A stretch of 64,000 nt of DNA from an uncultured Pseudomonadales bacterium. GTDB taxonomy: Bacteria > Patescibacteriota > Microgenomatia > UBA1400 > UBA1396. This document shows positions 1-64,000 of the stretch, piece after piece (the stretch's first letter is position 1; the number at the start of each line of letters is the position of its first letter). The translations under genes were made by a program, and so were the position numbers. The stretch covers positions 61,202 through 125,201 of the forward strand of contig CAYWTN010000001.1 in assembly GCA_964460975.1 (NCBI GenBank), read 5' to 3'. The notes below the pieces were generated by a model. That model made no database searches. It was not told the origin of the DNA and worked only from the letters and a program-made list of their open reading frames with translations.

Positions 1-69
1 ATGACTGGACTCGAACCAGCGACCTTACGCACCCCATGCGTACGCTCTAGCCATCTGAGCTACATCCCG
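1..69 (-). tRNA. tRNA-Pro (anticodon GGG), 3' end truncated by the window edge
   Basis: Reverse complement reads CGGGATG-TA-GCTCAGATGGCTAGAGC-G-TACGC-ATGGGGT-GCGTA-AGGTC-GCTGG-TTCGAGT-CCAGT-CAT..., a cloverleaf with anticodon loop AUGGGGU. The acceptor 3' strand runs off the window. Confidence 0.75.
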
Positions 70-515
70 TTGCGAATGAATCGCTCGACCGCTTTGCGGG
101 GACGTGAAAGCGGAAGAACTGCATTATAGCGCTCCAGGAGAAAAAACACAGCACTGGAACCAAGCGCGTCAATAAAAATATCACTAAGGCGAGCTTGCCT
201 TCCAGGAATGAAAGACTGATGCCATTCGTCAATCGTAGCTAAGAGGATAAGAGACAAGAACGAGAGAGAAAAAAGAATATTACCGCTCCAGTGTTTTTCC
301 TTGACCACTGAGAACACCCAAACACCAAAGAAAATACTTAAAAGAAGAATGCTGTACACAAGGACATGCGCCGACTTAAACCAGAGGAAATCAAACACTC
401 CTTGATCCCCCGGCCCAGGAAGTTTGGACTGATGCGAAAGATAGGTAATCATCCCATACCAGAAAAGAGCCGGGAGGAAAGAAAAAATACTTAGAAGCCA
501 ACGTCGAGAAGACAC
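60..515 (-). CDS. VanZ family membrane protein
   Basis: 151-aa ORF. Contains DEWHQSFIPGRQARLSDIFIDALGSS, which is VanZ-like, and is multi-TM. Its 3' end overlaps the tRNA-Pro 5' end by about 10 nt. The start may be an internal Met. Confidence 0.5.
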   Translation of the reverse strand: MSSRRWLLSIFSFLPALFWYGMITYLSHQSKLPGPGDQGVFDFLWFKSAHVLVYSILLLSIFFGVWVFSVVKEKHWSGNILFSLSFLSLILLATIDEWHQSFIPGRQARLSDIFIDALGSSAVFFLLERYNAVLPLSRPRKAVERFIRNGM

Positions 516-1402
516 ACACCATTATAACAATCCCACAGTTTAGGAAAACACAGAAAAAAGCTCATCCCAGACAACACCAACGCTACGAGACTCCAAAGGA
601 GAACGTTCTGCTTCCAGCGCTCAACCTCCTGCCACTCTTGAGTGTAATCTGCTGGCTCACGCTCCCATATGGGTACTTCCTGAACACTTGACGACACGGC
701 TTGAAGAGTTCCTAATCTTGGGACAAGAACATACTTCCACCAAGTGGGTGGTGGATCATCTGGAGGTTCGTTACTCACCAATGGAAGAGATTGCGACGTA
801 TGTTGCGGGGAAGCGCTTGGTGTCGGCACCGGAGTGTTTTTGGGGAGAACAGCTTTCGTTATGGTGGGGGATGGCGCTCCTGCGCCATCCCCCACCAACT
901 CGTCCAGAACTTCCTCGGTAACCTCATCCTGCCAGATTGTCCAGTCTCGTCTTGGCCAGCGCTCTTCCCACTCTTCCAAACTCATAGCTTGCCAACCATC
1001 ATCCAGAAGCACCCAGACTGCGTCAGGCGCAAGAGTGCCATACAATCCACTTTCCTCAAAGAGTACCCCTTGAAAAAGAAGTTGGACTTGATCGCCAGTA
1101 TTATTGAGACTGATTTTTGTTTGCGTAGCAGGAAATATTTTGAGTTCATTCGGTGCCATATCTGGCAAAATCCATGTCTTGGTACTACCAACCGTATCTT
1201 TTATACTCCAAAGCTTTCCAGAAATCGTGGCGTCATGAGGATTTTCGACCACAATCCACTCCGAACCTGATGACGGCACAGGAAAAAGAGCGCGGAGGGA
1301 GGGCGCCGGCTCGCTTGCGCGAGCCGGCGCCCACCCAATCCCCAACAATCCCACAAACACCACTATCCCAACAAGAAGCTTCGTCTTTACATCCATGACC
1401 AA
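491..1402 (-). CDS. Membrane-anchored protein with a lamin-tail-like (LTD) domain and a Pro-rich linker
   Basis: 303 aa. N-terminal TM helix. EWIVVENPHDATISGKLWSIKD...LKIFPA resembles an LTD. There is a C-terminal TM helix. Confidence 0.4.
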   Translation of the reverse strand: MVMDVKTKLLVGIVVFVGLLGIGWAPARASEPAPSLRALFPVPSSGSEWIVVENPHDATISGKLWSIKDTVGSTKTWILPDMAPNELKIFPATQTKISLNNTGDQVQLLFQGVLFEESGLYGTLAPDAVWVLLDDGWQAMSLEEWEERWPRRDWTIWQDEVTEEVLDELVGDGAGAPSPTITKAVLPKNTPVPTPSASPQHTSQSLPLVSNEPPDDPPPTWWKYVLVPRLGTLQAVSSSVQEVPIWEREPADYTQEWQEVERWKQNVLLWSLVALVLSGMSFFLCFPKLWDCYNGVCLLDVGF

Positions 1403-1437
1403 AGACTACCGCTCAAAACAAACAAAATACCAACAAA

Positions 1438-2631
1438 CTAGTAATTGACGTGCAAATAGTAACTGGAAACGGAATCTCCATGATCCACACGAACATAGCG
1501 CAGATTTCCACGGCCGCAGCGCACCGATCCACGATAGAGTGTTCCTTCTTTCACAGCTTTCACTGTCAAGCTCGAGGACTTACTCACCATATCAATCCCT
1601 GTATGGGGTTGTCCGCCATAATAACCGGTTCGCGACCAACTCGTATATCCGTAACCCTGTGTGATAATAGCGGGATCATTGAGCGGCCACTCCCAAGAAC
1701 CTGAGAAAGAGAAGGAAGAATCACGCCAAACAATTCCCGCTTCCTTAAGGAAGGAAGAAGGATTCTGTAGTGATCCATTTTTGCGCACCTCAAAATGCAA
1801 ATGCGTACCCGTAGAACAGGTTGAGGCACCATAAATAATACTGGCAATCGTCTCACCACTCGATACTTCACGAACCTTCGTTTCGCTTCCCGCACCAGCG
1901 GCAATGCTCTGAATAGCGTTATATTCTTCCAACGTTTTGGCCAACTGATCCTGATAGGTCTTCTCATCATTTCTCGTGGTTTCCAGCAAACGGTTTTTGT
2001 CCTGCTTTTGCTGCTGAAGATCCTTCTGCTGCCCCTCTAACTTTGACTTAAGCGCCACCATTTCTCGCTGCACTTGTTCTTTGCTTCTCTTCTGCGCATC
2101 ATAGTCTTGACGCTTCTCTTCGGTACCAATAAGAAGTTCCTGCGTATGCGCGCGAACTTGTGCCAAATACTTGGCTTCCTTAAAAAGATTTGAGATACCG
2201 GTCGTGGCAAACATTCGGGCCAAGCCATCGGTATTACTCTTTTTATACTGGTTTTGCACGCGCTCGATGAGTGAAGCTGAAAGATCATGCAAAGAAAGCT
2301 CCAGTCCCTCGATGCGCTGGCCAAGATCGTTCACTTGTGCCTCGAGAGTGCGAATCTCTATTTGTGTTTTCTCAATTTCCTTTTCATTGAGACGAATTTT
2401 GGCATCAAGGTAGGCTACCGTACTGGCCAATGACTGTCTTTCCTGCTGAACGGCAGAAAGTTTTCCCCGCAGATCTTCAATCGTTTTTTTAATCTCATCC
2501 AAATCAATATTGTTGTTCTGAGATGCTGTTGGGCTTGGTGTGGGAGAAGGCGATGCCGATTGAGCCAAGGCAGAGGGCGCTAAAAACAGAGCCAACCATC
2601 CTATAAACGCTAACAATACAAAATATCTCAT
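1438..2631 (-). CDS. M23 family metallopeptidase with N-terminal coiled coil (EnvC-like FtsEX-associated murein hydrolase activator)
   Basis: Signal peptide and a long coiled coil. C-terminal LytM motifs HTGIDM and HLHFEV. Immediately downstream of ftsX. Confidence 0.75.
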   Translation of the reverse strand: MRYFVLLAFIGWLALFLAPSALAQSASPSPTPSPTASQNNNIDLDEIKKTIEDLRGKLSAVQQERQSLASTVAYLDAKIRLNEKEIEKTQIEIRTLEAQVNDLGQRIEGLELSLHDLSASLIERVQNQYKKSNTDGLARMFATTGISNLFKEAKYLAQVRAHTQELLIGTEEKRQDYDAQKRSKEQVQREMVALKSKLEGQQKDLQQQKQDKNRLLETTRNDEKTYQDQLAKTLEEYNAIQSIAAGAGSETKVREVSSGETIASIIYGASTCSTGTHLHFEVRKNGSLQNPSSFLKEAGIVWRDSSFSFSGSWEWPLNDPAIITQGYGYTSWSRTGYYGGQPHTGIDMVSKSSSLTVKAVKEGTLYRGSVRCGRGNLRYVRVDHGDSVSSYYLHVNY

Positions 2632-2645
2632 TCCTGCTTTCTCGT

Positions 2646-3518
2646 TTAGGTTCGGAAAAGACGACGCGTGCTAAAAACACTCGCCACCGCACCTAAGAAT
2701 ACTCCCGCTAAAATGCCACCACCAAGCGTTATCGCCAAAACTTCTGGAGGGACTGGAAGCAGCTGCACTTCACCAAAAAACTGCTGGATCGTTGGCGTGG
2801 CATACAAAATAGTAAGATACACGCCCATCCACGCGAAGAGCGAACCAACCATGCCGTAAAGGACGCCTTCGAGAATAAAAGGAAGCTGGATATACCACTT
2901 CGTTGCTCCCATCAAGCGAAGAATACGAATCTCATGCTTCTTACTGGCAATACGGATACTCGTAATCACAAGAATGACGAGCAAACTCGTGGTGAGGAAA
3001 ACAGCTAAAACGCCAAAACCAATTTGGCGCAAAAGCGCTGTCCAGTAACGCAAGCTCTCCACAACATCCTTTTGATAGACAACCTCATCAATACCCTCAA
3101 GTTTGGAAAGCTTCTCTGCTGCAAGTGAAAGATCTTCTAAACGATAGGTAGAAACCTCCAAGGAGGGCGGCAAAATATCGGCTGTGACCAGCTCCATAAG
3201 CAAGGGATCGTTCCCACTTTGCTGCTGATAAATCGTGAGCGCCTCTTCCTGAGAAATAAAACGAACTTCTTTGATAGCAGCGTCTGAAGAAAGATCTTTT
3301 TGATACTTCTCGAGTGTTTCTTGCGAGGTAACCTGTTTAAAGAAAGCGGTTACTTGCGGACGTGACTCAAAAAACTGCAGGACTTTATGAGATCCCAGCA
3401 TGAAAAAAACGAGACTGTAGCCAATAAAAAAAGTGAGGAACAAGATAAGTCCAGCCGCAGCAGCCTGATAGGGCGAACGGCGAATACTCTTAAGCGCTTG
3501 AGAAAAAGCCGAACTCAT
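2646..3518 (-). CDS. ftsX: Cell division ABC transporter permease FtsX
   Basis: 290 aa with 4 TM helices and a periplasmic loop. FtsX-like C-terminus. Overlaps ftsE by 4 nt. Confidence 0.8.
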   Translation of the reverse strand: MSSAFSQALKSIRRSPYQAAAAGLILFLTFFIGYSLVFFMLGSHKVLQFFESRPQVTAFFKQVTSQETLEKYQKDLSSDAAIKEVRFISQEEALTIYQQQSGNDPLLMELVTADILPPSLEVSTYRLEDLSLAAEKLSKLEGIDEVVYQKDVVESLRYWTALLRQIGFGVLAVFLTTSLLVILVITSIRIASKKHEIRILRLMGATKWYIQLPFILEGVLYGMVGSLFAWMGVYLTILYATPTIQQFFGEVQLLPVPPEVLAITLGGGILAGVFLGAVASVFSTRRLFRT

Positions 3519-4273
3519 ACTTCCACTTTCTCCTTACTTTCTTTTTCTGGGGAAGCGTCCTTGTCGGACTTTTCACTCTTTTTTTCTTTCTTTTTCTTAG
3601 CAGACTCTTTGACCGGGCGATCCTCAACCAGCTTCCCTTGATGCAGGTGCAGTTCACGTGCCGGCTGATTCTTCAGTAAATTCTGATCATGAGTAGCAAT
3701 GAGAACGGTCGTGCCCAGATCCGCAATGGTCTGCAAAAGTTGACCGATCGCACTTCCTGTAACCGGATCAAGGTTGCCTGTTGGTTCGTCGGCAAAAAGA
3801 ACTTTTGGGCGCATCGCCAGCGCGCGCGCGATGGCGATGCGCTGGAGCTCACCACCAGAAAGCTGTGCGGGGAACATGTCTTTACGATCTGCCAGGCCAA
3901 CAAGATCAAGGACATCGAGCACTGACTTCATCTTTTCTTCACGGGAAGCGCCGATAATTTCGAGGGCGAGTGAGACATTTTCCTCAATAGTTCGTTCGGA
4001 AAGCAGTTTATAATCCTGAAAAACGACCGCCACTTGGCGTCGCAAAAACGGAATGTGATGGGACTTGAGATCGCCCAAAGGCTCATCATCAAGGTATATT
4101 TCACCAGAACTTGGGATAAGGTCGCGAATAAGCAGTCGCATGAGCGTGGTCTTGCCTGCTCCAGACTCACCAACCACGTAATTCACCGATCCGGGCTCCA
4201 CCAGAAAGCTCACATCCTCCAGACCAATATATCCGTTAGAAAAAACTTTACCGACGTTTTCGAATCGAATCAC
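3515..4273 (-). CDS. ftsE: Cell division ATP-binding protein FtsE
   Basis: Walker [13 protein letters not shown] signature [15 protein letters not shown] and Walker B. Lys/Glu-rich C-terminal tail. Confidence 0.85.
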
Positions 4274-4285
4274 GAGTCCTACCTT

Positions 4286-4750
4286 TTAGTTTTCCTTGTA
4301 CCATGATGGTTTTTCACCATCAACCTTTGCCACTTCCAACCGACCAACATCCATCAGCCAGCCAGCTTTTTGTCCTTTAAAGGTTTCACCCCAAACACGA
4401 ACCTGCATATTCTCAAACTGATCAAGGTCAACAACCGATGAAGTGAGGTAAACGTTTTGGGAAACCCCTCCGTCGCGCAGCAAGGTGTGAGACCCTTCGC
4501 CAGCAATACCACCTTTAATGAGAACTCCCGTGACTTCATCGCGGAAAGTTTTTTCGTCTGGAACGCCGAAAACAGCTCCTGCTTTGACAGCGGCCCCGAC
4601 CTCTTCTGCGGTTTTGTCTTGTTCAACCGCCACAGGAGTGCCAGATGAGGATTGGGAGGCAAAACTCAACGCGATACCGGTTCCTGCCCCAGCAAGAAGC
4701 ACCAAAGTGAGCACACCGGCCACCATTTTTCGTGAAATACTCATTTTCAT
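4286..4750 (-). CDS. Hypothetical membrane-anchored (N-terminal TM) protein
   Basis: The ORF track extends to 4966. The likely start is MKMSISRKMVAGVLTLVLLAG. No recognisable domain. Confidence 0.4.
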   Translation of the reverse strand: MKMSISRKMVAGVLTLVLLAGAGTGIALSFASQSSSGTPVAVEQDKTAEEVGAAVKAGAVFGVPDEKTFRDEVTGVLIKGGIAGEGSHTLLRDGGVSQNVYLTSSVVDLDQFENMQVRVWGETFKGQKAGWLMDVGRLEVAKVDGEKPSWYKEN

Positions 4751-4948
4751 GCCTTTTTCCTTTGTAAATTCGCGTTTTTTCTCTGGATTCTCCAGGCCAA
4801 CTGTCACGGTGTTTGGTCGAGCAGGAATACTGGAAGACGACTCTTCCGCTTCTGGTTGACGAAACTGAACTCGATCAAATGACATATGAGGGCTCCTTAA
4901 GCAATCTGTGCGTTCACTGTAACAAATTTTGCTCCAAAATTGAAGATC

Positions 4949-5032
4949 GGAATCGTTCCGCCGCATTGCTTCCTCAAGGGGAATCGACCCGGGTCGATTC
5001 CCCTTGAGGTGATGTACTGGCGGAACGATTCC
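4949..5032 (-). terminator. Compound perfect palindrome immediately after the prfB stop codon (putative terminator or protein-binding site)
   Basis: The outer 14-bp arms are GGAATCGTTCCGCC and GGCGGAACGATTCC. They flank an inner perfect 38-nt palindrome, CCTCAAGGGGAATCGACCCGGGTCGATTCCCCTTGAGG. The downstream U-tract is weak. Confidence 0.4.
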
Positions 5033-5034
5033 GG

Positions 5035-6141
5035 TTAGGAAGAAAGAAGTGAAATCTCGGCAAAGATAAAATCTGCGAGATCACCGTCCAAAACGGCGTC
5101 CGAATCGGTAGTTTCCACTTCCGTTCGTGTGTCTTTTACCAGGTGATAAGGATGCAAAACATAGTTTCGGATTTGGTTTCCCCAGGAAGCCATCTTGTGC
5201 TCGCCGCGAACTCGTGAAAGCTCTGCTCGACGATCAAGCTCTTTACGCTCAGCCAACTTGGCCTTAAGAATAGCCAGAGCCAACTTTTTATTCTGCTCCT
5301 GACTGCGTTCCTGGCGCGTATCCACCACAATCCCCGTAGGAATGTGGGTAAGATGCACCGCACTGTTCACCTTGTTTACGTTTTGCCCACCGGCTCCACC
5401 AGCGCGAGTAAAATGCCATTCAAGCTCGTCAGGCTTGAGCTCAATGGTCTTGTCGTCTTCGGGAATGAGCGGAAGAACCTCAACACCAGAGAAAGAAGTT
5501 TGTCTTAATCCATCCGCATTAAAAGGACTTTGCCGAACAAGACGATGCGTCCCAGCCTCACCCTTGAGATAGCCATAAGCATACGCGCCATGCACCAAAT
5601 ACGTAGCAGACTTAATACCTGCCTCTTCTCCACGACTTTCTTCAACAAGCTCCATTTTCCAACCCTGACGTTGAAAAAAACGCTCATACATACGCTGAAC
5701 CATACTGGCCCAGTCCATGGCTTCGGTACCACCTTGCCCGGCATGGATCGAGAGAATAGCATTCATACTGTCATACGGTCCAGAAAGGTATGTCTGCAAC
5801 TCAATTGTTTTATTGAGTTGACGCAGTCGCAGCAACAAAGCGTGGAACTCAGACTCTAAACTGAGATCATCACTTTCCGCCACCAGCTCTGCAACAGCTT
5901 GGAGATCATTGAGAAGCTGTATCTGCTCATCCAACTGATCCAACTGTTGGCCAATCGCACTCATTTCTTGGTTCACGGACTGTGCTTTTTCCTGGTCGGA
6001 CCAAAAATCGGGCTGCATGGTTTGTGTCTCAAGTTCTGAACGTCGCTGCTCAACGGCACTGCGATCAATACTGCGCGCCAAATCTTGCGCCTTTTCGCGC
6101 GATTCTTGCCACTGATCTTGCAGTGCTTTGGAAAGTATCAT
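5035..6141 (-). CDS. prfB: Peptide chain release factor 2
   Basis: GGQ motif ([23 protein letters not shown]) and the RF2-specific SPF motif (RQSPFNADG). Uninterrupted 368-aa ORF. Confidence 0.9.
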
Positions 6142-6153
6142 GGCGTAAGTATA

Positions 6154-6621
6154 TCAGGGACGAGAAAAATTCGGTGAGGACTCGTAGGCAGAAACCACAC
6201 CTTTGCAGTACTGATAACGCGCCTCATTCACCACATCAACCGAAACGGCCCCTGCCTGAAGTTGCGCTTGCGTGAGAACTTCTCCTACCGCTTCCTGGGC
6301 CCCACGCTCTCGAACACTCTGCCAGAATTCTTTGGGTGTTGTAGAAAATGTAGCCGAAAGCGTCGTGCTGGCAGCACTTTGCACCATTTCTGGCAGGGAA
6401 AAATCCATACTTCCAGAACGCCACTGCGGAGAACGAATCATCTGAGCAACTTGTTCATCAAGTGACTGAACCGATGAGCGCCAATCTGGTTGGGAAAAGG
6501 AAAGGTTCATAGCCGCTGCGTTTGAGGCCCCACCACCAAAGACTTGCACACCCCACAAAAGAGCAGCTCCAATAACGAGAAGAAGCAAAAAGAAGACAAA
6601 CCGAAAGCGTCCAAACTGCAT
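6154..6621 (-). CDS. Hypothetical protein with N-terminal TM helix
   Basis: 155 aa. Hydrophobic N-terminus. No recognisable domain. Confidence 0.4.
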   Translation of the reverse strand: MQFGRFRFVFFLLLLVIGAALLWGVQVFGGGASNAAAMNLSFSQPDWRSSVQSLDEQVAQMIRSPQWRSGSMDFSLPEMVQSAASTTLSATFSTTPKEFWQSVRERGAQEAVGEVLTQAQLQAGAVSVDVVNEARYQYCKGVVSAYESSPNFSRP

Positions 6622-6639
6622 ACCACAAACAGTATACCG

Positions 6640-7869
6640 CTATTCCGAACGAAGCGCTTCGATGGGTGAAAGTCGGCTAGCCTTCCGAGCTGGGGCAACA
6701 CCAAAAACGATACCCACTCCAAGAGAAACGCCAAATGCCAAAAGTATGGCTCCAAACGTAATAACGGAAGGAAAATCAACCAAAGTGTTGAGAGCAAGAG
6801 AGCCTAAAGCCGCTATGAGCACACCAATCGAACCGCCGAACACTGAAAGCAGCGAAGCCTCAACAAGAAACTGGATGAGAATTTCGTTCGGAGTTGCACC
6901 CAGAGCCTTGCGCAATCCAATCTCACGAGTGCGCTCCGTCACAGAGACCAGCATAATGTTCATGATGCCAATACCACCCACGACCAGAGAAATGGCTGCA
7001 ATGCCGCCAAGTCCAAGAGTAAGAATACCTAAAACGCTATTAATGGTCTCTAGGATCTGGCGCTGATCAAAAACATCGTATTCGTCCTCTTCCCTTTTCT
7101 GCACGTCACGCATGTAGCGGTCGAGCTCATCAACCACCGTTTGAATATCGTCTTTTTTCTTCACTTGAACAGAAATGGACTGAATATCACGTGTGTCGAA
7201 AGCGCGAAAAGCTGCTTCGAGAGGAATAATAATGTAACTATCAAATGATGGTCCGCCAAAAGAGCTTCCTTTTTCTTCTGCTACACCAACAACTTTGAAT
7301 GTCTGAGAACCCAAACGAAAATTCTTATTGACTGGATCGATCGTTCCAAAAAGATCCTGTGCTATTTTATGACCCAAAACAGCCACGCGTTCACCAGCAC
7401 TTTCCTCAGCAGAAGTGAAAAATCTCCCTGCCGCTGCTTGGGTATTGCGAACCTGTACATAATCCACGCTTGTCCCCACAACCGTAGCATTCTTGGTTTC
7501 AGTCTGGAAACTTACCGAAGACGACTGCTGAACTTCCGGCAGCACAGCCGCAATCCTTGAGCGATCGATTCGGCGCACGTCATTGAGAATACGAGTATCA
7601 AGCTGTTTGTTCCCCATTCCAGAAACCTGCTCGTCTTGGCTAGAAAAACCACCACCCTCGGAAAAAACTCGCATAGGAAGGATGACAACCGTATTGGCTC
7701 CTAGGTCATCAAACTGCTGCTCTATATACTGCTGAATTCCGGTTCCAATAGAAGTGAGCAGAATCACCGAACCAACACCAATAATTACTCCCAACATCGT
7801 GAGAAGTGAGCGCGATTTATTGGTCCAGATTGCTTGAGCGGCAACCTTGGTCGTAGCCCCAACGTTCAT
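6640..7869 (-). CDS. ABC transporter permease, MacB-like (FtsX domain)
   Basis: 409 aa. N-terminal TM helix, large periplasmic domain and a C-terminal 3-TM FtsX-like domain. Overlaps the ATPase gene by 4 nt. Confidence 0.8.
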   Translation of the reverse strand: MNVGATTKVAAQAIWTNKSRSLLTMLGVIIGVGSVILLTSIGTGIQQYIEQQFDDLGANTVVILPMRVFSEGGGFSSQDEQVSGMGNKQLDTRILNDVRRIDRSRIAAVLPEVQQSSSVSFQTETKNATVVGTSVDYVQVRNTQAAAGRFFTSAEESAGERVAVLGHKIAQDLFGTIDPVNKNFRLGSQTFKVVGVAEEKGSSFGGPSFDSYIIIPLEAAFRAFDTRDIQSISVQVKKKDDIQTVVDELDRYMRDVQKREEDEYDVFDQRQILETINSVLGILTLGLGGIAAISLVVGGIGIMNIMLVSVTERTREIGLRKALGATPNEILIQFLVEASLLSVFGGSIGVLIAALGSLALNTLVDFPSVITFGAILLAFGVSLGVGIVFGVAPARKASRLSPIEALRSE

Positions 7870-8594
7870 GTTTGCTTCTTCCTGCGGTACCCTTTAGTAT
7901 TGACGGCCTTCTTGCGAACGTCTTCAACAATAACACCATCTTTGACACGCAAAACGCGATTGGCAAAGGCGGCAATTTCTGGTTCATGAGTCACCAAAAT
8001 GATAGTGCGGCCGTCTTTGTTGAGCTGAGTAAACATCTGCATGATCTCTTCACCCGAAGCAGAGTCGAGGTTTCCCGTTGGTTCATCGGCAAAAAGCAAT
8101 GTGGGATCGTTGATGAGCGCGCGCGCAATGGCAACGCGTTGCTGTTGCCCTCCTGAGAGCTGCGCGCGCGTATTATTCAAACGATCGCCCAAGCCTACTT
8201 TCTCAAGCATCGAGACGGCTCGTTTCTTGCGCTGAGGACCAGAAACACCGGCATAAACAAGCGGCAGCGCTACATTCTCCCAAGCCGAAGTCTTGGGCAA
8301 AAGGTTAAACTGCTGAAACACAAAACCAATTTCTCGATTACGAACACGAGCCAAACGAGACTCACTGAGCTGCGAAACATCTTCACCAGAAAGCACAACC
8401 TTGCCAGAGGTAGGATTATCCAAAAGGGAAGCAATCTGCAAAAGGGTAGACTTTCCGGCACCAGACGGGCCCATAATCGCCACAAACTCTCCCCGCTCAA
8501 TCTCAAGATCAACGCCACGCAAAGCCTGAATCGTCTCTTCTCCCAGGCGGTAACTTTTCTTCACCTTTTGGAGGCTTAAAACAATATCACTCAT
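7866..8594 (-). CDS. ABC transporter ATP-binding protein (MacB/LolD-like)
   Basis: Walker [12 protein letters not shown], signature [15 protein letters not shown] and [10 protein letters not shown]. Confidence 0.85.
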
Positions 8595-9598
8595 GGAAGA
8601 ACCACATGATCCTCAAGTGAGAGACCAGATTTTATCTCCGAAACCGTATCATCTTCTAAACCAACTTCAACCTGACGCTCTTCTTGCTTGCCGTCTTTGA
8701 GGACACGAACAAACTGCTTGCCGTCAGTGGTGTACACAGCAGCCAGAGGCACCGTCATCACGTTTTCGGCTTGCTCAAGAAGGAGCTCCGCATCACCATT
8801 CATACCAACGCGCTGATTCTCAATACTCACCGAATCCAGGAAGCGAATATCGACGGGAAAAACCGTTCCCAAAGCAGAATCGATACTTTGATACGCAATT
8901 TTTTCTACAACACCACTCAGTGCTTCACCAGAGCGAGCATCCAAACGGACCGTGCTTTCTTGTCCCACAAAGATCTGATCGACATCGACTTCATCCACGT
9001 ACAAGCGGAAATATAAGGTTTCTGGATTCACGACATCAAAACGATCGGTTGGTCCCACTTGACCACCAATCACTCGAACTGGAGCCGCAACCAGAACACC
9101 AGCAATAGGTGTGCTCAAACGGGTATCCTCAATAGCCAGTGAATGCAGTTCTACATCAATAATGGAACGATCGAGGCTGTTCTGCTTTTGCTGAGCAACC
9201 CGCTGCTCTTCCTGATCCAGCACGCGATCTTTACGATCATCGAGATCATTTTCAAAACCGAGCCGCTCGGTGTCATACAGATTGAGCGTACGCTCAAGCG
9301 TTTTTTGAACACTGCGACTATCGATACTGGCAAGAGTCTGCCATTTCTTTACGAGATCACCCTCTTTTGCACCCAAATACGTGAGCTTACCGCCACCCGC
9401 GAAATACATACTCACCCGCTCTTTGGCATCAACTCGCCCAGAGAAAGAAAGTGTTTGACGTACATCAGACATCTGTGGCTGAACCGTTTTCACTTCAGCT
9501 TTATCTTGTGAACGGGAGTACCAGAACCAGGCTGCTGCTCCAAGCAGGATTATCCCTCCAGCTATGAGCCACCATCGTCGTTTCAAAAACTTCAACAT
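8591..9598 (-). CDS. Periplasmic adaptor (HlyD/MacA family membrane fusion protein)
   Basis: N-terminal TM helix, coiled-coil region and beta-barrel-like C-terminus. First gene of a 3-gene efflux operon. Confidence 0.7.
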   Translation of the reverse strand: MLKFLKRRWWLIAGGIILLGAAAWFWYSRSQDKAEVKTVQPQMSDVRQTLSFSGRVDAKERVSMYFAGGGKLTYLGAKEGDLVKKWQTLASIDSRSVQKTLERTLNLYDTERLGFENDLDDRKDRVLDQEEQRVAQQKQNSLDRSIIDVELHSLAIEDTRLSTPIAGVLVAAPVRVIGGQVGPTDRFDVVNPETLYFRLYVDEVDVDQIFVGQESTVRLDARSGEALSGVVEKIAYQSIDSALGTVFPVDIRFLDSVSIENQRVGMNGDAELLLEQAENVMTVPLAAVYTTDGKQFVRVLKDGKQEERQVEVGLEDDTVSEIKSGLSLEDHVVLP

Positions 9599-9650
9599 AA
9601 GCCTCTTATTGTAATACGAGAAAAGATTTCCAGCTAGAGTCTGTCTGGTT

Positions 9651-10445
9651 TTGCGCTACACTAATGCTATGCCTCGCGTTGCGATTAGCGGTCTTGAGAC
9701 CAATTATCAGCTTATTGGCAAAAAGCCAGAAACACTCCTCTTACTGCACGGTTGGGGGAATGATTGGCAGGCTTGGAGCCCACTCATTCCAGAACTCAGT
9801 AAACAGTACCGCCTTCTCATTCCCGATCTTCCAGGATTCGGTGCCTCTGATTCGCCCAAACGTGGTTGGGAAACAAAAGATTACGTTGCTTGGCTTGAGC
9901 AATTCCTTCAAGAACTTGGTATTCAAGAACTCAGTGCCGTCATTGGGCATTCATATGGTGGAAAAATTGCCACTTTTGCATGGAAAAGTGAAAATGCTCT
10001 TCCGCAACTCAAGCAGGGAGCACTTCTCATTAGTCCCTCAGGTATTCCTGCACGCCTTTCCTGGAAGCGGCAACTTCTTTCCAGTATTTTACCGTTGTTT
10101 CCAAGCTTTATACGCAGAGGCCTTTTTTCATCCTGGCGAACTTTTTTTTACACGAGACTTCTACACGAAGAAGACTATCTCCAAGCCTCACCGTTTCAGG
10201 AACAAACGTTGAACAGAATTCTGTTGGAGGATGTACGAAAAATTGACCAAAAAACCAATACACCCTTCTTCTTTTGTTGGGGGGAAAATGATCAGGCTGT
10301 TCCTCTTTGGATGGCCTACGAATATGCTCGCTCAACACGGCACAGTGAAGTTTTTGTTGTTCCGCAAGCTGGGCACTTCCCTCATCACTCGCACACGGAA
10401 CTCACTGTGCGTTGGATAAAAACACTCCTTACATCACATCTATGA
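9651..10445 (+). CDS. Alpha/beta hydrolase fold protein
   Basis: LLLHGWGNDW and nucleophile elbow GHSYGG. Confidence 0.7.
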   Translation: MRYTNAMPRVAISGLETNYQLIGKKPETLLLLHGWGNDWQAWSPLIPELSKQYRLLIPDLPGFGASDSPKRGWETKDYVAWLEQFLQELGIQELSAVIGHSYGGKIATFAWKSENALPQLKQGALLISPSGIPARLSWKRQLLSSILPLFPSFIRRGLFSSWRTFFYTRLLHEEDYLQASPFQEQTLNRILLEDVRKIDQKTNTPFFFCWGENDQAVPLWMAYEYARSTRHSEVFVVPQAGHFPHHSHTELTVRWIKTLLTSHL

Positions 10446-11794
10446 AGTACCCTCTTTCCACCCATCTCGCGATTCTGCAGCAAGCTGAGTATGACTTAGG
10501 AATATACTCTCGTTGGCTACGCTCAACGCATGTTTTCCCAAAAGAGACACTCCAGTCTTTGGAACCAGAGAACTGGACCACAAAGCTCAAGCTTGTCAAA
10601 AATGCATCCTCTATTTTCACTCTTTTCACTGCCAGGGAAAAAGCTATTTCTCTTGCAGTAAAGTCACTTGAACCCCTTGAATGGTTGGCGCGCGCGAGCA
10701 AGCTCGCGCGCGCCAAACGGCACCTGCGCCAACTTCAAAAAAATGGCCTTACAGTGATTGCGGTTGCTGGTAGCTATGGAAAAACATCAGTCAAACATTC
10801 TGTGCGGCATTTACTGAGCACTCAATACATGACCGCCATGAGCCCAGCCAGTTTTAACACTCCCCTTGGCTTAGCTCACTCTATTCTTCAACTCACTTCC
10901 GATCATAACTTTTTTGTAGCAGAGCTCGGTGAGTACCAAAAAGGCGATATTGAGCAGCTCTTAGCTTTCCTCAAACCAAATATTGGTATTCTCACACCTG
11001 TAGGATTTGCTCATGGTGAACGATTCCAATCATCGGAGGAACATTTTTCTCTTTTCCATGAACTCTGGGATTCTGAGGACGCTCCAGAGTTTCTTTTTAT
11101 TGATGATGCCAATCGTAAAATATTTTCCTCAACCGCCAATATTCCCACCCATGCCTTTTGGTATGGGCAGGACAAGAAGAGTGATCTTCAACTCAAAGAC
11201 TCTCACTTTTCCCTTGAGAGAGGATCGGGAAATCTTCTCTTCTACGATGGCACGGCATTATCATTTACTACCAACCTTTCCCAGACTTCTCAACTTCGAA
11301 ACACGCTTCCAGCTTTTCTCATTCAGCAGAGCATGGGACAGCCTATCGATACATTCATTCGTGCCCTCTCCTATGCCCCCGCCGTTCCAAGACGATTAGA
11401 AGTGCTACATAATCTCAACGGGACAGTAGTAATCGATAACAGCTACAATACCAACCCAGGAGCCTGGAAAGCAAACCTGCCACTCATCACTTCACTTTGC
11501 AAAAGTGGTCTTGTTCTTCTCACTCCTGGATTTGTTGAGCTTTCTCAAACAGAAAATTCCTCAGCGCATCTTGCTCTGGCAAATGACCTCCTTAAACTTG
11601 ATGTTCCTGTTGGGATTATCAGAACGCGCTTCAATGAGTTCCTCATTGAAGCGCTCATGAAGAGTCACTCACAAGAAAAAACATCACTCTTCATCGGCGA
11701 CTCATACGATGATCTCCTCAAGCAACTCTCGCAAAAATCGATCCGTTTCACCTATCTTTGGCTTGAGGGTGGAGTGAGGGAACTCTACCAATAA
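10412..11794 (+). CDS. murF: Mur ligase family protein, MurF-like (UDP-MurNAc-tripeptide--D-Ala-D-Ala ligase)
   Basis: AVAGSYGKTSVKHSV P-loop, typical of MurF. Length of about 450 aa fits. The real start may be the ATG at 10442 (ATGA overlap with the upstream stop). Confidence 0.6.
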   Translation: MDKNTPYITSMKYPLSTHLAILQQAEYDLGIYSRWLRSTHVFPKETLQSLEPENWTTKLKLVKNASSIFTLFTAREKAISLAVKSLEPLEWLARASKLARAKRHLRQLQKNGLTVIAVAGSYGKTSVKHSVRHLLSTQYMTAMSPASFNTPLGLAHSILQLTSDHNFFVAELGEYQKGDIEQLLAFLKPNIGILTPVGFAHGERFQSSEEHFSLFHELWDSEDAPEFLFIDDANRKIFSSTANIPTHAFWYGQDKKSDLQLKDSHFSLERGSGNLLFYDGTALSFTTNLSQTSQLRNTLPAFLIQQSMGQPIDTFIRALSYAPAVPRRLEVLHNLNGTVVIDNSYNTNPGAWKANLPLITSLCKSGLVLLTPGFVELSQTENSSAHLALANDLLKLDVPVGIIRTRFNEFLIEALMKSHSQEKTSLFIGDSYDDLLKQLSQKSIRFTYLWLEGGVRELYQ

Positions 11795-11796
11795 CG

Positions 11797-14700
11797 CTAC
11801 TCACTCAGAATACGCTGAGAAAAAGCTTGCACATCTGCCGACCAATCAACCGTATATGGAAGTTTCATTTTGGTTGGTTCGGAGCTACCATTCGGGATGA
11901 GAAGGGTGATCGGAGTATTACCAGGGCTACGCTTGAGCAACTTACCAAGCTCAACCAATTTTTCTTTCGTTGTCCCTCGAGGAATTGCCAGTTCTACACC
12001 TGCTACCAAACTCTGTTCATCTTCACCCGCATCTATATGCGGAGACCAAACTTTTTCGGCAATAATTTGCGGCTCTTCATCTCGGGCATCGAGCTTACCA
12101 CGTACTAAAACGGCCAGGTCATTCTGAAAATACTTATCGCTCGTAGCATAGGTTTTGGGAAAACAAACGACTCGGATCGACCCACTCTGATCTTCGAGCG
12201 TGCCAAAAGCCATTCGTTCATTTTTGGCTTTGGTGCGAACTTCACGAATATTTTGCAAAATACCACCCAGAACAAAAGTTTGTTCCTTATGAATATCAGG
12301 ATCGATTTCAGCAATTTTTTTATCAGCCAGTTTGGTGATTTTTGTGAGCACTTTCGACATAGGATGATCGGTAAGATAAAAGCCTAACAACTCCTTTTCG
12401 TATGACAAAAGCTCTGCTTGAGGATACTCTTCAAGCTGCGGAAAAGTATCGCGAACCTGCTGCGACGACTGCGTGGCCACCGCTGCAAAAAGCGTGTCTT
12501 GTCCTTCTACAGCACTCTGGAATTGACTCGCCTGCGCTCGAATTTCCTCAAGATTTTCGAGGATACTTGAACGTGTAGAGAAGAGATCAAAAGCTCCAAC
12601 GCGAACAAGACTTTCGATAACTTTTTTATTCACTTTTCGACCATCGATTCGTTGCAAAAAGTCTGTAAAACAGCTAAACGGACCATCTTTGCGAATCTCC
12701 ATAATGTTCTCAATCGCCGCCGTACCGACGTTTTTAATAGCACCGAGCCCATAACGAACGCCCTGCTCGTTGAGAGAATCCTTATACTCCTCAATCGTGA
12801 AACCTACTTCCGACTTATTAATATCCGGCGGCAAAATAACAATTTTCATTTCACGCGAGGCCTCAACCGCCTGCATGACTTTTTCCTCACGCTTCTGGCT
12901 ATGAGAAAGCGATTCTACAGAAAGCAGCGCTGTCATGTACTCCACTGGGTACTTCACCTTCATGTAGGCGGTGCGGTAGGCAACCATGGCATAACTGGCA
13001 GCGTGCGCTTTATTAAAGCCATATCCAGCAAATTTCTCGATGTAGCTCCATACTTCTTCGGCAACTTTTTTGGTATATCCATGTTCCTCTGAGCGACGGA
13101 CAAACTCCGCTTTCTGCTCCATCATGATCTCAATTTTTTTCTTGCCAATCGCTTTGCGCAAAATATCGGCTTCACCGAGCGTATAACCAGCCATAACGTT
13201 CGCCACCGCCAACGCTTGCTCTTGGTACACCATGTAACCGTAGGTTTCTTCAAAAATGGGCTCGAGATCTGGATGAGGATATACGATCTTCTCAGGATTG
13301 TGCTTGGCTTCCACAAAACCCGGAATAAGATCCATTGGCCCAGGGCGATACAACGCGACCATAGCGGTAATATCCGAGAATTTGTTTGGCTGCAGTGTGC
13401 GCGCCACTCTTCGCATTCCAGCGGATTCGAGTTGGAAAACACCGGTGGTATCTCCACGTCCAAGCATGGCAAAAACTTCCTTGTCATCAATGGGAATCTT
13501 ATCCAGATTGACTTCAATACCGCGCGTTTTCTTCACATTTTCGATGGCTTCACCAAGAATGGAAAGGTTGCGCAAACCCAAAAAATCGAACTTGAGCAAA
13601 CCAATGGCATCATCACCCGAAACGTTGGCATCGAGTGCGTACATATCGTACTGCGTGATAATTTTTCCTTCTTTGTTTTCGCGTTGAATGGGACAGTATT
13701 TGGTGATATCGTCGTCGGCTACCACCACTGCTGCCGCGTGCACACTCGAGTGACGAATCGAACCTTCAACTTTGAGAGCAAGATCAAAAAGCTTTTTGTA
13801 TTTGGGAAGATCGCGGTACTGGGCCAATTCTGGAACCGTCTCAATGGCTTCCTGCAATCCAGTGAACTGCGGAATAAGCTTGGCAATGCGATCAGGATCG
13901 GAGTATGGCAGTCCAAGCACACGGCCAATATCACGAATCGCAACACGGGCTTCCATACGTCCAAACGTAATAACGTTGGCCACACGATCAACACCATACT
14001 TTTTGGTAACGTACTCCAAAACTTCTTCACGACGAGTATCGGCAAAATCCATATCGATATCTGGAGGCGAAGGACGCTGTGGATTGAGAAAGCGTTCAAA
14101 CTTAAGGTCATGCTCTAATGGATTCACCGTAGTAATTCCGAGCGCGTAGGACACGAGCGAACCAGCGGCACTGCCACGACCTGGCCCCACATAAATCCCA
14201 TTCTCTTTGGCCCATCCCACAAAGTCCTGCACAATCAGGAAGTAGGAAGCGTACCCTTTGGTATTAATCACTTCGAGTTCATAATCAAGACGCTTTTGCA
14301 CATCTTCATCAACGGTATCCACCACATCTGGAAGGCGATCATTAGCAAGTTGAATAAGATATGACGTATCCGACTCACCCGCTGGAACAGGAAATTTAGG
14401 CAGCACCCATTGACCAGTAGGAATAACATCTGGATCACACATCTCGGCAATCTTGAGTGTGTTCTCAACAGCGTCAGGATACTGCGCAAAAAGTTCATGC
14501 ATTTCTTCGCTACTGCGCAAATAAAAATCTGGAGAGTTGAGCATGGTCATGCGGTCCGTGTCCGAAACGAGCCGTCTCGTGGAAACACACAACAAGGCGT
14601 CTTGCGCTTCTGCATCATCTTTATCGACATAGTGCACATCATTTGTGGCTACAAGTGGTACTCCTGTTTCACGCGAAATTTTCACCATCTGGGCAGCCAC

Positions 14701-15252
14701 TTCTTGCACTTCTGGAATGGCATCATGGCGTTGAATCTCAATGTAGAAATCCCCTTCAAAAAGTTCATAGTATTTCTTGATCTTGGCTTTGGCACCATCA
14801 TAATCACCGGCCATGATCATTTTGGAAAAAATACTTGCCAGACAGCCACTGGTCGCAATCACTCCTTCGTGATACTTTTCGAGCAGCTCCTCATCAATGC
14901 GAGGCTTATAGGAAAAACCTTCCAAATGAGCCAAGGAAGTGAGCTTCATGAGATTTTGGTATCCCTGAAAATTCTTCGCAAGAAGCGTAATGTGGTATGA
15001 ATCTGATCCCATCTTGACCTGTTTCTCAAGGCGAGAACCAGAAGACATGTAGGCTTCCAAGCCAATAATGGGTTTTATTCCTGCTTTGCGCGCGCGTGTA
15101 AAAAAATGCACAGCTCCATACATGGCGCCATGATCGGTAAGGGCAACCGCTGGTTGATTAAACTCCTTAGCGCGCGCAAAAAGCTTATCAATCTTACTCA
15201 GGCCATCGAGAAGTGAATACTCAGTATGAACGTGAAGGTGTGCAAATGACAT
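11797..15252 (-). CDS. dnaE: DNA polymerase III alpha subunit
   Basis: 1151 aa. PHP domain MSFAHLHVHTEYSLLDG and conserved polymerase core motifs. Confidence 0.95.
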   Translation of the reverse strand: MSFAHLHVHTEYSLLDGLSKIDKLFARAKEFNQPAVALTDHGAMYGAVHFFTRARKAGIKPIIGLEAYMSSGSRLEKQVKMGSDSYHITLLAKNFQGYQNLMKLTSLAHLEGFSYKPRIDEELLEKYHEGVIATSGCLASIFSKMIMAGDYDGAKAKIKKYYELFEGDFYIEIQRHDAIPEVQEVAAQMVKISRETGVPLVATNDVHYVDKDDAEAQDALLCVSTRRLVSDTDRMTMLNSPDFYLRSSEEMHELFAQYPDAVENTLKIAEMCDPDVIPTGQWVLPKFPVPAGESDTSYLIQLANDRLPDVVDTVDEDVQKRLDYELEVINTKGYASYFLIVQDFVGWAKENGIYVGPGRGSAAGSLVSYALGITTVNPLEHDLKFERFLNPQRPSPPDIDMDFADTRREEVLEYVTKKYGVDRVANVITFGRMEARVAIRDIGRVLGLPYSDPDRIAKLIPQFTGLQEAIETVPELAQYRDLPKYKKLFDLALKVEGSIRHSSVHAAAVVVADDDITKYCPIQRENKEGKIITQYDMYALDANVSGDDAIGLLKFDFLGLRNLSILGEAIENVKKTRGIEVNLDKIPIDDKEVFAMLGRGDTTGVFQLESAGMRRVARTLQPNKFSDITAMVALYRPGPMDLIPGFVEAKHNPEKIVYPHPDLEPIFEETYGYMVYQEQALAVANVMAGYTLGEADILRKAIGKKKIEIMMEQKAEFVRRSEEHGYTKKVAEEVWSYIEKFAGYGFNKAHAASYAMVAYRTAYMKVKYPVEYMTALLSVESLSHSQKREEKVMQAVEASREMKIVILPPDINKSEVGFTIEEYKDSLNEQGVRYGLGAIKNVGTAAIENIMEIRKDGPFSCFTDFLQRIDGRKVNKKVIESLVRVGAFDLFSTRSSILENLEEIRAQASQFQSAVEGQDTLFAAVATQSSQQVRDTFPQLEEYPQAELLSYEKELLGFYLTDHPMSKVLTKITKLADKKIAEIDPDIHKEQTFVLGGILQNIREVRTKAKNERMAFGTLEDQSGSIRVVCFPKTYATSDKYFQNDLAVLVRGKLDARDEEPQIIAEKVWSPHIDAGEDEQSLVAGVELAIPRGTTKEKLVELGKLLKRSPGNTPITLLIPNGSSEPTKMKLPYTVDWSADVQAFSQRILSE

Positions 15253-15281
15253 GTAGGGCTACTCTAACACAAGACAAGGGT

Positions 15282-16688
15282 CTATGCCGAGAGTTGGCGC
15301 ACAAGTTCTTTGGTTACTACCGCACCATCCAGCTTTTTCCCTGCCGAACGCATCACTTGCCCCATGAGGAAACCAACAACTTGGGTTTTCCCTGAGCGAT
15401 ACTTTTCCACGGCATCAGGGTTGTCTGTCAAAACTTTTGCAACAACTTCAGAGAGGAACGTCTCATCGACATCATCAACGGCGTACAACTTGAGTGCTTC
15501 ATCGAGAACATCGTCCACTTTCCTTTGCAAAAGTGCTTCATTTTCGACGAGTATATCAGCCTCTTCCAAAAGATTAGTTTCAATCTTGTGATTAATAACC
15601 GCATTGACTATTTTTTGTACGTCGAGCTTCTTTTCCTGAGAACGAGTGAGTAATTTCTCAGCTACAGCTGCAGACTGAGGAGAACTCACCAACGTTTCGG
15701 CACTCTGGGCAGACAGACCAAAGGACTGTACCCAACGATCCATTTTTGCTGTTGGCAACTCGGGGATATCGGCAGCGATTTGTGCAAAGAAAGCCTCATC
15801 GAAATACATGGGAGGCAGATCGGGATCTGGGAAGTAGCGGTAGTCTTGAGCATCCTCTTTAGAGCGCTGACTATAGGTTTCGCCTTTGGCATCATTCCAA
15901 CCACGAGTTTCCTGCTTTGGGATCTCACCCTTTTCACGCATTTCACTATGGCGTGCGATCTCGTATCGAATGGATCGTTCAACAAAACGGAAAGAGTTCA
16001 GGTTCTTCACTTCAACTTTATAAGGTGGCAACACCCCAACCGCTTTTTCTTCTTCGGTCTGAACAGAAATGTTGGCCTCGAGGCGCAAGGATCCCTTTTC
16101 CATATCACAGTCGGAAACGCCAAGAAAACGCAGAATCTGTACAAGATTCTTGCCATACTCTCGCGCCTGTTCGGGCGAATGAATATCGGGCTTTGTCACC
16201 AACTCAACCAAACCCACACCGGAACGGTTAAAATCGATCAAAGAAGCCTCTGCGTGAGATACCCCAGCTTCCTGCTGTTCCCTCGCAGTCAATGTGACGT
16301 GCTGAAGCTTGGCCGTGTCCTCTTCCAAATGGATACGTTCCAGACGCACAGGGCCAAAACTGGTTGCTATCTCTCCACCAACACATAAAGGCTGATCATA
16401 CTGAGAAATCTGATATCCCTTTGGCAGATCTGGATAGAAGTAGTTCTTGCGATCAAACTTACTTTCACGCGCTAACTCACTTCCCAGAGCCATTCCAATC
16501 CGAAAGGTTCGACGGATGCCTTCGACGTTCGCTACGGGCAATGCTCCAGGCAAACCAAGACAGACTGGGCAAGTTTGGGTGTTGGGAGCAACATCAAAGT
16601 GCTGAGCAGGACAGCCACAAAACATTTTCGTTTGCATCAAGTTGAGCTCCACGTGGATCTCTAAACCAATCACTGGATAGAACTTCAT
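15282..16688 (-). CDS. gatB: Asp-tRNA(Asn)/Glu-tRNA(Gln) amidotransferase subunit B
   Basis: MKFYPVIGLEIHVELN...KMFCGCP. The start overlaps the gatA stop (ATGA). Confidence 0.9.
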   Translation of the reverse strand: MKFYPVIGLEIHVELNLMQTKMFCGCPAQHFDVAPNTQTCPVCLGLPGALPVANVEGIRRTFRIGMALGSELARESKFDRKNYFYPDLPKGYQISQYDQPLCVGGEIATSFGPVRLERIHLEEDTAKLQHVTLTAREQQEAGVSHAEASLIDFNRSGVGLVELVTKPDIHSPEQAREYGKNLVQILRFLGVSDCDMEKGSLRLEANISVQTEEEKAVGVLPPYKVEVKNLNSFRFVERSIRYEIARHSEMREKGEIPKQETRGWNDAKGETYSQRSKEDAQDYRYFPDPDLPPMYFDEAFFAQIAADIPELPTAKMDRWVQSFGLSAQSAETLVSSPQSAAVAEKLLTRSQEKKLDVQKIVNAVINHKIETNLLEEADILVENEALLQRKVDDVLDEALKLYAVDDVDETFLSEVVAKVLTDNPDAVEKYRSGKTQVVGFLMGQVMRSAGKKLDGAVVTKELVRQLSA

Positions 16689-18091
16689 CGCTGCTCCTTT
16701 GCTTCTCGGATACGTTTTGCCCAGGTATTCCAATCGGTAGCCTGTTCATACGCATGAGCCACCTGCAAAGCTTTTGCTTCCTGCCAAGCAGGAGACATAA
16801 CATGCAAACCAAGGGAAAGATTCGTTTCTGGATCGGTATAACATGGCACACTTACGCCAGGGAGGCCAGCTGTAGAACATGGCTCAATGAGCATATCTAC
16901 CATCTCACCAAAGAAAGGATGCTTCTCGCTCTCACCAACCTTGAGGGCAAAACCAGGAGCGGTTGGGGCAACCAACACATCATACTGCGCAAAAAGACGA
17001 GCAAAATCTTCAATATAAAGAGTGCGAACACGCTGTGCCTTCTGATAATGTTTTGCCGAAACACCCTTACTCAAAATGTACGTTCCCATCATAATCCGTC
17101 TTTTAGCTTCCTTGCCAAAGAAAGATCGGTCTTTACCATAGCGAATTCCGTCATAGCGAGCAAGATTACTACTCACTTCACTTCGCTGAATCACGGCATA
17201 CAAACCAATGGCATACTCTGGACTCATAGCTTGCGTAATCTCAACTTCGGCGCCAAGGCTACGTAGTACTTCAAATGCCTTTTCATATTTTTCACGAACA
17301 TCGTCCAAGCCAGGAATATCCATGTAGATAACACCAATCTTCATACTTCTAATGGACTTCCCCAACAGTGCCCGAAAATCTTCCGTTTCTCTTGGAGAAG
17401 TTGTGGCATCAAAAGGATCTTTACCAGAGAGAATATTCAGCAAAAGAGCTCCATCTTCCACCGTTTTCGTCATTGGGCCAGGGCAGTCGAGTGACGAACC
17501 CATTGCCACCACACCAGAGCGAGATACCCGACCATAGGTTGGCTTCACACCAACAATGCCGCACCAAGCAGCTGGAGTGCGAATCGAACCAGAAGTCTCT
17601 GTTCCGATGGCCGCCAAACAAAGATCACCAGCCACTGCTGCCGCACTTCCACCAGATGAACCACCAGGTGTGTACTCGGGGTTTCGTGGATTGCGAGTCG
17701 GGCCAAAATCTGATGTCTCGGTGCTTGAACCATGTGCCCAAGCATCAAGATTGGTTTTGCCTACCAACCACGCACCAGCCTGGCGCAGTTTCTCTACCAA
17801 AGTAGCGTCATACTGGGGGACATACCCCTCGAGAAGCTTGGACGAGGCAGTCGTTACGAGATCGGTCGTGAGAATATTGTCCTTAACTGCAATAGGCAAG
17901 CCACGTAGCTCACCAGAAAGATCCCCTGCAGGCTCCGATTGACGAGCCAAATACGCCCGAATCTGAGGATCTAAAACCTCGATTTGCGAAAGGACGGCTT
18001 CCTGAATCTGCTGTGCGGTAAACTTCCCTGCCTCGATTCCCTCGAGTGCCTCCGTTAATGTGAGGGCATGCAGTGGTGTGCTCATACTCAT
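16685..18091 (-). CDS. gatA: Glu-tRNA(Gln) amidotransferase subunit A (amidase signature)
   Basis: Amidase signature GGSSGGSAAAVA. 468 aa. Confidence 0.9.
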   Translation of the reverse strand: MSMSTPLHALTLTEALEGIEAGKFTAQQIQEAVLSQIEVLDPQIRAYLARQSEPAGDLSGELRGLPIAVKDNILTTDLVTTASSKLLEGYVPQYDATLVEKLRQAGAWLVGKTNLDAWAHGSSTETSDFGPTRNPRNPEYTPGGSSGGSAAAVAGDLCLAAIGTETSGSIRTPAAWCGIVGVKPTYGRVSRSGVVAMGSSLDCPGPMTKTVEDGALLLNILSGKDPFDATTSPRETEDFRALLGKSIRSMKIGVIYMDIPGLDDVREKYEKAFEVLRSLGAEVEITQAMSPEYAIGLYAVIQRSEVSSNLARYDGIRYGKDRSFFGKEAKRRIMMGTYILSKGVSAKHYQKAQRVRTLYIEDFARLFAQYDVLVAPTAPGFALKVGESEKHPFFGEMVDMLIEPCSTAGLPGVSVPCYTDPETNLSLGLHVMSPAWQEAKALQVAHAYEQATDWNTWAKRIREAKEQR

Positions 18092-18100
18092 ATATTTCCC

Positions 18101-18406
18101 TTATTCTTCAAACAGAACTCGATCAACAACCACATAGCCACGCAGCGTATGTGGCGCACCAGAAAGCGCTTGTTCTTGGGTGAGCACTCTTTCCTCAAGG
18201 ACAACGTCATCACGCCAGACATTAGAAAGTCCTGTTACATGATGGGTTGGCTGCGTTTGATCCGTATTGAGAGAAGCAAGCTTCTCAATTTCATGGAGGG
18301 TATCGGAAAAAGCTTGTGGAAACGACTCAAGTTCTTGCTCAGTGAGCGGAAGATTAGCTAGCTCTGCGATGTGTGCAACCGTCTGCGCGGTGATATCCTT
18401 ACTCAT
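18101..18406 (-). CDS. gatC: Asp/Glu-tRNA amidotransferase subunit C
   Basis: Roughly 100-aa protein, MSKDITAQTVAHIAELANLPLTEQELE..., immediately upstream of gatA. Confidence 0.75.
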   Translation of the reverse strand: MSKDITAQTVAHIAELANLPLTEQELESFPQAFSDTLHEIEKLASLNTDQTQPTHHVTGLSNVWRDDVVLEERVLTQEQALSGAPHTLRGYVVVDRVLFEE

Positions 18407-18433
18407 GGGCGTAGTGTACCGCAGGAGCGACAA

Positions 18434-19528
18434 TTACAAAATAGTTATTTGTGGGCACAAATACACATCTTGAACAGCATTGAGGAGTGCCACTCCTTCA
18501 CGGAAAGGACGCTGAAAAGCCTTACGACCAGCAATCACACCCATACCACCGGCCCGTTTGTTGATCACTGCCGTGCGCACAGCATCTTGGAAATCATTTT
18601 GTGTTGATGGACCACCAGAAGACAGCATTCCCACCTTGCCAGCGAATCCGTTGAGCACTTGGTAACGCGTAAGATCAAAAATATGATCGCTGGCGAGTTG
18701 TGTGTACTGACGCTCGTCCAACTTGCCATAAGTTGAGTTACCGCTGTTGAGCGCTCGATAGCCGCCGTTTCTCTCGGGCAGTTTTTGCTTCACGATGTCG
18801 GCCTGGATCGTTGCCCCAAGGTAGTTTGCCTGACCGGTTATATCTGCCGCCGCCTCGTAGTTCACACCATCTGCCGTAAAGGCGCTGTTTCGTACGTAGC
18901 ACCAGAGAATAGTGGCGAGACCGAGTTCGTGGGCGCGAGCGAAAGCGAGCGCCACCTCAGAGATTTGGCGACGGCTTTCGGCGGAGCCGAAGTAGACCGT
19001 CGCCCCCACGGCCACAGCGCCCATAGCGCTGGCCTGCTCCACTTGTCCGTACAGCGTTTGATCATGCTTGTTGGGATAACTGAGCAGCTCATTATGATTG
19101 ATTTTTACAATAAAAGGGATTTTATCGGCATAACGACCAGCCACCATCCCAAGTGTTCCAAAAGTAGAGGCCACACCATTACAGCCAGCCTCAAGCGCTA
19201 AACGGACAATGTTTTCTGGATCAAAGTAGAGTGGATTCGCCGCAAAAGCACTTCCTGCCGAGTGTTCAACTCCCTGATCAACCGGCAAAATGGAAAGATA
19301 TCCGGTGTTAGCCAAACGGCCAGAACCAAAGAGACGTTCCAAGTTGGCAATGACGGCTTCACTACGATCGGAAGGCAAAAAAACCTCATCCACAAAACTT
19401 GGGGAAGGAACCGTGAGCAGCGAACGCGGGACCCTGGGTGTGAAATCGCCCAACAACTCTTGGGCGTGATCCCCCAAAATGAGCTCAAAATCTTGCAACG
19501 TGTAGTGTGGATGGGCAGTTCCAGACAT
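18434..19528 (-). CDS. fbaB: Class I fructose-bisphosphate aldolase (FbaB/DhnA type)
   Basis: Very close to E. coli FbaB across the whole protein, e.g. [34 protein letters not shown] and [14 protein letters not shown]. Confidence 0.9.
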
Positions 19529-19533
19529 AGTTT

Positions 19534-21684
19534 TTACTTCATTGCCTCCAACTTGAGGCCATCTTGATCGACTTGCGCACGAACGTGCAAAGTCTGATCC
19601 TCATTATGACGTTCCAGCATGAGAATTGCTAGGGGATCCAAAATTTCTGTTTGAATGAGCCGGCGCAGTGGACGTGCCCCAAAGGCAGGATCATAGCCGT
19701 TGCTGGCCAACCACCGACGTGCATCGTCATTGACTTCAAGATTGACAGCAAGTTCGCGTAGTTCCTCTTGCATTCCCTGGAGCTGGACTTCAACAATTTT
19801 GGCAAGCTGCTCCTCACTCAGAGGTTCATAGAGAATGATGTGGTCGATGCGATTGAGAAACTCAGGCTTAAAGGTCTGTCGCAGCCGCTCCCAAACCACA
19901 TCTTGCACCTCATCCACTGGCTGCTGTTTTTCCGCTTGTTCGAGCAAAATATCGGAACCAACATTCGAGGTCATCACAATAACCGTATTGGTAAAGTCAA
20001 TCGTTCGACCTTGCCCATCGGTGAGACGACCATCATCAAAAACTTGCAAAAAGGCGTTGAAAATCTGGGCATCCGCTTTCTCGATCTCATCCAATAAAAC
20101 CACACTGTAAGGGCGGCGACGAATCGCTTCGGTGAGTTGACCACCAGCCTCAAAACCCACGTATCCAGGGGGCGCGCCTATCAGGCGCGCCAACGTATGC
20201 GGCTCACTATACTCACTCATGTCCAGGCGAACCATCGCCCGTTCATCGGCAAACATAAGCTCAGCCAGAGCCTTGGCGGTCTCAGTTTTCCCCACACCAG
20301 TTGGACCTAAAAACAGGAAGCTCGCCAAAGGGCGGTTACGTGGAGAAATCCCAATACGTGAGCGACGAATGGCATTTGCCACAGCCTTGAGCGCATCTTC
20401 CTGACCCACCACACGCTTGGCAAGCTCGTCTTCCAGATGAAGTAAACGCTCTGTTTCTTTTTTCACCAACTGCGTTACCGGAACACCCGTCCAGTTAGCC
20501 ACGACGCGGGCAATATCTTCTTCGGTAACCTCTTCTTTGAGAAGGCGATCCGCCGGAGCAATGGCTGCCCACTGCTCAAGAGCTTCATCCAAGCGTTTCT
20601 GAAGTTCAGGCAGCTGACCATATTTTATTTCGGCTGCCTTCTCCAGTTCCACGGCGCGTTCAACACGCTCAAGCTCAACTTTCTTCTGTTCGAGCTGTGT
20701 TCGCGCTTCTTGCACGGTTGTGAGCAAGGATTTTTGCTCCTGCCAGCGCTTCTGGAGCGCATCGAGCTCCCCACTCAGTGTCTCAAGCTCTGCACGCACT
20801 TCTTCTCGACGCTCTTTAGACTCGGCAGAGGATTCTTTGCTGAGCGCTTTTTCTTCGATCTCAAGTTGGGTTTTTCGACGCTTGAGACTATCAATAATGA
20901 CGGGATCCGATTCGGTTTCAATCTTGAGCGAAGAGGCCGCCTCATCAACAAGATCAATCGCCTTATCAGGCAAAAAGCGAGCCGTAATATAGCGATCGGA
21001 AAGTTGAGCGGCCGACACGAGCGCATCGTCAGTAATCCGTACTCCATGGTGGAGTTCATAGCGCTCTTTGAGGCCGCGCAAAATAGAAATGGCATCTTCC
21101 ACGCTTGGCGGCTCCACAAAAACTGGCTGAAAACGCCGTTCCAGAGCAGAGTCCTTCTCAATGTACTGACGATACTCATTGAGTGTGGTGGAGCCAATCA
21201 GTCGCAGTGCTCCACGCGCCAACGCGGGCTTGAGCATATTGCCAGCATCCACAGCACCTTCAGAAGAACCAGCGCCAACAATAGTGTGCAGTTCATCAAC
21301 AAAAAGAATAATCTCCCCATCCGAGGCCAAAACTTCCTCAATCACTCCCTTAAAACGCTCCTCAAACTCGCCACGATACTTGGCACCCGCCAGCAGAGAA
21401 GCCATCTCCAAGGAGAGAATTCGCTTGCGGCGCAGTGAACTGGGGACATCATCGGTAATAATTCGCTGAGCCAATCCTTCAACCACCGCTGTTTTTCCAA
21501 CACCAGGCTCACCAACCAAAACAGGATTATTTTTGGTTCGTCGAGAAAGCACTTGAATCACCCGACGAATTTCTGTTTCGCGGCCAATAACAGGATCAAG
21601 CTTCCCTTCACGGGCGAGCTGAGTAATGTCGGTCGTAAAATCGGCCAGACCCTTCTTTTCTGGAGGCGCTTGGTACATCTGCAT
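19534..21684 (-). CDS. clpB: ClpB-type AAA+ disaggregase lacking the N-terminal domain
   Basis: Two AAA modules ([14 protein letters not shown] and [20 protein letters not shown]) and a long coiled-coil M-domain. 716 aa; the ORF begins right at D1. Confidence 0.85.
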
Positions 21685-21744
21685 ACTTTTTTAAGAATAC
21701 CGCAGATTATCACTCAATGCAAGAGAGTGCTAAGAAAGTGCCAT

Positions 21745-22641
21745 TTACATTGATTTTAGCCTGGAAATTCTTTCCGGAATAGGCGGATGCGTTGCAAACA
21801 GACCTGCAAACCAGCCCACCGCATCGTGGTGATTTTTAAGCGGGTTGGCAATATAAAGATGCGCGGTGGCTTTATTGGCAGCCTCCAGGGGTTCTTTGTC
21901 CGCATCTAACTTGGCGAGAGCGCTGGCCAATCCTTGAGGGTAGCCAGTCATCTTGGCGCCAGTAGCATCAGCCAAATACTCGCGATTGCGTGAAACGGCC
22001 AACTGAATCATTTGCGCTACAAAAGGAGATAACAGCGCCAAAACAATTCCCACCAGGAAAAAGACGGCACCCATGTTTCCTTCTTTCTCTTCACTACTCT
22101 TTCTCCCCCCGCCAAAACGCAGGAAGAAATCGGCAAGCAAGGCAATCATGCCCACCATGACCGAGACAACCGTCATGAGTCGGATATCATAGTTCTTAAT
22201 GTGAGCCAGTTCATGCGCCATCACTCCTTCGATCTCGGTACGGTCTAAACGAGCTAATAAACCAGTTGTAGCGCAAACCGCCGCATGATTGGGATCGCGC
22301 CCGGTAGCAAAAGCATTCATGGCTGTATCCTCGATGACATAGAGTTTTGGCATGGGCATCCTCGTTGCTAAACAAAGATTTTCCATGACGGTGAAAAACG
22401 TGAAATCTTTTTTTCGATCCGCTGGACGAGCTCCAGAAAGACTCAAAACGAGCGAGTCTGAGGTCCAGTACCCAACCACCGAGCCAAAACTCGAAAAGAC
22501 GAGTGCGGCGATCCATGCCTCAGGCCCATAACCCAATGCGCGCGCAAAGACATACAGAACGGCAAAAACAAAGGCAAAAAAGCCTGCCAAGATGAACCAT
22601 GTTCGGCGCTTATTCTGGGCAATAGACTGATACGTTGACAC
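21745..22641 (-). CDS. htpX: M48 family protease HtpX
   Basis: HEXXH motif (HELAHIKNYD). TM helices. Confidence 0.85.
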   Translation of the reverse strand: MSTYQSIAQNKRRTWFILAGFFAFVFAVLYVFARALGYGPEAWIAALVFSSFGSVVGYWTSDSLVLSLSGARPADRKKDFTFFTVMENLCLATRMPMPKLYVIEDTAMNAFATGRDPNHAAVCATTGLLARLDRTEIEGVMAHELAHIKNYDIRLMTVVSVMVGMIALLADFFLRFGGGRKSSEEKEGNMGAVFFLVGIVLALLSPFVAQMIQLAVSRNREYLADATGAKMTGYPQGLASALAKLDADKEPLEAANKATAHLYIANPLKNHHDAVGWFAGLFATHPPIPERISRLKSM

Positions 22642-22674
22642 CGTTCTTGTCCTCCTGTCTTAAAGAATCAAGCC

Positions 22675-23262
22675 CTAGAGCGAGACTTTGTGATCGTGCG
22701 TTTCATCCTGAGAAACCTCAAGATGCGCACCCGTATTGGGAGTAGCAATTCCTGCCTGCTTGCGGAAGCCAAAGAGGCGAGCCACAAGATTAGAAGGGAA
22801 AACAACCAATTTTTCATTAAACTGTTGCGTAAGATCGATCACGGCACGGCGCGAATAAGTGAGCTTATCCGCGGTATCACGCAGCTCAGCCATAAATTGC
22901 TGCACCGTCTCATTACTCTTGAGTTCAGGATTATCCTCAACCAGAACCTGTAATTTTGGCAGAACAGCATTGAGTTGAGCTTGTGCTTCCTCGATAGCGG
23001 CACCAGAATGAGAAGTATTCGCGGCTTCTACAGCTTTACGAGCATCGGAGAGCTGGGTAAAGATCTCCTTTTCCTGCTTCATGAAAGCCTTCACCGAAGA
23101 CTCGAGGTTGGGAATCAAGCTGGCTTGACGCTTCAGCTGGTTACCAATTTCTTGGATAGCGGCTTCAATCTGGGTGAGCAGTGATTGCAAACCGTTGTAC
23201 ACCATAACGACATACACGCCGGCAATAACAACAACTCCGAGAAGAATAAATAGTGGTTCCAT
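22675..23262 (-). CDS. lemA: LemA family protein
   Basis: N-terminal TM helix plus LemA-like sequence (YNGLQSLLTQIEAAIQEIGNQLKRQASLIPNLESSV). The start is taken at MEPLF. Classic LemA-HtpX pair. Confidence 0.75.
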   Translation of the reverse strand: MEPLFILLGVVVIAGVYVVMVYNGLQSLLTQIEAAIQEIGNQLKRQASLIPNLESSVKAFMKQEKEIFTQLSDARKAVEAANTSHSGAAIEEAQAQLNAVLPKLQVLVEDNPELKSNETVQQFMAELRDTADKLTYSRRAVIDLTQQFNEKLVVFPSNLVARLFGFRKQAGIATPNTGAHLEVSQDETHDHKVSL

Positions 23263-23325
23263 ACTGGGACTCCTTCTTATGTGTTTAGTATAGCAAAACG
23301 AAACAAACAAAAAACGAACAATTTT

Positions 23326-23399
23326 GCGGCCGCGACCGGACTCGAACCGGCGATCTGCTCTGTGACAGAGAGCTATGTTAACCGGCTACACCACGCGAC
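23326..23399 (-). tRNA. tRNA-Asp (GTC)
   Basis: Cloverleaf on the minus strand: GGTCGCG-TG-GTGT-AGCCGGTTAA-CAT-A-GCTCT-CTGTCAC-AGAGC-AGATC-GCCGG-TTCGAGT-CCGGT-CGCGGCC-G. CCA is not encoded. Confidence 0.8.
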
Positions 23400-23566
23400 C
23401 CGGAATGAACAGAGCTTTATTGTACCCTTTTTTTGGCTTCTGGCAAGAACGAAGAGAGGTACACCACCCAATGCCATAACTCCCTCTTGCCTCTCGGCGC
23501 GAATTCCTATAGGTTGAGTAATTAACCCGAAAGAGAGCTTGCCCACTCAAGAAAAAGAGGAGAAAT

Positions 23567-24109
23567 ATGGCTGAGAAACCAGTTGTGAAAGTACAAACCG
23601 ATAGTGAATCCCTTATTAGTATGGTGCTGGGAGCCATGGTTGTTTTGGTGATTGGAGCGCTCCTTTTCTCCTACGTCCGTGACTGGCGCGCCAAGAACAA
23701 AACGGCTCAAAACACTGAAACCGAACAAACCGCTTCTCCACTCCCTGTTGTGGTGGAAGAGCTGCCCAAAGAAGGTGAAGTCACTTTTGAACAAAATGAC
23801 GAAGGCCAAGACGTGCCTACCAACCTGCCTGCGCAGTACACCGTCCAAGCTGGTGATTCCACCTGGAAAATCGCTCAGGCTTTCTACGGCTCGGGCTTTA
23901 ACTATGTGGATGTCGAAAAGGAAAATGGATTGGCTGCTGATCAAGGTTTGATCGTGGGTCAGGAACTTGTTATTCCTAAAGTGGCTGTCCGCACGGCTGA
24001 ATCGGCAGGTGCAACTGTCCGAGTCACCGGCCAGGCAACCACGGCTCCAGCAGGAACAGGCTCTGCCAAGGGTGATGACTCTGCAGCTCAGGAAGCAACT
24101 CAAGAGTAG
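23567..24109 (+). CDS. LysM domain protein with N-terminal TM helix
   Basis: YTVQAGDSTWKIAQAFYG...GQELVIP LysM motif. Confidence 0.7.
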   Translation: MAEKPVVKVQTDSESLISMVLGAMVVLVIGALLFSYVRDWRAKNKTAQNTETEQTASPLPVVVEELPKEGEVTFEQNDEGQDVPTNLPAQYTVQAGDSTWKIAQAFYGSGFNYVDVEKENGLAADQGLIVGQELVIPKVAVRTAESAGATVRVTGQATTAPAGTGSAKGDDSAAQEATQE

Positions 24110-24137
24110 TTTCCTTGCTCCAATGAAGTATTGATAT

Positions 24138-24165
24138 GCGCGCCGCCCCATTCGGGGCGGCGCGC
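24138..24165 (+). terminator. GC-rich hairpin (12-bp stem, tetraloop) downstream of the LysM gene; possible terminator lacking a U-tract
   Basis: GCGCGCCGCCCC-ATTC-GGGGCGGCGCGC followed by TATAAT rather than a T-run. Confidence 0.35.
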
Positions 24166-24178
24166 TATAATCCTCCCT

Positions 24179-24739
24179 ATGGCTGATTCCAATATCACAC
24201 TTATTGCTCTCGATGGGCGCGGTGGCTCAGGCAAGTCAACCTTAGCAAAAATGCTCTCCCAAAAGCTCGAAGCAGAGATTCTCCATATTGATGATTTCTC
24301 TGGGTTAGAAAACCCCACAAATTGGCATGAAAAAATCATTGCGAACATTCTCGAGCCAATAAAAAGTGGTGTCAAAGTACTCAGTTACCCTCGAGCCAAA
24401 TGGTGGCAAACGCACTATCCAGAACCAGTCGTGAATCAACCAGTCACTCCAATCATGATTTTGGAAGGAATTGGCGCACTTCGCCCAGAGTTAAAGCCCT
24501 ATATCGATTTTGGGATATTTGTAAACACCCCTCAAGACATTTGCTTTGAGAGAGGATTCCTGCGCGATCGAGGTCAGGACAATAAGACTGATCAGGAAAT
24601 CAAACAGATCTGGCAAGATTGGCAAAAAAAGGAAGAAGTATTTATGCAATCGTATAATCCTCTCGCTTCTGCCAATCAAGTTGTGGATGGCACACAACCA
24701 TTTGAGAATCAAGGAGACTTTACAAAATGGGACAAATAA
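24179..24739 (+). CDS. P-loop nucleoside/nucleotide kinase (uridine kinase/PRK family-like)
   Basis: LIALDGRGGSGKSTLAKMLS Walker A. ILEGIGAL resembles Udk. A second, Udk-like kinase in the window. Confidence 0.55.
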   Translation: MADSNITLIALDGRGGSGKSTLAKMLSQKLEAEILHIDDFSGLENPTNWHEKIIANILEPIKSGVKVLSYPRAKWWQTHYPEPVVNQPVTPIMILEGIGALRPELKPYIDFGIFVNTPQDICFERGFLRDRGQDNKTDQEIKQIWQDWQKKEEVFMQSYNPLASANQVVDGTQPFENQGDFTKWDK

Positions 24740-24753
24740 CAGAAGATCTCTCT

Positions 24754-24829
24754 TGGAGCCGACGATGGGACTTGAACCCATGACCTGCGGTTTACGATAC
24801 CGCCGCTCTACCAACTGAGCTACATCGGC
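24754..24829 (-). tRNA. tRNA-Thr (CGT) with encoded CCA
   Basis: GCCGATG-TA-GCTCAGTTGGTAGAGC-G-GCGGT-ATCGTAA-ACCGC-AGGTC-ATGGG-TTCAAGT-CCCAT-CGTCGGC-T-CCA. Confidence 0.85.
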
Positions 24830-24874
24830 AAGAAATTGATTGTACCATGTATAATAGAGAACTCGCCGCCTCTC

Positions 24875-24945
24875 TACCGGATGGTGAAATGGCATCACAG
24901 AGGCCTTTGAAGCCTTTATTCTAGGTTCGAGTCCTAGTCCGGTAA
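24875..24945 (+). tRNA. tRNA-Gln (TTG)
   Basis: TACCGGA-TG-GTGA-AATGGCA-TCAC-A-GAGGC-CTTTGAA-GCCTT-TATT-CTAGG-TTCGAGT-CCTAG-TCCGGTA-A. The U1-A72 pair is typical of bacterial tRNA-Gln. No encoded CCA. Convergent with tRNA-Thr. Confidence 0.6.
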
Positions 24946-25079
24946 CATAGCATTATCGAGAACCGTAGGTTCCGAGCCAAAACCTGAGCGTACTGGAAGC
25001 GAATGAAGTGAGCGAGCAGTAAATCCTCGTCCGGTAGCGAACCCTGGATAACAATTCACTCTCCCCAATAGTTCCTTCC

Positions 25080-25910
25080 CTATCTCAAATCACCATTCGC
25101 ATCGCGCTTGGCATAGAATTCGTTCGAATCGGACCAAGCATCCCCGGCCAAAGGCTGGGTTTTACCAGGTCTGTCCTTAAAGTTTATTGGGAGAAAAGCC
25201 TCAATATCAAACACTTCCAGGTATCGAACTCCACAACCATCCAGAAAAAGGACGAGTTTGTGATAATCTTTGTATTGCTTTCCTTCTAATCCCAGAACTA
25301 CCTGCTCAAAAAACTCCCGCACCTCCCGAAGTAACTCGGTTCTATCTTTACTTGAAAATGTGAATGACGCTCGTGCCTCTTCTGGGAGAAGAGCAAGGAG
25401 TTCTCTCTTGCGCTTCTTAAAATCCTGGAAGAACTGCCTCTCTTCATTTGCATCGATCATATACTCAACCAAAAAACGATCCCAACGATAACGAGGATCC
25501 AGCGTTCGCCCTATGCGGAAATAATGATAATGCTCTAAATCCCTAGCCTCTTCTTCTCTTTTTCCAAAACCTGCCAACCTTTGTACATCAGCAAGGAGGT
25601 CTTCAAAGAGATGAAAATTCTCATCTTTTATAGAGGCTATTGCGGCATCAATAAGTGCAATCCTCTCAGAGTGAGAGGGTAGAAAATAGGAAGCACGTAT
25701 GTTTGTAAAATCCTGCCGTTTTGCTTCTGGTATGAGCGCAATGAAACGATCAAACTCTAATGCTATAAAGCGATAGAGCTTATGCACCTCTTCTTTGGAG
25801 GAACCGTACCTATCGAGAAATCCCGTTGACTCAGCAATGATTGCATTCATTTGATCAATAGATCGAACCGCATCTTCTTGAGTTCTTCTTTCTCGCTCAG
25901 ATCTCGACAT
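25080..25910 (-). CDS. Hypothetical protein (276 aa, no recognisable domain)
   Basis: Long ORF with good coding look and charged residues. No motif recognised. Confidence 0.5.
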   Translation of the reverse strand: MSRSERERRTQEDAVRSIDQMNAIIAESTGFLDRYGSSKEEVHKLYRFIALEFDRFIALIPEAKRQDFTNIRASYFLPSHSERIALIDAAIASIKDENFHLFEDLLADVQRLAGFGKREEEARDLEHYHYFRIGRTLDPRYRWDRFLVEYMIDANEERQFFQDFKKRKRELLALLPEEARASFTFSSKDRTELLREVREFFEQVVLGLEGKQYKDYHKLVLFLDGCGVRYLEVFDIEAFLPINFKDRPGKTQPLAGDAWSDSNEFYAKRDANGDLR

Positions 25911-25955
25911 ACGCCCCCTGTGTTTTTCTCTGGTGATAATACATTATATCTTTAT

Positions 25956-26495
25956 TTAGTCTGCATTCAGCCATGGATCAGGCAAAAGTGCGCGCTGTTC
26001 ACGAGAAACTTCTGCTTCTTGCAAACCAATATACAGCCGATCGCCCGCCTGAAACGGCCAATCACTTGAGAAAGTTTCTTGTTCCCCGTTGCGAGAAACC
26101 CAAATTTTCTCCCCCTCTTGGGCACAGTACGTTTCTTCCTGGAATGTAAGGCAATTTTCAATAAGGGAAATACCGTGATCGGCAAAAAAATCGCCCCAAG
26201 TGGCGTCTGTGTCAAAAAACAAAATACTATTGGGATACTCTGGCATGAGAAAGGCGCGCTCACTGCGAAACTGCAGTTCTGGCGTACTCAGAGAAAGAAC
26301 TTTACCGCGAACAGAAATGAGCAAAGCGGCGCGCATGGGAGCAAGCAGCACTTTTTCCGTCTGTTCTTCAGAAGCGATTGCCAAGGGTTGAGAAACAGGT
26401 AATGGCTCAAATGACTGTTGGCTTCTCAAGCAACCACTGAGCAAAAACGTGGCTACCAAGAGAAAAAGAGAAGCAAGTCGCATGACGACAAGCAT
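25956..26495 (-). CDS. Putative lipoprotein
   Basis: N-terminal signal with LSGC lipobox. Confidence 0.5.
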   Translation of the reverse strand: MLVVMRLASLFLLVATFLLSGCLRSQQSFEPLPVSQPLAIASEEQTEKVLLAPMRAALLISVRGKVLSLSTPELQFRSERAFLMPEYPNSILFFDTDATWGDFFADHGISLIENCLTFQEETYCAQEGEKIWVSRNGEQETFSSDWPFQAGDRLYIGLQEAEVSREQRALLPDPWLNAD

Positions 26496-26545
26496 AGCAT
26501 CTTGACGCTTGTTCGCCTAGGATCTCTTCGATATAATGGCCATGT

Positions 26546-28054
26546 ATGTGGAATATTTTGCGCCGATCATTTACCCAAGCCATCACCGCTTGTCTTTTAG
26601 CCGCTGCCTTCTTCTTTCAAGCCAGCGCACCGGCTCTCGCCATTAATTACGCTGGTGGCACCTACACAAACCTCTGTGGAAGTGGTTACAGTGCCAACTC
26701 CCACAGCTGCAATGGCGGTTGTAACACCGGTTCTGGGAGTTGTAGTGCTGGCGGCAATTTTGTCGTGAAGTTTGTTTGTGATGGAAGACAGGGCGAATGT
26801 AGAAGCAACGAAAGCAGTTTCTCTACCAGCCAATCGGTGAGTGGCGTCGGTTGTGGTAAAACCGTTCAGATCGACGTTTTTAACAAAACCTGCCGTATGT
26901 CTAATGGCAGTTGGACTTGTGGCGACGGTGATCTCAAAGACTACATCGTTTGGTACTCTGGAGACTGTTCCAATAACAACCCTCCGCCAAGCAATCCTCA
27001 GCCCAAGCCAGATCCCACACCAACCCCTCCGGCCGATTCTTGTTCCAACTGGATGCCAATTGATGTGCAGTTCCGCAAGTCTGGAGAGACAAGCTGGACT
27101 ACCGGCTCACAGCTCACCAGGCAAGAACTCAAGGTAAACGATAAAGTTGATGCCTACTGTTTTGCCAAAAATGCTACCGCGAGTCTCAAAGACGCTAACA
27201 TGGAAATTCGCAAACCTGATGGCACAACCGAAAAGGTCAGTGGCGCACGGGTGAACGGCTACACGATTGCTCAAAACGGAGCCTACGTCTTCACCTGTAC
27301 TTCAAGCTCGCTGCGTCTCTGCTATGACAGTGATATGTTCAGCGTTCACGACAACCAAGTCAGCAGCTGTAGCGAACTTTCGGTGCTCAGTGGAAACGAT
27401 CAAACCGTGCCAGCCACCGTCAAGTTCCGAGCCGCTGGCAGAGATAATAAAGGTGATATCAAACAATACCGCTTCTTCTTTGGAGATGGCCAGCGAGTAG
27501 AAACGAGCCAAGCTGAAGTTGAGCACCGCTACGAAACATCGGGGAACTTCTGGGCCAAAGTTGAGGTAAAGGACACCAACGGCACCTGGAAAACCAGCAC
27601 GGCTTGTGAGGCCAGTGTTCGCCTCAAGTCATCCTCAATAGAGTCACACCGCTCTGGCTGCAGTGATGTCTTCATCCTGGAAGGCAATAATGCCGAAGCA
27701 CCAACCACGACTAAGTTCCGTATTACCGGCTTCGACAACAAAGGCGGCGTACAACAGTTCCGTTTAGATTTTGGCAACGGAATTGTCAAAGAACAATCTG
27801 GTGAGTACTTTGAGCAAACCTTTGATCAAGCTGGAACCTACAGTATCAAAGGCTACGTGAAAGATAGTCAAGGCAACTGGAAAGGTGGCGAAGGAAGCTG
27901 CGCCCCAACACTCTATGTGAAGACCAAGCCTCTCACCACGCAGCCCAAGACCGGAACGCCAACCAATATCTCCATCTTTGCTATTACGAGTGGATTTATT
28001 GGAACAGTGATGCTCATGCGCCACTTGAGAGTTGCCAAGAAGCACACCCGCTAA
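26546..28054 (+). CDS. Secreted surface protein with Cys-rich N-terminal region, two PKD-like repeats and a C-terminal sortase-type sorting signal
   Basis: Signal peptide. Repeats ...VKFRAAGRDNKGDIKQYRFFFGDGQ...HRYETSGNFWAKVEVKDTNG and ...TKFRITGFDNKGGVQQFRLDFGNG...GTYSIKGYVKDSQG are PKD-like. The C-terminus is LTTQPKTG + hydrophobic helix + RHLRVAKKHTR. Confidence 0.7.
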   Translation: MWNILRRSFTQAITACLLAAAFFFQASAPALAINYAGGTYTNLCGSGYSANSHSCNGGCNTGSGSCSAGGNFVVKFVCDGRQGECRSNESSFSTSQSVSGVGCGKTVQIDVFNKTCRMSNGSWTCGDGDLKDYIVWYSGDCSNNNPPPSNPQPKPDPTPTPPADSCSNWMPIDVQFRKSGETSWTTGSQLTRQELKVNDKVDAYCFAKNATASLKDANMEIRKPDGTTEKVSGARVNGYTIAQNGAYVFTCTSSSLRLCYDSDMFSVHDNQVSSCSELSVLSGNDQTVPATVKFRAAGRDNKGDIKQYRFFFGDGQRVETSQAEVEHRYETSGNFWAKVEVKDTNGTWKTSTACEASVRLKSSSIESHRSGCSDVFILEGNNAEAPTTTKFRITGFDNKGGVQQFRLDFGNGIVKEQSGEYFEQTFDQAGTYSIKGYVKDSQGNWKGGEGSCAPTLYVKTKPLTTQPKTGTPTNISIFAITSGFIGTVMLMRHLRVAKKHTR

Positions 28055-28067
28055 CAGAAAGGAACGC

Positions 28068-28775
28068 ATGGCTGCCCACCATGCTCAAGCACAGATTCCT
28101 CGACGTCGATTCCTCCCCTCTTTTGGGATCGCCTCGGCTGTGTTTGTTGCAATAGCGGTTGGTCTCCTCCTCTTTTTCCTCTGGTGGCTTCTCTTTGTGA
28201 TTGGCCCCGTGGTGGGTATCGAGGTGAAATACCGGCTCACAACGCTTAGCCGAAACGTTTTCGGCACCACCGAGGTGGCGAGCATCTTTTTCCCAAACCT
28301 CAAAGTAGATCTCCGAGGCTACGAAAGCGAACATCGCGAAAATGGCATCACAATCCCCAAAATTTTTGTTGACGAACCAGTTATTTATAACGTCGATCCC
28401 AATAATGCTGATATCTACAACGCCGCGCTCAAACAAGGCATAGCCCATGCCTCGGGGACATCATTCCCAGACAATGGAAATCTTGGCTACTACTTTGCGC
28501 ACTCCAGCGCGCCAGAGTTCCGCAGCCAATACAACGCAATTTTCTATCTTCTGGGAAAGTTGGAATCTGGCGACAGTATCTTTCTCTGGCATCACGGGAA
28601 ACGCTACGAGTATGAGGTTGCCTGGACACTCGAGACCACACCAGAAAACGTGAGCTTCCTGCATGATACCTACGACAAAGAAACGATCGTTCTGCAGACC
28701 TGCTGGCCAGCGGGTACAACCAGAGGCCGTCTCCTTGTTTTTGCCCAGCGCGTGGAAGACTCCTCAGACAAGTAA
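28068..28775 (+). CDS. Sortase family transpeptidase
   Basis: N-terminal TM helix. Conserved VLQTCWP (TLXTC-type catalytic Cys motif) and a His-containing region. Immediately downstream of, and overlapping, the putative substrate gene. Confidence 0.65.
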   Translation: MAAHHAQAQIPRRRFLPSFGIASAVFVAIAVGLLLFFLWWLLFVIGPVVGIEVKYRLTTLSRNVFGTTEVASIFFPNLKVDLRGYESEHRENGITIPKIFVDEPVIYNVDPNNADIYNAALKQGIAHASGTSFPDNGNLGYYFAHSSAPEFRSQYNAIFYLLGKLESGDSIFLWHHGKRYEYEVAWTLETTPENVSFLHDTYDKETIVLQTCWPAGTTRGRLLVFAQRVEDSSDK

Positions 28776-28779
28776 AAAA

Positions 28780-29100
28780 ATGGTATCATTGCCATATATG
28801 CGTGGATTTATAGATTTTATTCGTGAACAAGGTGTTGTGGGTCTGGCCGTGGGTTTTATCCTCGGTGGCTCCGTTTCTAAAGTGGTAAGTTCCATTGTGA
28901 ACGACCTCATCAACCCAATTGTGGGAATTGCCCTGGGAGCCGCCGGAGATCTGTCTGATGCTTCTCTCAAAGTGGGATCCGCAGAGATTCTCTATGGCAA
29001 CTTTATTAATACCGCTATCGATTTTCTTATCATTGCAGCCGTGGTGTACTTTGGTGTCCGTTTGCTCAAGCTGGACAAACTCGATCGTAAAAAGAACTAA
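28780..29100 (+). CDS. mscL: Large-conductance mechanosensitive channel
   Basis: MRGFIDFIREQGVVGLAVGFILGGSVSKVVSSIVNDLINP... is typical MscL. About 105-135 aa depending on start. Confidence 0.8.
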   Translation: MVSLPYMRGFIDFIREQGVVGLAVGFILGGSVSKVVSSIVNDLINPIVGIALGAAGDLSDASLKVGSAEILYGNFINTAIDFLIIAAVVYFGVRLLKLDKLDRKKN

Positions 29101-29106
29101 CCTGCT

Positions 29107-29553
29107 ATGAAAATTGAACGTATCCGCACCGGCGTGAAGGCTTTTATTGTGCACGAAGGGAAAATCCTTGTGCTCAAGGAGCGTGTTCGTCGCCATGGCG
29201 TTGAGACCATTATTCATGATCTACCAGGCGGAGGTATTGAGCTTGGCGAGACCTTGCACGAGGCACTGATCCGCGAAGTGCAGGAAGAAGTTGGTTTGCA
29301 GATTGCCATCGAACGGCCGGTAGGAAGCTGGGAGTTTCTTATCGATAATCCAGAAGGTGGCGTCCACATTGTCTGCCTTGGCTTTCAGTGCAGCCTCGTT
29401 GGCAAACCAGAGATCGACCTCACACGTAATCCAGCACAAGAAGATATCTTTGAAACCTTTTGGGCAACCAAAGAAGAGCTCATGCAATCTGGCGAAATAT
29501 TTCCAAAACAAGATCTCCAACTCACTCTGGCAAATCTTCAGATACCCAACTAG
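29107..29553 (+). CDS. NUDIX hydrolase
   Basis: Nudix box GGGIELGETLHEALIREVQEEVGL. Confidence 0.8.
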   Translation: MKIERIRTGVKAFIVHEGKILVLKERVRRHGVETIIHDLPGGGIELGETLHEALIREVQEEVGLQIAIERPVGSWEFLIDNPEGGVHIVCLGFQCSLVGKPEIDLTRNPAQEDIFETFWATKEELMQSGEIFPKQDLQLTLANLQIPN

Positions 29554-29558
29554 CTTCC

Positions 29559-30155
29559 CTACTCCGTCACCGCGCTCAGGTGATCGACAAAATTGAGATG
29601 CTGGGGAGTGAGTTGTGGCTCAAGCTCCAAAGTAGTGATTGAACAGTTATACACGGAGAACTCTCTTCCTTCTTGGTACTCTTTATAGAGCGGAACAAGC
29701 TCATCATCTGGGAAGAAATTTCGGAGAAAATCGGCAATCGTACCGCCGTGCGTTACAAAAACAACATGCTCTTGAGGGCGAGAGGGCAGCTGCGCCAGCA
29801 GCTGCTCGACACGCTTGCCCGTTTGCCGGGAAGAATCGCCAAAACGAGGTACATACTCACGATTGCGCGTTGAAGCAATCCACTCGTCAATAAACTCCTC
29901 TCGAGAAATACTGTCATCACCCCAATTCATACGCTCCAAAAGAAGCGGTGATTCCTGGAACTCCAGACCAAGCTCCTGGGCAATACCTTGTGCCGTCTGA
30001 GCGGTACGAGCCAGCGGACTACTCCAAATCTCCGCAATAGGAAAACGTTGCAGATACACACCTGTTTCTTTAGATTGCTGCTTGCCAAGATCGGTGAGTC
30101 CAGGGTCACCAACGTGCTCAAATTTCTGTCCATGACGAATAAGGTGGAGGGTCAT
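29559..30155 (-). CDS. Histidine phosphatase family protein (phosphoglycerate mutase-like)
   Basis: N-terminal LIRHGQ (RHG motif). Confidence 0.7.
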   Translation of the reverse strand: MTLHLIRHGQKFEHVGDPGLTDLGKQQSKETGVYLQRFPIAEIWSSPLARTAQTAQGIAQELGLEFQESPLLLERMNWGDDSISREEFIDEWIASTRNREYVPRFGDSSRQTGKRVEQLLAQLPSRPQEHVVFVTHGGTIADFLRNFFPDDELVPLYKEYQEGREFSVYNCSITTLELEPQLTPQHLNFVDHLSAVTE

Positions 30156-30178
30156 AAGCTGCAGTGTAACACAGCACT

Positions 30179-30826
30179 CTACACCGACTCCAAAAGCCTC
30201 TGAACGAGCTGGAGTGCCTGGGGATTTTGGCCACCTTCGGGGATGATAACGTCGGCAAAGCGCTTGCTGGGCTCCACAAACTGCTCATGCATAGGCTTGG
30301 TAAACGTCAGATACTGCTCAAGACCAAACTCGAAAGTTCTGCCACGCTCAGCCACATCGCGCGCCAAACGTCGCGCCAGGCGAATGTCTGGTTGTGTGTC
30401 TATAAAAATCTTGAGATCAAGGAGGTCTCGCAGTTGCGGATCGGTAAAAATGAGGATCCCTTCCAGCAAAATAACTGGCTGTGGAAGAGCACGATCCGTG
30501 CGCTTCATGCGGGTATGTTCAGAAAAATCGTAGACAGGCAGATCAACGGGTTTTCCACTCACGAGTGCATGGAGATGCTCAACGAGGAGATCGGTCTGCA
30601 GAGAATCCGGATGATCATAGTTGGTCTGCACGCGCTCCGCCATTGGCAGATGGGTTTGATCGCGGTAGTAGGAATCATGCTTGAGGTGCAAAATGCCTTT
30701 TGGCGCCAAGCGGGTGGCAATTTCCTGCGCAAAGGTCGTCTTACCCGAGCCGCTGCCACCACAAACGCCAATGAGGAACGGCTTTTGTAAAAAGGTTGAA
30801 GGGTTTTTGCGCAAAGGTGCCATCAA
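30179..30826 (-). CDS. udk: Uridine kinase
   Basis: Strong similarity to E. coli Udk: GVCGGSGSGKTT, NYDHPDSL, DLPVYDFSEHTR, ILLEGILIF and RDVAERGR. Confidence 0.9.
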   Translation of the reverse strand: MMAPLRKNPSTFLQKPFLIGVCGGSGSGKTTFAQEIATRLAPKGILHLKHDSYYRDQTHLPMAERVQTNYDHPDSLQTDLLVEHLHALVSGKPVDLPVYDFSEHTRMKRTDRALPQPVILLEGILIFTDPQLRDLLDLKIFIDTQPDIRLARRLARDVAERGRTFEFGLEQYLTFTKPMHEQFVEPSKRFADVIIPEGGQNPQALQLVQRLLESV

Positions 30827-30851
30827 AAATTGAGTGTAACACAGCAGCCTG

Positions 30852-31727
30852 CTATTTTCTTCTCAAGACAATGTGGGCAATATGATCACGAAAAGCACCC
30901 ATAAAACCACATTTTGCCACGAGCTCTTCCCCTTCTGCATCAAGAACATACTGACGCAAAGAAAGGTTGAGCGCTGCCACTTTGTCTTCGGCATGTAAGA
31001 GTGCAGTCAAGAGATGTGCGTAATTGAGAGAATTCACTGGAGAGGTTTGTATGAGAGCATTCCGCGCATCGTTACTGGGTGGGCGATGTTCCATTCTTGT
31101 ACCAATAAATGCTTCAAAATCGGGAACGGGCGTGTTCTGCTCCTGCGCCAGCTCGATAACATATTGGTAAGCTGCCAGCGTAAGCATGGCAACGTACTCA
31201 AAGAAATTCTCGGCAAGCTTATCCTTCCCCTGAACCTTCTGCAACGCCTCCACATAAAAATGTTTAGGAAGCTCCACTCGCGAGCCAGATTGGGCTAACT
31301 CTTTTCGGCGCTTCTCATGCAGAGAAAGTGATTCTATACGAAGATGAGATGTATCCTTTTCGTCATAGTATTGAACTATATATCCGAGACTTCTAAGAAT
31401 CTTTTCTTTGGCAACTTCTCTTACTCGCTGCACACGATCGTCAAACTGAAACTCCAAAACATAAATGGAAGGAAAAAGTTCTTGGAACGCACTCTGCGCA
31501 TAACGGTTAAAAGCATTATAGGCCTCCGCCTGGAAAGGAAAATCATTTTGCGCGCTTGTACCCAAGTTTGCTGGGTAGGAAGGCGTGAGGAGAAGATGAT
31601 AATGCACTCTATGATTTTGGATAAGATCTGCCAGAGCTTCCTCGTAAATACGTTGATACTCCCTTGCCTGTTCTTGGCTAAAACCGGTATAACCCGGGCT
31701 CGATGGCCGTTCATGATATCTGCTCAC
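30852..31727 (-). CDS. Hypothetical protein (291 aa)
   Basis: Long ORF. No motif recognised. Confidence 0.5.
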   Translation of the reverse strand: MSRYHERPSSPGYTGFSQEQAREYQRIYEEALADLIQNHRVHYHLLLTPSYPANLGTSAQNDFPFQAEAYNAFNRYAQSAFQELFPSIYVLEFQFDDRVQRVREVAKEKILRSLGYIVQYYDEKDTSHLRIESLSLHEKRRKELAQSGSRVELPKHFYVEALQKVQGKDKLAENFFEYVAMLTLAAYQYVIELAQEQNTPVPDFEAFIGTRMEHRPPSNDARNALIQTSPVNSLNYAHLLTALLHAEDKVAALNLSLRQYVLDAEGEELVAKCGFMGAFRDHIAHIVLRRK

Positions 31728-31756
31728 ATCCTATAATTATACAACAAAAACATATT

Positions 31757-32581
31757 TTAGTCATCTTTTGCAGAAGTTTCTTCCTGGTAGGCCCATTGTT
31801 TCTCGGTAATAGAATGCCCCAGATTCTGCGCTTTGGAGCGCAAGTCGCTCGCAATAATCTCGTTATCTGGTGCTATGTGAATCTCCACGGGTTCCACAGG
31901 AATACCAGCTTGGGTGAGCCCGGCAATTTTCTGAGGATTATTGGTGAGCAAACGCACGGACTTGACGCCAACTTTCTTGAGAAGCTCGGCGGCAATGGAA
32001 AAATCTCGGCACTCGGAGGGATAGCCAGCGGATTTGTAGGCACGATCAGTATCGATTCGCTCTCCCGTATCCTGATCGCGCCGCTGCACAATCTTTCCGT
32101 TTTCCCAGGTAAACATCCAATCGAGCTGTGACATTTTCCCCGCAATACCGGTTCCACGACCCTCTTGTTCGAGGTAAACAATAATGCCTCGCCCCTCGCG
32201 CTGGATCATCTGCATAGCCTCCTGAAGTTCCTTGCGGCACTCACAGTTCACGGCATGATAGACCTCGTTGGTTCGGCACGCGGAGTGCAGCCGCACGAGT
32301 ACTTTCTCGCCGTTTCCTAGGCTATGTTCACGAATATTTCCGTACACCAAAAGTTCGTGGTGTAAGCCGCTGGACCAATCGCCATACGTGGCGTAGGTCC
32401 AGTCCCCAAACTCGGTGGGCAAAGGCGCCAAACCGAGCTCCTGAAGCATGGGCTTGCCTTCTTGCTCCCGCGCCAATTTCATGAGAGAAACGGCTAGCCA
32501 TGGCTCAAACCAGGCTTGTAAAAGACGCTCTTCCACTACCTTCAAATGGTTGAGATACTCAGGTTGGTGATTATTGAGCAC
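31757..32581 (-). CDS. ribA: GTP cyclohydrolase II family protein
   Basis: VLVRLHSACRTNEVYHAVNCECRKEL, YLEQEGRGTGI and VRLLTNNPQK match RibA motifs. Confidence 0.75.
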   Translation of the reverse strand: MLNNHQPEYLNHLKVVEERLLQAWFEPWLAVSLMKLAREQEGKPMLQELGLAPLPTEFGDWTYATYGDWSSGLHHELLVYGNIREHSLGNGEKVLVRLHSACRTNEVYHAVNCECRKELQEAMQMIQREGRGIIVYLEQEGRGTGIAGKMSQLDWMFTWENGKIVQRRDQDTGERIDTDRAYKSAGYPSECRDFSIAAELLKKVGVKSVRLLTNNPQKIAGLTQAGIPVEPVEIHIAPDNEIIASDLRSKAQNLGHSITEKQWAYQEETSAKDD

Positions 32582-32679
32582 AGTGCCTCCTCTGCAATTT
32601 GGAGATTTTTATCATGAATACAAATTCTTGTCAAGAAAGATTTTGTCTTGTAATATAAGTAAGCAGTAGAAGGGAAAAG

Positions 32680-33042
32680 ATGCCAAACCTCACATTTACC
32701 AAGGACTCCTACCAGGAAACTCGAGGGGCTTGGAGCCGATGGAAAGAACTTTCTTGCCGAAAATGCCAAGCCATTGTGGGTATTTACCAAAAAGACGGTC
32801 CTGGCCTTCTGTATCGCTCCTATGTAGATCGTTTTGCTTGGTCAGCCTTTCCTTTTGAAAAACTCTCTCATACCCAAAAGCCGATACTGTCCTGCCCTGG
32901 CTGCCAAAGAGAGCTTGGTATCCTGAGCAAATATCGAGATGAAGACCGTCCTGCCCTCCTCTGGCTGGCTGGTGCTGTGGTGATGAAGACGCTTTCTATA
33001 AAAATTGCCACCCACCAAGTAAAGGCTCTTTCTCAGCATTAG
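32680..33042 (+). CDS. Hypothetical zinc-ribbon protein (CxxC...CxxC)
   Basis: CRKC and CPGC pairs. 120 aa. Confidence 0.4.
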   Translation: MPNLTFTKDSYQETRGAWSRWKELSCRKCQAIVGIYQKDGPGLLYRSYVDRFAWSAFPFEKLSHTQKPILSCPGCQRELGILSKYRDEDRPALLWLAGAVVMKTLSIKIATHQVKALSQH

Positions 33043-33169
33043 TCTCTTTTTGTGAGATAAATTCTTTTCATTGTTGACACACTTTCCGGCAGATGATATA
33101 AACCACTCATCTTGTTTTAAAAGACATTGACTTTCCTTGCAAGATTTTTAGAGAGTCAGAGAGGTAGCC

Positions 33170-34894
33170 GTGGGAAAAATGCCACACTATAAACCTTCTC
33201 AAAGAGCGATTTCTGTAATGCGCTCGGGAAAGATTTTGTCTCCCAACGAAACTCCTCAAGAACTCTTTGATCGCGTTATTGCTACCATTGCAAGCATCGA
33301 ACAAACCTGGAATACCCCTCATAACCAAACAGCTCTCTTTGCCAACACTTTTGCGGACTTATGGAATAGGCGTGTTTTTACGCTTGGAACGCCAACCTTA
33401 ACAAACGCTGGAAGAGCTGATCATAAACAATCGGCGCTTTCATCTTGTGTTGTTATTCCCGTTGATCTGGCTAACAAAACTAAGGCCAAAGAGAAAATTC
33501 TGTCGTACTACAAGCAAAATATGGGCTCAGGCTTTGATTTCACACCATACCAAAACCCTGTAGAACTCCTTATTTGGCTCAACGACCTCGCGGCGACCGA
33601 GACAGCTACCGGAAAATATGACCGCTACATTGGCAATATGGGCAACCTCCACGTTACACACCCCAAGGTACGCGAGTTTATCCAAGCCAAAAAAGATCGA
33701 AAACTGCCTCACTTTAATATTTCTATCGATGTAACCGATACGTTCATGCAAGCAGCGTTCACTGGCCAATCATTTGCGCTCTCTGATGGGACGATGATCG
33801 ATGCCAATGAACTCCTCAGGTTTATGGCTGAGTGTTCCTGGGTAAATGGCGATCCAGGCATTATCTCTTTGGAGAGAATGAATCATGATAATCCTGTAAG
33901 TGATATCTCGGCCTATACTTCCACCCCACCTTGCTCTGAGATGGGCTTGGCACCAGGAGAAACCTGTCAGTTTGGTTACATTAATGTGGCGAGTGTTATT
34001 CGGGAAGATAAAAGCATCGACTGGCCGCTCCTCGAGCAAGCAACAAAAATCCTCACCCGAGCGCTCGATAACGCTATCGAGGTGAGTTTAGCAGGCTTCC
34101 CCGACAAAGAATCCGCACGCCTCGCCAAACTCAAGCGGAAAATTGGGATCGGCATTTGTGGTGTAGCCGATGCTCTCATTCAGGCAGAGCTTCCCTACAA
34201 TACACAGCAAGCAAGAACAGTGATCCGAGATATCCTTTCATATATCAACTTTACCTCCAAGCAGGCATCCATAGAACTCGCTCGGGAAAGAGGAAGCTGT
34301 GAAGCGATGAATAACTCCGAAGGGAACAAATACTACGATCATTTTCTCCAAAATCGCTACCAACACGGGTGCAATGCTGTTAGTACTCAGGATTGGAAAA
34401 ATTTGGATGCAGAGATTGCCCAAAATAAACTCCTGCGTAATATTCTTACAACAGCGTTGCCGCCAACGGGGCGCGCTTCTATTTTGCTCGAAGTAACATC
34501 AAGTATTGAACCTCTTTTTTCTGCATCTGGATGGAATGATGATACCGAACGAACTATTCGCCAGTTCCTCATAAAACATGCTGGAGAGGAGCACGTTGAA
34601 CATATTCTCCAAAAAGCCCATGAGCAACAGAGTTTTCTGGGTCTTGGTATTGCTCAGGAGGATGTTCTCAAAACGGCAAAGGAGATTCTCCCAGCAGACC
34701 ATATCGCCATGATGGCTGCCTTGGCTGGCAAGCATGGTGTCTGCGACGAAACGATCTCCAAAACCGTCAATCTTCCTCATCAAGCGTCGGTTGAAGATGT
34801 CTATGAGATTTTTGTCACATCCTACCAAGCTGGACTCAAAAATATCTCTGTTTATCGAGACGGGACGCACGAGAATCAACCGCAAAAACTCTAG
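33170..34894 (+). CDS. Ribonucleotide reductase, class II (adenosylcobalamin-dependent, NrdJ-like)
   Basis: SSCVV (first Cys), TPPCSEMG (NPCGE-like active site) and C-terminal KTVNLP...YRDGT motif. 574 aa. Confidence 0.65.
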   Translation: MGKMPHYKPSQRAISVMRSGKILSPNETPQELFDRVIATIASIEQTWNTPHNQTALFANTFADLWNRRVFTLGTPTLTNAGRADHKQSALSSCVVIPVDLANKTKAKEKILSYYKQNMGSGFDFTPYQNPVELLIWLNDLAATETATGKYDRYIGNMGNLHVTHPKVREFIQAKKDRKLPHFNISIDVTDTFMQAAFTGQSFALSDGTMIDANELLRFMAECSWVNGDPGIISLERMNHDNPVSDISAYTSTPPCSEMGLAPGETCQFGYINVASVIREDKSIDWPLLEQATKILTRALDNAIEVSLAGFPDKESARLAKLKRKIGIGICGVADALIQAELPYNTQQARTVIRDILSYINFTSKQASIELARERGSCEAMNNSEGNKYYDHFLQNRYQHGCNAVSTQDWKNLDAEIAQNKLLRNILTTALPPTGRASILLEVTSSIEPLFSASGWNDDTERTIRQFLIKHAGEEHVEHILQKAHEQQSFLGLGIAQEDVLKTAKEILPADHIAMMAALAGKHGVCDETISKTVNLPHQASVEDVYEIFVTSYQAGLKNISVYRDGTHENQPQKL

Positions 34895-34901
34895 GAGAAA
34901 T

Positions 34902-35717
34902 ATGTCACAGAAACACCACGAAATTCCTCTTGCTCTGATTGGCGATATTGCCTTTAACGAAGACCGCACTCCGCATGGCAACAAAGTTTCTGTTGGCGGC
35001 GCTGCCTACTACGCGCTCATTGGCGCTTCCCTTTTTTGCGAAAATGTTGGTTTGGTAGCAAAAGTTGGCACAGATTTTGACCTTCATCACCTCGATCCAA
35101 CACATGCCAATACCCGTGGGATCCAAGTCGAAGACGGGGAAACCTGTCGCTTTGTGCTCACCCAGCACGCCAACAATACCCGAGACTTTACGGCAGAAAG
35201 AGGCGTGGCCGCTACCGTAGATACCGCACACTTTCCTCCTGAGTACAAGACGGCACGCTTTCTACACTTGGCTACTCAGCTCCCACAGCACGCACTGGAA
35301 TGGCTCAAATACCTTTCTGGCCACGGTAGTGTTTCAGTTGATGCTTTTGAGAGTTTCGTTTTGCAGCATCCTGAGGAGACAAAACTCATGCTCAACCAAG
35401 CCGACATAATTTTCCTCAATGAGGCAGAATATGAACAGCTTGGTGCTACCTATGTTCGGACACTCAATAAACCAATCGTCCTCAAACGCGGCGATCAGGG
35501 AGCAACAATGAGATTGCATGGTGAAAACATTTCCGTCAATGCCCCGCAAGTTCTCGCTGTAGAAACCACGGGCGCCGGCGATGTTCTCGCCGGCGCCCTC
35601 CTCGCCCAACTGGCACTGGGAGTCTCTCCCGGGCAAGCACTCCATGAGGCTGTACAGATTGCCTCAAAATCTGTCACCGATTTTGGCGTCGAGCACATAA
35701 GAAAGGAAAGAGCATGA
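34902..35717 (+). CDS. PfkB family carbohydrate/nucleoside kinase
   Basis: VETTGAGDVLAGALLAQLALG (PfkB motif 2). The start is placed at MSQKHHE after the RNR stop. Confidence 0.75.
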   Translation: MSQKHHEIPLALIGDIAFNEDRTPHGNKVSVGGAAYYALIGASLFCENVGLVAKVGTDFDLHHLDPTHANTRGIQVEDGETCRFVLTQHANNTRDFTAERGVAATVDTAHFPPEYKTARFLHLATQLPQHALEWLKYLSGHGSVSVDAFESFVLQHPEETKLMLNQADIIFLNEAEYEQLGATYVRTLNKPIVLKRGDQGATMRLHGENISVNAPQVLAVETTGAGDVLAGALLAQLALGVSPGQALHEAVQIASKSVTDFGVEHIRKERA

Positions 35718-36169
35718 GCCACGAACATACACCCATCCTGGTCTCTGCGGCTGTGGTGGTAAATCCTCAGGGTGAAGTCTTCCTTGGACGCGCGCCTAAG
35801 TTCCAGTCGGCTTGGATTGCCCCAGGTGGCCACATTGATCCTGGCGAAACACCAGAACAGGCTATTGTTCGCGAACTCTCAGAGGAGCTTGGAGTCGTCG
35901 TCAAGAAACTCATTTATTTGCAATTTCATAAATGGTTTGCACCAGATTATCATGACACAGGTGCGCTTTTTCACTGCTACAACTACCTAGCTTTCATTGG
36001 AGCAGAAGAAATTACGCTCAATGATGAATATGATAAACATGGTTTCTTTTCGCTCGATGAAGCATTTGCACAGGAGAAGCTCCATCCCTCCGCACAGAAA
36101 ATTTTGGAATACTACCAAGACTATCTCAAACAAGAAGCTACAAAAAACACAACGGGAACACCCCGGTAA
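35714..36169 (+). CDS. NUDIX hydrolase
   Basis: Nudix box GGHIDPGETPEQAIVRELSEELGV. ATGA overlap with the upstream gene. Confidence 0.75.
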   Translation: MSHEHTPILVSAAVVVNPQGEVFLGRAPKFQSAWIAPGGHIDPGETPEQAIVRELSEELGVVVKKLIYLQFHKWFAPDYHDTGALFHCYNYLAFIGAEEITLNDEYDKHGFFSLDEAFAQEKLHPSAQKILEYYQDYLKQEATKNTTGTPR

Positions 36170-36178
36170 AGGACAGAT

Positions 36179-36904
36179 ATGACAGAAAAATACCGACGAG
36201 TACTCCTCAAACTTTCTGGTGAAGCCATGAAGGGCAACAGCGATTCAATCCTCGATCCTGCCTTCTTGCGATATCTCGCTCTTGAGATCAAACAGGCGGT
36301 AGATGACGGCGTGCAAGTGGCGATTGTCCCTGGCGGAGGCAATATCCTACGCGGAGCAACTGCCAGCCGAGAAAGTGGACTCGAGCGAGCCAATGCGGAC
36401 TACATGGGTATGCTGGCCACGGCGATCAACGCGTTAGCACTACAAGGGGCACTAGAAAAAGAAGCGCTGCAAACTCGAGTGATGTCGGCAATCCCTATGG
36501 ATCAGGTGGCAGAACCGTTTATCCGCCGTCGAGCAATCCGCCACTTAGAAAAAGGCCGCGTGGTTATTTTGGCAGCAGGCACCGGACTTCCATTCGTGAC
36601 GACCGATTCAGGCGCCGCCTTGCGTGGCCTTGAGCTCAACTGTGATGCTATCCTCAAGGCAACCCAAGTTGATGGCGTCTACACCGATGATCCCAAAAAA
36701 AACAAGGCCGCCACAAAAATCGATGTGGTTGATTTCCAAGAAGCTCTCACCAATCCCAAGATTCGCGTCATGGACTCGGCGGCGCTGGCTCTGTGCCAAG
36801 AAAATGGCATCGATATCGTAGTCTTTGATCTCCACCAAAAAGGTAACCTTCAAAGAGTGCTCTCTGGTGAAAAGATTGGTACAACGGTGACGAATATCAG
36901 CTAG
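36179..36904 (+). CDS. pyrH: UMP kinase
   Basis: RVLLKLSGEAM and typical amino-acid-kinase fold motifs. Confidence 0.9.
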   Translation: MTEKYRRVLLKLSGEAMKGNSDSILDPAFLRYLALEIKQAVDDGVQVAIVPGGGNILRGATASRESGLERANADYMGMLATAINALALQGALEKEALQTRVMSAIPMDQVAEPFIRRRAIRHLEKGRVVILAAGTGLPFVTTDSGAALRGLELNCDAILKATQVDGVYTDDPKKNKAATKIDVVDFQEALTNPKIRVMDSAALALCQENGIDIVVFDLHQKGNLQRVLSGEKIGTTVTNIS

Positions 36905-36907
36905 CCA

Positions 36908-37903
36908 TTACTGCTGGTACTCCTTGAGAGCACGCTCGTACATTATTACCGCAGCCTCTAGGTCAGCCTTCTTTACTCGCTCCCCAGAGGTGTGAGCATC
37001 GGCAATAGCACCTGGTCCATACACAAAACCCTTCTTGAGAAAGGTGAGTTCTGTGCAGTACTTTACTTGTTCGCCTTTGCCAAAGAAGGCAAGAGACTTG
37101 GGAACAACGGATGCCACGGGGGGCAGACTCTGCGTTGCTTCAACAACTCCCTGACTTCCTACCAGCGACTGCATTTGCTCGGCATAGTTATTGTTATCAC
37201 CAGGAGCAATACGGAAACTCAAAAGCGCCTCCGCGCGATCTGGAATGATGTTGTCGGCTCTACCGCCAGACAAAGACACGATACTCATAAGAGTTCCTGG
37301 GTGAAGTTTGAGTTTCTTTACCGAATCAGAAAGGAGCAGTACCAGTTTGTCGATCGCGTTTTCACCACGATCTGGCTCACTGCTATGCGCTGCCTTCCCG
37401 GTACATACCAGAGAAAAAACCAAGATACCAAAGTGGGCCACAACTGGCTTGAGCTCTGTTGGTTCACCCACAATAAGGAATGCATCCAGATCTTCCATGA
37501 AGGATTGTGCCTGCTTCGCCCCTGAAAAATCCACTTCCTCCCCCACGGTAAACAGCAAACCGAAATCGCTCACTCCCTGAGACAACGCATTCTGTGCCGC
37601 TACCATCATGCTGGCGATGGAGCCTTTGGTATCACATGACCCTCGACCGTAAATGAACGCCTCATCCTCACGCGCTTCCAAATGTGGCGGAACCACATCC
37701 ATATGCGCCTGCAGAATAATTTTAGGCTGACCAACTTTGGCAAAAACGTTGATCCGTTCTCCAGCCACTGGCATCCGCATCACCTCAAAGCCAGCCTTTT
37801 CTAAATACTGTGCCAAAAAATTACCCACAGCCGCCTCATCCCCTGTGATAGAGGGAATATCGATGAGCTTCTTAAGCAGAGCGCTCACTTTCGTTTTTTC
37901 CAT
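36908..37903 (-). CDS. M20 family peptidase (ArgE/DapE-like deacylase)
   Basis: LQAHMDVVP, GRGSCDTKGS and GEEVDFSGA motifs. Confidence 0.8.
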   Translation of the reverse strand: MEKTKVSALLKKLIDIPSITGDEAAVGNFLAQYLEKAGFEVMRMPVAGERINVFAKVGQPKIILQAHMDVVPPHLEAREDEAFIYGRGSCDTKGSIASMMVAAQNALSQGVSDFGLLFTVGEEVDFSGAKQAQSFMEDLDAFLIVGEPTELKPVVAHFGILVFSLVCTGKAAHSSEPDRGENAIDKLVLLLSDSVKKLKLHPGTLMSIVSLSGGRADNIIPDRAEALLSFRIAPGDNNNYAEQMQSLVGSQGVVEATQSLPPVASVVPKSLAFFGKGEQVKYCTELTFLKKGFVYGPGAIADAHTSGERVKKADLEAAVIMYERALKEYQQ

Positions 37904-37944
37904 ATTTCCTTTCTTTTTAAAACACTCAGTTTACGCATAAAAAA

Positions 37945-37960
37945 ACCCCTGACCCGGGGT
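37945..37960 (-). terminator. Short hairpin preceded by A7 on the plus strand (T7 after it on the minus strand), inside a larger 8-bp inverted repeat
   Basis: ACCCC-TGACCC-GGGGT with AAAAAAA upstream. The outer arms are AACACTCA and TGAGTGTT. Confidence 0.3.
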
Positions 37961-38139
37961 TGAAGTGAGTGTTCTGTTCTGCTTTTTCTACAACATCTCT
38001 CCAACCCCGACTGTATGTGAGGTATGACGGACATGCCAGTATGCACGACTGCAAAACATTGCAGTGATTGTAACACATTGACAAAAAGATGGGATCGCCA
38101 TAGAATTCCTTCCAATCCGTTATGAGTAGGAGTCGCGTC

Positions 38140-38340
38140 CTGCCATCTTGATTGCTCAAGAACGGTATCTCGCAAAATCGAGATCGGCTAGAAACCGTTA
38201 TCTTTCTCAACCTGTGTCACTCGCCAGAGAAACGGAGCAGGTTACCAAGCATGTGCTGGGAACAGCAGATGGAAAAAGGGTGGTACCGCGTCTTTCAAGC
38301 GCCCCTTTATCTACAAAAACGTAGATAAAGGGGCGCTTTT
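38140..38340 (+). promoter_or_regulatory. T-box riboswitch leader (Stem I-like helices, GNRA-capped stem III, antiterminator with UGGUACC bulge, terminator)
   Basis: T-box sequence AGGGTGGTACCGCG at 38277-38290. Antiterminator: A1 is AGGG/CCCT, the 7-nt bulge is TGGTACC, and A2 is GCG/CGC. The A1 3' strand overlaps the 5' strand of the terminator, so the two folds are mutually exclusive. CCGTTA (F-box-like) occurs at 38195-38200. Confidence 0.6.
38299..38340 (+). terminator. Rho-independent terminator (16-bp stem + T-tract), the terminator arm of the T-box
   Basis: GCGCCCCTTTATCTAC-AAAAAC-GTAGATAAAGGGGCGC-TTTT. Confidence 0.7.
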
Positions 38341-38367
38341 CTGTTCCTTTTCTACCAGAAAGGAAAC

Positions 38368-38883
38368 ATGATGAGCGAATCATCATACGAAATCATCTTT
38401 GCAAAGGAGGACGATACTGCCTTGCTCCTCATGGCACAAGCTCTCATTGGCCGCTACGCCGAACAAGGCCTTATGCTCGCTGTTACGCTCAAGCAACTCG
38501 AGTCTATTGCCGCACAAGGCCTACTCGCTTTGGCGCTTAGCCATGATCGAAACACGATTGGTGTGGCGGGCATTACTTTTGAACATCCGGATGGGAAGAA
38601 AGAATTTGGTGGCTGGGCAGTAGATCCAGCCTGGAAGCATTCTGGCGTTGGTAAACAACTCCTCCAAGCCGTTATTGGTAGCACCAGTGGCACGGTTATT
38701 GCCTTTGGCAACCACAATTCTGGCCCAATTTTTACCAAACTGGGAGCAACCATTTTGGATCAAAAATCGATGCACCCCAGTGCCTTCGACCCGTGTCGAA
38801 ACTGCAAATGCCAAGGAAAAGAAAAACTCCCCGAGGGCACTTTGTGTGTGGACAGTATTTATGATCTTACCAATCTCAAATGA
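38368..38883 (+). CDS. GNAT family N-acetyltransferase (size and fold compatible with a short ArgA-like amino-acid acetyltransferase)
   Basis: GGWAVDPAWKHSGVGKQLLQAVI is a GNAT motif A. 171 aa. Good SD sequence AAAGGAAA. Confidence 0.5.
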   Translation: MMSESSYEIIFAKEDDTALLLMAQALIGRYAEQGLMLAVTLKQLESIAAQGLLALALSHDRNTIGVAGITFEHPDGKKEFGGWAVDPAWKHSGVGKQLLQAVIGSTSGTVIAFGNHNSGPIFTKLGATILDQKSMHPSAFDPCRNCKCQGKEKLPEGTLCVDSIYDLTNLK

Positions 38884-38912
38884 AAGTCTAGGCTGGAAAT
38901 ACGCTATGAATC

Positions 38913-40010
38913 CTAGGTTACAGACATTGTATCTTTTTGAGATCGCACCACAAGCTCTTCAACGATATTGCGAATGAGTTGCTTTGACATATCTCGATTA
39001 ACTTTTTTGTTATCGTTCCAGTCTATTCCTGGACCAATGTTTCCTTCAAGAAAATAGATATTGCCGGCATTACTCACAACAAAGTCTAAAGCAAAAAGCA
39101 TGTTTTTCTTATCAATTTTGGCGACAATCTTTTTGGCAATCGAGAGAACTTGTGAAGGAATATCTTCTGAAGTGACATAGCACAACTCTCCTCCTTGATG
39201 TTCGTTGCAGCGGAAATCGCCACTTTTTGCCATACGAAAGTAACATTGCAACAAGGCATCATGCTGAAAGATGAGGCGAATATCGGTTGCCGTTTGCCTA
39301 CCTTGATAGGAAAAACCAGAATCGAAAGTGAGGAAAGGCTGAAAGACAAAAGCTATCTCGGGGAACTGCCGAAGAGTATTTTGCACTTCCTCTACCAGAG
39401 TGGCGCGCTGAATCTTGTAAACAAAATTCCCACCAGCGCCAAATCGATCTTTCATAATAATATCTTGTGAAAAATCCGAGCGATACTTGTGCTGAGAAAG
39501 CAGTTGATCGAGCTCTCGCAGAGCCAAAAGAATGTCCGCTTTTTTGTCTGAAGGCACGCTCACCGTTGGGACGGCATACTCTGGCAACTTTGTGAAGGTT
39601 TGGAGCTTATCAAAAAAAGTGAAAAAAAGTTCTGGGTCGTTGAAAGGAACAACTTTTTTATCGGAAAAAAGGAGCTCTCTTTCTAATGATCTTCTTTCTG
39701 ATGTTGGCGAGATTTTATCAAAAACCTGATGCGCTACTGCGGGCTGCAATTCTTTATTCCAACGCCCATCGGAGTGTGTCCAGTAGCTTTGGCAAAGACC
39801 TGGGCCAATAATGTCTGATGATGTCGTAAATCCAGCTTTGAGATTTCTTTTTTGGCAAGTTTCCAAAAAATAAGCATACGAACGGTTATACACACCTTGA
39901 GGAGAAGTGAGGAGAAAAGGAAACTGAGAAACGGAGTCGGAAGCAGAGGAACTGATGGCCAAGCTGGCAGAATATACTACCAGTACATCGAGATTCACTA
40001 CTTTTTTCAT
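38913..40010 (-). CDS. ATP-grasp fold-like protein of unknown specificity
   Basis: IIMKDRFGAGGNFVYKI and LFALDFVVSNAGNIYFLEGNIGPG resemble ATP-grasp B/C-domain motifs. Confidence 0.45.
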   Translation of the reverse strand: MKKVVNLDVLVVYSASLAISSSASDSVSQFPFLLTSPQGVYNRSYAYFLETCQKRNLKAGFTTSSDIIGPGLCQSYWTHSDGRWNKELQPAVAHQVFDKISPTSERRSLERELLFSDKKVVPFNDPELFFTFFDKLQTFTKLPEYAVPTVSVPSDKKADILLALRELDQLLSQHKYRSDFSQDIIMKDRFGAGGNFVYKIQRATLVEEVQNTLRQFPEIAFVFQPFLTFDSGFSYQGRQTATDIRLIFQHDALLQCYFRMAKSGDFRCNEHQGGELCYVTSEDIPSQVLSIAKKIVAKIDKKNMLFALDFVVSNAGNIYFLEGNIGPGIDWNDNKKVNRDMSKQLIRNIVEELVVRSQKDTMSVT

Positions 40011-40143
40011 AAAATTTATTTATAAATCAATATTTAATTATACACGAAGAAAGAGCAAAAGGCTATGATCTTCCCTGGTAACAAAAACGGGCAAGAAACC
40101 TTTGTGCCTTACACGCTAAAATTGAAGTCTAGGCTGGAAATAT

Positions 40144-41238
40144 ATGAATCGAAAATTTCTCTCCTCCTTCTTTTTCTTCACAGTGGTTGTTGCAGCGGTT
40201 TTCATGGGCACCTTTCTGCTCCTTCAGCAAAAAAAGAATCCCACGACTCGCTCCGACTCTCCAGCAAAAAGATCTGGCAATCTGCTTTCTCAGCTGCTCC
40301 CCAACTCACCTGCGCCATCGCCATCACCTGATCCTTTTGCCGGGCTCACTCTTCCGTATCTCCAGCAGCGAATCTATCAAAGCAACCTTGGGGAGATGCA
40401 AAAGATCAGCGAAACCGCAACGCACATAAACTTCCTCACGAGCTACACTTCAGACGGCCTCACCATTCATGGGCTGCTCACTCAACCCAAGGGGGAAATG
40501 CCAGAGGGTGGCTGGCCGGCGGTGGTTTTTATTCACGGCTATATTCCTCCAACCCAGTACCGAACTCAAGAAAAGTATCAGGAGTTTGTGAACTATCTGG
40601 CCCGTAATGATCTGGTGGTTTTCAAAATTGATTTGCGAGGACACGGAAACTCTGAGGGCGAGCCTGGCGGCGCCTACTACTCGAGCGATTATGTCATCGA
40701 TGCTCTCAACGCCAGGGCCGCTTTGCAAAACGCAGAGTTTGTTCACCCAGACAAGATTGGCTTGTGGGGGCACAGTATGGCAGGCAATATTGTTCTGCGC
40801 GCTCTAGCGGCCCAACCAGAGATTCGTGCTGGCGTTATCTGGGCTGGCGCCGTTTATACCTACCAGGATATGCAAGATTTTGGCATTCAGGATAGCTCGT
40901 ATCAGGCACCTCGTTCTGGTGTGCCACAGCAGCAGCGACGGGCGAAACTTTTTGAAAGCCATGGTTCCTTCGAGAAGGATAATCCTTTCTGGCGGCAAGT
41001 GCCCGCAACCAACTACCTACAGGACGTTTCTGGTGCGGTACAGATCCATCATGCGGTAAACGATGATGTAGTGAGCATTGAGTACAGCCGCAACCTTGCT
41101 CCTCTCCTCGAAACCGCTGATGTAGCGTACGAACTCCATGAGTACCCCAGTGGGGGGCACAACCTCACTGGTGCCGCGTTTAGCCAAGCAATGCAGAGAA
41201 CCGTGGAGTTTCTGCAGGTACATTTAACAGGAAATTAA
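40144..41238 (+). CDS. Secreted alpha/beta hydrolase (S9 peptidase/dienelactone hydrolase-like)
   Basis: Signal/TM N-terminus. GLWGHSMAG nucleophile elbow. Confidence 0.7.
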   Translation: MNRKFLSSFFFFTVVVAAVFMGTFLLLQQKKNPTTRSDSPAKRSGNLLSQLLPNSPAPSPSPDPFAGLTLPYLQQRIYQSNLGEMQKISETATHINFLTSYTSDGLTIHGLLTQPKGEMPEGGWPAVVFIHGYIPPTQYRTQEKYQEFVNYLARNDLVVFKIDLRGHGNSEGEPGGAYYSSDYVIDALNARAALQNAEFVHPDKIGLWGHSMAGNIVLRALAAQPEIRAGVIWAGAVYTYQDMQDFGIQDSSYQAPRSGVPQQQRRAKLFESHGSFEKDNPFWRQVPATNYLQDVSGAVQIHHAVNDDVVSIEYSRNLAPLLETADVAYELHEYPSGGHNLTGAAFSQAMQRTVEFLQVHLTGN

Positions 41239-41250
41239 AATTCTTCTCTT

Positions 41251-41328
41251 CCGCCATGGGCATACTCGAGAAGAGTCCCTTTTTTGCGGCGATGAGTGAG
41301 TATGCCCATGGCGGAGAGGGCGAGATTC
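41251..41328. repeat. Repeat R1: 17-bp inverted repeat hairpin (CCGCCATGGGCATACTC ... GAGTATGCCCATGGCGG) fused to a 20-nt copy of the tRNA-Ser 3' end
   Basis: TGGCGGAGAGGGCGAGATTC at 41309-41328 duplicates 41446-41465. A second copy of the roughly 62-nt hairpin core occurs at 52998-53064, at about 92% identity. Confidence 0.6.
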
Positions 41329-41445
41329 ACCCCAGGAGTATTTCTCAGGTTCGCTCGGCTAACGCCTCGCAAACTTGATGAGCACGAACTCTGCTCGTCC
41401 TTGCCAACACCACTTCCGCCACGCCCATGCCTAACGGCATCAGCG

Positions 41446-41535
41446 TGGCGGAGAGGGCGAGATTCGAACTCGCGGTGCCATTGCTGACACGGAGGTTTAG
41501 TAAACCTCTGCACTCGGCCACTATGCGACCTCTCC
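41446..41535 (-). tRNA. tRNA-Ser, type II with long variable arm and encoded CCA; anticodon loop UUACUAA gives apparent anticodon ACU
   Basis: GGAGAGG-TC-GCA-TAGTGGCCGAG-TGC-A-GAGGT-TTACTAA-ACCTC-CGTGTCAGCAATGGCACC-GCGAG-TTCGAAT-CTCGC-CCTCTCC-G-CCA. Confidence 0.8.
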
Positions 41536-41568
41536 AACTGCCTCGATTGTACCAAACAAGGAAAGAAA

Positions 41569-43428
41569 TTATTCGTCGAGAGTAGAAGTGTCCCCCACAT
41601 CAAAACCGAGATACTGTGCCTTGAGGAGACGTCGTACGATTTTACCGCTCCGTGTTTTGGGCAGCGAAGCACGGGATTGAATCACCGAGGGCACCGCTAT
41701 GTAACCGATGGCGTCTTTGACCCAGCGCTTGAGCGACAGCTCAAGCGCTGGTGAAAATGTTTCGTTATAGGCAAGCACAACAAAAGCTACAATCGCCTCT
41801 CCGCGCAGTTCATCTGGAACAGCAATCACGGCTGCTTCTACTACGGCATCATGTGAGACCAGCGCACTTTCTACTTCGGCCGTACCAACCCGCATACCAG
41901 CTACGTTCACCACATCATCGGCTCGCCCCAAGAACGTCATCCTTCCTTGCTCATCCCATTGCGCCATATCACCAGTAGCAAAAAGTGTTCGTCCATTGAT
42001 AATTTGCCAATACTGTAAGAAACGCTCATGGTTATTCCAGCAATCAAGCAACGCTCCTGGCCAAGGTTGCCCCAGGAAAACCTGTCCAATTGTATTTGGC
42101 TCAGTGACGATTTGATTCTGCTCATCCAACAAAATAAGCTCTACACCATAGTATGGCCAGCCAGCGGTTCCCGCCTTTTGCGGCATACCAGGAAGCGTTA
42201 CCACCATGTGCCCGCCTGTTTCGGTTTGCCACCAAGTATCTACAATCGGAAGACGCCCCTTCCCCACAACACGGCTGTACCATTCCCAGGCGGCTGGGTT
42301 GATTGGTTCGCCCACGCTCCCCAGAATCTGTAGCGATGAGAGATCATACTTCTCAAGAGGCGCATCGCCCTCTCGCATGAGGAGACGAAGGGCCGTGGGA
42401 GAGGTGTAGAAACTCTGCACTTTGTAGCGCTCGATAAGCTCCCAGTATCTCCCAACATGCGGAAACACCGGCGAACCCTCATATATTATTGAGGTAATAC
42501 CATTGGAAAGCGCTCCATACACCACATAACTATGGCCAGTGATCCAGCCGATATCGGCGGTCGTCCAGTGAATACTTTCCTCGTGCAGAGCAAAAACATC
42601 TCTCATCGTGACATGCGCGTAGAGACTATACCCTCCATGTCCGTGCACAATCCCCTTGGGTGAGCCAGTTGTGCCCGAAGTGTAGAGAATAAAAAGAGGA
42701 TGAGAACTTTCCACCCAAACTGGCGAAAAATCGGCTGGTTCTTGCTCGAAAAGCTCCATGTCAATCTCATTCGGTTGCCAATGTGGACGATGATCGGTGG
42801 GGCGGCGGGCGACGACCACTTGAAGGGTAAAAGGCAGTCGCTCCGCCGCCCCCCGAACTACCGACAAAAGATCATGTTTTTTTCCACTTTTCTGTGTAGA
42901 AGTGGTCGTGAAAACCATTTTTGCTCCAGCGTCTTCGATTCGAGCCGCCAAAGCTTGAGCACTCAATCCAGCATAAACCAAAGAATGAATCGCCCCCATT
43001 CGAGCGCAAGCAAGCATAACTATAATCGCCTCGATACTTGTTGGCATGTAAAGCGCTACCCGATCACCTTGCTGCACTCCCCGTTTCTGCAAAAAATTTG
43101 CCATCTGTTGCACTTTGCTCAAAAGCTGGCGGAAAGAGATGCGGACCTCTTCATCGCGCTCATTAACAAAAATATAGGCAGTATGATCACCTCTCCCAGA
43201 CAAAACATGACGATCCAAACAGTTGTACGTGATATTAAGCTCGCCCTCAACAAACCACCGATACTCTGGAGCCTCCCAAACGAGTGTCTGAGTATACGGC
43301 TTATGCCAAAAAAGCTCTTTTTGTGCTTCGTTATCCCAAAAAATCCCCGACTCATGTATGGAAGACTGATAACGTTCATGATACTTCTGGGAAGAAATCA
43401 TAATCTCTATCATAACCCCTTGTGGCAA
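41569..43428 (-). CDS. acs: Acetyl-CoA synthetase (AMP-forming)
   Basis: TSGTTGSPKGIVHGHGGY, WWQTETGG and a C-terminal PKTRSGKIVRR-like motif. 619 aa. Confidence 0.9.
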   Translation of the reverse strand: MPQGVMIEIMISSQKYHERYQSSIHESGIFWDNEAQKELFWHKPYTQTLVWEAPEYRWFVEGELNITYNCLDRHVLSGRGDHTAYIFVNERDEEVRISFRQLLSKVQQMANFLQKRGVQQGDRVALYMPTSIEAIIVMLACARMGAIHSLVYAGLSAQALAARIEDAGAKMVFTTTSTQKSGKKHDLLSVVRGAAERLPFTLQVVVARRPTDHRPHWQPNEIDMELFEQEPADFSPVWVESSHPLFILYTSGTTGSPKGIVHGHGGYSLYAHVTMRDVFALHEESIHWTTADIGWITGHSYVVYGALSNGITSIIYEGSPVFPHVGRYWELIERYKVQSFYTSPTALRLLMREGDAPLEKYDLSSLQILGSVGEPINPAAWEWYSRVVGKGRLPIVDTWWQTETGGHMVVTLPGMPQKAGTAGWPYYGVELILLDEQNQIVTEPNTIGQVFLGQPWPGALLDCWNNHERFLQYWQIINGRTLFATGDMAQWDEQGRMTFLGRADDVVNVAGMRVGTAEVESALVSHDAVVEAAVIAVPDELRGEAIVAFVVLAYNETFSPALELSLKRWVKDAIGYIAVPSVIQSRASLPKTRSGKIVRRLLKAQYLGFDVGDTSTLDE

Positions 43429-43473
43429 AACTTGATAATTGTCCTTGCGCTCATTTTTTTCTAAGATAGAGAT

Positions 43474-46011
43474 GTGTCCAATCTCCCATCTTCATCCCAC
43501 ACCTACCAAACAATGAGCACCGCTTCACAGGAAGCTGTTTGGCAAAAGCTCCAATCGAGCGAAGAAGGACTTTCCCAAAGTGAAGCACTCAAAAGGCACT
43601 CTGTGCATGGCGCCAACACGCTCAAGCTTACACAAATGAGTGGGCTCAGCATTCTTGTCCGCCAGTTCAAGTCACCTTTTGTCTACATTCTCTTCATTGC
43701 TGGCGTGCTGGCAGTCGGGTTGGGCGAATTCATCGATGGTGGAATGATTTTTCTTTTCATCATCATCAATGCCGCCCTTGGCTTCTTCCAGGAGTTTCGC
43801 TCGGAACAAGCGGTGCAACTCCTCAACCGATTCACCACACCAAAAGCGAGCGTGCTCAGAGACGGCAAGACACAAGAAGTCCCTACTCCCGAACTCGTTC
43901 CTGGTGATGTAGTTCAACTTCTGCCTGGAGATATCATCCCCGCAGATCTACGCCTTTTTCACGCTCACCATTTAGCACTCGATGAATCTCTCCTCACTGG
44001 CGAAAGTGAGCCGAGCAGTAAAAAAACATTGCCAGTAAAGATGTCTTCGCCTGCTGTACATGAAGCAAGTAATATTGCCTTTTCTGGAACAACCGTTGTG
44101 AGTGGCCAGGGAAGTGGTGTGGTCATCGCAACCGGCTCGCAGGCATACTTGGGAAGTATTGCCAAACTCACCGTAGAAACGAATAAAGTGAGTAGCTTTG
44201 AAAAAGGCATGCAGAGCTTTAGCCATTTTATCCTCAAGCTTGTTTCGGTCACGCTTGTGCTTGTTTTTCTGGCTAACCTTCTCATAAAAGGTGGCGATGC
44301 CAGTTTGAGTGAGATGATTCTTTTTGTGATTGCACTCTCCGCTGCCGTCATTCCTGAGGCACTGCCACTTGTTATTACGTTTAGCCTTTCACGCGGCGCC
44401 ATGCGACTTTCCAAACATAAAGTGGTGGTCAAGCGTCTTTCAGCAATCGAAGACCTGGGAGGAATCCAGATCCTCTGTACCGATAAAACCGGGACCATCA
44501 CCGAAAATAAACTTACCGTGAATGAAGTTTATGGCAAAGAAAAGGAAGTCCTTTTCCAGGCTCATGCGGCTATTTTCCACAAATCTCTCCAACTTGATCC
44601 CCTAGATGCAGCCATAGAAAATGCCTACCACAAAACTGGTGCAGATACTCCTTTTAACGTTCTTTCCGAACTTCCATTTGACCCCGAAAGAAAGCGTAGC
44701 AGTGCCATTATTGAGCAAAACGGCAAATACCATCTTTTTGTTCGAGGTGCTGCCGACACTATCTTGCCGCACCTTACAACCGCACCAGAAAAATCCTTCA
44801 CTGAGTGGATCGAGAAACAAGAAATGGCTGGGAGACGAGTCATTCTGGTTGCCCACAAAAACACAACTGAGAGCAAAGAATACAGCAAAAAACTTGAGGA
44901 AAAGGATCTCATTCTTACTGGAGCCATTTCTCTCGCTGACCCTCTCAAAAAAAGCGCTGCGGCTGCCGTGCAAAAAGCAAAAAAACTGGGCATTGAGATT
45001 AAAATTATTACTGGTGATAGCGCCGTCGTTGCCAAACATATCGCCACAGAAGTTGGTCTTATTGCACCAGAGGAGGAAGTGCTCACTGGATCACAGTTTT
45101 TTGCGCTCACTGCAAAACAGCAGGAAGTTGCTGCTCACAAAGTACGAGTTTTTGCCCGCTTCTCTCCTTCGCAAAAATACCAACTCATTGAGATTCTCCA
45201 ACAGAAAAAAGAGGTTGGTTTTATAGGAGACGGAATCAATGATGCTCCCGCTCTCAAACTCGCAAATGTGGCCGTGGCCGTAGAAGGGGCAACCGATATT
45301 GCCCGAGAAGCGGCCGATGTGATCCTCCTCAATCCAAGCTTGAATGTCATTATCAACGGCATCGAGGAAGGCCGTGAGGTTTTTGCCAACACCATTAAGT
45401 ACATCAAAATGACTTTGGCCTCCAACTTTGGGAACTTCTACGCCATTGCCATTGTGACGCTTTTTATCCCCTTCTTACCGATGCTTCCTATCCAGATATT
45501 GCTTGTGAACTTGCTCTCAGACTTTCCCCTGATTGCCGTGGCGACCGACTCTGTTGATTCGAGCGAAATCCGCCAACCAGAAAGTTACAATATCAAAGAC
45601 TTTGCTATTGCCACGACTGTTTTCGGTATTTTGAGCAGCGCCTTTGACTTTCTCTTCTTCGCCCTTTTCTTTCGAATCTCTCCAGAAGTTCTTCAGACCA
45701 ACTGGTTTATTGGCAGCATTCTCACCGAATTAGCGCTTTTGTATTCACTGCGAACACATCTTCCCTTTTTCCGAGCCAGCGTGCCATCAAAAACTATTAT
45801 TATCCTTACCATCTTGGCCGCAGCCACGACGCTGGCCATTCCCTTCACTTCCTTTGGCCAGAATGTCTTCCGCTTTGTTGCGCCAAGCAGCCAGCACCTC
45901 TTTGTCATTTTTGCTGTAGTAGTGGTGTATTTCATACTCAACGAAGTGCTCAAACTGGTGTACTATCGCTTTCTTGGTAATAGAAATACAAGGGAAAATG
46001 CGATAGCATAG
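43474..46011 (+). CDS. Cation-transporting P-type ATPase (type II/III, Mg2+/Ca2+-like)
   Basis: DKTGTITENK phosphorylation motif, GDGINDAPALKLANVAVAV and about 10 TM helices. 845 aa. Confidence 0.9.
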   Translation: MSNLPSSSHTYQTMSTASQEAVWQKLQSSEEGLSQSEALKRHSVHGANTLKLTQMSGLSILVRQFKSPFVYILFIAGVLAVGLGEFIDGGMIFLFIIINAALGFFQEFRSEQAVQLLNRFTTPKASVLRDGKTQEVPTPELVPGDVVQLLPGDIIPADLRLFHAHHLALDESLLTGESEPSSKKTLPVKMSSPAVHEASNIAFSGTTVVSGQGSGVVIATGSQAYLGSIAKLTVETNKVSSFEKGMQSFSHFILKLVSVTLVLVFLANLLIKGGDASLSEMILFVIALSAAVIPEALPLVITFSLSRGAMRLSKHKVVVKRLSAIEDLGGIQILCTDKTGTITENKLTVNEVYGKEKEVLFQAHAAIFHKSLQLDPLDAAIENAYHKTGADTPFNVLSELPFDPERKRSSAIIEQNGKYHLFVRGAADTILPHLTTAPEKSFTEWIEKQEMAGRRVILVAHKNTTESKEYSKKLEEKDLILTGAISLADPLKKSAAAAVQKAKKLGIEIKIITGDSAVVAKHIATEVGLIAPEEEVLTGSQFFALTAKQQEVAAHKVRVFARFSPSQKYQLIEILQQKKEVGFIGDGINDAPALKLANVAVAVEGATDIAREAADVILLNPSLNVIINGIEEGREVFANTIKYIKMTLASNFGNFYAIAIVTLFIPFLPMLPIQILLVNLLSDFPLIAVATDSVDSSEIRQPESYNIKDFAIATTVFGILSSAFDFLFFALFFRISPEVLQTNWFIGSILTELALLYSLRTHLPFFRASVPSKTIIILTILAAATTLAIPFTSFGQNVFRFVAPSSQHLFVIFAVVVVYFILNEVLKLVYYRFLGNRNTRENAIA

Positions 46012-46018
46012 AAAATAT

Positions 46019-46720
46019 ATGCTCAAGAAACTCCAAAAGTTTTGTGAACAAAATACCTTCTTTTCTCGTTACCTTGACCGATTTTTGGGTCTTGGACTTT
46101 TCTTTCAGTCGCTTCTTATTTTTTACCTTTTCTTGCTCCATCTCAATTTTGGATTCTTTGGTTTATACCCACTCTGGCTCTCTCCGTTATTGCTCCTTGG
46201 TATTTTTGCACTTGGGACAACACTCTACACACTTCTCACAACCCGAGCCCTGAACAAAAAGACACTCAAAGGGAAAAAAGAAAAAAGACCAGCCACTAAC
46301 ATACTGCAAATGCTAGCAATTATCATGAGTACCATGAGTATTCTGGTTACCGCAGCCATTGCCTACTCACTCCTCAATGAACAACCGCCAAAATTCTTTC
46401 CCTTTGATGATCCGCAAGCACAATACACCGTTACCAAACGTGGAAAAAACTACTTCGTTCGCTATCAATCTGTTGGAGATATGAACACAAAGACCTTCTG
46501 TGGGCAACACCGTGGACGAGTTGTTTGCCGCAACAGAGTGGACGATGATATTGAAGTCATGGTTGGTAAGAGCCCTGTTGACTTGGCTCCTCTTGTTGGC
46601 AAATCCGTTCAGCTTGAGGGCATATTCCGCTACAGTGATAAGCAATGTATCCTCGATTCTTGCCATGATATTGGCCGCTGGGCAGTTCTCCATATTAGGA
46701 ATCTGCAGCTTTCTCAGTAA
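46019..46720 (+). CDS. Hypothetical membrane protein (3 N-terminal TM helices, Cys-containing C-terminal domain)
   Basis: Hydrophobic N-terminus. No motif recognised. Confidence 0.45.
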   Translation: MLKKLQKFCEQNTFFSRYLDRFLGLGLFFQSLLIFYLFLLHLNFGFFGLYPLWLSPLLLLGIFALGTTLYTLLTTRALNKKTLKGKKEKRPATNILQMLAIIMSTMSILVTAAIAYSLLNEQPPKFFPFDDPQAQYTVTKRGKNYFVRYQSVGDMNTKTFCGQHRGRVVCRNRVDDDIEVMVGKSPVDLAPLVGKSVQLEGIFRYSDKQCILDSCHDIGRWAVLHIRNLQLSQ

Positions 46721-46784
46721 ATGTCAGGAAAATGTCTTGTGATCGTCAAGCGGTCAGAGAGTGTTTGCGTAGACTCAGAGATCT

Positions 46785-47852
46785 ATGAAACACTTTCATT
46801 CCGTGGAGCGCGGTTATCGCTCACAACCAGAAAAGCGAGCAAAACTCGAGAGAAAAGTCACCGCAGAAACGCTGGCCTATACAGGGAGGAAGGCTACGGA
46901 ACATGCCGTCTTTGCCGCTTTACGAACCATTGAGGAGCGTTATAACGGACGCGGCGTACTCACCAAAGAAGAAATTGCCAAACTCAAAATTGATCTAGAT
47001 AGTGCTGCCGTCTCTGCTATGGAAGCAGTATTCTGGGAGCAGAATCTTGGTTGTATCGTTTCGGTAGGAAGTGAAGGAGCCAAGGAAGTCCTCCATGCAG
47101 GCAGCGCGGCCCCAAGTGTTCAGGGGTATTTTGGTGAAAATAAGCAAGCGTATATTGACTGCGTGAGCGACCCGGTAGAAGGCACATCTGCCGCTTCACA
47201 ACGCCAACCCGGCGCTGTTTCTGTCATCGCTTTTGGAGAGAAAGGTGGCCTTTTGGCCTCAAGAGAACAGGTCTACTATATGGAAAAACTCTTTGCCAGC
47301 GAGCAACTGCGAGGAGTGCTGTCACTTCATAACTCTCCTCTAGAAAACATTCAAGCTGCCCTTGCGCATCTTGGTATTCCGCCACAAGAACTTCATGTTG
47401 TTATGCTTGACCGACCGCGTAATAACGAACATAAATGGGCAGCGCAAAAAATGGGTGTTTCACTGCATTTGCTGGAAGGAGGAGATCTCATGCCTGGCCT
47501 GCTTGCCGTGAGCAATTTGTCGGAAAAACCGGTGATCCTCATGGGCAGCGGCGGATATGAGGAAGGCGTCATTGTTGCCGCCGCTGCCAAAGCTCTCGGT
47601 GGTTTTGCACAAGGGCGTGTACTCAATCAAGATCCCAATCTTCCGCAAAATGGTGTCTTAGAACTCCAGGATCTTGTGCCAGGTAAAAAGGAACATTGTG
47701 TTGTTACCGCTACGGCGATTACGCAGGATCCTTGGTTTGGTTTGCAAGCAGCAACCAGAAAAGTACGTGGAGATATGGAGCGATTTGCTGTTGAGTCCAT
47801 CACTTTTACTCATCATGGTGTGCAAGTGTATCATCCTGAGAAGACACGATAG
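46785..47852 (+). CDS. glpX: Fructose-1,6-bisphosphatase class II (GlpX-like)
   Basis: DPVEGT, YMEKL and ILMGSGGYEEGVIVAAAAKALGG match the GlpX family. Confidence 0.8.
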   Translation: MKHFHSVERGYRSQPEKRAKLERKVTAETLAYTGRKATEHAVFAALRTIEERYNGRGVLTKEEIAKLKIDLDSAAVSAMEAVFWEQNLGCIVSVGSEGAKEVLHAGSAAPSVQGYFGENKQAYIDCVSDPVEGTSAASQRQPGAVSVIAFGEKGGLLASREQVYYMEKLFASEQLRGVLSLHNSPLENIQAALAHLGIPPQELHVVMLDRPRNNEHKWAAQKMGVSLHLLEGGDLMPGLLAVSNLSEKPVILMGSGGYEEGVIVAAAAKALGGFAQGRVLNQDPNLPQNGVLELQDLVPGKKEHCVVTATAITQDPWFGLQAATRKVRGDMERFAVESITFTHHGVQVYHPEKTR

Positions 47853-49122
47853 AAAGCAACTTATATCCACGACTCACAACTGTTTGGAGTTGGTAGGGGC
47901 TGCGCTGGGCGAGAAGTTTTCTTCTCACCCGCGCAGCCAATCTATCCACAGCCCAATCGGAAACACCTAACTCACTCTCTTCTTGCCAAACGGCTTCGAT
48001 AATGGCATTGCGAGTAACAAGATTCCCTTTTTCTCCCAGCAAGCAATCAAAAAATCTTTGTTCTTTTTTGGTAAACTCGCTCAAATCCTTTTTATTTGTA
48101 CGCATGCTGTGGTGAATACTCCAAAAAAAGAGTGGTGAAAAAATATCGCCCTGGGCATTGAGTATGCCAGACTGCTGCAGATAATCGGGAGCCAGCTCGT
48201 TACTTTGAGAAAGGTTCTTAAGATACTTTTGTTCGTCGGCTGTGAGACTCGTAAAAATCTCCTCGCTCAATAACATGATATTTTCGTCAGTTCGTAAAGA
48301 TGTCTCCAGACGAGCTGCTTCTTCCCACAAATCGGGTGTATTTTTGAGATGAAGTGTCGCCAGCTGAAGATACTGCACATGTCCGCCACATAAGCGCTTG
48401 AGTTCCTGCATTACCTGAGGAGAACAACTCACTTCATGAGCCTTGTGCAGACGAGGCAAAAAAGATTCCTGCTCTTCTTGGTTGAGCGGAAGAATAAACT
48501 GTTGGGCAAAAAAACTCTGAGCAGAACTCTGTGGAAAAACATGCGGAACAAGCTCGTGAAGTGGTCGATAGCTTGTCACGACATACGATAGACTTGGCAA
48601 GCGATCCTTAAGCCCGTGGAGATTAAAAATGAACTCATTGGTGATGACCTGTTGCAATCGATCGAAACGTAAGAAAAAAAGTGTCACTGGACGGCCATTT
48701 TCACTCAGATGGTCGAGCAGCCGCTGAACAGCATGCGTAGCAAAGAAAACGTCACGCAACTGGATAGACTGGGTAAAGAGGGCTTCGCTTTGCTCTCGAA
48801 CACTTTGGTTTTCCAAATGTTCATGAACACTATCTAAAAGGGTTTTGAGGGTGAGCGTCCAAAGGGCGTAGAGATTGCGTTCCACAAGGTTGTTGAGATC
48901 GATTGGGATAAGGAGTGGTGGGCGCGGCGCAGTATGCGCCGCGCCCACCCTCAAAACACCTTCATTTTTCCTTCTTCTTAGGTACTGCCGTAAGAATGCA
49001 TTGATTCCCACGCGTTTCATTCCAATGAAAGCCACCGATTTTCTCTGTTCCAAAAAAGCGGTCAGTGACTCGTCGGCACGTAGCGAAAAATCAGAACTGC
49101 TAACAATGTCAAAAGGATGCAT
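47806..49122 (-). CDS. OmpR/PhoB-type winged-helix DNA-binding protein with a large non-receiver N-terminal domain (possible ATPase)
   Basis: C-terminal LVTRNAIIEAVWQEESELGVSDWAVDRLAARVRRKL...VVSRGYKL is a trans_reg_C-like wHTH. No receiver domain. N-terminal VAFIGMKRVGINAFLRQYL resembles a deviant P-loop. Confidence 0.6.
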   Translation of the reverse strand: MHPFDIVSSSDFSLRADESLTAFLEQRKSVAFIGMKRVGINAFLRQYLRRRKNEGVLRVGAAHTAPRPPLLIPIDLNNLVERNLYALWTLTLKTLLDSVHEHLENQSVREQSEALFTQSIQLRDVFFATHAVQRLLDHLSENGRPVTLFFLRFDRLQQVITNEFIFNLHGLKDRLPSLSYVVTSYRPLHELVPHVFPQSSAQSFFAQQFILPLNQEEQESFLPRLHKAHEVSCSPQVMQELKRLCGGHVQYLQLATLHLKNTPDLWEEAARLETSLRTDENIMLLSEEIFTSLTADEQKYLKNLSQSNELAPDYLQQSGILNAQGDIFSPLFFWSIHHSMRTNKKDLSEFTKKEQRFFDCLLGEKGNLVTRNAIIEAVWQEESELGVSDWAVDRLAARVRRKLLAQRSPYQLQTVVSRGYKLLSIVSSQDDTLAHHDE

Positions 49123-49312
49123 CCATATCTTTCTCTGTTACCATCTGGAAAACGCTATTGTAACAAATGATCCTGAGGCAAAAAATCCAGAGGAGATTCT
49201 TGTACATTCGGTAAGGATCTTTCACCACGAGGAATAATTGTCATACCTCTATTATAAACCTTGTATCTTCAAGCAAAATCGTGCATACTAAGAAAAATAG
49301 TAAAGGAGCTTT

Positions 49313-49657
49313 ATGCAGGTTCTACTTTCCCTCATTCTCAGCGGTATCGCGGTTCTCATCAGCGCGTACGTCATTCCAGGCGTAAGTGTCAACGGATTTT
49401 TTGACGCCGTAGTAGTGGCCGTCATTCTTTCTGTCGTGAACGCCGTCATCCGACCAGTGCTCTCACTGCTCACACTGCCAGTGAATATCCTCACGCTCGG
49501 TCTCTTCAGCTTTGTGCTCTCTGCACTCATGGTGATGGTTACCGGTGCTATCGTCCCTGGATTCACCGTAACGGGCTTTGTAGCCGCTCTCTTGTTTGCC
49601 ATCGTCCTCTCGTTGGTAAACGGTTTGCTCGGTGCGATTGCTCCTGAGAAGAAGTAA
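49313..49657 (+). CDS. Phage holin family 4 (PF04020/YvlD-like) small membrane protein
   Basis: 114 aa with 4 TM helices. The YVIPGVSVNGFFDAVVVAVILSVVNAVIRPVL pattern is typical of this family. Confidence 0.55.
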   Translation: MQVLLSLILSGIAVLISAYVIPGVSVNGFFDAVVVAVILSVVNAVIRPVLSLLTLPVNILTLGLFSFVLSALMVMVTGAIVPGFTVTGFVAALLFAIVLSLVNGLLGAIAPEKK

Positions 49658-49687
49658 TAATTCTAACAAGAAAACTCCTCCAGATAC

Positions 49688-51034
49688 TTAAAAAAGTTCT
49701 GGGGGAGTTTTTGTATCTTCCTCTTTTTTTCCAGCCGCATCAAACTTCTGCTGCATGGTGGGGTTTCCGCGGGTGAGTTTCTTAATGGTGAGGTCTTCTA
49801 TCTTATTATTTGCCAAGCGGAGATTGTCATCAGAGCGCAGCAGATTCTCTTTAGTTTTCTGAAGCTGCGCGATAGAGTTGTCGATGTGCTTAATCGCATC
49901 CGAGAAACGCTCCGAAGCAAGGCGGTAGTTTCTCCCAAAGGTGGTACGGAAATCTTCAAGCTGTTCTTCAAAATTGGAGACGTCAATGTTTTGTGCCTTT
50001 ACGAGAGCCAGCTCCGATTTGTACTGCAAGCTGTTGAGCGCCGCATTGCGCAGCAGCGTGATCATAGGAATAAAAAACTGGGGACGAATGACATACATTT
50101 TTGGATAACGATGGGACATATCAACAATGCCAGAATTGTAGAGCTCATTCTCCGACTCCAAAAGTGAGACGAGCACAGCATACTCGCAGCCTTTTTCCTG
50201 ACGATCTTTATCGAGCTCTTTGAGGAAATCCTCGTTGCGTTTTTTGGTAGCGGTTTCGTCGCCCTCATTTTTCATCTCGAACATGATGCTGATAATTTCG
50301 GTGCCATTTTCGTCCGACTCGCGGAAAATATAGTCGCCCTTACTCCCGGTTTTGGCGTCGTTATCCTTTTCAAAATAGGCACTGCGAAAAGCCGTTGGAC
50401 GGAGCTTGTTAAACTCGATTTCGCAGTGCTGTTCCAATGTTTCTCCAAGCATTTTGGTAGAAAGTTTGGACTTGAGGTCTTTGTAGTACTGAATCATCTC
50501 CTCTTTGGTTTTGAGCTCATGTTCATACTTTTCCTTGAGAGAAGTGACATGCAACTGGGACTCCGTGTCTTTGCTCGCGAGTTTATGGGCAAGCTCATCA
50601 CGCTCTTTTTCCACAACCTTGAGCGCTTCCGTTACGGCCAATTTCTTTTCGGTTGCCGCGGCATCCAGTTGTGATTGGAGCTTGAGAAGCTGGGTCTCTT
50701 TCTTAGCCAATTCTTCTTGAGAAAGGGTTTTGGTTTGGGCCGCCGCCAGTTTGGCGGCGGCCTCCTTTTCCTGTTCCAATAATCGGATTTTCTCTTGTAA
50801 AGCCTGTTCGCGAATTTTAGCCTCGAGTGTCTTTTCGCGCTCAAGAGCGGCCCGCACTTTGGCTACTTCTGCCTCAAAGGCATCCTTTTTAATAGACGCC
50901 ACCACACTCTTCACCGTGGACTGATCAATATCCTGTTCGTGCAAGGAAGTGAGATCAATAAGGTCCCCCCTCTGCCCGTCTTCCTGCAAAACCAGAGTGT
51001 GCTCATCTTGAATAGATACTTTGAGTGTTTTCAT
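49688..51034 (-). CDS. Coiled-coil protein with C-terminal PD-(D/E)xK-like domain (DUF2130-like)
   Basis: Long E/K-rich coiled coil. C-terminal GDYIFRES...[11 protein letters not shown] has a D...ExK arrangement. Confidence 0.5.
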
Positions 51035-51065
51035 GAGAATCGTTCCTTGGTTTTCATTATAGCTA

Positions 51066-51668
51066 ATGAATGGTAAAGTCAAAGATCATATGGATAAAGA
51101 ACAGACAGAATCACAAAGAATAAATCAAGGACTCAACCTGTATTCAGAACGCGAAAAGGTTCCCTACAATAATATTGACTCATTATCACCGAAAAGCCAA
51201 AGTATTTGTCGAGTTACCCTTGTTCCTTTTTTTACAGAAAATAAACAAACTTTTTCTGAAGTTGTAGACGCTCTGAAAAAACTCAAAAATGAGCAAGAAA
51301 TTGACTTTGATCCCATCCAAATCTTCCGTGAAAAACTTCTTCCAATGGGTGCACAACTTGAACTTGATTTATTTGACAACTACACAAACGATGAGAATCC
51401 CGCCAGCCTATTTTACGAAAACGGAAAAATCGTTTTATATGTAAATGTTTCACTTAATAGGCGATCTGAGTATAAAAATCTTCTTTCTGAATTATTCCAT
51501 GAATTTTCGGCACTTTTCCTTATGCAAAAAAAGGCTGAAGGACTCGGGAGAGAAATTCAGAGCGCTGCTGATTTAGCTCTTTACAAGCAAATGCTCAAGT
51601 TAGAAGAAGGTATCCATCTCACCCACATTGCCGATGCGGCTCTCATAAGCGCAACAAGAAATTCTTAA
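51066..51668 (+). CDS. Hypothetical protein (200 aa)
   Basis: Divergent from the DUF2130-like gene. No motif recognised. Confidence 0.4.
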
Positions 51669-51677
51669 AAAGAAAAT

Positions 51678-52556
51678 CTATACCACCAGCATCTCACAGC
51701 CTTCGCTGCAGGCGCCATGATGTTCTTCTTGGCAGGACTGGCAACAGATAAAGAGTGAGTTGCAGCTCACTACGGAGCAATCAATGTAGCGCGAAATTGG
51801 AGACGCGCAGTATTGGCACTCTGTCACCACGGTAGGGTTCTCAGTGTTCACAGGAACATGTAAACGTTTATCGAAGACAAACATTTCGCCCTCAAAAAAT
51901 TTGCCACCTGTTTTTTCGCCATACTCGTGAATACCACCATGCAACTGGCGCACATTGGCAAAACCCTGCTCACGCAAATACGCCGAGGCTTTCTCACAAC
52001 GCACGCCGCCGGTGCAGTACGTTACCACATTCTTGTCTTTATATTTCGTAATACTCTCCACGAAGGCTGGAAAATCACGGAAGTTGCGGATATCGGGCGT
52101 GAGCGCGTTCTTAAACTTCCCAATCTTGGCCTCGTAGTTATTGCGGGCATCGATAATGATAAAATCCTCTTCTTTTTCGTAGAGGTCACGCAGCTCCTGT
52201 GGCTCGATATAATCGGCTTTGCTGCTTATTGCCACATCATCACCAGACTTGGCGAGGCCCAAAGTTACTATTTCATCACGCACAACCACGCGAAGTTTGG
52301 GAAAAACCTGTTCATCTGCCCAGGAGACTTTCCATTCCAGATCGGCAAACTCCGAACGGCGCATGGTCTCCTCCATGTACGCGTCCATACTTTCCTCAGT
52401 TCCCGCTGCCGTACCGTTTATCCCCTCATGCGAAAGAAGAATACGGCCACGAATACCCAAGCGCTGACACATCTCTCGCTGCCAAACCTTGAGCTCCTCA
52501 ACATTGGCGAGGGGAACATATTTGTAATACAGCAATATCTTGACCGGTTGCGACAT
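51678..52556 (-). CDS. trhO: Rhodanese-domain tRNA U34 hydroxylase TrhO (YceA/UPF0176)
   Basis: ILLYYKYVPLANVEEL...ILLSHEGINGT and YCTGGVRCEKASAYL match E. coli YceA. C-terminal Cys cluster. Confidence 0.85.
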   Translation of the reverse strand: MSQPVKILLYYKYVPLANVEELKVWQREMCQRLGIRGRILLSHEGINGTAAGTEESMDAYMEETMRRSEFADLEWKVSWADEQVFPKLRVVVRDEIVTLGLAKSGDDVAISSKADYIEPQELRDLYEKEEDFIIIDARNNYEAKIGKFKNALTPDIRNFRDFPAFVESITKYKDKNVVTYCTGGVRCEKASAYLREQGFANVRQLHGGIHEYGEKTGGKFFEGEMFVFDKRLHVPVNTENPTVVTECQYCASPISRYIDCSVVSCNSLFICCQSCQEEHHGACSEGCEMLVV

Positions 52557-52655
52557 AGCAGGGGTATTTTAGCATTGAAGGCCAAAGTATCGATACAAAA
52601 CGAACTCAAAGGACAGAACAGGAATCAGGGTAACGAATTGAACGAAAACAAAGAC

Positions 52656-52898
52656 TTATGAACGTCTGTGATGAGCAATCCAGGCGACAATCTGCACATC
52701 TGTATACATCGCTGTCCCCTTCATACCAAGATCTTTAGCAAACTTCTGTAGTCCTGCAAAGGAATCACCTGCCTCTTTTCGTATAGCATCATAAGTCCCA
52801 GGACCAAACTCCTCATCAATTTGCTCTGGTTCTCGTGTGTGATATTCCATCAAATCAAACTTTCCTTCTGATGACCGGTCGAAAGATTCCATAGACAC
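52656..52898 (-). CDS. Small hypothetical acidic protein (80 aa)
   Basis: ORF only. Confidence 0.3.
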   Translation of the reverse strand: MSMESFDRSSEGKFDLMEYHTREPEQIDEEFGPGTYDAIRKEAGDSFAGLQKFAKDLGMKGTAMYTDVQIVAWIAHHRRS

Positions 52899-52997
52899 TC
52901 CTTTGCTTACGAATTATTAGTAATATCTAACAACAAAATTCCCCTGTCAAGTGTTGAGCTGGGTAGATAGCATAATTCAAAACTTTCCAGCTCTGTT

Positions 52998-53087
52998 GCC
53001 GCCTTGGGCATACTCACGAAGAGTCCCTTTTTTGCGGCGATGAGTAAGTGTGCCCATGGCGGAGCACCCGGGTCTGGAACCCGTGCG
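52998..53087. repeat. Repeat R2: second copy of the R1 hairpin core followed by a different tRNA-like 3' fragment ending in CCA
   Basis: GCCTTGGGCATACTCACGAAGAGTCCCTTTTTTGCGGCGATGAGTAAGTGTGCCCATGGCGGAG, then CACCCGGGTCTGGAACCCGTGCG. The reverse complement is a T-arm/acceptor-like ...GGTTCCAGACCCGGGTGCTCCGCCA. Confidence 0.55.
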
Positions 53088-53257
53088 TCGTTATAAGTGT
53101 TATACATTTTGGCAAAGTAGTAAATAGCCATTAAACCTCCTTTATCCATTTGGGTAAGTAGTGTAGCTGGATGGGTCATAAGGTAGTTTTTAGTACTTTT
53201 CCCGTTCTTTTTGGGCATTTGTTTCAAACAAACTAGTCATGTATTATTATTTCTAAT

Positions 53258-54385
53258 ATGCCTGATATTATTGAAAATGTGGCCCGTTTAACTAACTCTG
53301 AAGAAATCAATCACAAGAGATTTGATGAACATTTGGATATAGCGCAAGAAATAGAAGTTCCTGTAACTGTTGTTGAAAGTGCTGCTAGGTGGGTTTCAGG
53401 CAGAGGTAAGAGCGATATTCGTTACCTAGTGACACCTACTTCAGGCAGGAACACTTCGATGGCTTTGGCTGAAGGAATTAGCTTTAAACAAGAAAAATAT
53501 TTTTGGGTATACGCAAAAGGCAATGGCTCGCCGTTATCCGCTTTAGAATCTGATTCTCCTTACCGTACAGATGATAGATTTGAAGGTGAAGGAGGCTCTG
53601 TTTCAGGGCATCTTTCCGTAAGCGAGGCACGAAAAGACGCGGAAGCAACCCTAAAAGCAATAAATATGGGTGTGAGAACGAGGGTTCCCATTGCGGGTTT
53701 TTTGTTGGATGAAGTTATGGTAAATGGGCAAGTAATATCTAGCGAAGAATTTATTCATCAATTTAGGACTCCAAAGATAAAAGAGTCTCAAAACATATAT
53801 CTAAAGGATGGAGCCCATGCTGAACACCCATATCTTATTGAATATCTGACACGTAATCCTTTTAAGAACCTTGATATTTTATTTCTTTTACAAAAAGCAA
53901 TTACTCAAAGATTTATTAACCCAGAGTTAATGCTAGCCTTAATGGTTGGTGTTAAAACTTGGCAAAGTGATAACCTGAAACAGTATAGGGATTTGGGAAA
54001 CAAGTGGAAAGAACCACTAGAAAAAAGGAGACTTTCACCCCAGGAAACATATTTCATTGTTGTTGATGCAATTATTGCACAACAACAGGTTATGGCGGAG
54101 AATTTAGCTAGACTTCATGGAAATAACTTACATCATGGAAATCTGCATGGTCAAAATATCAGTTTTTTTTCTGGAGAATTAAGTGATTTTGTTACGATGA
54201 ATAAGGGCAATTTGCTTGGAGAAATGGATGATGATGTGGATATATATGCTGAGGACATTGAGAGATTTAAAGAAATTTTAATTCAGTTTAGTGGAACTTT
54301 TGGAATTAGTGATCATGGACCATTGTCGAATATTCTAAATAGAAGTAGTTTTAAAATAAAAAAAGAGAGTTTGAAAGTATACTGA
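53258..54385 (+). CDS. AT-rich hypothetical protein (375 aa) with possible protein-kinase-like catalytic loop
   Basis: The sampled region is about 35% GC, against about 50% estimated for the flanks. LHHGNLHGQNISF resembles the APH/kinase HGDLHxxNI loop with Asp replaced by Asn. LSDFV is DFG-like. Confidence 0.5.
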   Translation: MPDIIENVARLTNSEEINHKRFDEHLDIAQEIEVPVTVVESAARWVSGRGKSDIRYLVTPTSGRNTSMALAEGISFKQEKYFWVYAKGNGSPLSALESDSPYRTDDRFEGEGGSVSGHLSVSEARKDAEATLKAINMGVRTRVPIAGFLLDEVMVNGQVISSEEFIHQFRTPKIKESQNIYLKDGAHAEHPYLIEYLTRNPFKNLDILFLLQKAITQRFINPELMLALMVGVKTWQSDNLKQYRDLGNKWKEPLEKRRLSPQETYFIVVDAIIAQQQVMAENLARLHGNNLHHGNLHGQNISFFSGELSDFVTMNKGNLLGEMDDDVDIYAEDIERFKEILIQFSGTFGISDHGPLSNILNRSSFKIKKESLKVY

Positions 54386-54595
54386 GTGTGTCAAGCACCC
54401 CTTGGCCTATTTAGGCAAGTAGATTGGACTGTCAGAACCTTTTAACTGTTGCGGAAGCGATGGGCAGAATTATTTTAAGCTCTAAGTGAATATTCTGCAT
54501 CTTCGGGCTTTCAGCCCTCGAGATTCTTGCTGCGCAGGATATCTTCACACAAACCAGTTATAAAAAAGTTCCAGCGATGCTGGATTTTTTACAAG

Positions 54596-54682
54596 CGGAG
54601 AGGGCGAGATTCGAACTCGCGGTGAGCTTGCACCCACAGTAGTTTTCAAGACTACCGCACTAGACCACTATGCGACCTCTCC
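54596..54682 (-). tRNA. tRNA-Ser (TGA), type II, no encoded CCA
   Basis: GGAGAGG-TC-GCA-TAGTGGTCTAG-TGC-G-GTAGT-CTTGAAA-ACTAC-TGTGGGTGCAAGCTCACC-GCGAG-TTCGAAT-CTCGC-CCTCTCC-G. The acceptor and T-arm are identical to the tRNA-Ser at 41446. Confidence 0.85.
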
Positions 54683-54744
54683 AAGTAACCATATTGTATC
54701 AGGGTGTTAGCTTTTTGTTTGTTTTCTTTGAAAGAATAGCTTGT

Positions 54745-55368
54745 ATGAAAAGACTCCTCTCGCTCCTTGCTCCAGCGAACTGTTATATTTGCCAGAGAAT
54801 AGGGAGTTGGCTCTGTTCGGGCTGCCTCGAAAACCTCACTTGGTATCAAGGAGCAGCGCTTTCGCAACTTGTTGTGCATCCGGGCATTGAACGTATTTTG
54901 AGTGTCGTGGAATACCGAGATAGTGTAGAAACCCTCATGACCTTGGTAAAAAAAGGCAACTATTTCTCTTTGGTTGAACTTTGGTCGCAGCTCACCTATA
55001 TTGCCTATCCTAGACTTCTTTCCAAAAATGATGTTCTTTTGCCGGTTCCCACCACTTGGCAAAGAGAGTGGGAACGTGGATTTTCTCCCACGCTCGTTTA
55101 TGCCAAGCACCTCGCCAAACATTTTGGCGCCAAGATTCATACCACCACGCTTATTCGCACCAAGGATGATGGACACCAAGCACAAAAATCACGATCACAA
55201 AGACAAGAGACAGAAAATATGTATGCGGTGTATAACTCGCCGCCAGAAGGAAGGCTTTGGATTATTGATGATGTGATTACCACTGGAGCAACGGTGAGTG
55301 CTTGTGCGCGCGCGCTGTCCGGCCTAGGCCGGACAGCGCGCGTCCTCACCTTCGCGGCAACCGTATAA
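54745..55368 (+). CDS. ComF family protein (phosphoribosyltransferase domain with N-terminal double Cys pairs)
   Basis: CYICQRIGSWLCSGC zinc-finger-like region and a PRTase motif, LWIIDDVITTGATV. Confidence 0.75.
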   Translation: MKRLLSLLAPANCYICQRIGSWLCSGCLENLTWYQGAALSQLVVHPGIERILSVVEYRDSVETLMTLVKKGNYFSLVELWSQLTYIAYPRLLSKNDVLLPVPTTWQREWERGFSPTLVYAKHLAKHFGAKIHTTTLIRTKDDGHQAQKSRSQRQETENMYAVYNSPPEGRLWIIDDVITTGATVSACARALSGLGRTARVLTFAATV

Positions 55369-55896
55369 AAACAGAAAAGCAAAAACATGCACCAGCCGCG
55401 CCGGTGAGGAAAAAGTGGAGATGCCGGGGAACGACCCCGGGTCCGAAAAAGAAACATCAACAAGGACTACGCGTGTAGAAGCATTTTGGCTCGAAGCAGA
55501 AAACGAGAAATGATCAAAACTGTTTTCTGCGCCAATGGAAGGTCTTAGCAGATTGGAGTCATTGCGCCCCAAACCTGAGCATATTTTCTGTGTTTACACC
55601 TTTGCACCCACGAAAATAAGATGAGATACAAAGGCGCCTTTTACGCAAAAACGTAAGAAGGAGCAGTGAAAGTGGAAGCCACTTCGCGAGCGAAGGACTT
55701 AGCAGCTGTCACAGCTTTGCCGAATGAATTGGCATGTATTGTTTTGACCCATAACGAAGGTCAATCGACGCGCCCATGTTCACGATCTCTCCCGTCAAAT
55801 CAGTACATCCCCAATTTGCTTAAGAAGCTCTACCCTCTATTATAGCAAAACAGCCCTTGCCAGTCACGTGAGTGGTTCGCTACACTAACCCCAAGC

Positions 55897-57480
55897 ATGA
55901 CACAAAAAGCCACGCCTTGGCAAAAACTCCAGACTTGGGCAAACAAACACGAGTTCCTTTTTGCTCTCTGGACGTTACTTATTTTCCTGCTACTCCCCGA
56001 TCTCGTGGAACCGTACTGGTACGGCGACGAAGCCATCTACCTTACCATTGGAACCGGACTGCGCAACGGGCTCAAGCTTTACGCCGAGATCATCGATCAT
56101 AAAACCCCCCTCATCTACTATCTGGCAGCGGTTCCCAATCAGTTGAGCTTCCGATTTCTGCTCATTTTTTGGATGATCCTCAGCACTGGATTTTTCTACC
56201 ATCTTGCCAAGAGATTGCTCCCAGCTTTTTGGGCTTTTGCGGCCAGCATCGCTTTCGTTCTCCTTACCAGTTTGCCCACCTTTGAAGGGCACATCCCCAA
56301 CGGAGAACTCTTTGTCATGGGTTTTATCCTGGCAAGCCTCTGGCTCCTTGATAAGTCACCCTGGCTGCGCTGGCTCACTCAAGAAAAAACCCCTCAATGG
56401 AAACTTGCACGCAAAGATTTGTACTGGATAGCCGCTGCTGGTGGAGTTGCCGGACTGGGAATCCTCACCAAAGTGCCAGCCGTCCTGGACGTTGGAGTCA
56501 TTGGGGCGCTCATGCTCTTTGCCGCTGTTCGTCATTATCACAAAAAATCGTGGCGTCCTCTGGGCGGCGCACTCATTATGAGTTGGTTGATCTTTGGTGG
56601 CGCCGCCCTCCTCACCATCCTCGCTTCCCTTTTTTACTACTGGCTCCGTGGCTCTCTCGGCGCTTACATCGACTTTGGGCTCCTTTATAATTTTCATTAC
56701 ACCAGCAACTGGACCCTCCCTTTTTCCGACACAGCGCTCTTGGCTCTCTTCACACTTCCAGGAAAAGCCGTTGTCTTGGCTGTCTCCTTCTTTGCCACAC
56801 TCGCCCTCAGTTGGTACAAGAAAAAAGAGACTCCTATTCTCTGGGCACTGTTCTGGGTCTGGGCAAGTACGTTTGCCGCTTTACTTTCCAACAGACCCTA
56901 TCCACATTACTTCCAGCAAGTCGTACCCGCGTTTTCCTTCGTGGTCGTTGCCCTTTTTATGAAAAATCGAGCTTTTACAACACGTTTTTCCATAGGCATA
57001 AGCATTATTCTTCTCTACATTACGCTTACACTTCTGCACTTTCGTCCCTATGCCGTTTGGGAGTATTACCAAAAATACTTCCAGCTCGTGACTGGGCAAC
57101 AATCAATCGAAAACTACCACAACAGTTTTAACGGCCTCGTGAGCCAAAATAATCAGATCGTACCAATCATTCAAGAAGCAACCCCAAAATCTGATCGCAT
57201 TTTTATCTGGGGAACCAATCCCATGCTCTATGCTCAAGCACAACGCAGCCCAGCCACTCGATTCACTGTTGCTTTCCATATTCATGATCTCAAGGTATAT
57301 GAGCAAACAATGCAGGAGGTGACGCAACATGAGCCGCCATTTATCGTGGTTATGAAAAAGGAATCCCCACTGGCTGGTTTGAGCAGTTACCTTAGCGAAC
57401 ACTATATTTGGAGCTACGAAACTGCAGATATGACTCTCTACCGACGCCGCTCGCTCAGCGCCACACAGTTGGTACAATAG
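55897..57480 (+). CDS. GT-C membrane glycosyltransferase (GT39/GT83, PMT/ArnT-like)
   Basis: 527 aa, polytopic. The N-terminal YWYGDEAIYLTIGTGLRNGLKLY...DHKTPLIYYL loop is typical of the ArnT/PMT family. Confidence 0.7.
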   Translation: MTQKATPWQKLQTWANKHEFLFALWTLLIFLLLPDLVEPYWYGDEAIYLTIGTGLRNGLKLYAEIIDHKTPLIYYLAAVPNQLSFRFLLIFWMILSTGFFYHLAKRLLPAFWAFAASIAFVLLTSLPTFEGHIPNGELFVMGFILASLWLLDKSPWLRWLTQEKTPQWKLARKDLYWIAAAGGVAGLGILTKVPAVLDVGVIGALMLFAAVRHYHKKSWRPLGGALIMSWLIFGGAALLTILASLFYYWLRGSLGAYIDFGLLYNFHYTSNWTLPFSDTALLALFTLPGKAVVLAVSFFATLALSWYKKKETPILWALFWVWASTFAALLSNRPYPHYFQQVVPAFSFVVVALFMKNRAFTTRFSIGISIILLYITLTLLHFRPYAVWEYYQKYFQLVTGQQSIENYHNSFNGLVSQNNQIVPIIQEATPKSDRIFIWGTNPMLYAQAQRSPATRFTVAFHIHDLKVYEQTMQEVTQHEPPFIVVMKKESPLAGLSSYLSEHYIWSYETADMTLYRRRSLSATQLVQ

Positions 57481-57484
57481 GGCT

Positions 57485-57832
57485 ATGCGCATTGCTTCGC
57501 CGTTTCATCCACATCATGCCAGGTTGCTCTGGGTTCTCACCGCGCTCTGGGGAGCTGTTGGTGTTTTTTCTCTTTCCCTGTGGTTTTTTGGACCGCCATT
57601 CCTCCCACTTTGGCTCTCACTGGTTGAACCCTCAGAACAACTCGCTCCTAAGATTGCCATTTGGGTATTTCCGGCTATCACCACGCCCCTCTACTTTCTC
57701 ACCCTCTGGTTTTCTCGGAAAAACTCACTCGAACACGAAGAATATCTGGCAACGCTTTCCCTCTGGTCCGGGATTATCCTGCTGTCGCTTTTCCTCTTTG
57801 CCATCATTCGCATCATGAAGGTCATTCTATGA
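57485..57832 (+). CDS. Small hypothetical membrane protein (3 TM helices)
   Basis: 115 aa, hydrophobic. Sits between two glycosyltransferase genes. Confidence 0.3.
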   Translation: MRIASPFHPHHARLLWVLTALWGAVGVFSLSLWFFGPPFLPLWLSLVEPSEQLAPKIAIWVFPAITTPLYFLTLWFSRKNSLEHEEYLATLSLWSGIILLSLFLFAIIRIMKVIL

Positions 57833-58920
57833 GTAGCAATGCCTTTTTGGCGTTTTTGCTCTCCTTTGCTACCGCTGCGGCTAGCGCACCGATCATCATT
57901 GCGCTCTATAAACGCTTTGGCTGGGTAGACGACCCTCAATCCAACCCCCAACCAAAAACGGTCCACACCAAGCCTGTTCCTCGGGGCGGCGGCCTCGTGG
58001 CCGCCGCCGGAATCCTCGCTTCCTTTATTGCATTCATACCCTTTACGCAACCAATGATTGGCGTTCTGGCTGGCGCAACGATTCTCCTCATAAGTGGGAC
58101 GCTGGACGATCGTTACGACATCAATCCTTATATTCGCTATGGACTCAATATTTTGGCAGCGTTGTGTGTAATCGGATCTGGCATAGATATTGATTACGTC
58201 ACCAACCCTTTTGGCAGTGGAGTGATTCATCTAGACACCATTGGACCAAGCCTCAAAATTGGCTCACAGGAATACTCCCTGTTTGCCGACGGCCTCGCTC
58301 TCCTCTGGATTGTCTGGAACATGAACGCCGTAAACTGGTCTAAGGGCGTGGACGGACAGATGCCTGGTTTTGTGGCTATCGCCGCTTTTTTCATCGCACT
58401 CCTCAGTCTGCGCTTCCAGGGAGATCAAACTCAGGGAGTAGTCACGCTGCTTTCCTTAGCGGTGAGTGGCGCTTTTGCTGGCCTTCTTCTCTGGAATGCC
58501 TATCCGCAAAAAATGATGCCTGGCTATGCCGGCGGATCACTAGCCGGATTTTTCCTTTCGGTTTTGGCCATTCTCTCTGGCGCCAAAATTGCCACAGCGC
58601 TGCTGCTTTTGGCTCTTCCCACCGTGGATGGTATCTATACCGTTGCTCGCCGTTTGGCCGCTGGCCGATCACCTTTCTGGGGTGACCGAGGGCACCTGCA
58701 CCACACCATGCTCGATGCTGGTTGGGGCAAGCGACGAATCGCTTTTTTCTACTGGATCACGACTTTTTTCTTTGGTGTTGCTGCCCTTCAGCTGGACAGC
58801 CGATCCAAAGCGTATGCTATGATGGCCTCAGGAATTCTATTTATCTTACTGGTCTTATGGCTCAAACGCTCTACAACATTCTTAAAGCTGCTCGGCCTCG
58901 ACAGTGGCTCAAAAACGTAG
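57829..58920 (+). CDS. Polyprenyl-phosphate sugar-1-phosphate transferase (GT4 MraY/WecA family)
   Basis: NMNAVNWSKGVDGQMPG (the NAVN..DG.DG motif) and about 10 TM helices. The start is taken at MSSNAF. Confidence 0.8.
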   Translation: MSSNAFLAFLLSFATAAASAPIIIALYKRFGWVDDPQSNPQPKTVHTKPVPRGGGLVAAAGILASFIAFIPFTQPMIGVLAGATILLISGTLDDRYDINPYIRYGLNILAALCVIGSGIDIDYVTNPFGSGVIHLDTIGPSLKIGSQEYSLFADGLALLWIVWNMNAVNWSKGVDGQMPGFVAIAAFFIALLSLRFQGDQTQGVVTLLSLAVSGAFAGLLLWNAYPQKMMPGYAGGSLAGFFLSVLAILSGAKIATALLLLALPTVDGIYTVARRLAAGRSPFWGDRGHLHHTMLDAGWGKRRIAFFYWITTFFFGVAALQLDSRSKAYAMMASGILFILLVLWLKRSTTFLKLLGLDSGSKT

Positions 58921-59807
58921 CGGTTTTTGCCTCTCTCGTTTTCTCAGGCTTCTTTTTCCAAGATTTTCCTCTCTATTTTGTCCGAGTGACACTCACGTTC
59001 TTTGTCTTTTGTGTTTTGTCTTCTTCTGTATATCTTATAAATGACATCGTTGACCGCGAGTCCGATCGGCAACACCCTTTCAAAAAGAAGCGACCCATTG
59101 CTTCGGGAGCACTCTCGGTCTGGGTGGCCGCCTTCGCTGCTTCTCTCGGAATTGTGTTTTCTCTAGCTGCTGGTTTTTCTCTCTCGCCATTTTTGTTTGT
59201 TCTTCTCCTCAGTTATCTGGGACTTCAAGTCTCATACTCATTGGCACTCAAACACATCTCCATTCTTGACGTCTTAAGCATTGCAGCAGGTTTTATTATC
59301 CGCGTCTATGCTGGCGCCGTGGTGGTAAACCTCCACATGAGTGTTTGGTTTTTGCTCACGGTTATCTCGGCTTCACTGTTCTTAGCCGTAGGGAAACGCC
59401 AAAGCGAACGAACGCTCCTCAGTAAAGAGGAAGCAACGGGACGCGGCTTTTCTACTCGCCGCTCACTCGAAAAATACTCGACGAGGCTTTTGGATATTTA
59501 CACAGGAATGTTCGCCAACGCCACTTGGCTTACGTATGCGCTCTTTGCCTTCCAACAAGAAACACAGATCCCCGCAGCGCCACTGCCAACTCTTTTTGCC
59601 TTTATCCCCAGGGCATTTTCGGCACAAAAATGGCTCATGCTCACTGTCCCCATCGTTATTTATGGAGTTATGCGGTATCTCCAACTTGTGTACGAAAGCA
59701 ACCAAGGGGAATCACCAGAGCGCGTTCTGCTTCAGGATAAACCACTCCTCATTACCGCTGGCGTTTTTGGCGTGATGGTGCTCTTTATTATTTACGTTCT
59801 GGGCTAA
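58857..59807 (+). CDS. UbiA-family prenyl-phosphate phosphoribosyltransferase (decaprenyl-phosphate 5-phosphoribosyltransferase-like)
   Basis: YLINDIVDRESDRQHPFKKKRPIASGAL closely parallels the DPPR synthase (Rv3806c-type) motif. About 9 TM helices. Confidence 0.75.
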   Translation: MAQTLYNILKAARPRQWLKNVAVFASLVFSGFFFQDFPLYFVRVTLTFFVFCVLSSSVYLINDIVDRESDRQHPFKKKRPIASGALSVWVAAFAASLGIVFSLAAGFSLSPFLFVLLLSYLGLQVSYSLALKHISILDVLSIAAGFIIRVYAGAVVVNLHMSVWFLLTVISASLFLAVGKRQSERTLLSKEEATGRGFSTRRSLEKYSTRLLDIYTGMFANATWLTYALFAFQQETQIPAAPLPTLFAFIPRAFSAQKWLMLTVPIVIYGVMRYLQLVYESNQGESPERVLLQDKPLLITAGVFGVMVLFIIYVLG

Positions 59808-61006
59808 ACGCGTGAACGATTCTTCCACCAGGTAATGACCCCAGCGACCGCGCCCGTAGCCGTAATGGCCTTTTGCAAAGCAAGGATTTCTGGGCTGTAC
59901 TCAAGCCTTGCGTCCAACCATGGCAAGTACCGTAGCAAGGAAGACACACTCAACCCAAGAAGGATGGCGCGCACGAGTGAAGAACGAACAAGTGGCAAAA
60001 AACAGAGTGCCCATACCAGGTACCAAGGATGGAACTGTTGGGAACGAGCGGTGAGGAGTGGCGCGAGCAGAGCGAGCGCCGCCAAATCTGGCCAGTAGCG
60101 CCTCCCAAAAGCCACAAGATTATCGAGAAACGGCCACCGCTGCCAAATCACGTTGAGCGGTAAAAAAAGTGGCACAAGAGGGAGCAAAACGACCGTCACA
60201 AATTTTTGATAAATTGATGCTCCCAGAAGCCCACCAGCAACAAACAGTGACAAAATTGATGACCAGCGCACCGTAATGATCGGAAGAAGAAGGGCCAGCG
60301 CTACAAGCGCTGGCCACATCATCCAAACATCATTGTGACCATTGAGCGCTACTTCCAGCAGCACGAGTGGATTCCAGGCAAAAAGCCAAAAACGATTTGT
60401 TGTTCCCCAGACCTTTTTCTCCAGCCAGGCAAGGGAGAGAACGGTAGCGATGAGCCCAAGCACCATCCAGAGTTTCATGACCAGATAAGCTAGGGCAAAT
60501 TTCCCCAGCCCAAGTGAGTACGGCACGAGCGAAAGCAGCGTCCAACCCCAACCGTAGGGAGCGGGCGTATGCGTGTTGTGCATAAAACGTGTCCAGGGAT
60601 CCTGGGCAAAATCGAGTGCTGTTTGCACATGCGGATTGGAGCCATACTCGAGCACCATCTTGGCATTAAAAAGGTAGTTGAAAATATCATGGGAAAGGGC
60701 ATTATGTCCCAAGACAAGGATTCCTAAGACGCTTCCCCACGCTATCCAGCGCGCAAAGGGAGAAAACTCGCCTATTTTCATCATCCAAGAGCGGTAGACC
60801 GAAAACCAACTCAGGACAAGGAGCAGGAAAATAGGCGCTCCAGACCAAGGATTACCCTGCCAGGCGTGCATCGTCTCCTGAAACCGCACATACCAGGGAT
60901 GAGCCACGAGTAAAAAGTTTGGGTCAGCAAAAATGTATGACCATAATGAAGTCAAAACGGCCAAAGCAATGGTGACGAACCAGAGCTGAGCGGCACGCAC
61001 GGTCAT
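59804..61006 (-). CDS. Polytopic membrane protein, GT-C-like (DUF2029/GT87-like glycosyltransferase)
   Basis: About 11 TM helices. Conserved acidic and aromatic loop near the N-terminus. No cytosolic domain. Confidence 0.5.
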   Translation of the reverse strand: MTVRAAQLWFVTIALAVLTSLWSYIFADPNFLLVAHPWYVRFQETMHAWQGNPWSGAPIFLLLVLSWFSVYRSWMMKIGEFSPFARWIAWGSVLGILVLGHNALSHDIFNYLFNAKMVLEYGSNPHVQTALDFAQDPWTRFMHNTHTPAPYGWGWTLLSLVPYSLGLGKFALAYLVMKLWMVLGLIATVLSLAWLEKKVWGTTNRFWLFAWNPLVLLEVALNGHNDVWMMWPALVALALLLPIITVRWSSILSLFVAGGLLGASIYQKFVTVVLLPLVPLFLPLNVIWQRWPFLDNLVAFGRRYWPDLAALALLAPLLTARSQQFHPWYLVWALCFLPLVRSSLVRAILLGLSVSSLLRYLPWLDARLEYSPEILALQKAITATGAVAGVITWWKNRSRV

Positions 61007-61007
61007 A

Positions 61008-61763
61008 CTAGTTTTTGTATTTTTGAAAAACGTCGGTGAGTCGAATTTTGACGATATCCGCAAACATGCGCACGGAGTCCTTGAGAGGGTTCACCCGCTC
61101 TGTCTCATTGTGCTCCCAAAGAACAGGGACTTCGGCAATCTGGAACTTGTAACGCCTCGCCAAGAGCAAAAGCTCAACATCAAAGGCACCAGTGAAGGCA
61201 TCTGTTCGCTCCTTACCCTGGTAAACAACGAGTTTAGGGAAAAGTGACTCTGTAGCCGCCGCCGTGAACATCTTGAAACCACACTGAGTATCTTGAATAC
61301 CGGGGACCGCAATCGCTTGCACGAGCATGTTAAACACCAGTCCCATGACATGTCTGTGGAGAGGCTCTTTTTCCCGACGAGCACCTTCCAGCGCCCGAGA
61401 ACCGATCACCACATCATACCCATCATCAATAAAAGGCAAGAATTTTTCAAACTCAGAAAGCGGTGTTGACTGATCAAAGTCGGTAAAGAGGCGATACTTC
61501 CCTTTTGCCGCCAGCATACCAGAACTCACGGTGGGTCCTTTGCCCTTGTGAGGATTTTCTACCACACGAACATTAGAATGCTTCTTAGAAAAAGCGTGAA
61601 GCAGCGCTACCGTTTTGTCGGAAGAACCATCGTCGGTGAGAACAACTTCCCAGGCGTAGCTCTGCTTTTGCAGATACTCAATAACGGCATCCAAAACCCC
61701 ACGAGAAAAATTTTTCTCCTCGTTGTAGGAAGGAATGACTACAGAAAGATATGGCTCAGACAT
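61008..61763 (-). CDS. GT2 polyprenyl-phosphate sugar synthase (Dpm1/ArnC/GtrB-like)
   Basis: LSVVIPSYNEE, VVLTDDGSSDKT and a DXD-containing GT2 core. Confidence 0.85.
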   Translation of the reverse strand: MSEPYLSVVIPSYNEEKNFSRGVLDAVIEYLQKQSYAWEVVLTDDGSSDKTVALLHAFSKKHSNVRVVENPHKGKGPTVSSGMLAAKGKYRLFTDFDQSTPLSEFEKFLPFIDDGYDVVIGSRALEGARREKEPLHRHVMGLVFNMLVQAIAVPGIQDTQCGFKMFTAAATESLFPKLVVYQGKERTDAFTGAFDVELLLLARRYKFQIAEVPVLWEHNETERVNPLKDSVRMFADIVKIRLTDVFQKYKN

Positions 61764-61767
61764 ATTC

Positions 61768-63393
61768 CTACTCTATCACGTCTGAAGGCGCGATGCTTTC
61801 TTCACTTTTTCTCTTCACAATATACACTCTCGGTCCGTTCTCTATCTCGAAAGTACGGTACTCGCCTTTGGGAAAAACTACAATCTCATACACAGGGGAG
61901 CCGAGCACTTCAGCCGGTTCTCGAGGAGTTTCGGCAATGATAACCAAATAATCAGAATCAGAAAATGCTTCTTGAGCAATAGGAGGGCGATCTGACGTTT
62001 GCAAAAAGTATCGGTAGTTGAGGCCTCGATAATCACGGATCTCAGAGAGTAAGGCCAAATTATAGGTTCCTTCATCTGGAAGTTCTTCGAGAATACGCTC
62101 AGCGGTGCCTCGCATATCGGCAGCAGTCCAACCAAGTGGCTGCAAATAGAGCATCTGGACTGGTTGGGCAGCCAGCCAGAAAATATAACCAGTAAACACA
62201 GCCGCGGTAATCTTTCCAGGCCAACCACCAAATTTTGCCAAAGTATAAACAGCCAGGCCATGAAGTAAGTAGGCCACTGGGAAAAAGTAGGTAATATAGT
62301 GGAAGAAAACGGTGGATTTATAAAATGACAAACCAAAAACAGAAGTCACTGCCGTAATAATGAGCAAAAAGTATCCCATTGGACGCGGGCTTTTTCGGTA
62401 GAAAAAGCCCGCCCAGCCAATAACACCAGCAAGAGCGACAAGCAAAAATGTATTGAGCTGGCGGTAATAACCGAACCACTCTCGGCCAAGAATTTCGAAA
62501 AATACCTGGAGGGCGCGACCGTGCTGTTCACGGAAAATATCCCAAACCTGCTGACCAGGGCTGATAGCAGTTATCCCTCGCTCCTTAGAGAAAAAATCGG
62601 CAAAGCCGCCGGCAATGAGGTTATCGAATCGCCAGTTAAAGAGAACCAGAGGAGTAAAAGAAAGGAGGATCACTGCAGCAGAGGCCAAGCTCGAAAAAAG
62701 AAGTTCTTTTTGTTCGTTTCTCCCTCTTTGGAATCTTCGGTAAACATCAGCTGCCCAGAAAATACCGGCTGGAGCGGCAATAAGAAGCGCCACATAATGC
62801 AGCTGGATAATCACCGCAAACCAAAAAGCGACCCACACCCACCAACGAGCTGATCCATACCAAGCACGCCAAATACCATACAGAATGGCCAAAGTCACAA
62901 TAGGCGCTGGATTGGGGTTCCAGGAGAATCGAGTGTATTCGTTGACATAGGTGCCTACGGCAAAAAAGAGTGTGGCAAAAAAAGCTGGCCAACCACCGAT
63001 AAGACGTTTGCCCACCCAGTACAGGAGTGGGATCGTGGCGAGGCCAAGAAACGCTACGGCATAGGCTGGGCCAACCGGTTCATTGCCAAAAAGGAAAATG
63101 AAGGGAGCCATAAAATAGTAGTACAGAGGGCCAAGATACATCTTGCCCACACTGGTTGATGGTCCAACAAGTGCCACGTCAAAATGCAGAATTCCCCAAG
63201 CAATAAGAGCGTCTCTCCCTTGATCAGCGAGAAACTGCATCGTGGTGGGCAAGTTGAGGAAACGATACACCGAGCCAAAAACCGTGGCCAATGCCACTCC
63301 AAAAACCTGAGTGCGCTCAGAAGATGACGATTGCTCCCACCAGGAACAGTAACGCTGCCAAACCTGAGCCAGCATGCCTATTTCTTTCTCCAA
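61768..63393 (-). CDS. GT-C membrane glycosyltransferase (GT39/GT83 ArnT/PMT-like)
   Basis: 541 aa, polytopic. The YLGPLYYYFMAPFIFLFGNEPVGPAYAVAFLG region is typical of the family. Confidence 0.7.
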   Translation of the reverse strand: MEKEIGMLAQVWQRYCSWWEQSSSSERTQVFGVALATVFGSVYRFLNLPTTMQFLADQGRDALIAWGILHFDVALVGPSTSVGKMYLGPLYYYFMAPFIFLFGNEPVGPAYAVAFLGLATIPLLYWVGKRLIGGWPAFFATLFFAVGTYVNEYTRFSWNPNPAPIVTLAILYGIWRAWYGSARWWVWVAFWFAVIIQLHYVALLIAAPAGIFWAADVYRRFQRGRNEQKELLFSSLASAAVILLSFTPLVLFNWRFDNLIAGGFADFFSKERGITAISPGQQVWDIFREQHGRALQVFFEILGREWFGYYRQLNTFLLVALAGVIGWAGFFYRKSPRPMGYFLLIITAVTSVFGLSFYKSTVFFHYITYFFPVAYLLHGLAVYTLAKFGGWPGKITAAVFTGYIFWLAAQPVQMLYLQPLGWTAADMRGTAERILEELPDEGTYNLALLSEIRDYRGLNYRYFLQTSDRPPIAQEAFSDSDYLVIIAETPREPAEVLGSPVYEIVVFPKGEYRTFEIENGPRVYIVKRKSEESIAPSDVIE

Positions 63394-64000
63394 ATGACTT
63401 TACTGTACACAGTGAAGTTCCAAACCATACCGATAAGCACACCAGCTGCTAAGTAAAAATCATCACTCATAACACGGAGTCCCAAAATCTGCAGTACCGT
63501 AAATACTCCGAGCAGTGCTAAGCCTACCTGCATCGTGAAGTACTGAATGATAATCGACCCCAAAGACCCAACATTGAACTGCAAAAACTTATTGATATGT
63601 GCCAAAGCACCAGCAATCTGGCGATCCTTGAACGTCCAGAAGTTGTTGAGAAGATAGTTAGAGATAATGGCTACTTCAGCTCCCAACACAACAGCCAGTC
63701 CGCGATCAGAAAAAGCGTGGCCAAGATAAGGAATCTCAGTGAAACCAGGAATGGCTTCAAAAAGACGACTCAACTCTAAGGCCGTAAAGACACGAAAAGC
63801 GATGAGGTTCACGATAAAGCCAATACCGCCAACCACCACAAAGCGGAACAAACGGTGTCGCAGGATTTCTTGGATACGGACAGAAAGCAAGTAACGCAGC
63901 GTATTTATAATGTATTCTGTCCCCAACTTGGACTCGCCAATCGTACGGTCAACAAAGTGGAAGGGAACTTCTTTGACCACAAAGCCCGCACGCAACGCCT
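63378..64000 (-). CDS. GT2 glycosyltransferase with C-terminal GtrA-like domain (5' end runs off the window)
   Basis: Only the C-terminus is visible: the end of the GT2 domain (VVKEVPFHFVDRTIGESKLG), then a 4-TM GtrA-like region ending NFWTFK. Confidence 0.7.
   Translation of the reverse strand, partial: ALRAGFVVKEVPFHFVDRTIGESKLGTEYIINTLRYLLSVRIQEILRHRLFRFVVVGGIGFIVNLIAFRVFTALELSRLFEAIPGFTEIPYLGHAFSDRGLAVVLGAEVAIISNYLLNNFWTFKDRQIAGALAHINKFLQFNVGSLGSIIIQYFTMQVGLALLGVFTVLQILGLRVMSDDFYLAAGVLIGMVWNFTVYSKVIWRKK

Follow-up and report, generated by a model that had tools for sequence, protein, structure and literature searches.

The locus described here, part of a 64-kb stretch of DNA (the window), is likely a cassette of two genes for surface display, from a Microgenomates-type CPR (Patescibacteria) bacterium; its sortase would act on a protein ending in a QPKTG sorting signal. 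The upstream gene encodes a modular PKD-domain protein and the downstream gene a protein with the triad and fold of sortases. The QPxTG motif is invariant among the aligned homologues of the first protein, and the pair is syntenic across genomes. Chromosomal housekeeping genes surround the locus: DnaE, GatAB, a Clp ATPase, tRNAs and tmRNA. The features of the locus are listed in Table 1.

Table 1. Features of the PKD-protein/sortase locus; positions are those of the window.
Feature	Position	Strand	Description and basis
Substrate gene	26546..28054	+	502-aa secreted modular PKD-domain protein ending in QPKTG sorting signal
Sec-type signal peptide, aa 1-32	26546..26641	+	Read from sequence; AF2 helix 2-23; predicted cleavage after ALA
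Cys-rich head domain, aa 33-142	26642..26971	+	10 Cys; sequence
Pro-rich linker NNNPPPSNPQPKPDPTPTPP	26972..27031	+	Sequence; AF2 pLDDT <50 at residues 143-158
Middle beta-sandwich domain, aa 163-268	27032..27349	+	AF2 strands, pLDDT >90; optional in family
PKD domain 1, aa 273-361	27362..27628	+	Pfam, AF2 model
PKD domain 2, aa 370-459	27653..27922	+	Pfam, AF2 model
Sorting motif QPKTG, Q466-G470	27941..27955	+	Translation
Hydrophobic membrane-spanning stretch NISIFAITSGFIGTVMLM, 18 residues	27965..28018	+	Sequence; AF2 helix 473-501
Basic cytoplasmic tail RHLRVAKKHTR	28019..28051	+	Sequence; basic tail also across homologues
Peptide for the QPKTG signal region of the substrate			KPLTTQPKTGTPTN
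Intergenic spacer, 13 nt	28055..28067	+	Contains AAAGGAA ribosome-binding site; sequence
Sortase gene, 235 aa	28068..28775	+	Likely start ATG 28068; longest ORF from TTG 28032
Sortase N-terminal membrane anchor, aa 19-45	28122..28202	+	Sequence; AF2 helix 19-65
Catalytic His145 (YYFAHSS)	28500..28502	+	Invariant in 120 homologues; end of strand 139-143 (AF2)
Catalytic Cys212 (VLQTCWP)	28701..28703	+	Invariant in 120 homologues
Catalytic Arg221	28728..28730	+	Invariant in 120 homologues

The PKD-domain protein and its sorting signal

The first-pass annotation of this DNA described a secreted protein with a Cys-rich N-terminus, two PKD repeats and a tripartite C-terminus, and all of these features were found. 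The 502-aa protein is identical to a database protein (P0121), and its AF2 model has a mean pLDDT of 87.7. The N-terminus reads MWNILRRS-FTQAITACLLAAAFFF-QASAPALA/I, the slash marking the predicted cleavage. The head domain belongs to a small family, with 138 representatives among 1.84 billion proteins, whose usual place is directly after the signal peptide; Pfam and NCBIfam profile searches returned no family for it. Two stretches of the protein score above the Pfam cut-offs for PKD domains (PF18911, 54.3 bits; PF00801, 53.9 bits) and also have the PKD fold. The PKD-PKD module was found in all 104 substrate homologues compared, the head domain in 84 and the middle beta-sandwich domain in 40. 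Judged by these comparisons, the substrate is a PKD-PKD stalk with interchangeable N-terminal heads. Substrates of this kind are at present annotated merely as "PKD domain-containing protein".

The C-terminus runs in the order KPLTTQPKTGTPT-NISIFAITSGFIGTVMLM-RHLRVAKKHTR. This is the tripartite layout of a sortase substrate, i.e., a pentapeptide ending in TG, a hydrophobic stretch and a basic C-terminal tail, and the same layout is seen in 102 of 105 homologues. As had been noticed from this sequence, the motif is not LPXTG: QPxTG is present in the same 102 homologues (29-68% identity), in most of them 30-38 residues before the C-terminus, and every one of them has Gln at motif position 1 rather than Leu or another hydrophobic residue. 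In a 49-sequence alignment spanning the same range of identities, with a mean column identity of 32%, Q466, P467, T469 and G470 never vary, in contrast to the sequences of the transmembrane stretch and the tail. Because these four residues are invariant and the motif recurs so widely among the homologues, its conservation is, as read from the alignments, far beyond chance. The extended consensus of the homologue signals is T-x-P-[LIM]-T-x-Q-P-x-T-G-T-P-T. By analogy with LPXT/G, cleavage would occur between T469 and G470.

Two candidate motifs, QPKTG and LTTQP, had been put forward. QPKTG is retained, being conserved and placed where LPxTG sits beside the sister sortases (clade II, below). LTTQP was rejected: its upstream portion, P-[LIM]-T, shows weaker conservation than QPxTG, and the proteins beside clade II sortases have nothing equivalent. 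The LPXTG-anchor models TIGR01167 and PF00746 match neither the last 60 aa of the substrate nor the homologue P0130, even at E <= 10. For comparison, the LPXTG-anchor model gives a score of 15.5, against a cut-off of 15.9, to an LPKTG protein encoded next to a clade II sortase (L074). Apart from the substrate, no ORF in the 64-kb window has a plausible tripartite C-terminal signal; thus the earlier claim of a single substrate stands for the DNA examined, that is, within the window.

The adjoining sortase

The stop codon of the substrate gene had been thought to overlap the sortase start. This is true only for the longest ORF, which begins at TTG 28032. The substrate stop, TAA, lies at 28052-28054, the AAAGGAA sequence lies just upstream of ATG 28068, and an identical 235-aa database sortase (P0001) starts at this same ATG. 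Judged by this context, ATG 28068 is the likely start, leaving a 13-nt gap and no overlap; the overlap is probably an artefact of taking the longest ORF. Even so, the two genes lie close together on the same strand. A promoter and terminator scan gave counts not above those of shuffled controls.

The identification of the downstream product as a sortase, first made from its VLQTCWP stretch, was borne out by profiles and fold. It scores above the cut-offs of the sortase superfamily profiles PF04203 (66.8 bits, cut-off 26.6) and TIGR01076 (48 bits, cut-off 39.35), and its AF2 model (pLDDT 77.7) has the eight-stranded beta-barrel of sortases. A Foldseek search against the PDB gave 135 matches at E <= 0.001, the best with an E of about 1e-10, and all 50 listed are sortases. 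The expected His-Cys-Arg triad also holds on alignment (H145, C212 and R221). His145 aligns with the AH (catalytic His) of the class C sortase 8gmx, and Cys212 and Arg221 align with C184 and R197 of Staphylococcus aureus SrtA. H127 was considered as the catalytic His and rejected; it is 95% conserved but lies within the strand aligned to SrtA F103. By sequence and by model the downstream gene thus encodes a true sortase-family enzyme with a His-Cys-Arg triad, and transpeptidase activity is predicted.

Conservation of the pair and the range of its sortase

A neighbour-joining tree splits the sortases into clade I, to which the present enzyme belongs and whose neighbours all carry QPxTG, and a sister clade II. 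A QPxTG protein is encoded upstream, on the same strand, in all 46 clade I loci with upstream DNA; the gene is directly adjacent to the sortase gene in 41 and lies 0.5-3 kb off in the other 5. No other conserved neighbouring gene was found at the clade I loci. In a Woesebacteria pair, the NCBI accessions of the two proteins are consecutive. The adjacency of sortase and substrate that the first-pass annotation had pointed out is thus that of a conserved pair, and this comparative evidence supports the view that the two form a conserved enzyme-substrate unit.

Clade II comprises at least 6380 protein clusters, and the family patterns match 128 species genomes. The proteins beside clade II sortases carry mostly LPxTG-type motifs (LPKTG, LPPTG, LPKSG, LPATG, TPKTG and FPETG), which occupy the place that QPxTG has with respect to the membrane helix. 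At one clade II locus (L052), the neighbour is a PKD-PKD protein that ends in LPKSG; therefore, the Q form appears, from these sequences, to have been derived from a signal of the LPxTG type. There are exceptions to the split: two clade II-type sortases (L053 and L070) adjoin QPxTG proteins. Seven positions that differ between Q-paired and L-paired sortases (G140, Y142, Q154, K164, E103, I125 and I207) were considered as candidate specificity determinants and are not put forward as such, since the two exceptional enzymes carry clade II residues yet have QPxTG neighbours; the positions therefore follow phylogeny. For the same reason, Gln specificity may not be a property of clade I at all; the enzyme family as a whole may just accept many residues at position 1. 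Two apparent shared-genome matches (3845 and 5014 bp) for clade I/II or QPxTG/LPKTG, seen with the best 120 of at least 6380 clade II matches, were set aside as coincidences.

These exceptions bear on a serious, though somewhat doubtful, alternative: that the enzyme is the genome's sole, general sortase, handling QPxTG, LPxTG and other xPxTG signals, with the PKD protein as its most conserved, co-transcribed client. The sortase would then be neither dedicated nor independent of housekeeping functions, contrary to what had been proposed for this locus. Such an enzyme would fit the variation of the neighbour motif at position 1 across the wider family (L, T, F, A and Q), the pairing of clade II-type enzymes with QPxTG, and the existence of proteins that have the same head domain and LPKTG or [TSA]PxTG signals and do not lie beside a sortase. 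Furthermore, the 64-kb window has no second sortase, and none was seen within roughly 10 kb around 48 clade I loci; the published description of one complete Microgenomates genome speaks of "a sortase" (PMC7143001). Small CPR genomes may hold only this one sortase, which could then serve other substrates too. Against this, the unbroken occurrence of Gln in the motif-bearing homologues, together with the TPT flank, argues for selective recognition rather than tolerance, and no other sorting-signal protein was found within 10 kb at the 48 clade I loci. A general sortase would keep the substrate relationship and disputes its exclusivity only.

The sortase reaches no curated class threshold (A-F, GN). 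Among the NCBIfam class models class C (NF033745) comes nearest, at 54.8 bits against a cut-off of 160, followed by class D (35.7 against 165), SrtD (34.3 against 140), class E (28.4 against 160) and GN (13 against 158); the class A, B and F models returned no match at E <= 0.1. The nearest PDB sequences in a phmmer search are class C enzymes (8gr6, 8gmx and 2xwg; E 3e-9 to 3e-7), and so are the top Foldseek matches: Actinomyces oris SrtC1 (2xwg), Clostridium perfringens SrtC (6ixz) and Streptococcus agalactiae SrtC1 (3tbe). This kinship, and the fact that class C sortases are likewise encoded beside Ig-like-domain substrates, a sortase next to a tandem Ig-like substrate being typical of pilus loci, raises the possibility of a pilus-type polymerase, which would join Thr469 to a Lys of the next PKD protein and build a covalent Ig-like fibre instead of, or before, wall attachment. 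Lys399 in PKD domain 2, invariant in the 49-sequence alignment, might serve in such a bond. We consider this improbable. The class C score is far below its cut-off, and structures of classes A and D are nearly as good matches. Unlike class C enzymes, none of 120 family members shows the DP[FWY] lid motif ahead of the catalytic His, and none has a hydrophobic anchor at the C-terminus (a run of at least 16 residues following the catalytic Cys); the median length of the chain beyond QTCWP is 17 residues. Each locus has one, non-pilin substrate gene without minor or accessory pilin genes, and the substrate has no pilin, Cna_B or isopeptide Pfam domain.

That the C-terminal helix is a plain, uncleaved tail anchor and the neighbouring sortase acts on other proteins is highly improbable: the failure of the LPXTG-anchor HMMs to recognise the substrate C-terminus would agree with it, and processing is itself a prediction, but it leaves unexplained an invariant Q-P-x-T-G-T-P-T before a poorly conserved helix at 29-68% identity, as well as synteny with the sortase at every clade I locus with upstream DNA and with no other neighbour conserved.

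Proposed pathway, related systems and significance

For the preferred reading, a sortase acting on its adjoining QPKTG protein, the following pathway is proposed. The 502-aa protein would be exported by Sec and would fold extracellularly, its Cys-rich head acquiring disulfides, while the C-terminal hydrophobic stretch and basic tail hold it in the membrane. The membrane-anchored sortase, encoded 13 nt downstream, would recognise the extended signal, and Cys212 would attack the T469-G470 bond, generating a thioacyl intermediate. Thr469 would then be transferred to an amine nucleophile, most likely a peptidoglycan precursor. As a result, the PKD-PKD stalk would be attached covalently to the wall and would display its variable N-terminal head, probably an adhesin that binds a partner cell or a substrate.

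A stronger proposal can be made only tentatively and is, in our view, unlikely: that clade I is a distinct, undescribed sortase class, co-evolved with one adhesin family, Gln-selective (QPxTG-TPT) and orthogonal to the LPxTG-type signals of sister CPR sortases. Among known systems, the Sortase B/IsdC pair of the isd locus in Staphylococcus aureus and Bacillus anthracis likewise consists of a specialised sortase encoded beside its substrate, with a tripartite signal. Its motif, NPQTN, likewise has a polar amide or small residue and not Leu at position 1; the class B motif is tabulated as (N/S/P)PXTG (PMC8225981). Unlike Sortase B, the present enzyme matches no class B model at the E-value given above, and no SrtB structure is among its best PDB matches. 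IsdC is a NEAT haem-binding protein, whereas the substrate here combines a PKD stalk with a Cys-rich head; further differences are the organism, a CPR bacterium, and the motif, QPxTG extended by a conserved TPT. The class A and E housekeeping sortases (LPXTG and LAXTG) have the same triad, fold, N-terminal anchor and tripartite substrate signal. Class E illustrates that one changed motif position suffices to define a class (PMC5148588, PMC8225981); unlike in class E, the residue exchanged in the CPR motif is the first (Leu to Gln) and not the second. Unlike both, the CPR sortase is syntenic with one specific substrate family. The CPR sortase family fam000526 (Meheust et al. 2019; PMC6744442), reported there as near-ubiquitous in Microgenomates and recorded by presence or absence alone, is probably the same broad family. 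No description of a substrate, motif or PKD-protein pairing of a CPR sortase was found in PMC6744442 or the other literature examined, and the searched literature gave no mention of a QPxTG sorting signal. The sortase/QPxTG substrate pair and its motif, which recur in dozens of related genomes, thus appear to be undescribed.

CPR bacteria (Patescibacteria) account for a substantial part of bacterial diversity; most have not been cultivated, and they apparently live attached to other cells. On how they build their surfaces, the literature found merely notes that they "have a sortase"; the present pair names a concrete, widely conserved client and its signal. The QPxTG signal is missed by standard LPXTG models, and a model of it would permit a systematic catalogue of CPR surface proteins and candidates for host attachment. 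If the enzyme is truly Gln-selective, it would be a naturally orthogonal sortase-tag pair, a reagent for sortase-mediated ligation and protein engineering. If clade I is indeed a distinct class, Microgenomates would have a private channel to covalently display, or even polymerise, a stalk with variable host-binding heads.

Gene pair and surroundings

The secreted, Cys-rich, two-PKD protein with a tripartite C-terminus described in the first-pass annotation was found with all its parts (see the table), and a sortase-family ORF follows. The stop/start overlap also described there is confined to the longest version of the sortase ORF, begun at TTG 28032. The identical database sortase (P0001, 235 aa) starts at ATG 28068, with an AAAGGAA site just upstream; this start leaves 13 nt between the two genes. 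The window contains no second sortase and no further ORF whose C-terminus could plausibly be a sorting signal.

A perfect TATAAT lies 8 nt 5' of the substrate ATG and was missed by a consensus promoter scan because no -35 hexamer occurs at 16-18 nt. No Shine-Dalgarno sequence is present between the TATAAT and the ATG, and the substrate transcript may, judging from the sequence, be leaderless or nearly so. The neighborhood is ordinary chromosome (DnaE, GatA/GatB, Clp ATPase, M48 peptidase, tRNAs, tmRNA). On the same strand, an MscL mechanosensitive channel gene begins 22 nt past the sortase stop; it is absent near the pair from every related locus compared. None of the three flanking ORFs is kept beside the pair in relatives. 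The tRNA-Ser has a 7-nt loop, tt-ACT-aa, read from the sequence; A34 is unusual in bacterial tRNAs, tRNA-Arg(ACG) excepted.

Features of the gene pair, its surroundings and some related loci (nt, window positions; aa, substrate residues; L, related sortase loci)
Feature	Position	Strand	Remarks
Substrate ORF	26546-28054	+	502 aa
TATAAT	26532-26537
Sec-type signal peptide	aa 1-32	+	...APALA/I
Head domain	aa 33-142; 26642-26971	+	110 residues, 10 cysteines
Pro-rich linker	between head and beta-sandwich domain	+
Beta-sandwich (middle) domain	aa 163-268	+
PKD domain 1	aa 273-361	+
PKD domain 2	aa 370-459	+
Substrate C-terminus		+	KPLTT-QPKTG-TPT, then NISIFAITSGFIGTVMLM, then RHLRVAKKHTR
MscL gene	28798-29100	+
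Flanking ORF	25956-26495	-	179 aa, upstream of substrate; lipoprotein-like signal start (...LLSGC); no Pfam/NCBIfam match
Flanking ORF	25080-25910	-	no Pfam/NCBIfam match
Flanking ORF	30852-31727	-	no Pfam/NCBIfam match
tRNA-Ser, anticodon ACU (A at position 34)	41446-41535	-	ARAGORN; Rfam tRNA 51.4 bits
tmRNA, full-length gene	55413-55812	-	Rfam RF00023, 88.4 bits
Clade II, DsbA-like thioredoxin/VKOR nearby	L084 684-2707; L057, L059, L063, L075		about 2 kb from sortase
Clade II, two sortase genes	L054 6835-7536 and 13105-14016		about 6 kb apart

The QPxTG signal and its linkage to the sortase

The two PKD domains and the signal are the constant part of the substrate family (104 of 104 homologues). 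Of these, 84 have the Cys-rich head and 40 the middle domain, and some homologues have unrelated N-termini; the domain pattern fits a constant stalk whose tips are exchangeable. QPxTG is found in 102 of 105 homologues, mostly 30-38 residues before the C-terminus, and all 102 have Gln at motif position 1. With its flanks, the consensus reads T-[KEQ]-P-[LIM]-T-x-Q-P-x-T-G-T-P-T; across 49 aligned sequences, whose columns average 32% identity, Q466, P467, T469, G470 and T473 never vary. Curated LPXTG-anchor models gave no match at all to the QPKTG signal, and the source databases name the proteins only "sortase" and "PKD domain-containing protein".

No Pfam or NCBIfam family matched the head. Its family is small, with 138 representatives among 1.84 billion proteins, and the domain almost always lies right behind the signal peptide. 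Three kinds of C-terminal signal occur among its members: i) QPxTG-TPT; ii) LPKTG-LP with a long conserved tail ending ...W(Q/E)x(R/K)(E/Q)F; and iii) [TSAN]PxTG with a GWxxRK..W tail. Among the LPKTG-type members looked up, none has a sortase beside it.

Homologues of both proteins belong to Patescibacteria (CPR), in records named Woesebacteria, Gottesmanbacteria and Pacebacteria/Paceibacterota. Many pair-bearing MAG records are titled "uncultured Pseudomonadales", "Gammaproteobacteria", "Vitreimonas sp." or "Clostridia bacterium", probably taxonomic mislabels at source. Scanning one genome per species gave 128 genomes with the sortase family, from which 79 loci were fetched. Clade I comprises the window's enzyme, relatives at ≥44% identity, and L048, which the tree places in clade I despite only 40% identity. 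Of the clade I loci L001-L047 and L051, 46 have upstream DNA, and each of these encodes a QPxTG protein upstream on the same strand, immediately next to the sortase gene in 41 and 0.5-3 kb off in 5; a QPxTG protein is likewise encoded upstream at L048. No other neighborhood gene is conserved around the clade I pair.

A sister clade, clade II, separates from clade I in the NJ tree. Where its sortases have neighboring substrates, these carry LPKTG, LPPTG, LPKSG, LPATG, LPVAG, TPKTG, FPETG or APKAG in the corresponding place, with QPxTG at two loci (L053, L070). The L052 neighbor is a PKD-PKD protein with LPKSG at its end, so the Gln signal seems to have been derived from an LPxTG-type signal in a sortase-PKD partnership that is older. 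About 18 clade II loci lack an adjacent substrate; DsbA-like thioredoxin and VKOR genes often adjoin such sortases, a grouping that hints at a general cluster for secretion and oxidative folding and recalls the MdbA/VKOR discussion in PMC6744442. LPKTG and LPITG proteins lie near the two L054 sortases.

The comparative evidence gives good support to the central proposal of the first-pass annotation, a sortase paired with an adjacent substrate bearing a non-canonical signal, here QPxTG. That the system is also dedicated, single-substrate and housekeeping-independent is a plausible candidate reading. It is quite possible, if on balance doubtful, that the enzyme is instead the genome's sole, general sortase serving several signal types: neither the window nor the related clade I loci showed a further sortase, and motif position 1 is variable in the family at large. 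Such generality would undercut housekeeping independence and leave the substrate relationship intact.

The sortase enzyme

The downstream product belongs to the sortase family, as first proposed, with matches to Pfam Sortase (66.8 bits) and TIGR01076 (48 bits; cut-off 39.35). H145 (YYFAHSS), C212 (VLQTCWP) and R221 are invariant in 120 homologues. C212 and R221 line up directly with C184 and R197 in SrtA of S. aureus; H145 corresponds to the catalytic His in an alignment with a class C sortase and comes right after strand 139-143 in the AF2 model. An N-terminal membrane helix and a sortase barrel are both seen in this model (pLDDT 77.7), which Foldseek matches to 135 PDB chains at E ≤ 0.001.

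The enzyme could not be assigned to a sortase class. Its highest-scoring class model, class C, reaches 54.8 bits vs a cut-off of 160; class D, E and GN models score lower, and no class A, B or F model was returned. The top PDB and Foldseek matches are class C pilus sortases, with class A and class D close behind. The enzyme has the hallmarks of the superfamily but none of the class features examined. Its class C resemblance would suit a pilus-type polymerase that polymerizes the PKD protein, an improbable role given that both the DP[FWY] lid motif and a C-terminal membrane anchor are missing (each 0 of 120 homologues) and pilin features are absent.

Proposed anchoring model and significance

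From the observed anatomy and comparative linkage, we infer chemistry along the lines of the established sortase mechanism (reviewed in PMC8225981). The substrate would be exported and then held in the membrane by its C-terminal helix and basic tail. The adjacent sortase would recognize QPxTG-TPT, Cys212 would attack the Thr469-Gly470 bond, and Thr469 would be passed to an amine, most likely on a peptidoglycan precursor, leaving the PKD stalk covalently fixed with the head facing outward. That the helix is a plain membrane anchor and not a sorting signal is very improbable, as it leaves the invariant motif and the synteny with the sortase unexplained.

The closest functional analogue of the QPxTG pair is SrtB with IsdC, where a specialized sortase likewise neighbors its substrate and motif position 1 is polar (the class B signal is tabulated as (N/S/P)PXTG; PMC8225981), whereas class C sortases are nearest to the enzyme by sequence and fold. 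In the openly accessible literature, CPR genomes are noted only as encoding sortases (PMC6744442, PMC7143001, PMC4736985, PMC5220378), and no QPxTG-type string (X, K, S, E, D, A) was found there in a sortase context. Mechanistically, the pair is an extension of a well-understood system. It is a possible orthogonal sortase tag and a useful handle on CPR surface biology.

Follow-up and report, generated by a model that had tools for sequence, protein, structure and literature searches.

Two copies of a hairpin-forming repeat, R1 and R2, lie in direct orientation 11,748 nt apart beside a tRNA-Ser gene in the 64-kb stretch of DNA analyzed here (the window), and this arrangement raises the question of whether they mark the ends of an island integrated at the tRNA gene or belong to a small repeat family of their own. 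The original prediction entertained both possibilities, describing each copy as a hairpin core fused to a tRNA 3'-end fragment and reading the pair either as att-site scars around an 11.7-kb segment or as a tRNA-derived, MITE/SINE-like family.

Structure and copy number of the repeat unit

The repeat unit is 66 nt long, with 61 of 66 positions (92%) identical between R1 and R2 (blastn-short E value of 6e-21), in line with the level of identity originally proposed, and its central 28-mer has two exact occurrences in the window versus none in 100 shuffles. The predicted inverted repeat of R1 is perfect over 17 bp, or 18 bp if positions 41250 and 41315 are counted, with 30 nt between the arms. 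Both copies fold well beyond their shuffled counterparts in RNA and DNA folding, with z scores of -6.3 and -3.4/-4.2 in one calculation and of -6.8 and -3.9 in a second. All five mismatches between the copies are located in the arms, each disrupts one pair of a perfect 19-bp repeat that can be reconstructed from the two, and none is compensated by another, a pattern that points to the decay of a once-perfect inverted repeat rather than to a conserved RNA fold. The same five differences would all be nonsynonymous in the sole ATG-started frame, so that the unit does not encode a protein. On one side the repeat stops precisely at the palindrome foot, and on the other 2 nt past it, the ends reading CCGCCATGG... 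and ...CCATGGCGG, and the flanks beyond are unrelated.

Counting copies with the repeat core gave two within the 64 kb and no true copy in the public collections scanned: a 23-mer scan of the GTDB species-representative genomes and IMG/VR found no copy, and a 21-mer scan of JGI metagenomes found a single exact match, chance-like and inside a gene. Six-frame peptides searched against 5.8e9 proteins likewise returned no match. No Rfam family matched the unit. R1 lies 13 nt past the stop codon of a hydrolase gene on the + strand and 3' of tRNA-Ser. A terminator scanner found nothing in 40800-41800, and no T tail follows the main stem of R1; on the + strand at 41259-41286, visual inspection shows a small hairpin with a bulge nested in the unit, GGG[CAT]ACTC-GAGAA-GAGTCCC, followed by TTTTTT. 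The features of the locus are collected in Table 1.

Table 1. Positions of the repeat copies, tRNA-Ser genes and neighboring features in the window
Feature	Position	Strand	Remarks
R1, copy 1 of the 66-nt palindromic unit	41251..41316		arms 41251-41267 and 41298-41314
Orphan copy of the 3'-terminal 20 nt of tRNA-Ser(ACT)	41309..41328	-	GAATCTCGCCCTCTCCGCCA on -
Spacer portion between orphan fragment and hairpin B	41329..41415		full 117-nt spacer 41329-41445
Hairpin B, separate 36-nt palindrome	41416..41451		CCGCCACGCCCATGCC-TAAC-GGCATCAGCGTGGCGG
tRNA-Ser(ACT), intact	41446..41535	-	unusual anticodon ACT, CCA encoded
Realigned stretch past R2 defining the empty site	52977..52998		CAACAGAGCTGGAAAGTTTTGA versus CAACAATCGAAAAGTTCTGA in L001, on -
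R2, copy 2 of the 66-nt unit	52999..53064
ORFan module, 1.5 kb	53065..54594		low GC (~0.40); spans R2 to the first base past G73 of tRNA-Ser(TGA)
Small ORF in ORFan module	start 53218	-
375-aa ORF in ORFan module	53258-54385	+
Bidirectional terminator in ORFan module	54570-54584
tRNA-Ser(TGA)	54595..54682	-	no CCA encoded

Relation to the tRNA-Ser genes and to the 11.7-kb segment

ARAGORN placed five tRNAs in the window, all intact, and the repeats are not among them; neither the R1 core nor the R2 region matched the Infernal tRNA model at an E value of ≤10. On the R1 side the duplicated tRNA-Ser 3' segment was found as predicted, the terminal 20 nt of tRNA-Ser(ACT) (TGGCGGAGAGGGCGAGATTC on +) recurring 117 nt from the intact gene. 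It overlaps the right arm of R1 by 8 nt, its terminal 8 nt being the outer end of that arm, and if the CCA belongs to the hairpin element, the tRNA-derived part of the orphan fragment amounts to 17 nt, ending at G73. Adjoining the intact gene, hairpin B ends in 6 nt that are the CCGCCA end of tRNA-Ser(ACT), and it has its outer ends and distal flank (CTTCCGCCA on +) in common with R1. The spacer portion at 41329-41415 showed no significant similarity to the other sequences compared; it weakly resembled the variable and T arms of a tRNA-Ser(CGA), at a level that 13 of 1,000 shuffles reached, in one of six tests. On the R2 side, the "different tRNA-like 3' half" once ascribed to this copy is not supported: only the 8 nt CTCCGCCA resemble a tRNA end, a tRNA search of 52850-53300 gave no match even at an E value of ≤10, and the flank GGGTCTGGAACC... 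is sequence of the 1.5-kb ORFan module, 96 to 99% conserved in an unrelated metagenome contig (L001), where it reads as the end of a small ORF.

That R1 and R2 are the attL and attR of an element integrated at tRNA-Ser, with the genes from acs to trhO as its island, is highly improbable. Genes for tRNA and tmRNA reportedly serve as att sites of integrase-borne islands, and the locus resembles such sites in that the 20-nt tRNA 3'-end duplicate lies 3' of an intact gene, a foreign-looking, low-GC module begins at a tRNA-Ser 3' end, and direct repeats stand 11,748 nt apart beside tRNA-Ser; in addition, acs has no close relatives (the next best at 59%; 68% for trhO), and the neighboring genes differ in the relatives of both, so that synteny is not conserved. 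The geometry, however, is wrong. The intact 3' end of tRNA-Ser(ACT) faces R1, away from the segment, and integration there would therefore occupy the 117 nt between them rather than the R2 side. The genuine 20-nt duplication, at 41309 and 41446, encloses no more than 117 nt. The R1/R2 repeat is not a tRNA segment, having just 8 nt in common with the tRNA, and the R2 flank is not tRNA-like by Infernal. Pfam searches of the ORFs of at least 110 aa across the 64 kb revealed no integrase, recombinase or transposase (HUH/Y1, DDE, or other), and the G+C content of the segment is ordinary (~0.47 versus ~0.48 for the window). Its gene content, on which Pfam agrees with the original prediction (acs, P-type ATPase, glpX, wHTH regulator, holin family, DUF2130, and trhO), is of the housekeeping type. 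The reading of the copies as att scars around the 11.7 kb is thus not supported, and the DNA between them is very probably ordinary chromosome, not an island.

A putative empty site for R2

The empty-site comparison uses L001, a single 3-kb Logan contig. It is 99.3% identical to positions 53070-54594 of the window (11 differences, 1 of them in the 1,128-nt ORF), and the shared ORFan module adjoins tRNA-Ser(CGA) in L001 and tRNA-Ser(TGA) in the window, starting directly after G73 of both genes; R2 sits 3' of tRNA-Ser(TGA), 1.5 kb away. Exactly 61 nt, 52999-53059, are absent from L001, and the next five positions, 53060-53064 (CGGAG on +, CTCCG on -), correspond to TCCCG there. Beyond the gap the alignment restarts at once for ~22 nt, with 17 of 20 matches (anchored alignment, p ~0.001); this flank is diverged, and its score was reached by 1 of 1,000 random windows in each of two nulls. 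Since L001 is without the 61 nt while homology resumes past the gap, R2 is, by sequence comparison, an insertion/deletion polymorphism relative to L001, with the "CCA" forming part of the hairpin. The comparison leaves a junction ambiguity of at most 1 to 2 nt, and precise loss of the palindrome from L001 fits as well as its insertion into the window. Had R2 been copied from R1 within the time in which the module diverged by 0.7%, far fewer than 5 differences in 66 nt would be expected (Poisson estimate, ~0.003); this excess implies that R2 came from a different donor copy or that it is old and was lost from L001.

A proposed small palindromic insertion element and its rivals

We favor, with about even confidence, the explanation that R1 and R2 are diverged copies of a low-copy, noncoding, MITE/REP-like palindromic insertion element of 61 to 64 nt. 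Ancestrally, it would have been a 19-bp inverted repeat without mismatches, CCGCCATGGGCATACTCAC / GTGAGTATGCCCATGGCGG, enclosing a 26-nt loop. On the - strand each copy starts immediately after CTCCG, which also directly precedes hairpin B, and no target-site duplication was found at either copy, where one had been looked for (CTCTT/AGAGG flank R1, and GTTG/AGCAC flank R2). At R1 the CTCCG is the end, up to the discriminator G73, of the orphan 17-nt tRNA-Ser 3' fragment, and at R2 it is a look-alike near the end of the ORFan module; because one tRNA-Ser sequence accounts for two of the three CTCCG occurrences, the specificity of the target rests on two independent sites. The CCA that gives both copies their tRNA-3'-end look is the first three bases of the element, and the final CGG of the element pairs with the CCG of the target, extending the stem into the flank. 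Mechanistically, a single-stranded hairpin may have been copied and inserted 3' of a short specific target in the manner of an IS200/IS605- or RAYT-type HUH enzyme, presumably supplied in trans from outside the window, while the present-day effect is likely that of a terminator-like or RNA-end structure. Several observations argue for such an element: (i) the unit ends at the palindrome foot; (ii) L001 provides an empty site; (iii) the arms have decayed; (iv) CTCCG stands at each copy; and (v) the unit falls into no Rfam family. Counting against it are the two copies known, the lack of a transposase among the scanned ORFs, and an empty site defined by one contig and ~22 nt. Of the small repeat family first proposed, the MITE-like aspect is supported in outline by the palindrome-foot ends and the R2 indel, whereas a tRNA-derived or SINE-like origin is not, the CCA lying in the element and the tRNA model giving no match.

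The main rival, which is possible though unlikely, takes the hairpin to have started out as the 3' trailer or terminator of tRNA-Ser genes, its stem starting at the CCGCCA end of the tRNA itself, and has it displaced by later insertions at tRNA 3' ends (117 nt plus the 20-nt duplication in the case of Ser(ACT), the 1.5-kb module in that of Ser(TGA)), which implies two small att-type scars rather than one 11.7-kb island. Each hairpin does lie 3' of a tRNA-Ser on the same strand, and hairpin B, right after tRNA-Ser(ACT), shows the same design and distal flank, with 14 of 16 arm positions identical; the tRNA 3' end is genuinely duplicated as a 20-nt direct repeat, the module starts directly behind two different tRNA-Ser genes, CTCCGC is present at both of its ends in the window, and the 3'-terminal 30 nt (GCGGAG...CGCGGTG on +), identical in tRNA-Ser(TGA) and tRNA-Ser(ACT), could drive gene conversion into the trailer. 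Yet L001 is homologous to both sides of R2 and has no hairpin, which would be unexpected if the distal side were chromosome specific to the window; moreover, trailers 92% identical would accompany tRNAs 77% identical, the repeat ends exactly at the palindrome foot, tRNA-Ser(TGA) is now without CCA, and no integrase was found among the scanned ORFs of the module or the window, the 375-aa module protein being at best kinase-like.

We regard it as less likely still that one terminator-like hairpin gave rise to a second copy in a single event, through templated repair or gene conversion at CTCCG/CGG microhomology, with no dedicated mobility and no wider family. Such a one-time event agrees with the finding of just two copies in any scan and with the 5 to 8 nt of microhomology at the junctions, and the abundance of long perfect hairpins at gene ends in this genome indicates that hairpins of this general type are native; it leaves unexplained, however, the exact match of the unit to the palindrome, and R1 is an unlikely recent donor, with 5 differences in 66 nt versus 0.7% between the R2-bearing module and the copy without R2.

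Comparison with known systems

Small palindromic repeats and MITEs of bacteria include Correia/NEMIS, RUP, ERIC, and the Rickettsia RPE. Like MITEs, R1 and R2 are short, noncoding, and placed at gene ends, with terminal inverted repeats folding into a single hairpin (a perfect 17 to 18 bp in R1 and 19 bp in the ancestral form as reconstructed), and R2 and L001 present a filled and an empty site between near-identical sequences. Unlike MITEs, they measure 61 to 66 nt, lack a target-site duplication, are known from two copies, and have no parent IS with matching ends that we could see. Their two inverted arms and spacer, forming a hairpin of ~60 to 100 nt, recall the REP/REPIN sequences that RAYT transposases mobilize (PMC3116915, PMC3733652), as does their extragenic position between convergent or codirectional genes, and single-strand HUH mobilization has been proposed for REP/REPINs. 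REPs are 20- to 40-bp palindromes marked at one end by an unpaired tag, GTAG or CGTC (PMC3733652), and REP/REPINs occur in high copy number with an associated RAYT gene (PMC3116915); in contrast, R1 and R2 have no such tag at their ends, their arms are not REP-type palindromes, and the 64 kb hold two copies and, among the Pfam-scanned ORFs, no RAYT gene. Insertion 3' of a short specific sequence that is kept in the flank, without duplication and with hairpin ends, is shared with IS200/IS605 and the nonautonomous PATEs (PMC5934647, PMC7290912); IS608, for example, inserts precisely 3' of TTAC, which remains in the left flank (PMC5934647). The repeat nevertheless forms one symmetric hairpin instead of two different subterminal hairpins with guide sequences, and no TnpA was found among the scanned ORFs of the window. 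Integron attC sites were considered and rejected: the R''/R' cores (RYYYAAC ... GTTRRRY) are absent on inspection, the ends being CCGCC... and ...GGCGG, and the Pfam-scanned ORFs of the window include no integron integrase. A tRNA-derived or SINE-like element or a tRNA pseudogene was likewise dismissed, as the unit had no tRNA model match at an E value of ≤10.

Should the favored reading of a palindromic insertion element hold, the locus adds one more small palindromic repeat, from a poorly sampled bacterial lineage. Its main use is as a warning for annotation: a hairpin that opens with CCA behind CTCCG imitates the 3' end of a tRNA and is easily confused with an att scar, so the 11.7 kb apparently bracketed here ought not to be annotated as an island. 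Of greater interest is a by-product of the analysis, the 1.5-kb orphan-gene cassette, which, with no recognizable recombinase, follows G73 of two tRNA-Ser genes in two contexts. It is conceivable, though we consider it quite doubtful, that tRNA-Ser 3' ends in this reduced-genome lineage, probably Patescibacteria-like judging by its gene content, are a hotspot for two integrase-less insertions after G73 (CTCCG), namely, a hairpin element that brings its own CCA and base-pairs with the end of the tRNA, and the ORFan cassette, 99.3% identical behind its two tRNA-Ser genes; if true, this would amount to a new site-specific mobility system recognizing the tRNA-Ser acceptor end.

Structure of the repeated hairpin unit

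The two copies of the hairpin unit, R1 and R2, agree at 61 of 66 positions in direct orientation at a spacing of 11,748 nt (blastn-short E value, 6e-21), and both fold far more stably than shuffled controls (RNA, z -6.3 for R1 and z -3.4/-4.2 for R2; DNA, z -6.8 and z -3.9, respectively), which confirms the two-copy repeat of the original prediction. In the 64 kb, the central 28-mer has exactly two occurrences, compared with zero in 100 shuffles, and an nhmmer profile built from both copies detected no further, diverged copy in the window and none in loci L001 to L008. R1 forms a perfect 18-bp inverted repeat with arms separated by 30 nt; the 64-nt consensus of the unit is CCGCCATGGGCATACTCACGAAGAGTCCCTTTTTTGCGGCGATGAGTGAGTATGCCCATGGCGG. 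On the distal side, the end of the repeat coincides with the foot of the palindrome, where the flanks of R1 and R2 are unrelated. Target-site duplications, proposed beforehand as a sign to look for, are absent at the unit, and no Rfam family matches it.

All five differences between R1 and R2 lie in the arms, and choosing the better-paired state at each of them yields a perfect 19-bp inverted repeat with a 26-nt loop. Since none of the five is compensatory, the comparison points to a decayed, once-perfect DNA palindrome rather than a conserved RNA structure. As judged from the two copies, the unit is also non-coding, because all five changes alter the peptide in its only ATG-started frame.

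Coordinates of the hairpin unit, neighboring RNA genes and palindromes in the window
Feature	Position (nt)	Strand	Remark
Palindrome	862-897		
Palindrome	1297-1336		
Palindrome	4972-5009		Intergenic gap
Palindrome	10685-10716		
Palindrome	38297-38338		Intergenic gap
R1	41251-41316		
Nested hairpin	41259-41286	+	Within R1; also in R2
Duplicated tRNA-Ser(ACT) end	41309-41328		20 nt
Hairpin B	41416-41451		36-nt palindrome
tRNA-Ser(ACT)	41446-41535	-	ARAGORN and Infernal
Palindrome	48917-48949		
R2	52999-53064		
Orphan-gene cassette	53065-54594		1066-2593 in L001
tRNA-Ser(TGA)	54595-54682	-	R2 on its 3' side
Palindrome	55309-55342		Inside end of comF-like ORF; example of those within long ORFs
tmRNA gene	55413-55812	-	Rfam, 88 bits; unreported by ARAGORN

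Comparison of R2 with a metagenomic contig

The R2 flank, GGGTCTGGAACC..., had been described as a different tRNA-like 3' half, a description that did not hold, as a permissive Rfam scan of positions 52850-53300 gave no tRNA match at an E value of ≤10; it is part of a 1.5-kb block (G+C, approximately 0.40) that is also present on a 3-kb Logan metagenome contig, L001 (SRR23005873), where the flank sequence reads as the last part of an ORF of 62 aa. An origin of the flank as a duplicate of the tmRNA 3' end was rejected, with only 16/27 matches (by eye). Over positions 53070-54594, L001 departs from the window at 11 sites, only 1 of them inside the 1128-nt ORF, and outside the block the two are unrelated.

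On the minus strand at R2, the window reads ...GGTTCCAGACCCGGGTGCTCCG[CCATGGGCAC...GCCCAAGGCGG]CAACAGAGCTGGAAAGTTTTGA..., and L001 reads ...GGTTCCAGACCCAGATGTCCCG CAACAATCGAAAAGTTCTGA... at the equivalent site. Removing exactly 61 nt (52999-53059) restores the alignment at once over approximately 22 nt (17/20 matches), with an anchored score reached by 1/1000 random windows in each of two nulls. Because of this immediate re-alignment, R2 is, at the level of sequence, an insertion/deletion polymorphism within otherwise near-identical DNA. Accordingly, the CCA of "CTCCGCCA" belongs to the hairpin unit, and CTCCG (TCCCG in L001) is flanking sequence. Read in this way, R1 begins immediately behind G73 of an orphan tRNA-Ser fragment of 17 nt, and the tRNA resemblance is largely due to the element's own CCA. 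Divergence is 7.6% between R1 and R2 and 0.7% between the modules with and without R2, which makes R1 an unlikely recent donor of R2 (Poisson estimate, approximately 0.003); either there are other copies of the unit, or an old R2 was precisely lost from L001.

In a search for such copies, neither the GTDB representative genomes nor IMG/VR contained the core 23-mer, and none of 5.8e9 proteins matched a concatenated six-frame peptide query at an E value of ≤10. No true copy was found in JGI metagenomes either, the sole exception to these negatives being a 21-mer match on one JGI contig (L002) that is probably due to chance: positions 1198-1222 are identical to 25 nt of the hairpin loop (window 41270-41294; GAAGAGTCCCTTTTTTGCGGCGATG) and encode IAAKKGLF within a sigma-54 activator gene. 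The left arm of the hairpin shows additional similarity to L002 (P = 0.002 to 0.009). Pfam searches with frame-repaired L002 peptides gave nothing, and the hits of a plasmid BLAST were all unrelated, one of them being a ParA-type ATPase that shares the LIAAKK peptide.

Nature of the unit and alternative explanations

Our interpretation is that the unit represents a MITE/REP-like palindromic element, present in few copies and lying 3' of CTCCG without duplication. The object is of an ordinary kind, a small palindromic repeat of unclassified family and low copy number. Its anatomy and the indel are matters of observation; its mobility would have its closest analogue in single-strand HUH transposition, no enzyme for which was found in the window. 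IS608 inserts precisely 3' of TTAC, which remains in the flank (PMC5934647), and REPINs consist of two inverted arms that form hairpins and are mobilized by RAYTs (PMC3116915). Membership of either family nevertheless fails on defining features, because the unit (i) lacks the GTAG/CGTC tag of REP sequences (PMC3733652), (ii) is one symmetric hairpin, unlike the two distinct ends of IS200/IS605-type elements, and (iii) is accompanied by neither TnpA nor RAYT in the window.

In one of its two readings, the original prediction had R1 and R2 bracket an 11.7-kb island, and its list of genes from acs to trhO is borne out by Pfam. The island itself is ruled out by geometry: tRNA-Ser(ACT) is a minus-strand gene whose 3' end faces R1, so that anything integrated there would lie within the 117 nt that separate the two and not towards R2. 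Moreover, Pfam identified no integrase, recombinase or transposase family among ORFs of at least 110 aa across the window, the G+C content of the segment is ordinary (approximately 0.47 versus 0.48), and its genes are of housekeeping type. This interpretation is wrong, and we leave it next to no probability. The nearest relatives of acs (58-59%) and trhO (68-69%) are distant, and the surroundings of those genes are not syntenic.

It is also conceivable, if somewhat unlikely, that R1 and R2 are native tRNA-Ser trailers that have been displaced. The geometry would suit such an origin, as would hairpin B, which differs from the R1/R2 unit and immediately follows G73 of the intact tRNA-Ser(ACT), the duplication of the last 20 nt of this tRNA 117 nt downstream, overlapping the R1 arm by 8 nt, and the start of the 1.5-kb module at the base behind G73 of two distinct tRNA-Ser genes. 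However, the empty site in L001, the absence of an integrase and the identity of 92% between the trailers versus 77% between the adjoining tRNAs weaken this reading. A one-off templated copy appears quite improbable. Hairpin B and R1 share their outer bases and also the distal flank, CTTCCGCCA, and the window holds two parallel layouts in which a tRNA-Ser is followed by an insert (117 nt in one, 1.5 kb in the other) and a CTCCGCCA-hairpin. Tested as a decayed tRNA-Ser, the 117-nt spacer showed no significant similarity to Ser(ACT) or Ser(TGA) and a weak one to Ser(CGA).

Orphan-gene cassette and neighboring features

A by-product worth noting is that the same low-GC cassette follows two distinct tRNA-Ser genes, starting at the base next to G73 of tRNA-Ser(TGA) in the window and of tRNA-Ser(CGA) in the Logan contig, with 99.3% identity and unrelated outer flanks. 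It carries a small minus-strand ORF, a 375-aa ORFan and a bidirectional terminator but no recombinase. The 375-aa ORF was rejected as a recombinase, having no Pfam, PHROG or PDB match; it contains a weak Bud32-like kinase motif (HGNLHGQN), has no homologues among 5.8e9 proteins or in IMG/VR, and gave an unusable single-sequence AF2 model (pLDDT, 32.7). The tmRNA gene lies just past the comF-like gene and tRNA-Ser(TGA).

The anticodon of tRNA-Ser(ACT), in the loop TTACTAA, replaces the usual GCT, and serine tRNAs with A34 are unusual in the split AGN box. In 38 genes of the window, AGC occurs 161 times and AGT 204 times, and no second AGY-reading tRNA is present in the window.

R1 lies 13 nt past a hydrolase gene stop and 3' of tRNA-Ser, and a terminator-like role for it is plausible, although the terminator scanner found no canonical terminator there. 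The bulged hairpin nested in R1, GGG[CAT]ACTC-GAGAA-GAGTCCC followed by TTTTTT, constitutes a terminator-like motif for the plus-strand hydrolase gene (end at 41238). Long perfect hairpins abound at gene ends in this genome, and the window contains many G+C-rich, perfect or near-perfect palindromes of 15 to 19 bp with loops of 0 to 6 nt. None of these is repeated, and they may represent the organism's terminator style.

Follow-up and report, generated by a model that had tools for sequence, protein, structure and literature searches.

A single-gene block at the 3' end of a tRNA-Ser gene

The window, by which we mean the whole stretch of 64,000 nucleotides that was analysed, contains a block of 1,536 bp (53059-54594, no strand; the CTCCGC repeat present at both ends is counted once), which was delimited by blastn, pairwise alignment, and in-silico excision. 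On one side, the block starts exactly at the 3' end of the gene for tRNA-Ser(TGA), its putative attachment target (54595-54682, minus strand; detected by ARAGORN, by the Rfam tRNA model with 58.3 bits, and by reading of the sequence). On the other side, it is limited by a site resembling the 3' half of a tRNA. The direct repeat of 6 nt, CTCCGC, is located at 54595-54600 (proximal copy) and at 53059-53064 (distal copy). The distal end runs into copy 2 of repeat R2 (52999-53064, no strand), which was identified by repeat search and RNA folding and consists of CTCCGCCA and a 58-nt hairpin. Copy 1 of R2 (41251-41316, no strand; repeat search, family D2) is 92% identical to copy 2, and each copy forms a long hairpin (z = -6.3 for copy 1 and -2.9 for copy 2).

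The cargo gene of the block (53258-54385, plus strand) encodes a protein of 375 residues and has a GC content of 36.5%, with 26.9% GC at third codon positions (GC3). The ORF is thereby the most AT-rich of the window, and its GC3 is the lowest among the 60 ORFs, about 2.9 standard deviations under their mean (48.0% GC and 47.9% GC3 on average, with a standard deviation of 7.3 points for GC3; 47.8% GC for the whole window). The block as a whole has a GC content of 37.7% versus 46-47% in the adjoining flanks. The first-pass annotation, which had described the ORF as AT-richer than its neighbours, was correct in this respect, and we infer that the block was acquired recently from a donor of lower GC content.

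The sequence of 53059-54594 was fully assigned to the ORF, a terminator, a promoter region, and the tRNA-like site, with no integrase fragment. A promoter-like site (TTCAAA-16-TATTAT, 53223-53250, plus strand), found by consensus scan and reading of the sequence, ends 8 nt 5' of the ATG codon, and the gene start at 53258 is devoid of a Shine-Dalgarno sequence. Together, these features suggest that the cargo transcript may be leaderless or nearly so. At the opposite end of the block, a bidirectional intrinsic-terminator hairpin (TCCAGC-GAT-GCTGGA, 54570-54584, both strands) lies between an A run and a T run, 10 nt from the tRNA end. This terminator, predicted by terminator scan and RNA folding, could serve the tRNA gene and the convergent cargo gene alike. 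It belongs to the block, and the alignment with the second copy described below (Logan contig L001) shows the same hairpin there. A short divergent ORF of 74 aa (52907-53131, minus strand), preceded by a perfect Shine-Dalgarno sequence (AAAGGAGG, 53136-53143), has only its first 21 or so codons inside the block and in common with L001, the rest crossing the tRNA-like site into R2. No homologue of this ORF was found among the neighbours of the other members of the cargo family. Since the small ORFs adjoining homologues of the cargo gene at different loci are mutually unrelated, a conserved small partner protein was rejected. A transposon was also considered, and the search for terminal inverted repeats returned only a 7-nt match (CTGGAAC) at unequal distances from the ends, which is not convincing.

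Boundaries, second copy, and mobility of the block

The gene for tRNA-Ser(TGA) ends with ...CCCTCTCCGC followed by TTG, and the CCA end is therefore not encoded. It is encoded by the other tRNA-Ser gene of the window, tRNA-Ser(ACT) (41446-41535, minus strand). Both observations were read directly, in agreement with the first-pass annotation. In-silico excision of the block generated a tRNA-Ser-CCA-R2 junction of 85 nt, which is identical at 78 of 85 positions (92%) to 41244-41328. This region includes a junction (41251-41328, no strand; repeat families D2 and D3, aligned with the reconstructed site), located 117 nt downstream of tRNA-Ser(ACT), in which a perfect copy of 20 nt of the tRNA-Ser 3' end (41309-41328) is fused directly to R2 copy 1. 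R2 copy 2 may accordingly be taken for the native sequence downstream of tRNA-Ser(TGA) prior to the insertion. The junction used for this comparison is a paralogous locus of the same genome, as no true empty site was found in a sister genome. A genome search with the neighbouring TrhO returned only two loci, with 68-69% identity and no synteny, and an exact-protein look-up of the neighbouring ComF returned no match.

A second copy of the block was found in another metagenome, in Logan contig L001, with 11 differences over about 1.5 kb (about 99.3% identity). The L001 copy adjoins the gene for tRNA-Ser(CGA), and blastn and pairwise alignment indicated that the L001 flanks, including the tRNA, are unrelated to those of the window. 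Identity between the two copies begins at the tRNA 3' end and ends within the tRNA-like site, and the direct repeat, of 6 nt in the window, is of 4-5 nt in L001. In the final 11 nt or so of this site, the divergence between the window and L001 exceeds that of the rest of the block. Because a near-identical copy is found at a different tRNA-Ser gene in another metagenome, the block appears to be a small mobile cassette and not just an ordinary gene.

Integration at a tRNA 3' end, proposed in the first-pass annotation, was supported by the exact boundary, the CTCCGC repeat, the restored junction, and the L001 copy. The same holds for the lack of an integrase: in addition to the absence of any fragment in the cassette, scanning of neighbouring ORFs with Pfam and NCBIfam revealed no recombinase domain, and tblastn with XerD and a large serine recombinase returned no match across the 64 kb of the window. 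The annotation had considered that the element might be a remnant. We accordingly examined whether the cassette could be what is left, after deletion in place, of a larger integrase-bearing element (prophage, ICE, or tycheposon-like) at tRNA-Ser. This scenario is consistent with the location next to a tRNA 3' end, with the foreign composition, and with the missing integrase, and, for tycheposon islands, the presence of degenerate remnants and partial tRNAs next to tRNA-Ser(TGA) and tmRNA has been documented (bioRxiv 10.1101/2020.12.28.424599). However, every base of the cassette is assigned, none of them to an integrase, and two copies with the same two ends and only 11 differences are located at two tRNA-Ser genes with unrelated flanks. 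Identical ends are not expected from independent decay and the 1.5-kb unit itself must therefore have moved or been exchanged. We consider a decayed remnant unlikely.

Searches with the cargo protein among 1.84 billion cluster representatives revealed only 11 credible distant relatives (12 matches); the family, with 13 clusters, is extremely rare. k-mer-seeded searches with the window protein returned the protein itself only, and the family alignment added a single member. Neither relatives of the protein nor copies of the site were present in viral contigs. The cargo-family genes have a GC content of 33-41% at every locus examined, for host values of 30-48%. At one locus (L013), the homologue is convergent with the tmRNA gene and ends 22 nt from its 3' end. 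Each upstream ORF is followed by a repeat ending in ...TCCACCA. At another locus (L017), the homologue is convergent with tRNA-Gln. In L006, it belongs to an array of nine or more single-gene units with pseudo-tRNA-end repeats between them, nine consecutive intergenic regions containing nine repeats, all in the same orientation. A large serine recombinase is found at the edge of this array. Another homologue immediately precedes hrcA-grpE-dnaK. Three family members (L004, L009, and L016) have no tRNA nearby.

The L013 homologue is also close to the genes for ComF and tmRNA, as in the window, which could be read as old synteny if the gene were native and vertically inherited, with an odd composition, and if the repeats were tRNA-associated terminators. 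This interpretation is very improbable and already largely refuted, as it is at odds with the extreme GC3 of the ORF, the presence of the 11-difference copy at another tRNA between unrelated flanks, the lack of synteny in the nearest relatives of the host TrhO, and the extreme rarity of the family. No related genome was found to carry the gene at the same place with a host-like GC content.

The distal end of the cassette is formed by an att-like site, TTATAACGACGCACGGGTTCCAGACCCGGGTGCTCCGC (53059-53096, minus strand), which has the layout of a tRNA 3' half and ends in the distal CTCCGC (53059-53064). The tRNA-like fragment at 53049-53083 (minus strand) reads ACGGG-TTCCAGA-CCCGG-GTGCTCC-G-CCA, which corresponds exactly, as 5+7+5+7+1+3, to the succession of T arm, 3' strand of the acceptor, discriminator, and CCA. 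The tRNA-likeness of the fragment is based on this layout and on the context, since the Rfam tRNA model gave it no score, even when it was presented as a truncated hit. The first-pass annotation had placed a tRNA 3'-half fragment ending in CCA at the end of R2. The layout was as described, but only the last 8 nt of the fragment (CTCCGCCA) come from R2, the remainder being contributed by the inserted block. As regards the att core that it suggested looking for by aligning the tRNA 3' end with R2, the direct repeat shared with the target is limited to the 6 nt of CTCCGC.

The site is kept in L001. In contig L002, it is 86% identical and adjoins different genes; there, the site of about 40 nt is followed by TTGAAAAAT and a hairpin, resembling the tRNA-proximal start of the window cassette. 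A pattern designed after the site was seen matched the window twice for 0.05 matches expected. The second match (26967-26989) is located in a Pro-rich stretch of a 502-aa ORF and was discounted as chance. Two other origins of the fragment were examined. A test for derivation from the 3' end of the nearby tmRNA was negative. Derivation from tRNA-Ser(TGA), as its native 3' half after displacement, was rejected because the acceptor strand GTGCTCC of the fragment cannot pair with the tRNA 5' end GGAGAGG. Nor does the fragment duplicate the 3' end of this tRNA gene.

Taken together, these results lead us to propose, as the probable explanation, that 53059-54594 is a 1.5-kb cassette lacking an integrase and carrying a SelO-like cargo, which entered the 3' end of tRNA-Ser(TGA) by site-specific recombination. 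The tRNA gene would have originally ended in ...CTCTCCGC-CA and would have been directly joined to the hairpin of R2. A crossover in or adjoining CTCCGC would have left this repeat at both ends of the cassette, the circular form of which would contain a junction between ...GGGTGCTCCGC and TTGTAAAAAATCC. The lack of an encoded CCA in tRNA-Ser(TGA) would thus result from the separation of the tRNA from its original CCA by the insertion, which would explain an annotation oddity. The cassette would have supplied the bidirectional terminator at which the tRNA gene now stops, a single cargo gene together with a promoter-like site for it, and an imitation of a tRNA 3' half of about 38 nt (T arm, acceptor strand, and ...CTCCGC), presumably recognised by a recombinase encoded elsewhere.

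Fold and putative active site of the cargo protein

The AlphaFold model of the cargo protein matched the protein-kinase-like fold. Residues 1-54 are predicted to be disordered, and the C-terminus (residue 375, ...KESLKVY) is located shortly past the kinase-like core. The motifs on which the first-pass annotation had based a kinase-like fold, LHHGNLHGQNISF and LSDFV, are present and form the most conserved stretch of the family. The annotation had compared the fold to that of APH; in the Foldseek search, all top six matches were YdiU/SelO (E about 1e-5), with kinases and APH also among the fold matches. SelO/YdiU, the protein adenylyltransferase SelO (Pfam PF02696), is an AMPylating and UMPylating pseudokinase in which the nucleotide is flipped. 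Based on the predicted structure, the cargo protein is probably a rare, unannotated relative of the SelO/YdiU pseudokinases, with SelO/YdiU rather than APH as its closest structural relative.

At the sequence level, the relationship with SelO is not significant, because PF02696 had no match at E ≤ 1 for the window protein and all 12 family members, and because the probability obtained by hhalign for the family versus a SelO alignment was only 4-5%. The SelO profile was shallow, since the k-mer-seeded search with E. coli SelO returned only relatives with at least 79% identity. No family HMM for Pkinase or APH matched the cargo protein or its family. Sub-threshold matches to Bud32 were the only profile matches (E of 0.006 with NCBIfam and 0.65-1.4 with PDB profiles); otherwise, Pfam, NCBIfam, PADLOC, and PHROGs yielded nothing of use for the protein or the family, and Pfam, PADLOC, and PHROGs no match at all for the protein. 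A viral fold library gave weak kinase matches only. The role in defence or as a toxin that had been suggested in the annotation is unsupported by any match.

A conventional phosphotransferase, i.e. a protein kinase or a small-molecule kinase of the APH, Bud32, or RIO type, would account for the weak profile and chain matches to Bud32, for the presence of kinases and APH among the fold matches, and for the catalytic loop, HGNLHxQNI, which resembles the HGDLxxxNI loop of these atypical kinases of the same fold class. In contrast to canonical kinases and APH, the cargo protein matches no family HMM and has an asparagine, N295, at the HxD position, and we regard this assignment as improbable. The catalytic Asp-to-Asn replacement had been noted in the first-pass annotation.

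Mapping of the kinase motifs identified N295 as the HxD position, N300 as the catalytic-loop Asn, and D310 as the Asp of DFG. hhalign paired HGNLHGQNISFF-GELSD of the cargo protein with HGVMNTDNMSLL-GLTLD of SelO, aligning N300 and D310 to E. coli SelO N247 and D256. A low-confidence extension of this alignment paired R64 with R87, K87 with K107, D127 with E130, and K203 with R177 (E. coli SelO numbering second) and identified no equivalent of Arg170. The N-lobe residues were thus mapped from an alignment of low confidence and from a predicted structure for which only 12 sequences were used. Residues conserved in the cargo family comprise R64, K87, D127, R142, H293-G294, H297, N300, E307, and D310, of which N300, E307, and D310 are invariant, R64, K87, and D127 nearly invariant, and H297 near-invariant; most members have an Arg at the position of K203. 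The position of the kinase catalytic Asp (N295) is variable. The position of the SelO general base, Asp246, is occupied by Q299 in the window protein and likewise by Gln in the majority of the family, with Ser instead in P0005 and His in P0011.

Roles have been assigned to the active-site residues of SelO/YdiU (PMC8097203; bioRxiv 10.1101/692707), and Asp246 is the general base of YdiU, mutation of which abolishes activity (bioRxiv 10.1101/692707). The cargo protein could therefore be inactive, as Q299 replaces an Asp essential for YdiU activity. A catalytically dead pseudokinase, with binding of a nucleotide or partner protein as its sole mode of action, would be in keeping with the loss of both known general bases (N295, and Q299 at the Asp246 equivalent). 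However, K87, N300, D310, R142, and E307 vary little or not at all in a family with a pairwise identity of about 25%, which argues for a conserved active site, and we consider a dead enzyme unlikely. The protein appears to keep putative phosphate and divalent-metal ligands (R64, K87, D127, N300, and D310) and, judging from the aligned positions, to lack both the kinase catalytic Asp (N295) and the SelO general base (Q299). The most likely activity would be nucleotide binding and transfer of NMP to a protein via a different base, the candidates being H297, which is near-invariant, and E307, which is invariant.

The cargo protein thus resembles SelO/YdiU in its predicted fold, which is closest to SelO structures, and in combining the absence of the HRD catalytic Asp with the presence of the metal-binding Asn and of the DFG Asp. 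It differs from SelO/YdiU by the lack of a significant sequence match, by the replacement of the general base by Gln299, and by its size (375 residues versus about 480, for SelO chains of 476-491 residues ending in ...SCSS), the C-terminal regulatory domain and the Cys/Sec-Ser-Ser tail being absent. Unlike a widespread housekeeping gene, the cargo family is, in addition, rare, with several loci at tRNA or tmRNA 3' ends or in an island with mobile-element genes. The family would represent a rare, unannotated SelO/YdiU-like branch in which the nucleotide and metal ligands are kept and both candidate general bases are replaced, and would provide a direct test of the residues that SelO-type chemistry needs and of whether the fold supports another reaction.

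Comparison with tycheposons and integrons

The window contains a minimal single-gene unit devoid of an integrase, found at two tRNA-Ser genes and ending in a site that imitates a tRNA 3' end. It shares with the tycheposons of Prochlorococcus and their remnants insertion at a tRNA 3' end, tRNA-Ser(TGA) and tmRNA also being tycheposon targets, together with partial-tRNA-like boundary repeats, cargo of foreign composition, and tandem accumulation in relatives. In contrast to tycheposon islands, the unit is limited to one gene and 1.5 kb, and contains neither an integrase nor a replication module. Its repeat in common with the tRNA spans only about 6 nt, at the extreme 3' end, instead of an identical tRNA segment of about 40 nt. 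The site is an imitation of a tRNA end and not a copy of the target tRNA, and two different tRNA-Ser isoacceptor genes are used.

A broader interpretation, which we put forward tentatively and as less probable than its converse, is that the cassette belongs to an undescribed integron-like system of small-genome uncultivated bacteria. The units of this system would comprise one or two genes, without a recombinase, and would each end in an imitation of a tRNA or tmRNA 3' end of about 30-40 nt (GGTTCYA...CTCC(G/A)C). A recombinase acting from elsewhere would add them successively at the extreme 3' ends of tRNA-Ser and tmRNA genes, resulting in arrays such as the nine consecutive units of L006 and the two to three units beside tmRNA in L013. 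The SelO-like protein, which has neither of the known catalytic bases, would recur as cargo in this system and carry out a new chemistry. Should there be a dedicated recombinase, the system would represent a form of cassette capture analogous to that of integrons, anchored at tRNA and tmRNA ends and working in small-genome organisms, about whose routes of gene flow little is known.

CALINs are clusters of attC sites without an integron integrase, and the canonical attC core sites R'' and R' are RYYYAAC and GTTRRRY. The cassette and its relatives resemble integron cassettes and attC arrays in consisting of units of one or two genes without a recombinase, each with a structured end repeat, in the common orientation of the repeats, in the stacking of the units (L006), and in the presence of the same type of site beside different cargo. 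They differ from integrons in that neither the window site nor the L006 repeats contain canonical core sites, GGTTCTAAC / TAGAACC being the only near match, and in that no IntI was seen and no tyrosine recombinase was detected in the window. In contrast to attC sites, the sites described here resemble the 3' ends of tRNA-Ser and tmRNA and are anchored at real tRNA and tmRNA genes, and the window cassette carries a promoter-like site and a terminator of its own.

A 1.5-kb block at the 3' ends of two tRNA-Ser genes

The GC content of the window is 47.8%. The cargo ORF (53258-54385, plus strand, 375 aa) has a GC content of 36.5% and a GC3 of 26.9%, the lowest among the 60 non-overlapping ORFs of the window (mean GC3 of 47.9%, standard deviation of 7.3 points), in agreement with the first-pass annotation, which described this ORF as AT-richer than its neighbors. 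tRNA calling located tRNA-Ser(TGA) at 54595-54682 on the minus strand. Direct reading verified that this gene does not encode CCA, its 3' end (...CCCTCTCCGC) being followed by TTG, whereas CCA is encoded by the other tRNA-Ser gene of the window (41446-41535, minus strand), as had been claimed. The hairpin repeat R2, which borders the far end of the block, is present in two copies (41251-41316 and 52999-53064) that are 92% identical to each other and both form a long hairpin according to RNA folding. The window is chromosomal DNA, with genes for acetyl-CoA synthetase, a P-type ATPase, GlpX, ComF, and tmRNA.

The exact cargo protein was found on one other contig, L001, a short contig (3,063 bp) of the Logan assembly of SRR23005873, which could be aligned to the window by blastn over 53059-54652 only. 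The extension of this alignment into the tRNA gene reflects no more than the likeness among tRNA-Ser genes. Global alignment revealed 11 differences between position 53071 and the tRNA end at 54594, including one synonymous change in the 1,128-nt cargo ORF, and the two sequences were unrelated outside 53071-54594. The block has the same orientation in both contexts, the far-side genes differ, and the tRNA gene adjoining the block in L001 is tRNA-Ser(CGA) instead of tRNA-Ser(TGA). The block, hereafter the cassette, is thus found at two different tRNA-Ser genes. It is a discrete foreign unit of 1.5 kb located at the exact 3' end of tRNA-Ser.

On the tRNA strand, the proximal end of the block in the window reads ...CCCT-CTCCGC followed by TTGTAAAAAATCCAGC..., and the distal end reads ...CCCGGGTG-CTCCGC followed by CATGGGCA, continuing into R2. 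The corresponding ends in L001 read ...CGCT-TCCGC followed by TTGTAAAAAA... and ...GATGTC-CCGC followed by AACAATCG. A short direct repeat is present at both ends of the cassette, which has a reusable site imitating a tRNA end. Removal of 53059-54594 in silico joins the tRNA 3' end to R2, generating an 85-nt junction that is 92% identical to the existing sequence at 41244-41328, in which a perfect 20-nt copy of a tRNA-Ser 3' end, including CCA, continues directly into R2 copy 1. This match, for which the uninterrupted reference is a paralogous locus of the same window rather than a true empty site, supports a precise insertion after ...CTCCGC and accounts for the loss of the encoded CCA from tRNA-Ser(TGA).

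The region 41309-41535 has an organization of its own. ARAGORN called a tRNA-Ser with the anticodon ACT, comprising an unusual A34, which is followed by a 117-nt spacer and then by a perfect 20-nt repeat of the 3' end of this tRNA, with its CCA, joined to hairpin R2. The 137 nt behind tRNA-Ser(ACT) look like an 'empty' insertion or a duplication at the position occupied by the cassette at the other tRNA-Ser gene.

Contents of the block and the tRNA-3'-half-like site

In addition to the cargo ORF and a tRNA-3'-half-like site, the block comprises a hairpin-type bidirectional terminator (54570-54584), separated from the tRNA end by 10 nt, a promoter-like sequence (TTCAAA-16-TATTAT) ending 8 nt before the cargo ATG with no Shine-Dalgarno sequence, and the first ~21 codons of a short divergent ORF preceded by a perfect Shine-Dalgarno sequence. 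The lack of an integrase, already reported from inspection, was confirmed by the domain profiles, which detected no recombinase among the neighboring ORFs scanned, and by tblastn, as E. coli XerD and a large serine recombinase had no match within the 64 kb.

A second AT-rich ORFan (51066-51668, plus strand, 200 aa, 36.3% GC) has the second lowest GC3 of the window (29.9%). It is located between DUF2130, the start of which it overlaps, and TrhO, has no Pfam or NCBIfam match and only a weak PADLOC match (E of 0.009), and is a singleton in a collection of 15 billion proteins. Its surroundings showed no att-like site. An 80-aa ORF (52656-52898, minus strand) between R2 and TrhO, with a promoter-like site at 52950-52922, has no family match, and its exact sequence is absent from the protein collection.

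The tRNA-3'-half-like site (53083-53049, minus strand) reads ACGGG-TTCCAGA-CCCGG-GTGCTCC-G-CCA, which is exactly the layout of a T arm, an acceptor 3' strand, a discriminator, and CCA. Since the Rfam tRNA model gave no score to this fragment, even offered as a truncated match, 'tRNA-like' is a statement on layout and context and not a model call. The fragment had been described as the end of R2; its tRNA-like layout holds, but only its last 8 nt (CTCCGCCA) are within R2, the remainder belonging to the inserted block. The same site of ~40 nt is present at 2405-2446 in the MAG contig L002 (86% identity with 53059-53100 of the window), within an AT-rich stretch and beside genes other than those of the window. 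TrhO of L002 is 68% identical to TrhO of the window, with no synteny around it and no tRNA-Ser in L002. The site is directly followed in L002 by TTGAAAAAT and a hairpin, resembling TTGTAAAAAAT and a hairpin, with which the cassette of the window starts on its tRNA side. Such an order, in which a terminator comes after a tRNA-3'-half mimic, would be expected of a site that has been joined in a circle or in tandem. Neither a circular intermediate nor a true empty site was observed.

The signature GTTCYA-N(8-20)-CTCCRCMA, expected 0.05 times per 64 kb based on shuffling, has four occurrences in L006 and one in L013, two loci of cargo homologues. These counts are only indicative, as the pattern was derived after the data were seen. 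The sole other match to the site pattern in the window (26967-26989, plus strand, GTTCCAATAACAACCCTCCGCCA) lies in a Pro-rich stretch of a 502-aa ORF and is probably due to chance.

Loci of the cargo homologues

The family gene has a GC content of 33-41% at every locus, for host flanks of 30 to 48%, and is an AT-rich outlier in the three higher-GC contexts (window, L001, and L004). In L006 (GCA_020632265.1, JACKFW010000001.1; a 1.08-Mb contig with 31% GC), the homologue is located within an array (3562-11791) of nine same-strand repeats, which are spaced by 0.6-2.2 kb and fill nine intergenic regions in a row. The repeats read (A)GGTTCTAAC...CCTCCGC or GTTCCAAT...CTCTCCGC, diverge right after ...CCGC, and in some cases extend to imperfect palindromes of ~100 nt. 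They separate mostly unannotated genes, among which is the SelO-like homologue, overlapped by an 81-aa ORF on its upstream side. At the edges of the array are genes for a Rep protein and a large serine recombinase, as well as an rve fragment.

In the JGI metagenome locus L013, the homologue adjoins ComF and is convergent with a tmRNA gene (6081-6491), stopping 22 nt short of the tmRNA 3' end. Two 32-nt repeats (3694-3725 and 4489-4520), one after each of two upstream ORFs, end in ...TCCACCA on the tmRNA strand, as does the tmRNA 3' end, which suggests that two or three single-gene units are stacked beside the tmRNA. The tmRNA of the window (55413-55812, minus strand; 88 bits with Rfam, missed by ARAGORN, no encoded CCA) is located just past ComF, ~0.7 kb from tRNA-Ser; the L013 homologue is likewise near tmRNA and ComF. 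In L017, the homologue (4337-5689) is convergent with tRNA-Gln (5815-5886, minus strand), 126 nt apart. The spacer contains a partial tRNA-like end (5754-5773, plus strand, GGTTCGAATCCTAGCCACCA) on the strand opposite to tRNA-Gln.

No tRNA was found near the homologues of L004, L009, and L016. In L004 (GCA_964618135.1), the homologue (669-1768; 36.4% GC versus 44.1% for the flanks) is located 48 nt upstream from a CIRCE-like operator and hrcA-grpE-dnaK. UMPylation of chaperones has been reported for YdiU, so this proximity may point to a function or be coincidental.

The cargo protein and comparison with known systems

Pfam, PADLOC, and PHROG gave no match for the cargo protein, the sole profile match being a weak one (E of 0.006) to the Bud32 catalytic-loop region in NCBIfam. 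From a collection of 5.8 billion proteins, word-seeded searching retrieved the cargo protein alone. When 1.84 billion cluster representatives were searched exhaustively with phmmer, 13 proteins were obtained at E ≤ 0.001, including the query and P0013 (2,024 aa), which was discarded as a probable repeat-region artefact. The 11 remaining relatives show ~26-34% identity. R142, N300, E307, and D310 are invariant in the family alignment, R64, K87, G117, D127, G138, P201, D206, H293, G294, H297, and I301 are nearly so, and KGtGxP and HGNLHdQNISFFGELcDN emerge as consensus motifs.

An AlphaFold2 model built from a shallow alignment of 12 sequences (mean pLDDT of 74, pTM of 0.76) displayed a core (residues 55-350) mostly above 85 pLDDT and a disordered N-terminus (residues 1-54). 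The top six Foldseek matches were all E. coli YdiU/SelO (E of ~1e-5), followed by APH(3') and kinases. The kinase-like fold proposed in the first-pass annotation is recovered in the model. The cargo protein has Asn295 at the kinase catalytic-Asp position, as also proposed there, and Gln299 at the position of the SelO general base. At the sequence level, the relationship with SelO was not significant (hhalign probability of ~5%), and the only confidently aligned region was the catalytic loop (HGNLHGQNISFF-GELSD versus HGVMNTDNMSLL-GLTLD in SelO). Permissive full-length alignment, of low confidence outside this loop, paired R64/R87, K87/K107, D127/E130, and K203/R177 (cargo/SelO), the second pair matching KGxGxP of the family with HLKGAGxTP of SelO. 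In SelO/YdiU, the phosphates are held by Arg87, Lys107, Arg170, and Arg177, the metals by Asn247 and Asp256, and Asp246 is the proposed general base, the mutation of which abolishes activity (bioRxiv 10.1101/692707; PMC8097203). The SelO motifs have been summarized as WHLK / HGVMNTDN / DYG (PMC12599244). Based on these roles and on the alignments, the cargo protein is predicted to keep conserved nucleotide and metal ligands in a SelO-like fold, a structural reading drawn from a shallow alignment. It would bind an NTP and a divalent metal and transfer an NMP-type group or perform a similar reaction. The base would be neither the Asp of kinases nor that of SelO, and H297 and E307 are candidates for it. 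The cargo may have a defence or toxin role, which no match to PADLOC or other function profiles supports.

The predicted structure of the cargo protein resembles SelO, but its sequence does not place it in PF02696, and both the general base and the C-terminal domain with its tail, which are defining features, are missing. It is best described as a new, rare SelO-like family. The cassette would originate from a lower-GC lineage, and its insertion would be the work of a site-specific recombinase whose gene is located elsewhere and which crosses over within CTCCGC or beside it. The loci related to the cassette are arranged like the cassette arrays of integrons, but canonical attC core sites are absent and IntI was not seen; judging from titles and abstracts, only papers of the resistome type were retrieved for integrons, attC, and Patescibacteria. 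In comparison to tRNA-anchored islets of the tycheposon type, the cassette carries a single gene and no integrase, but works alike.
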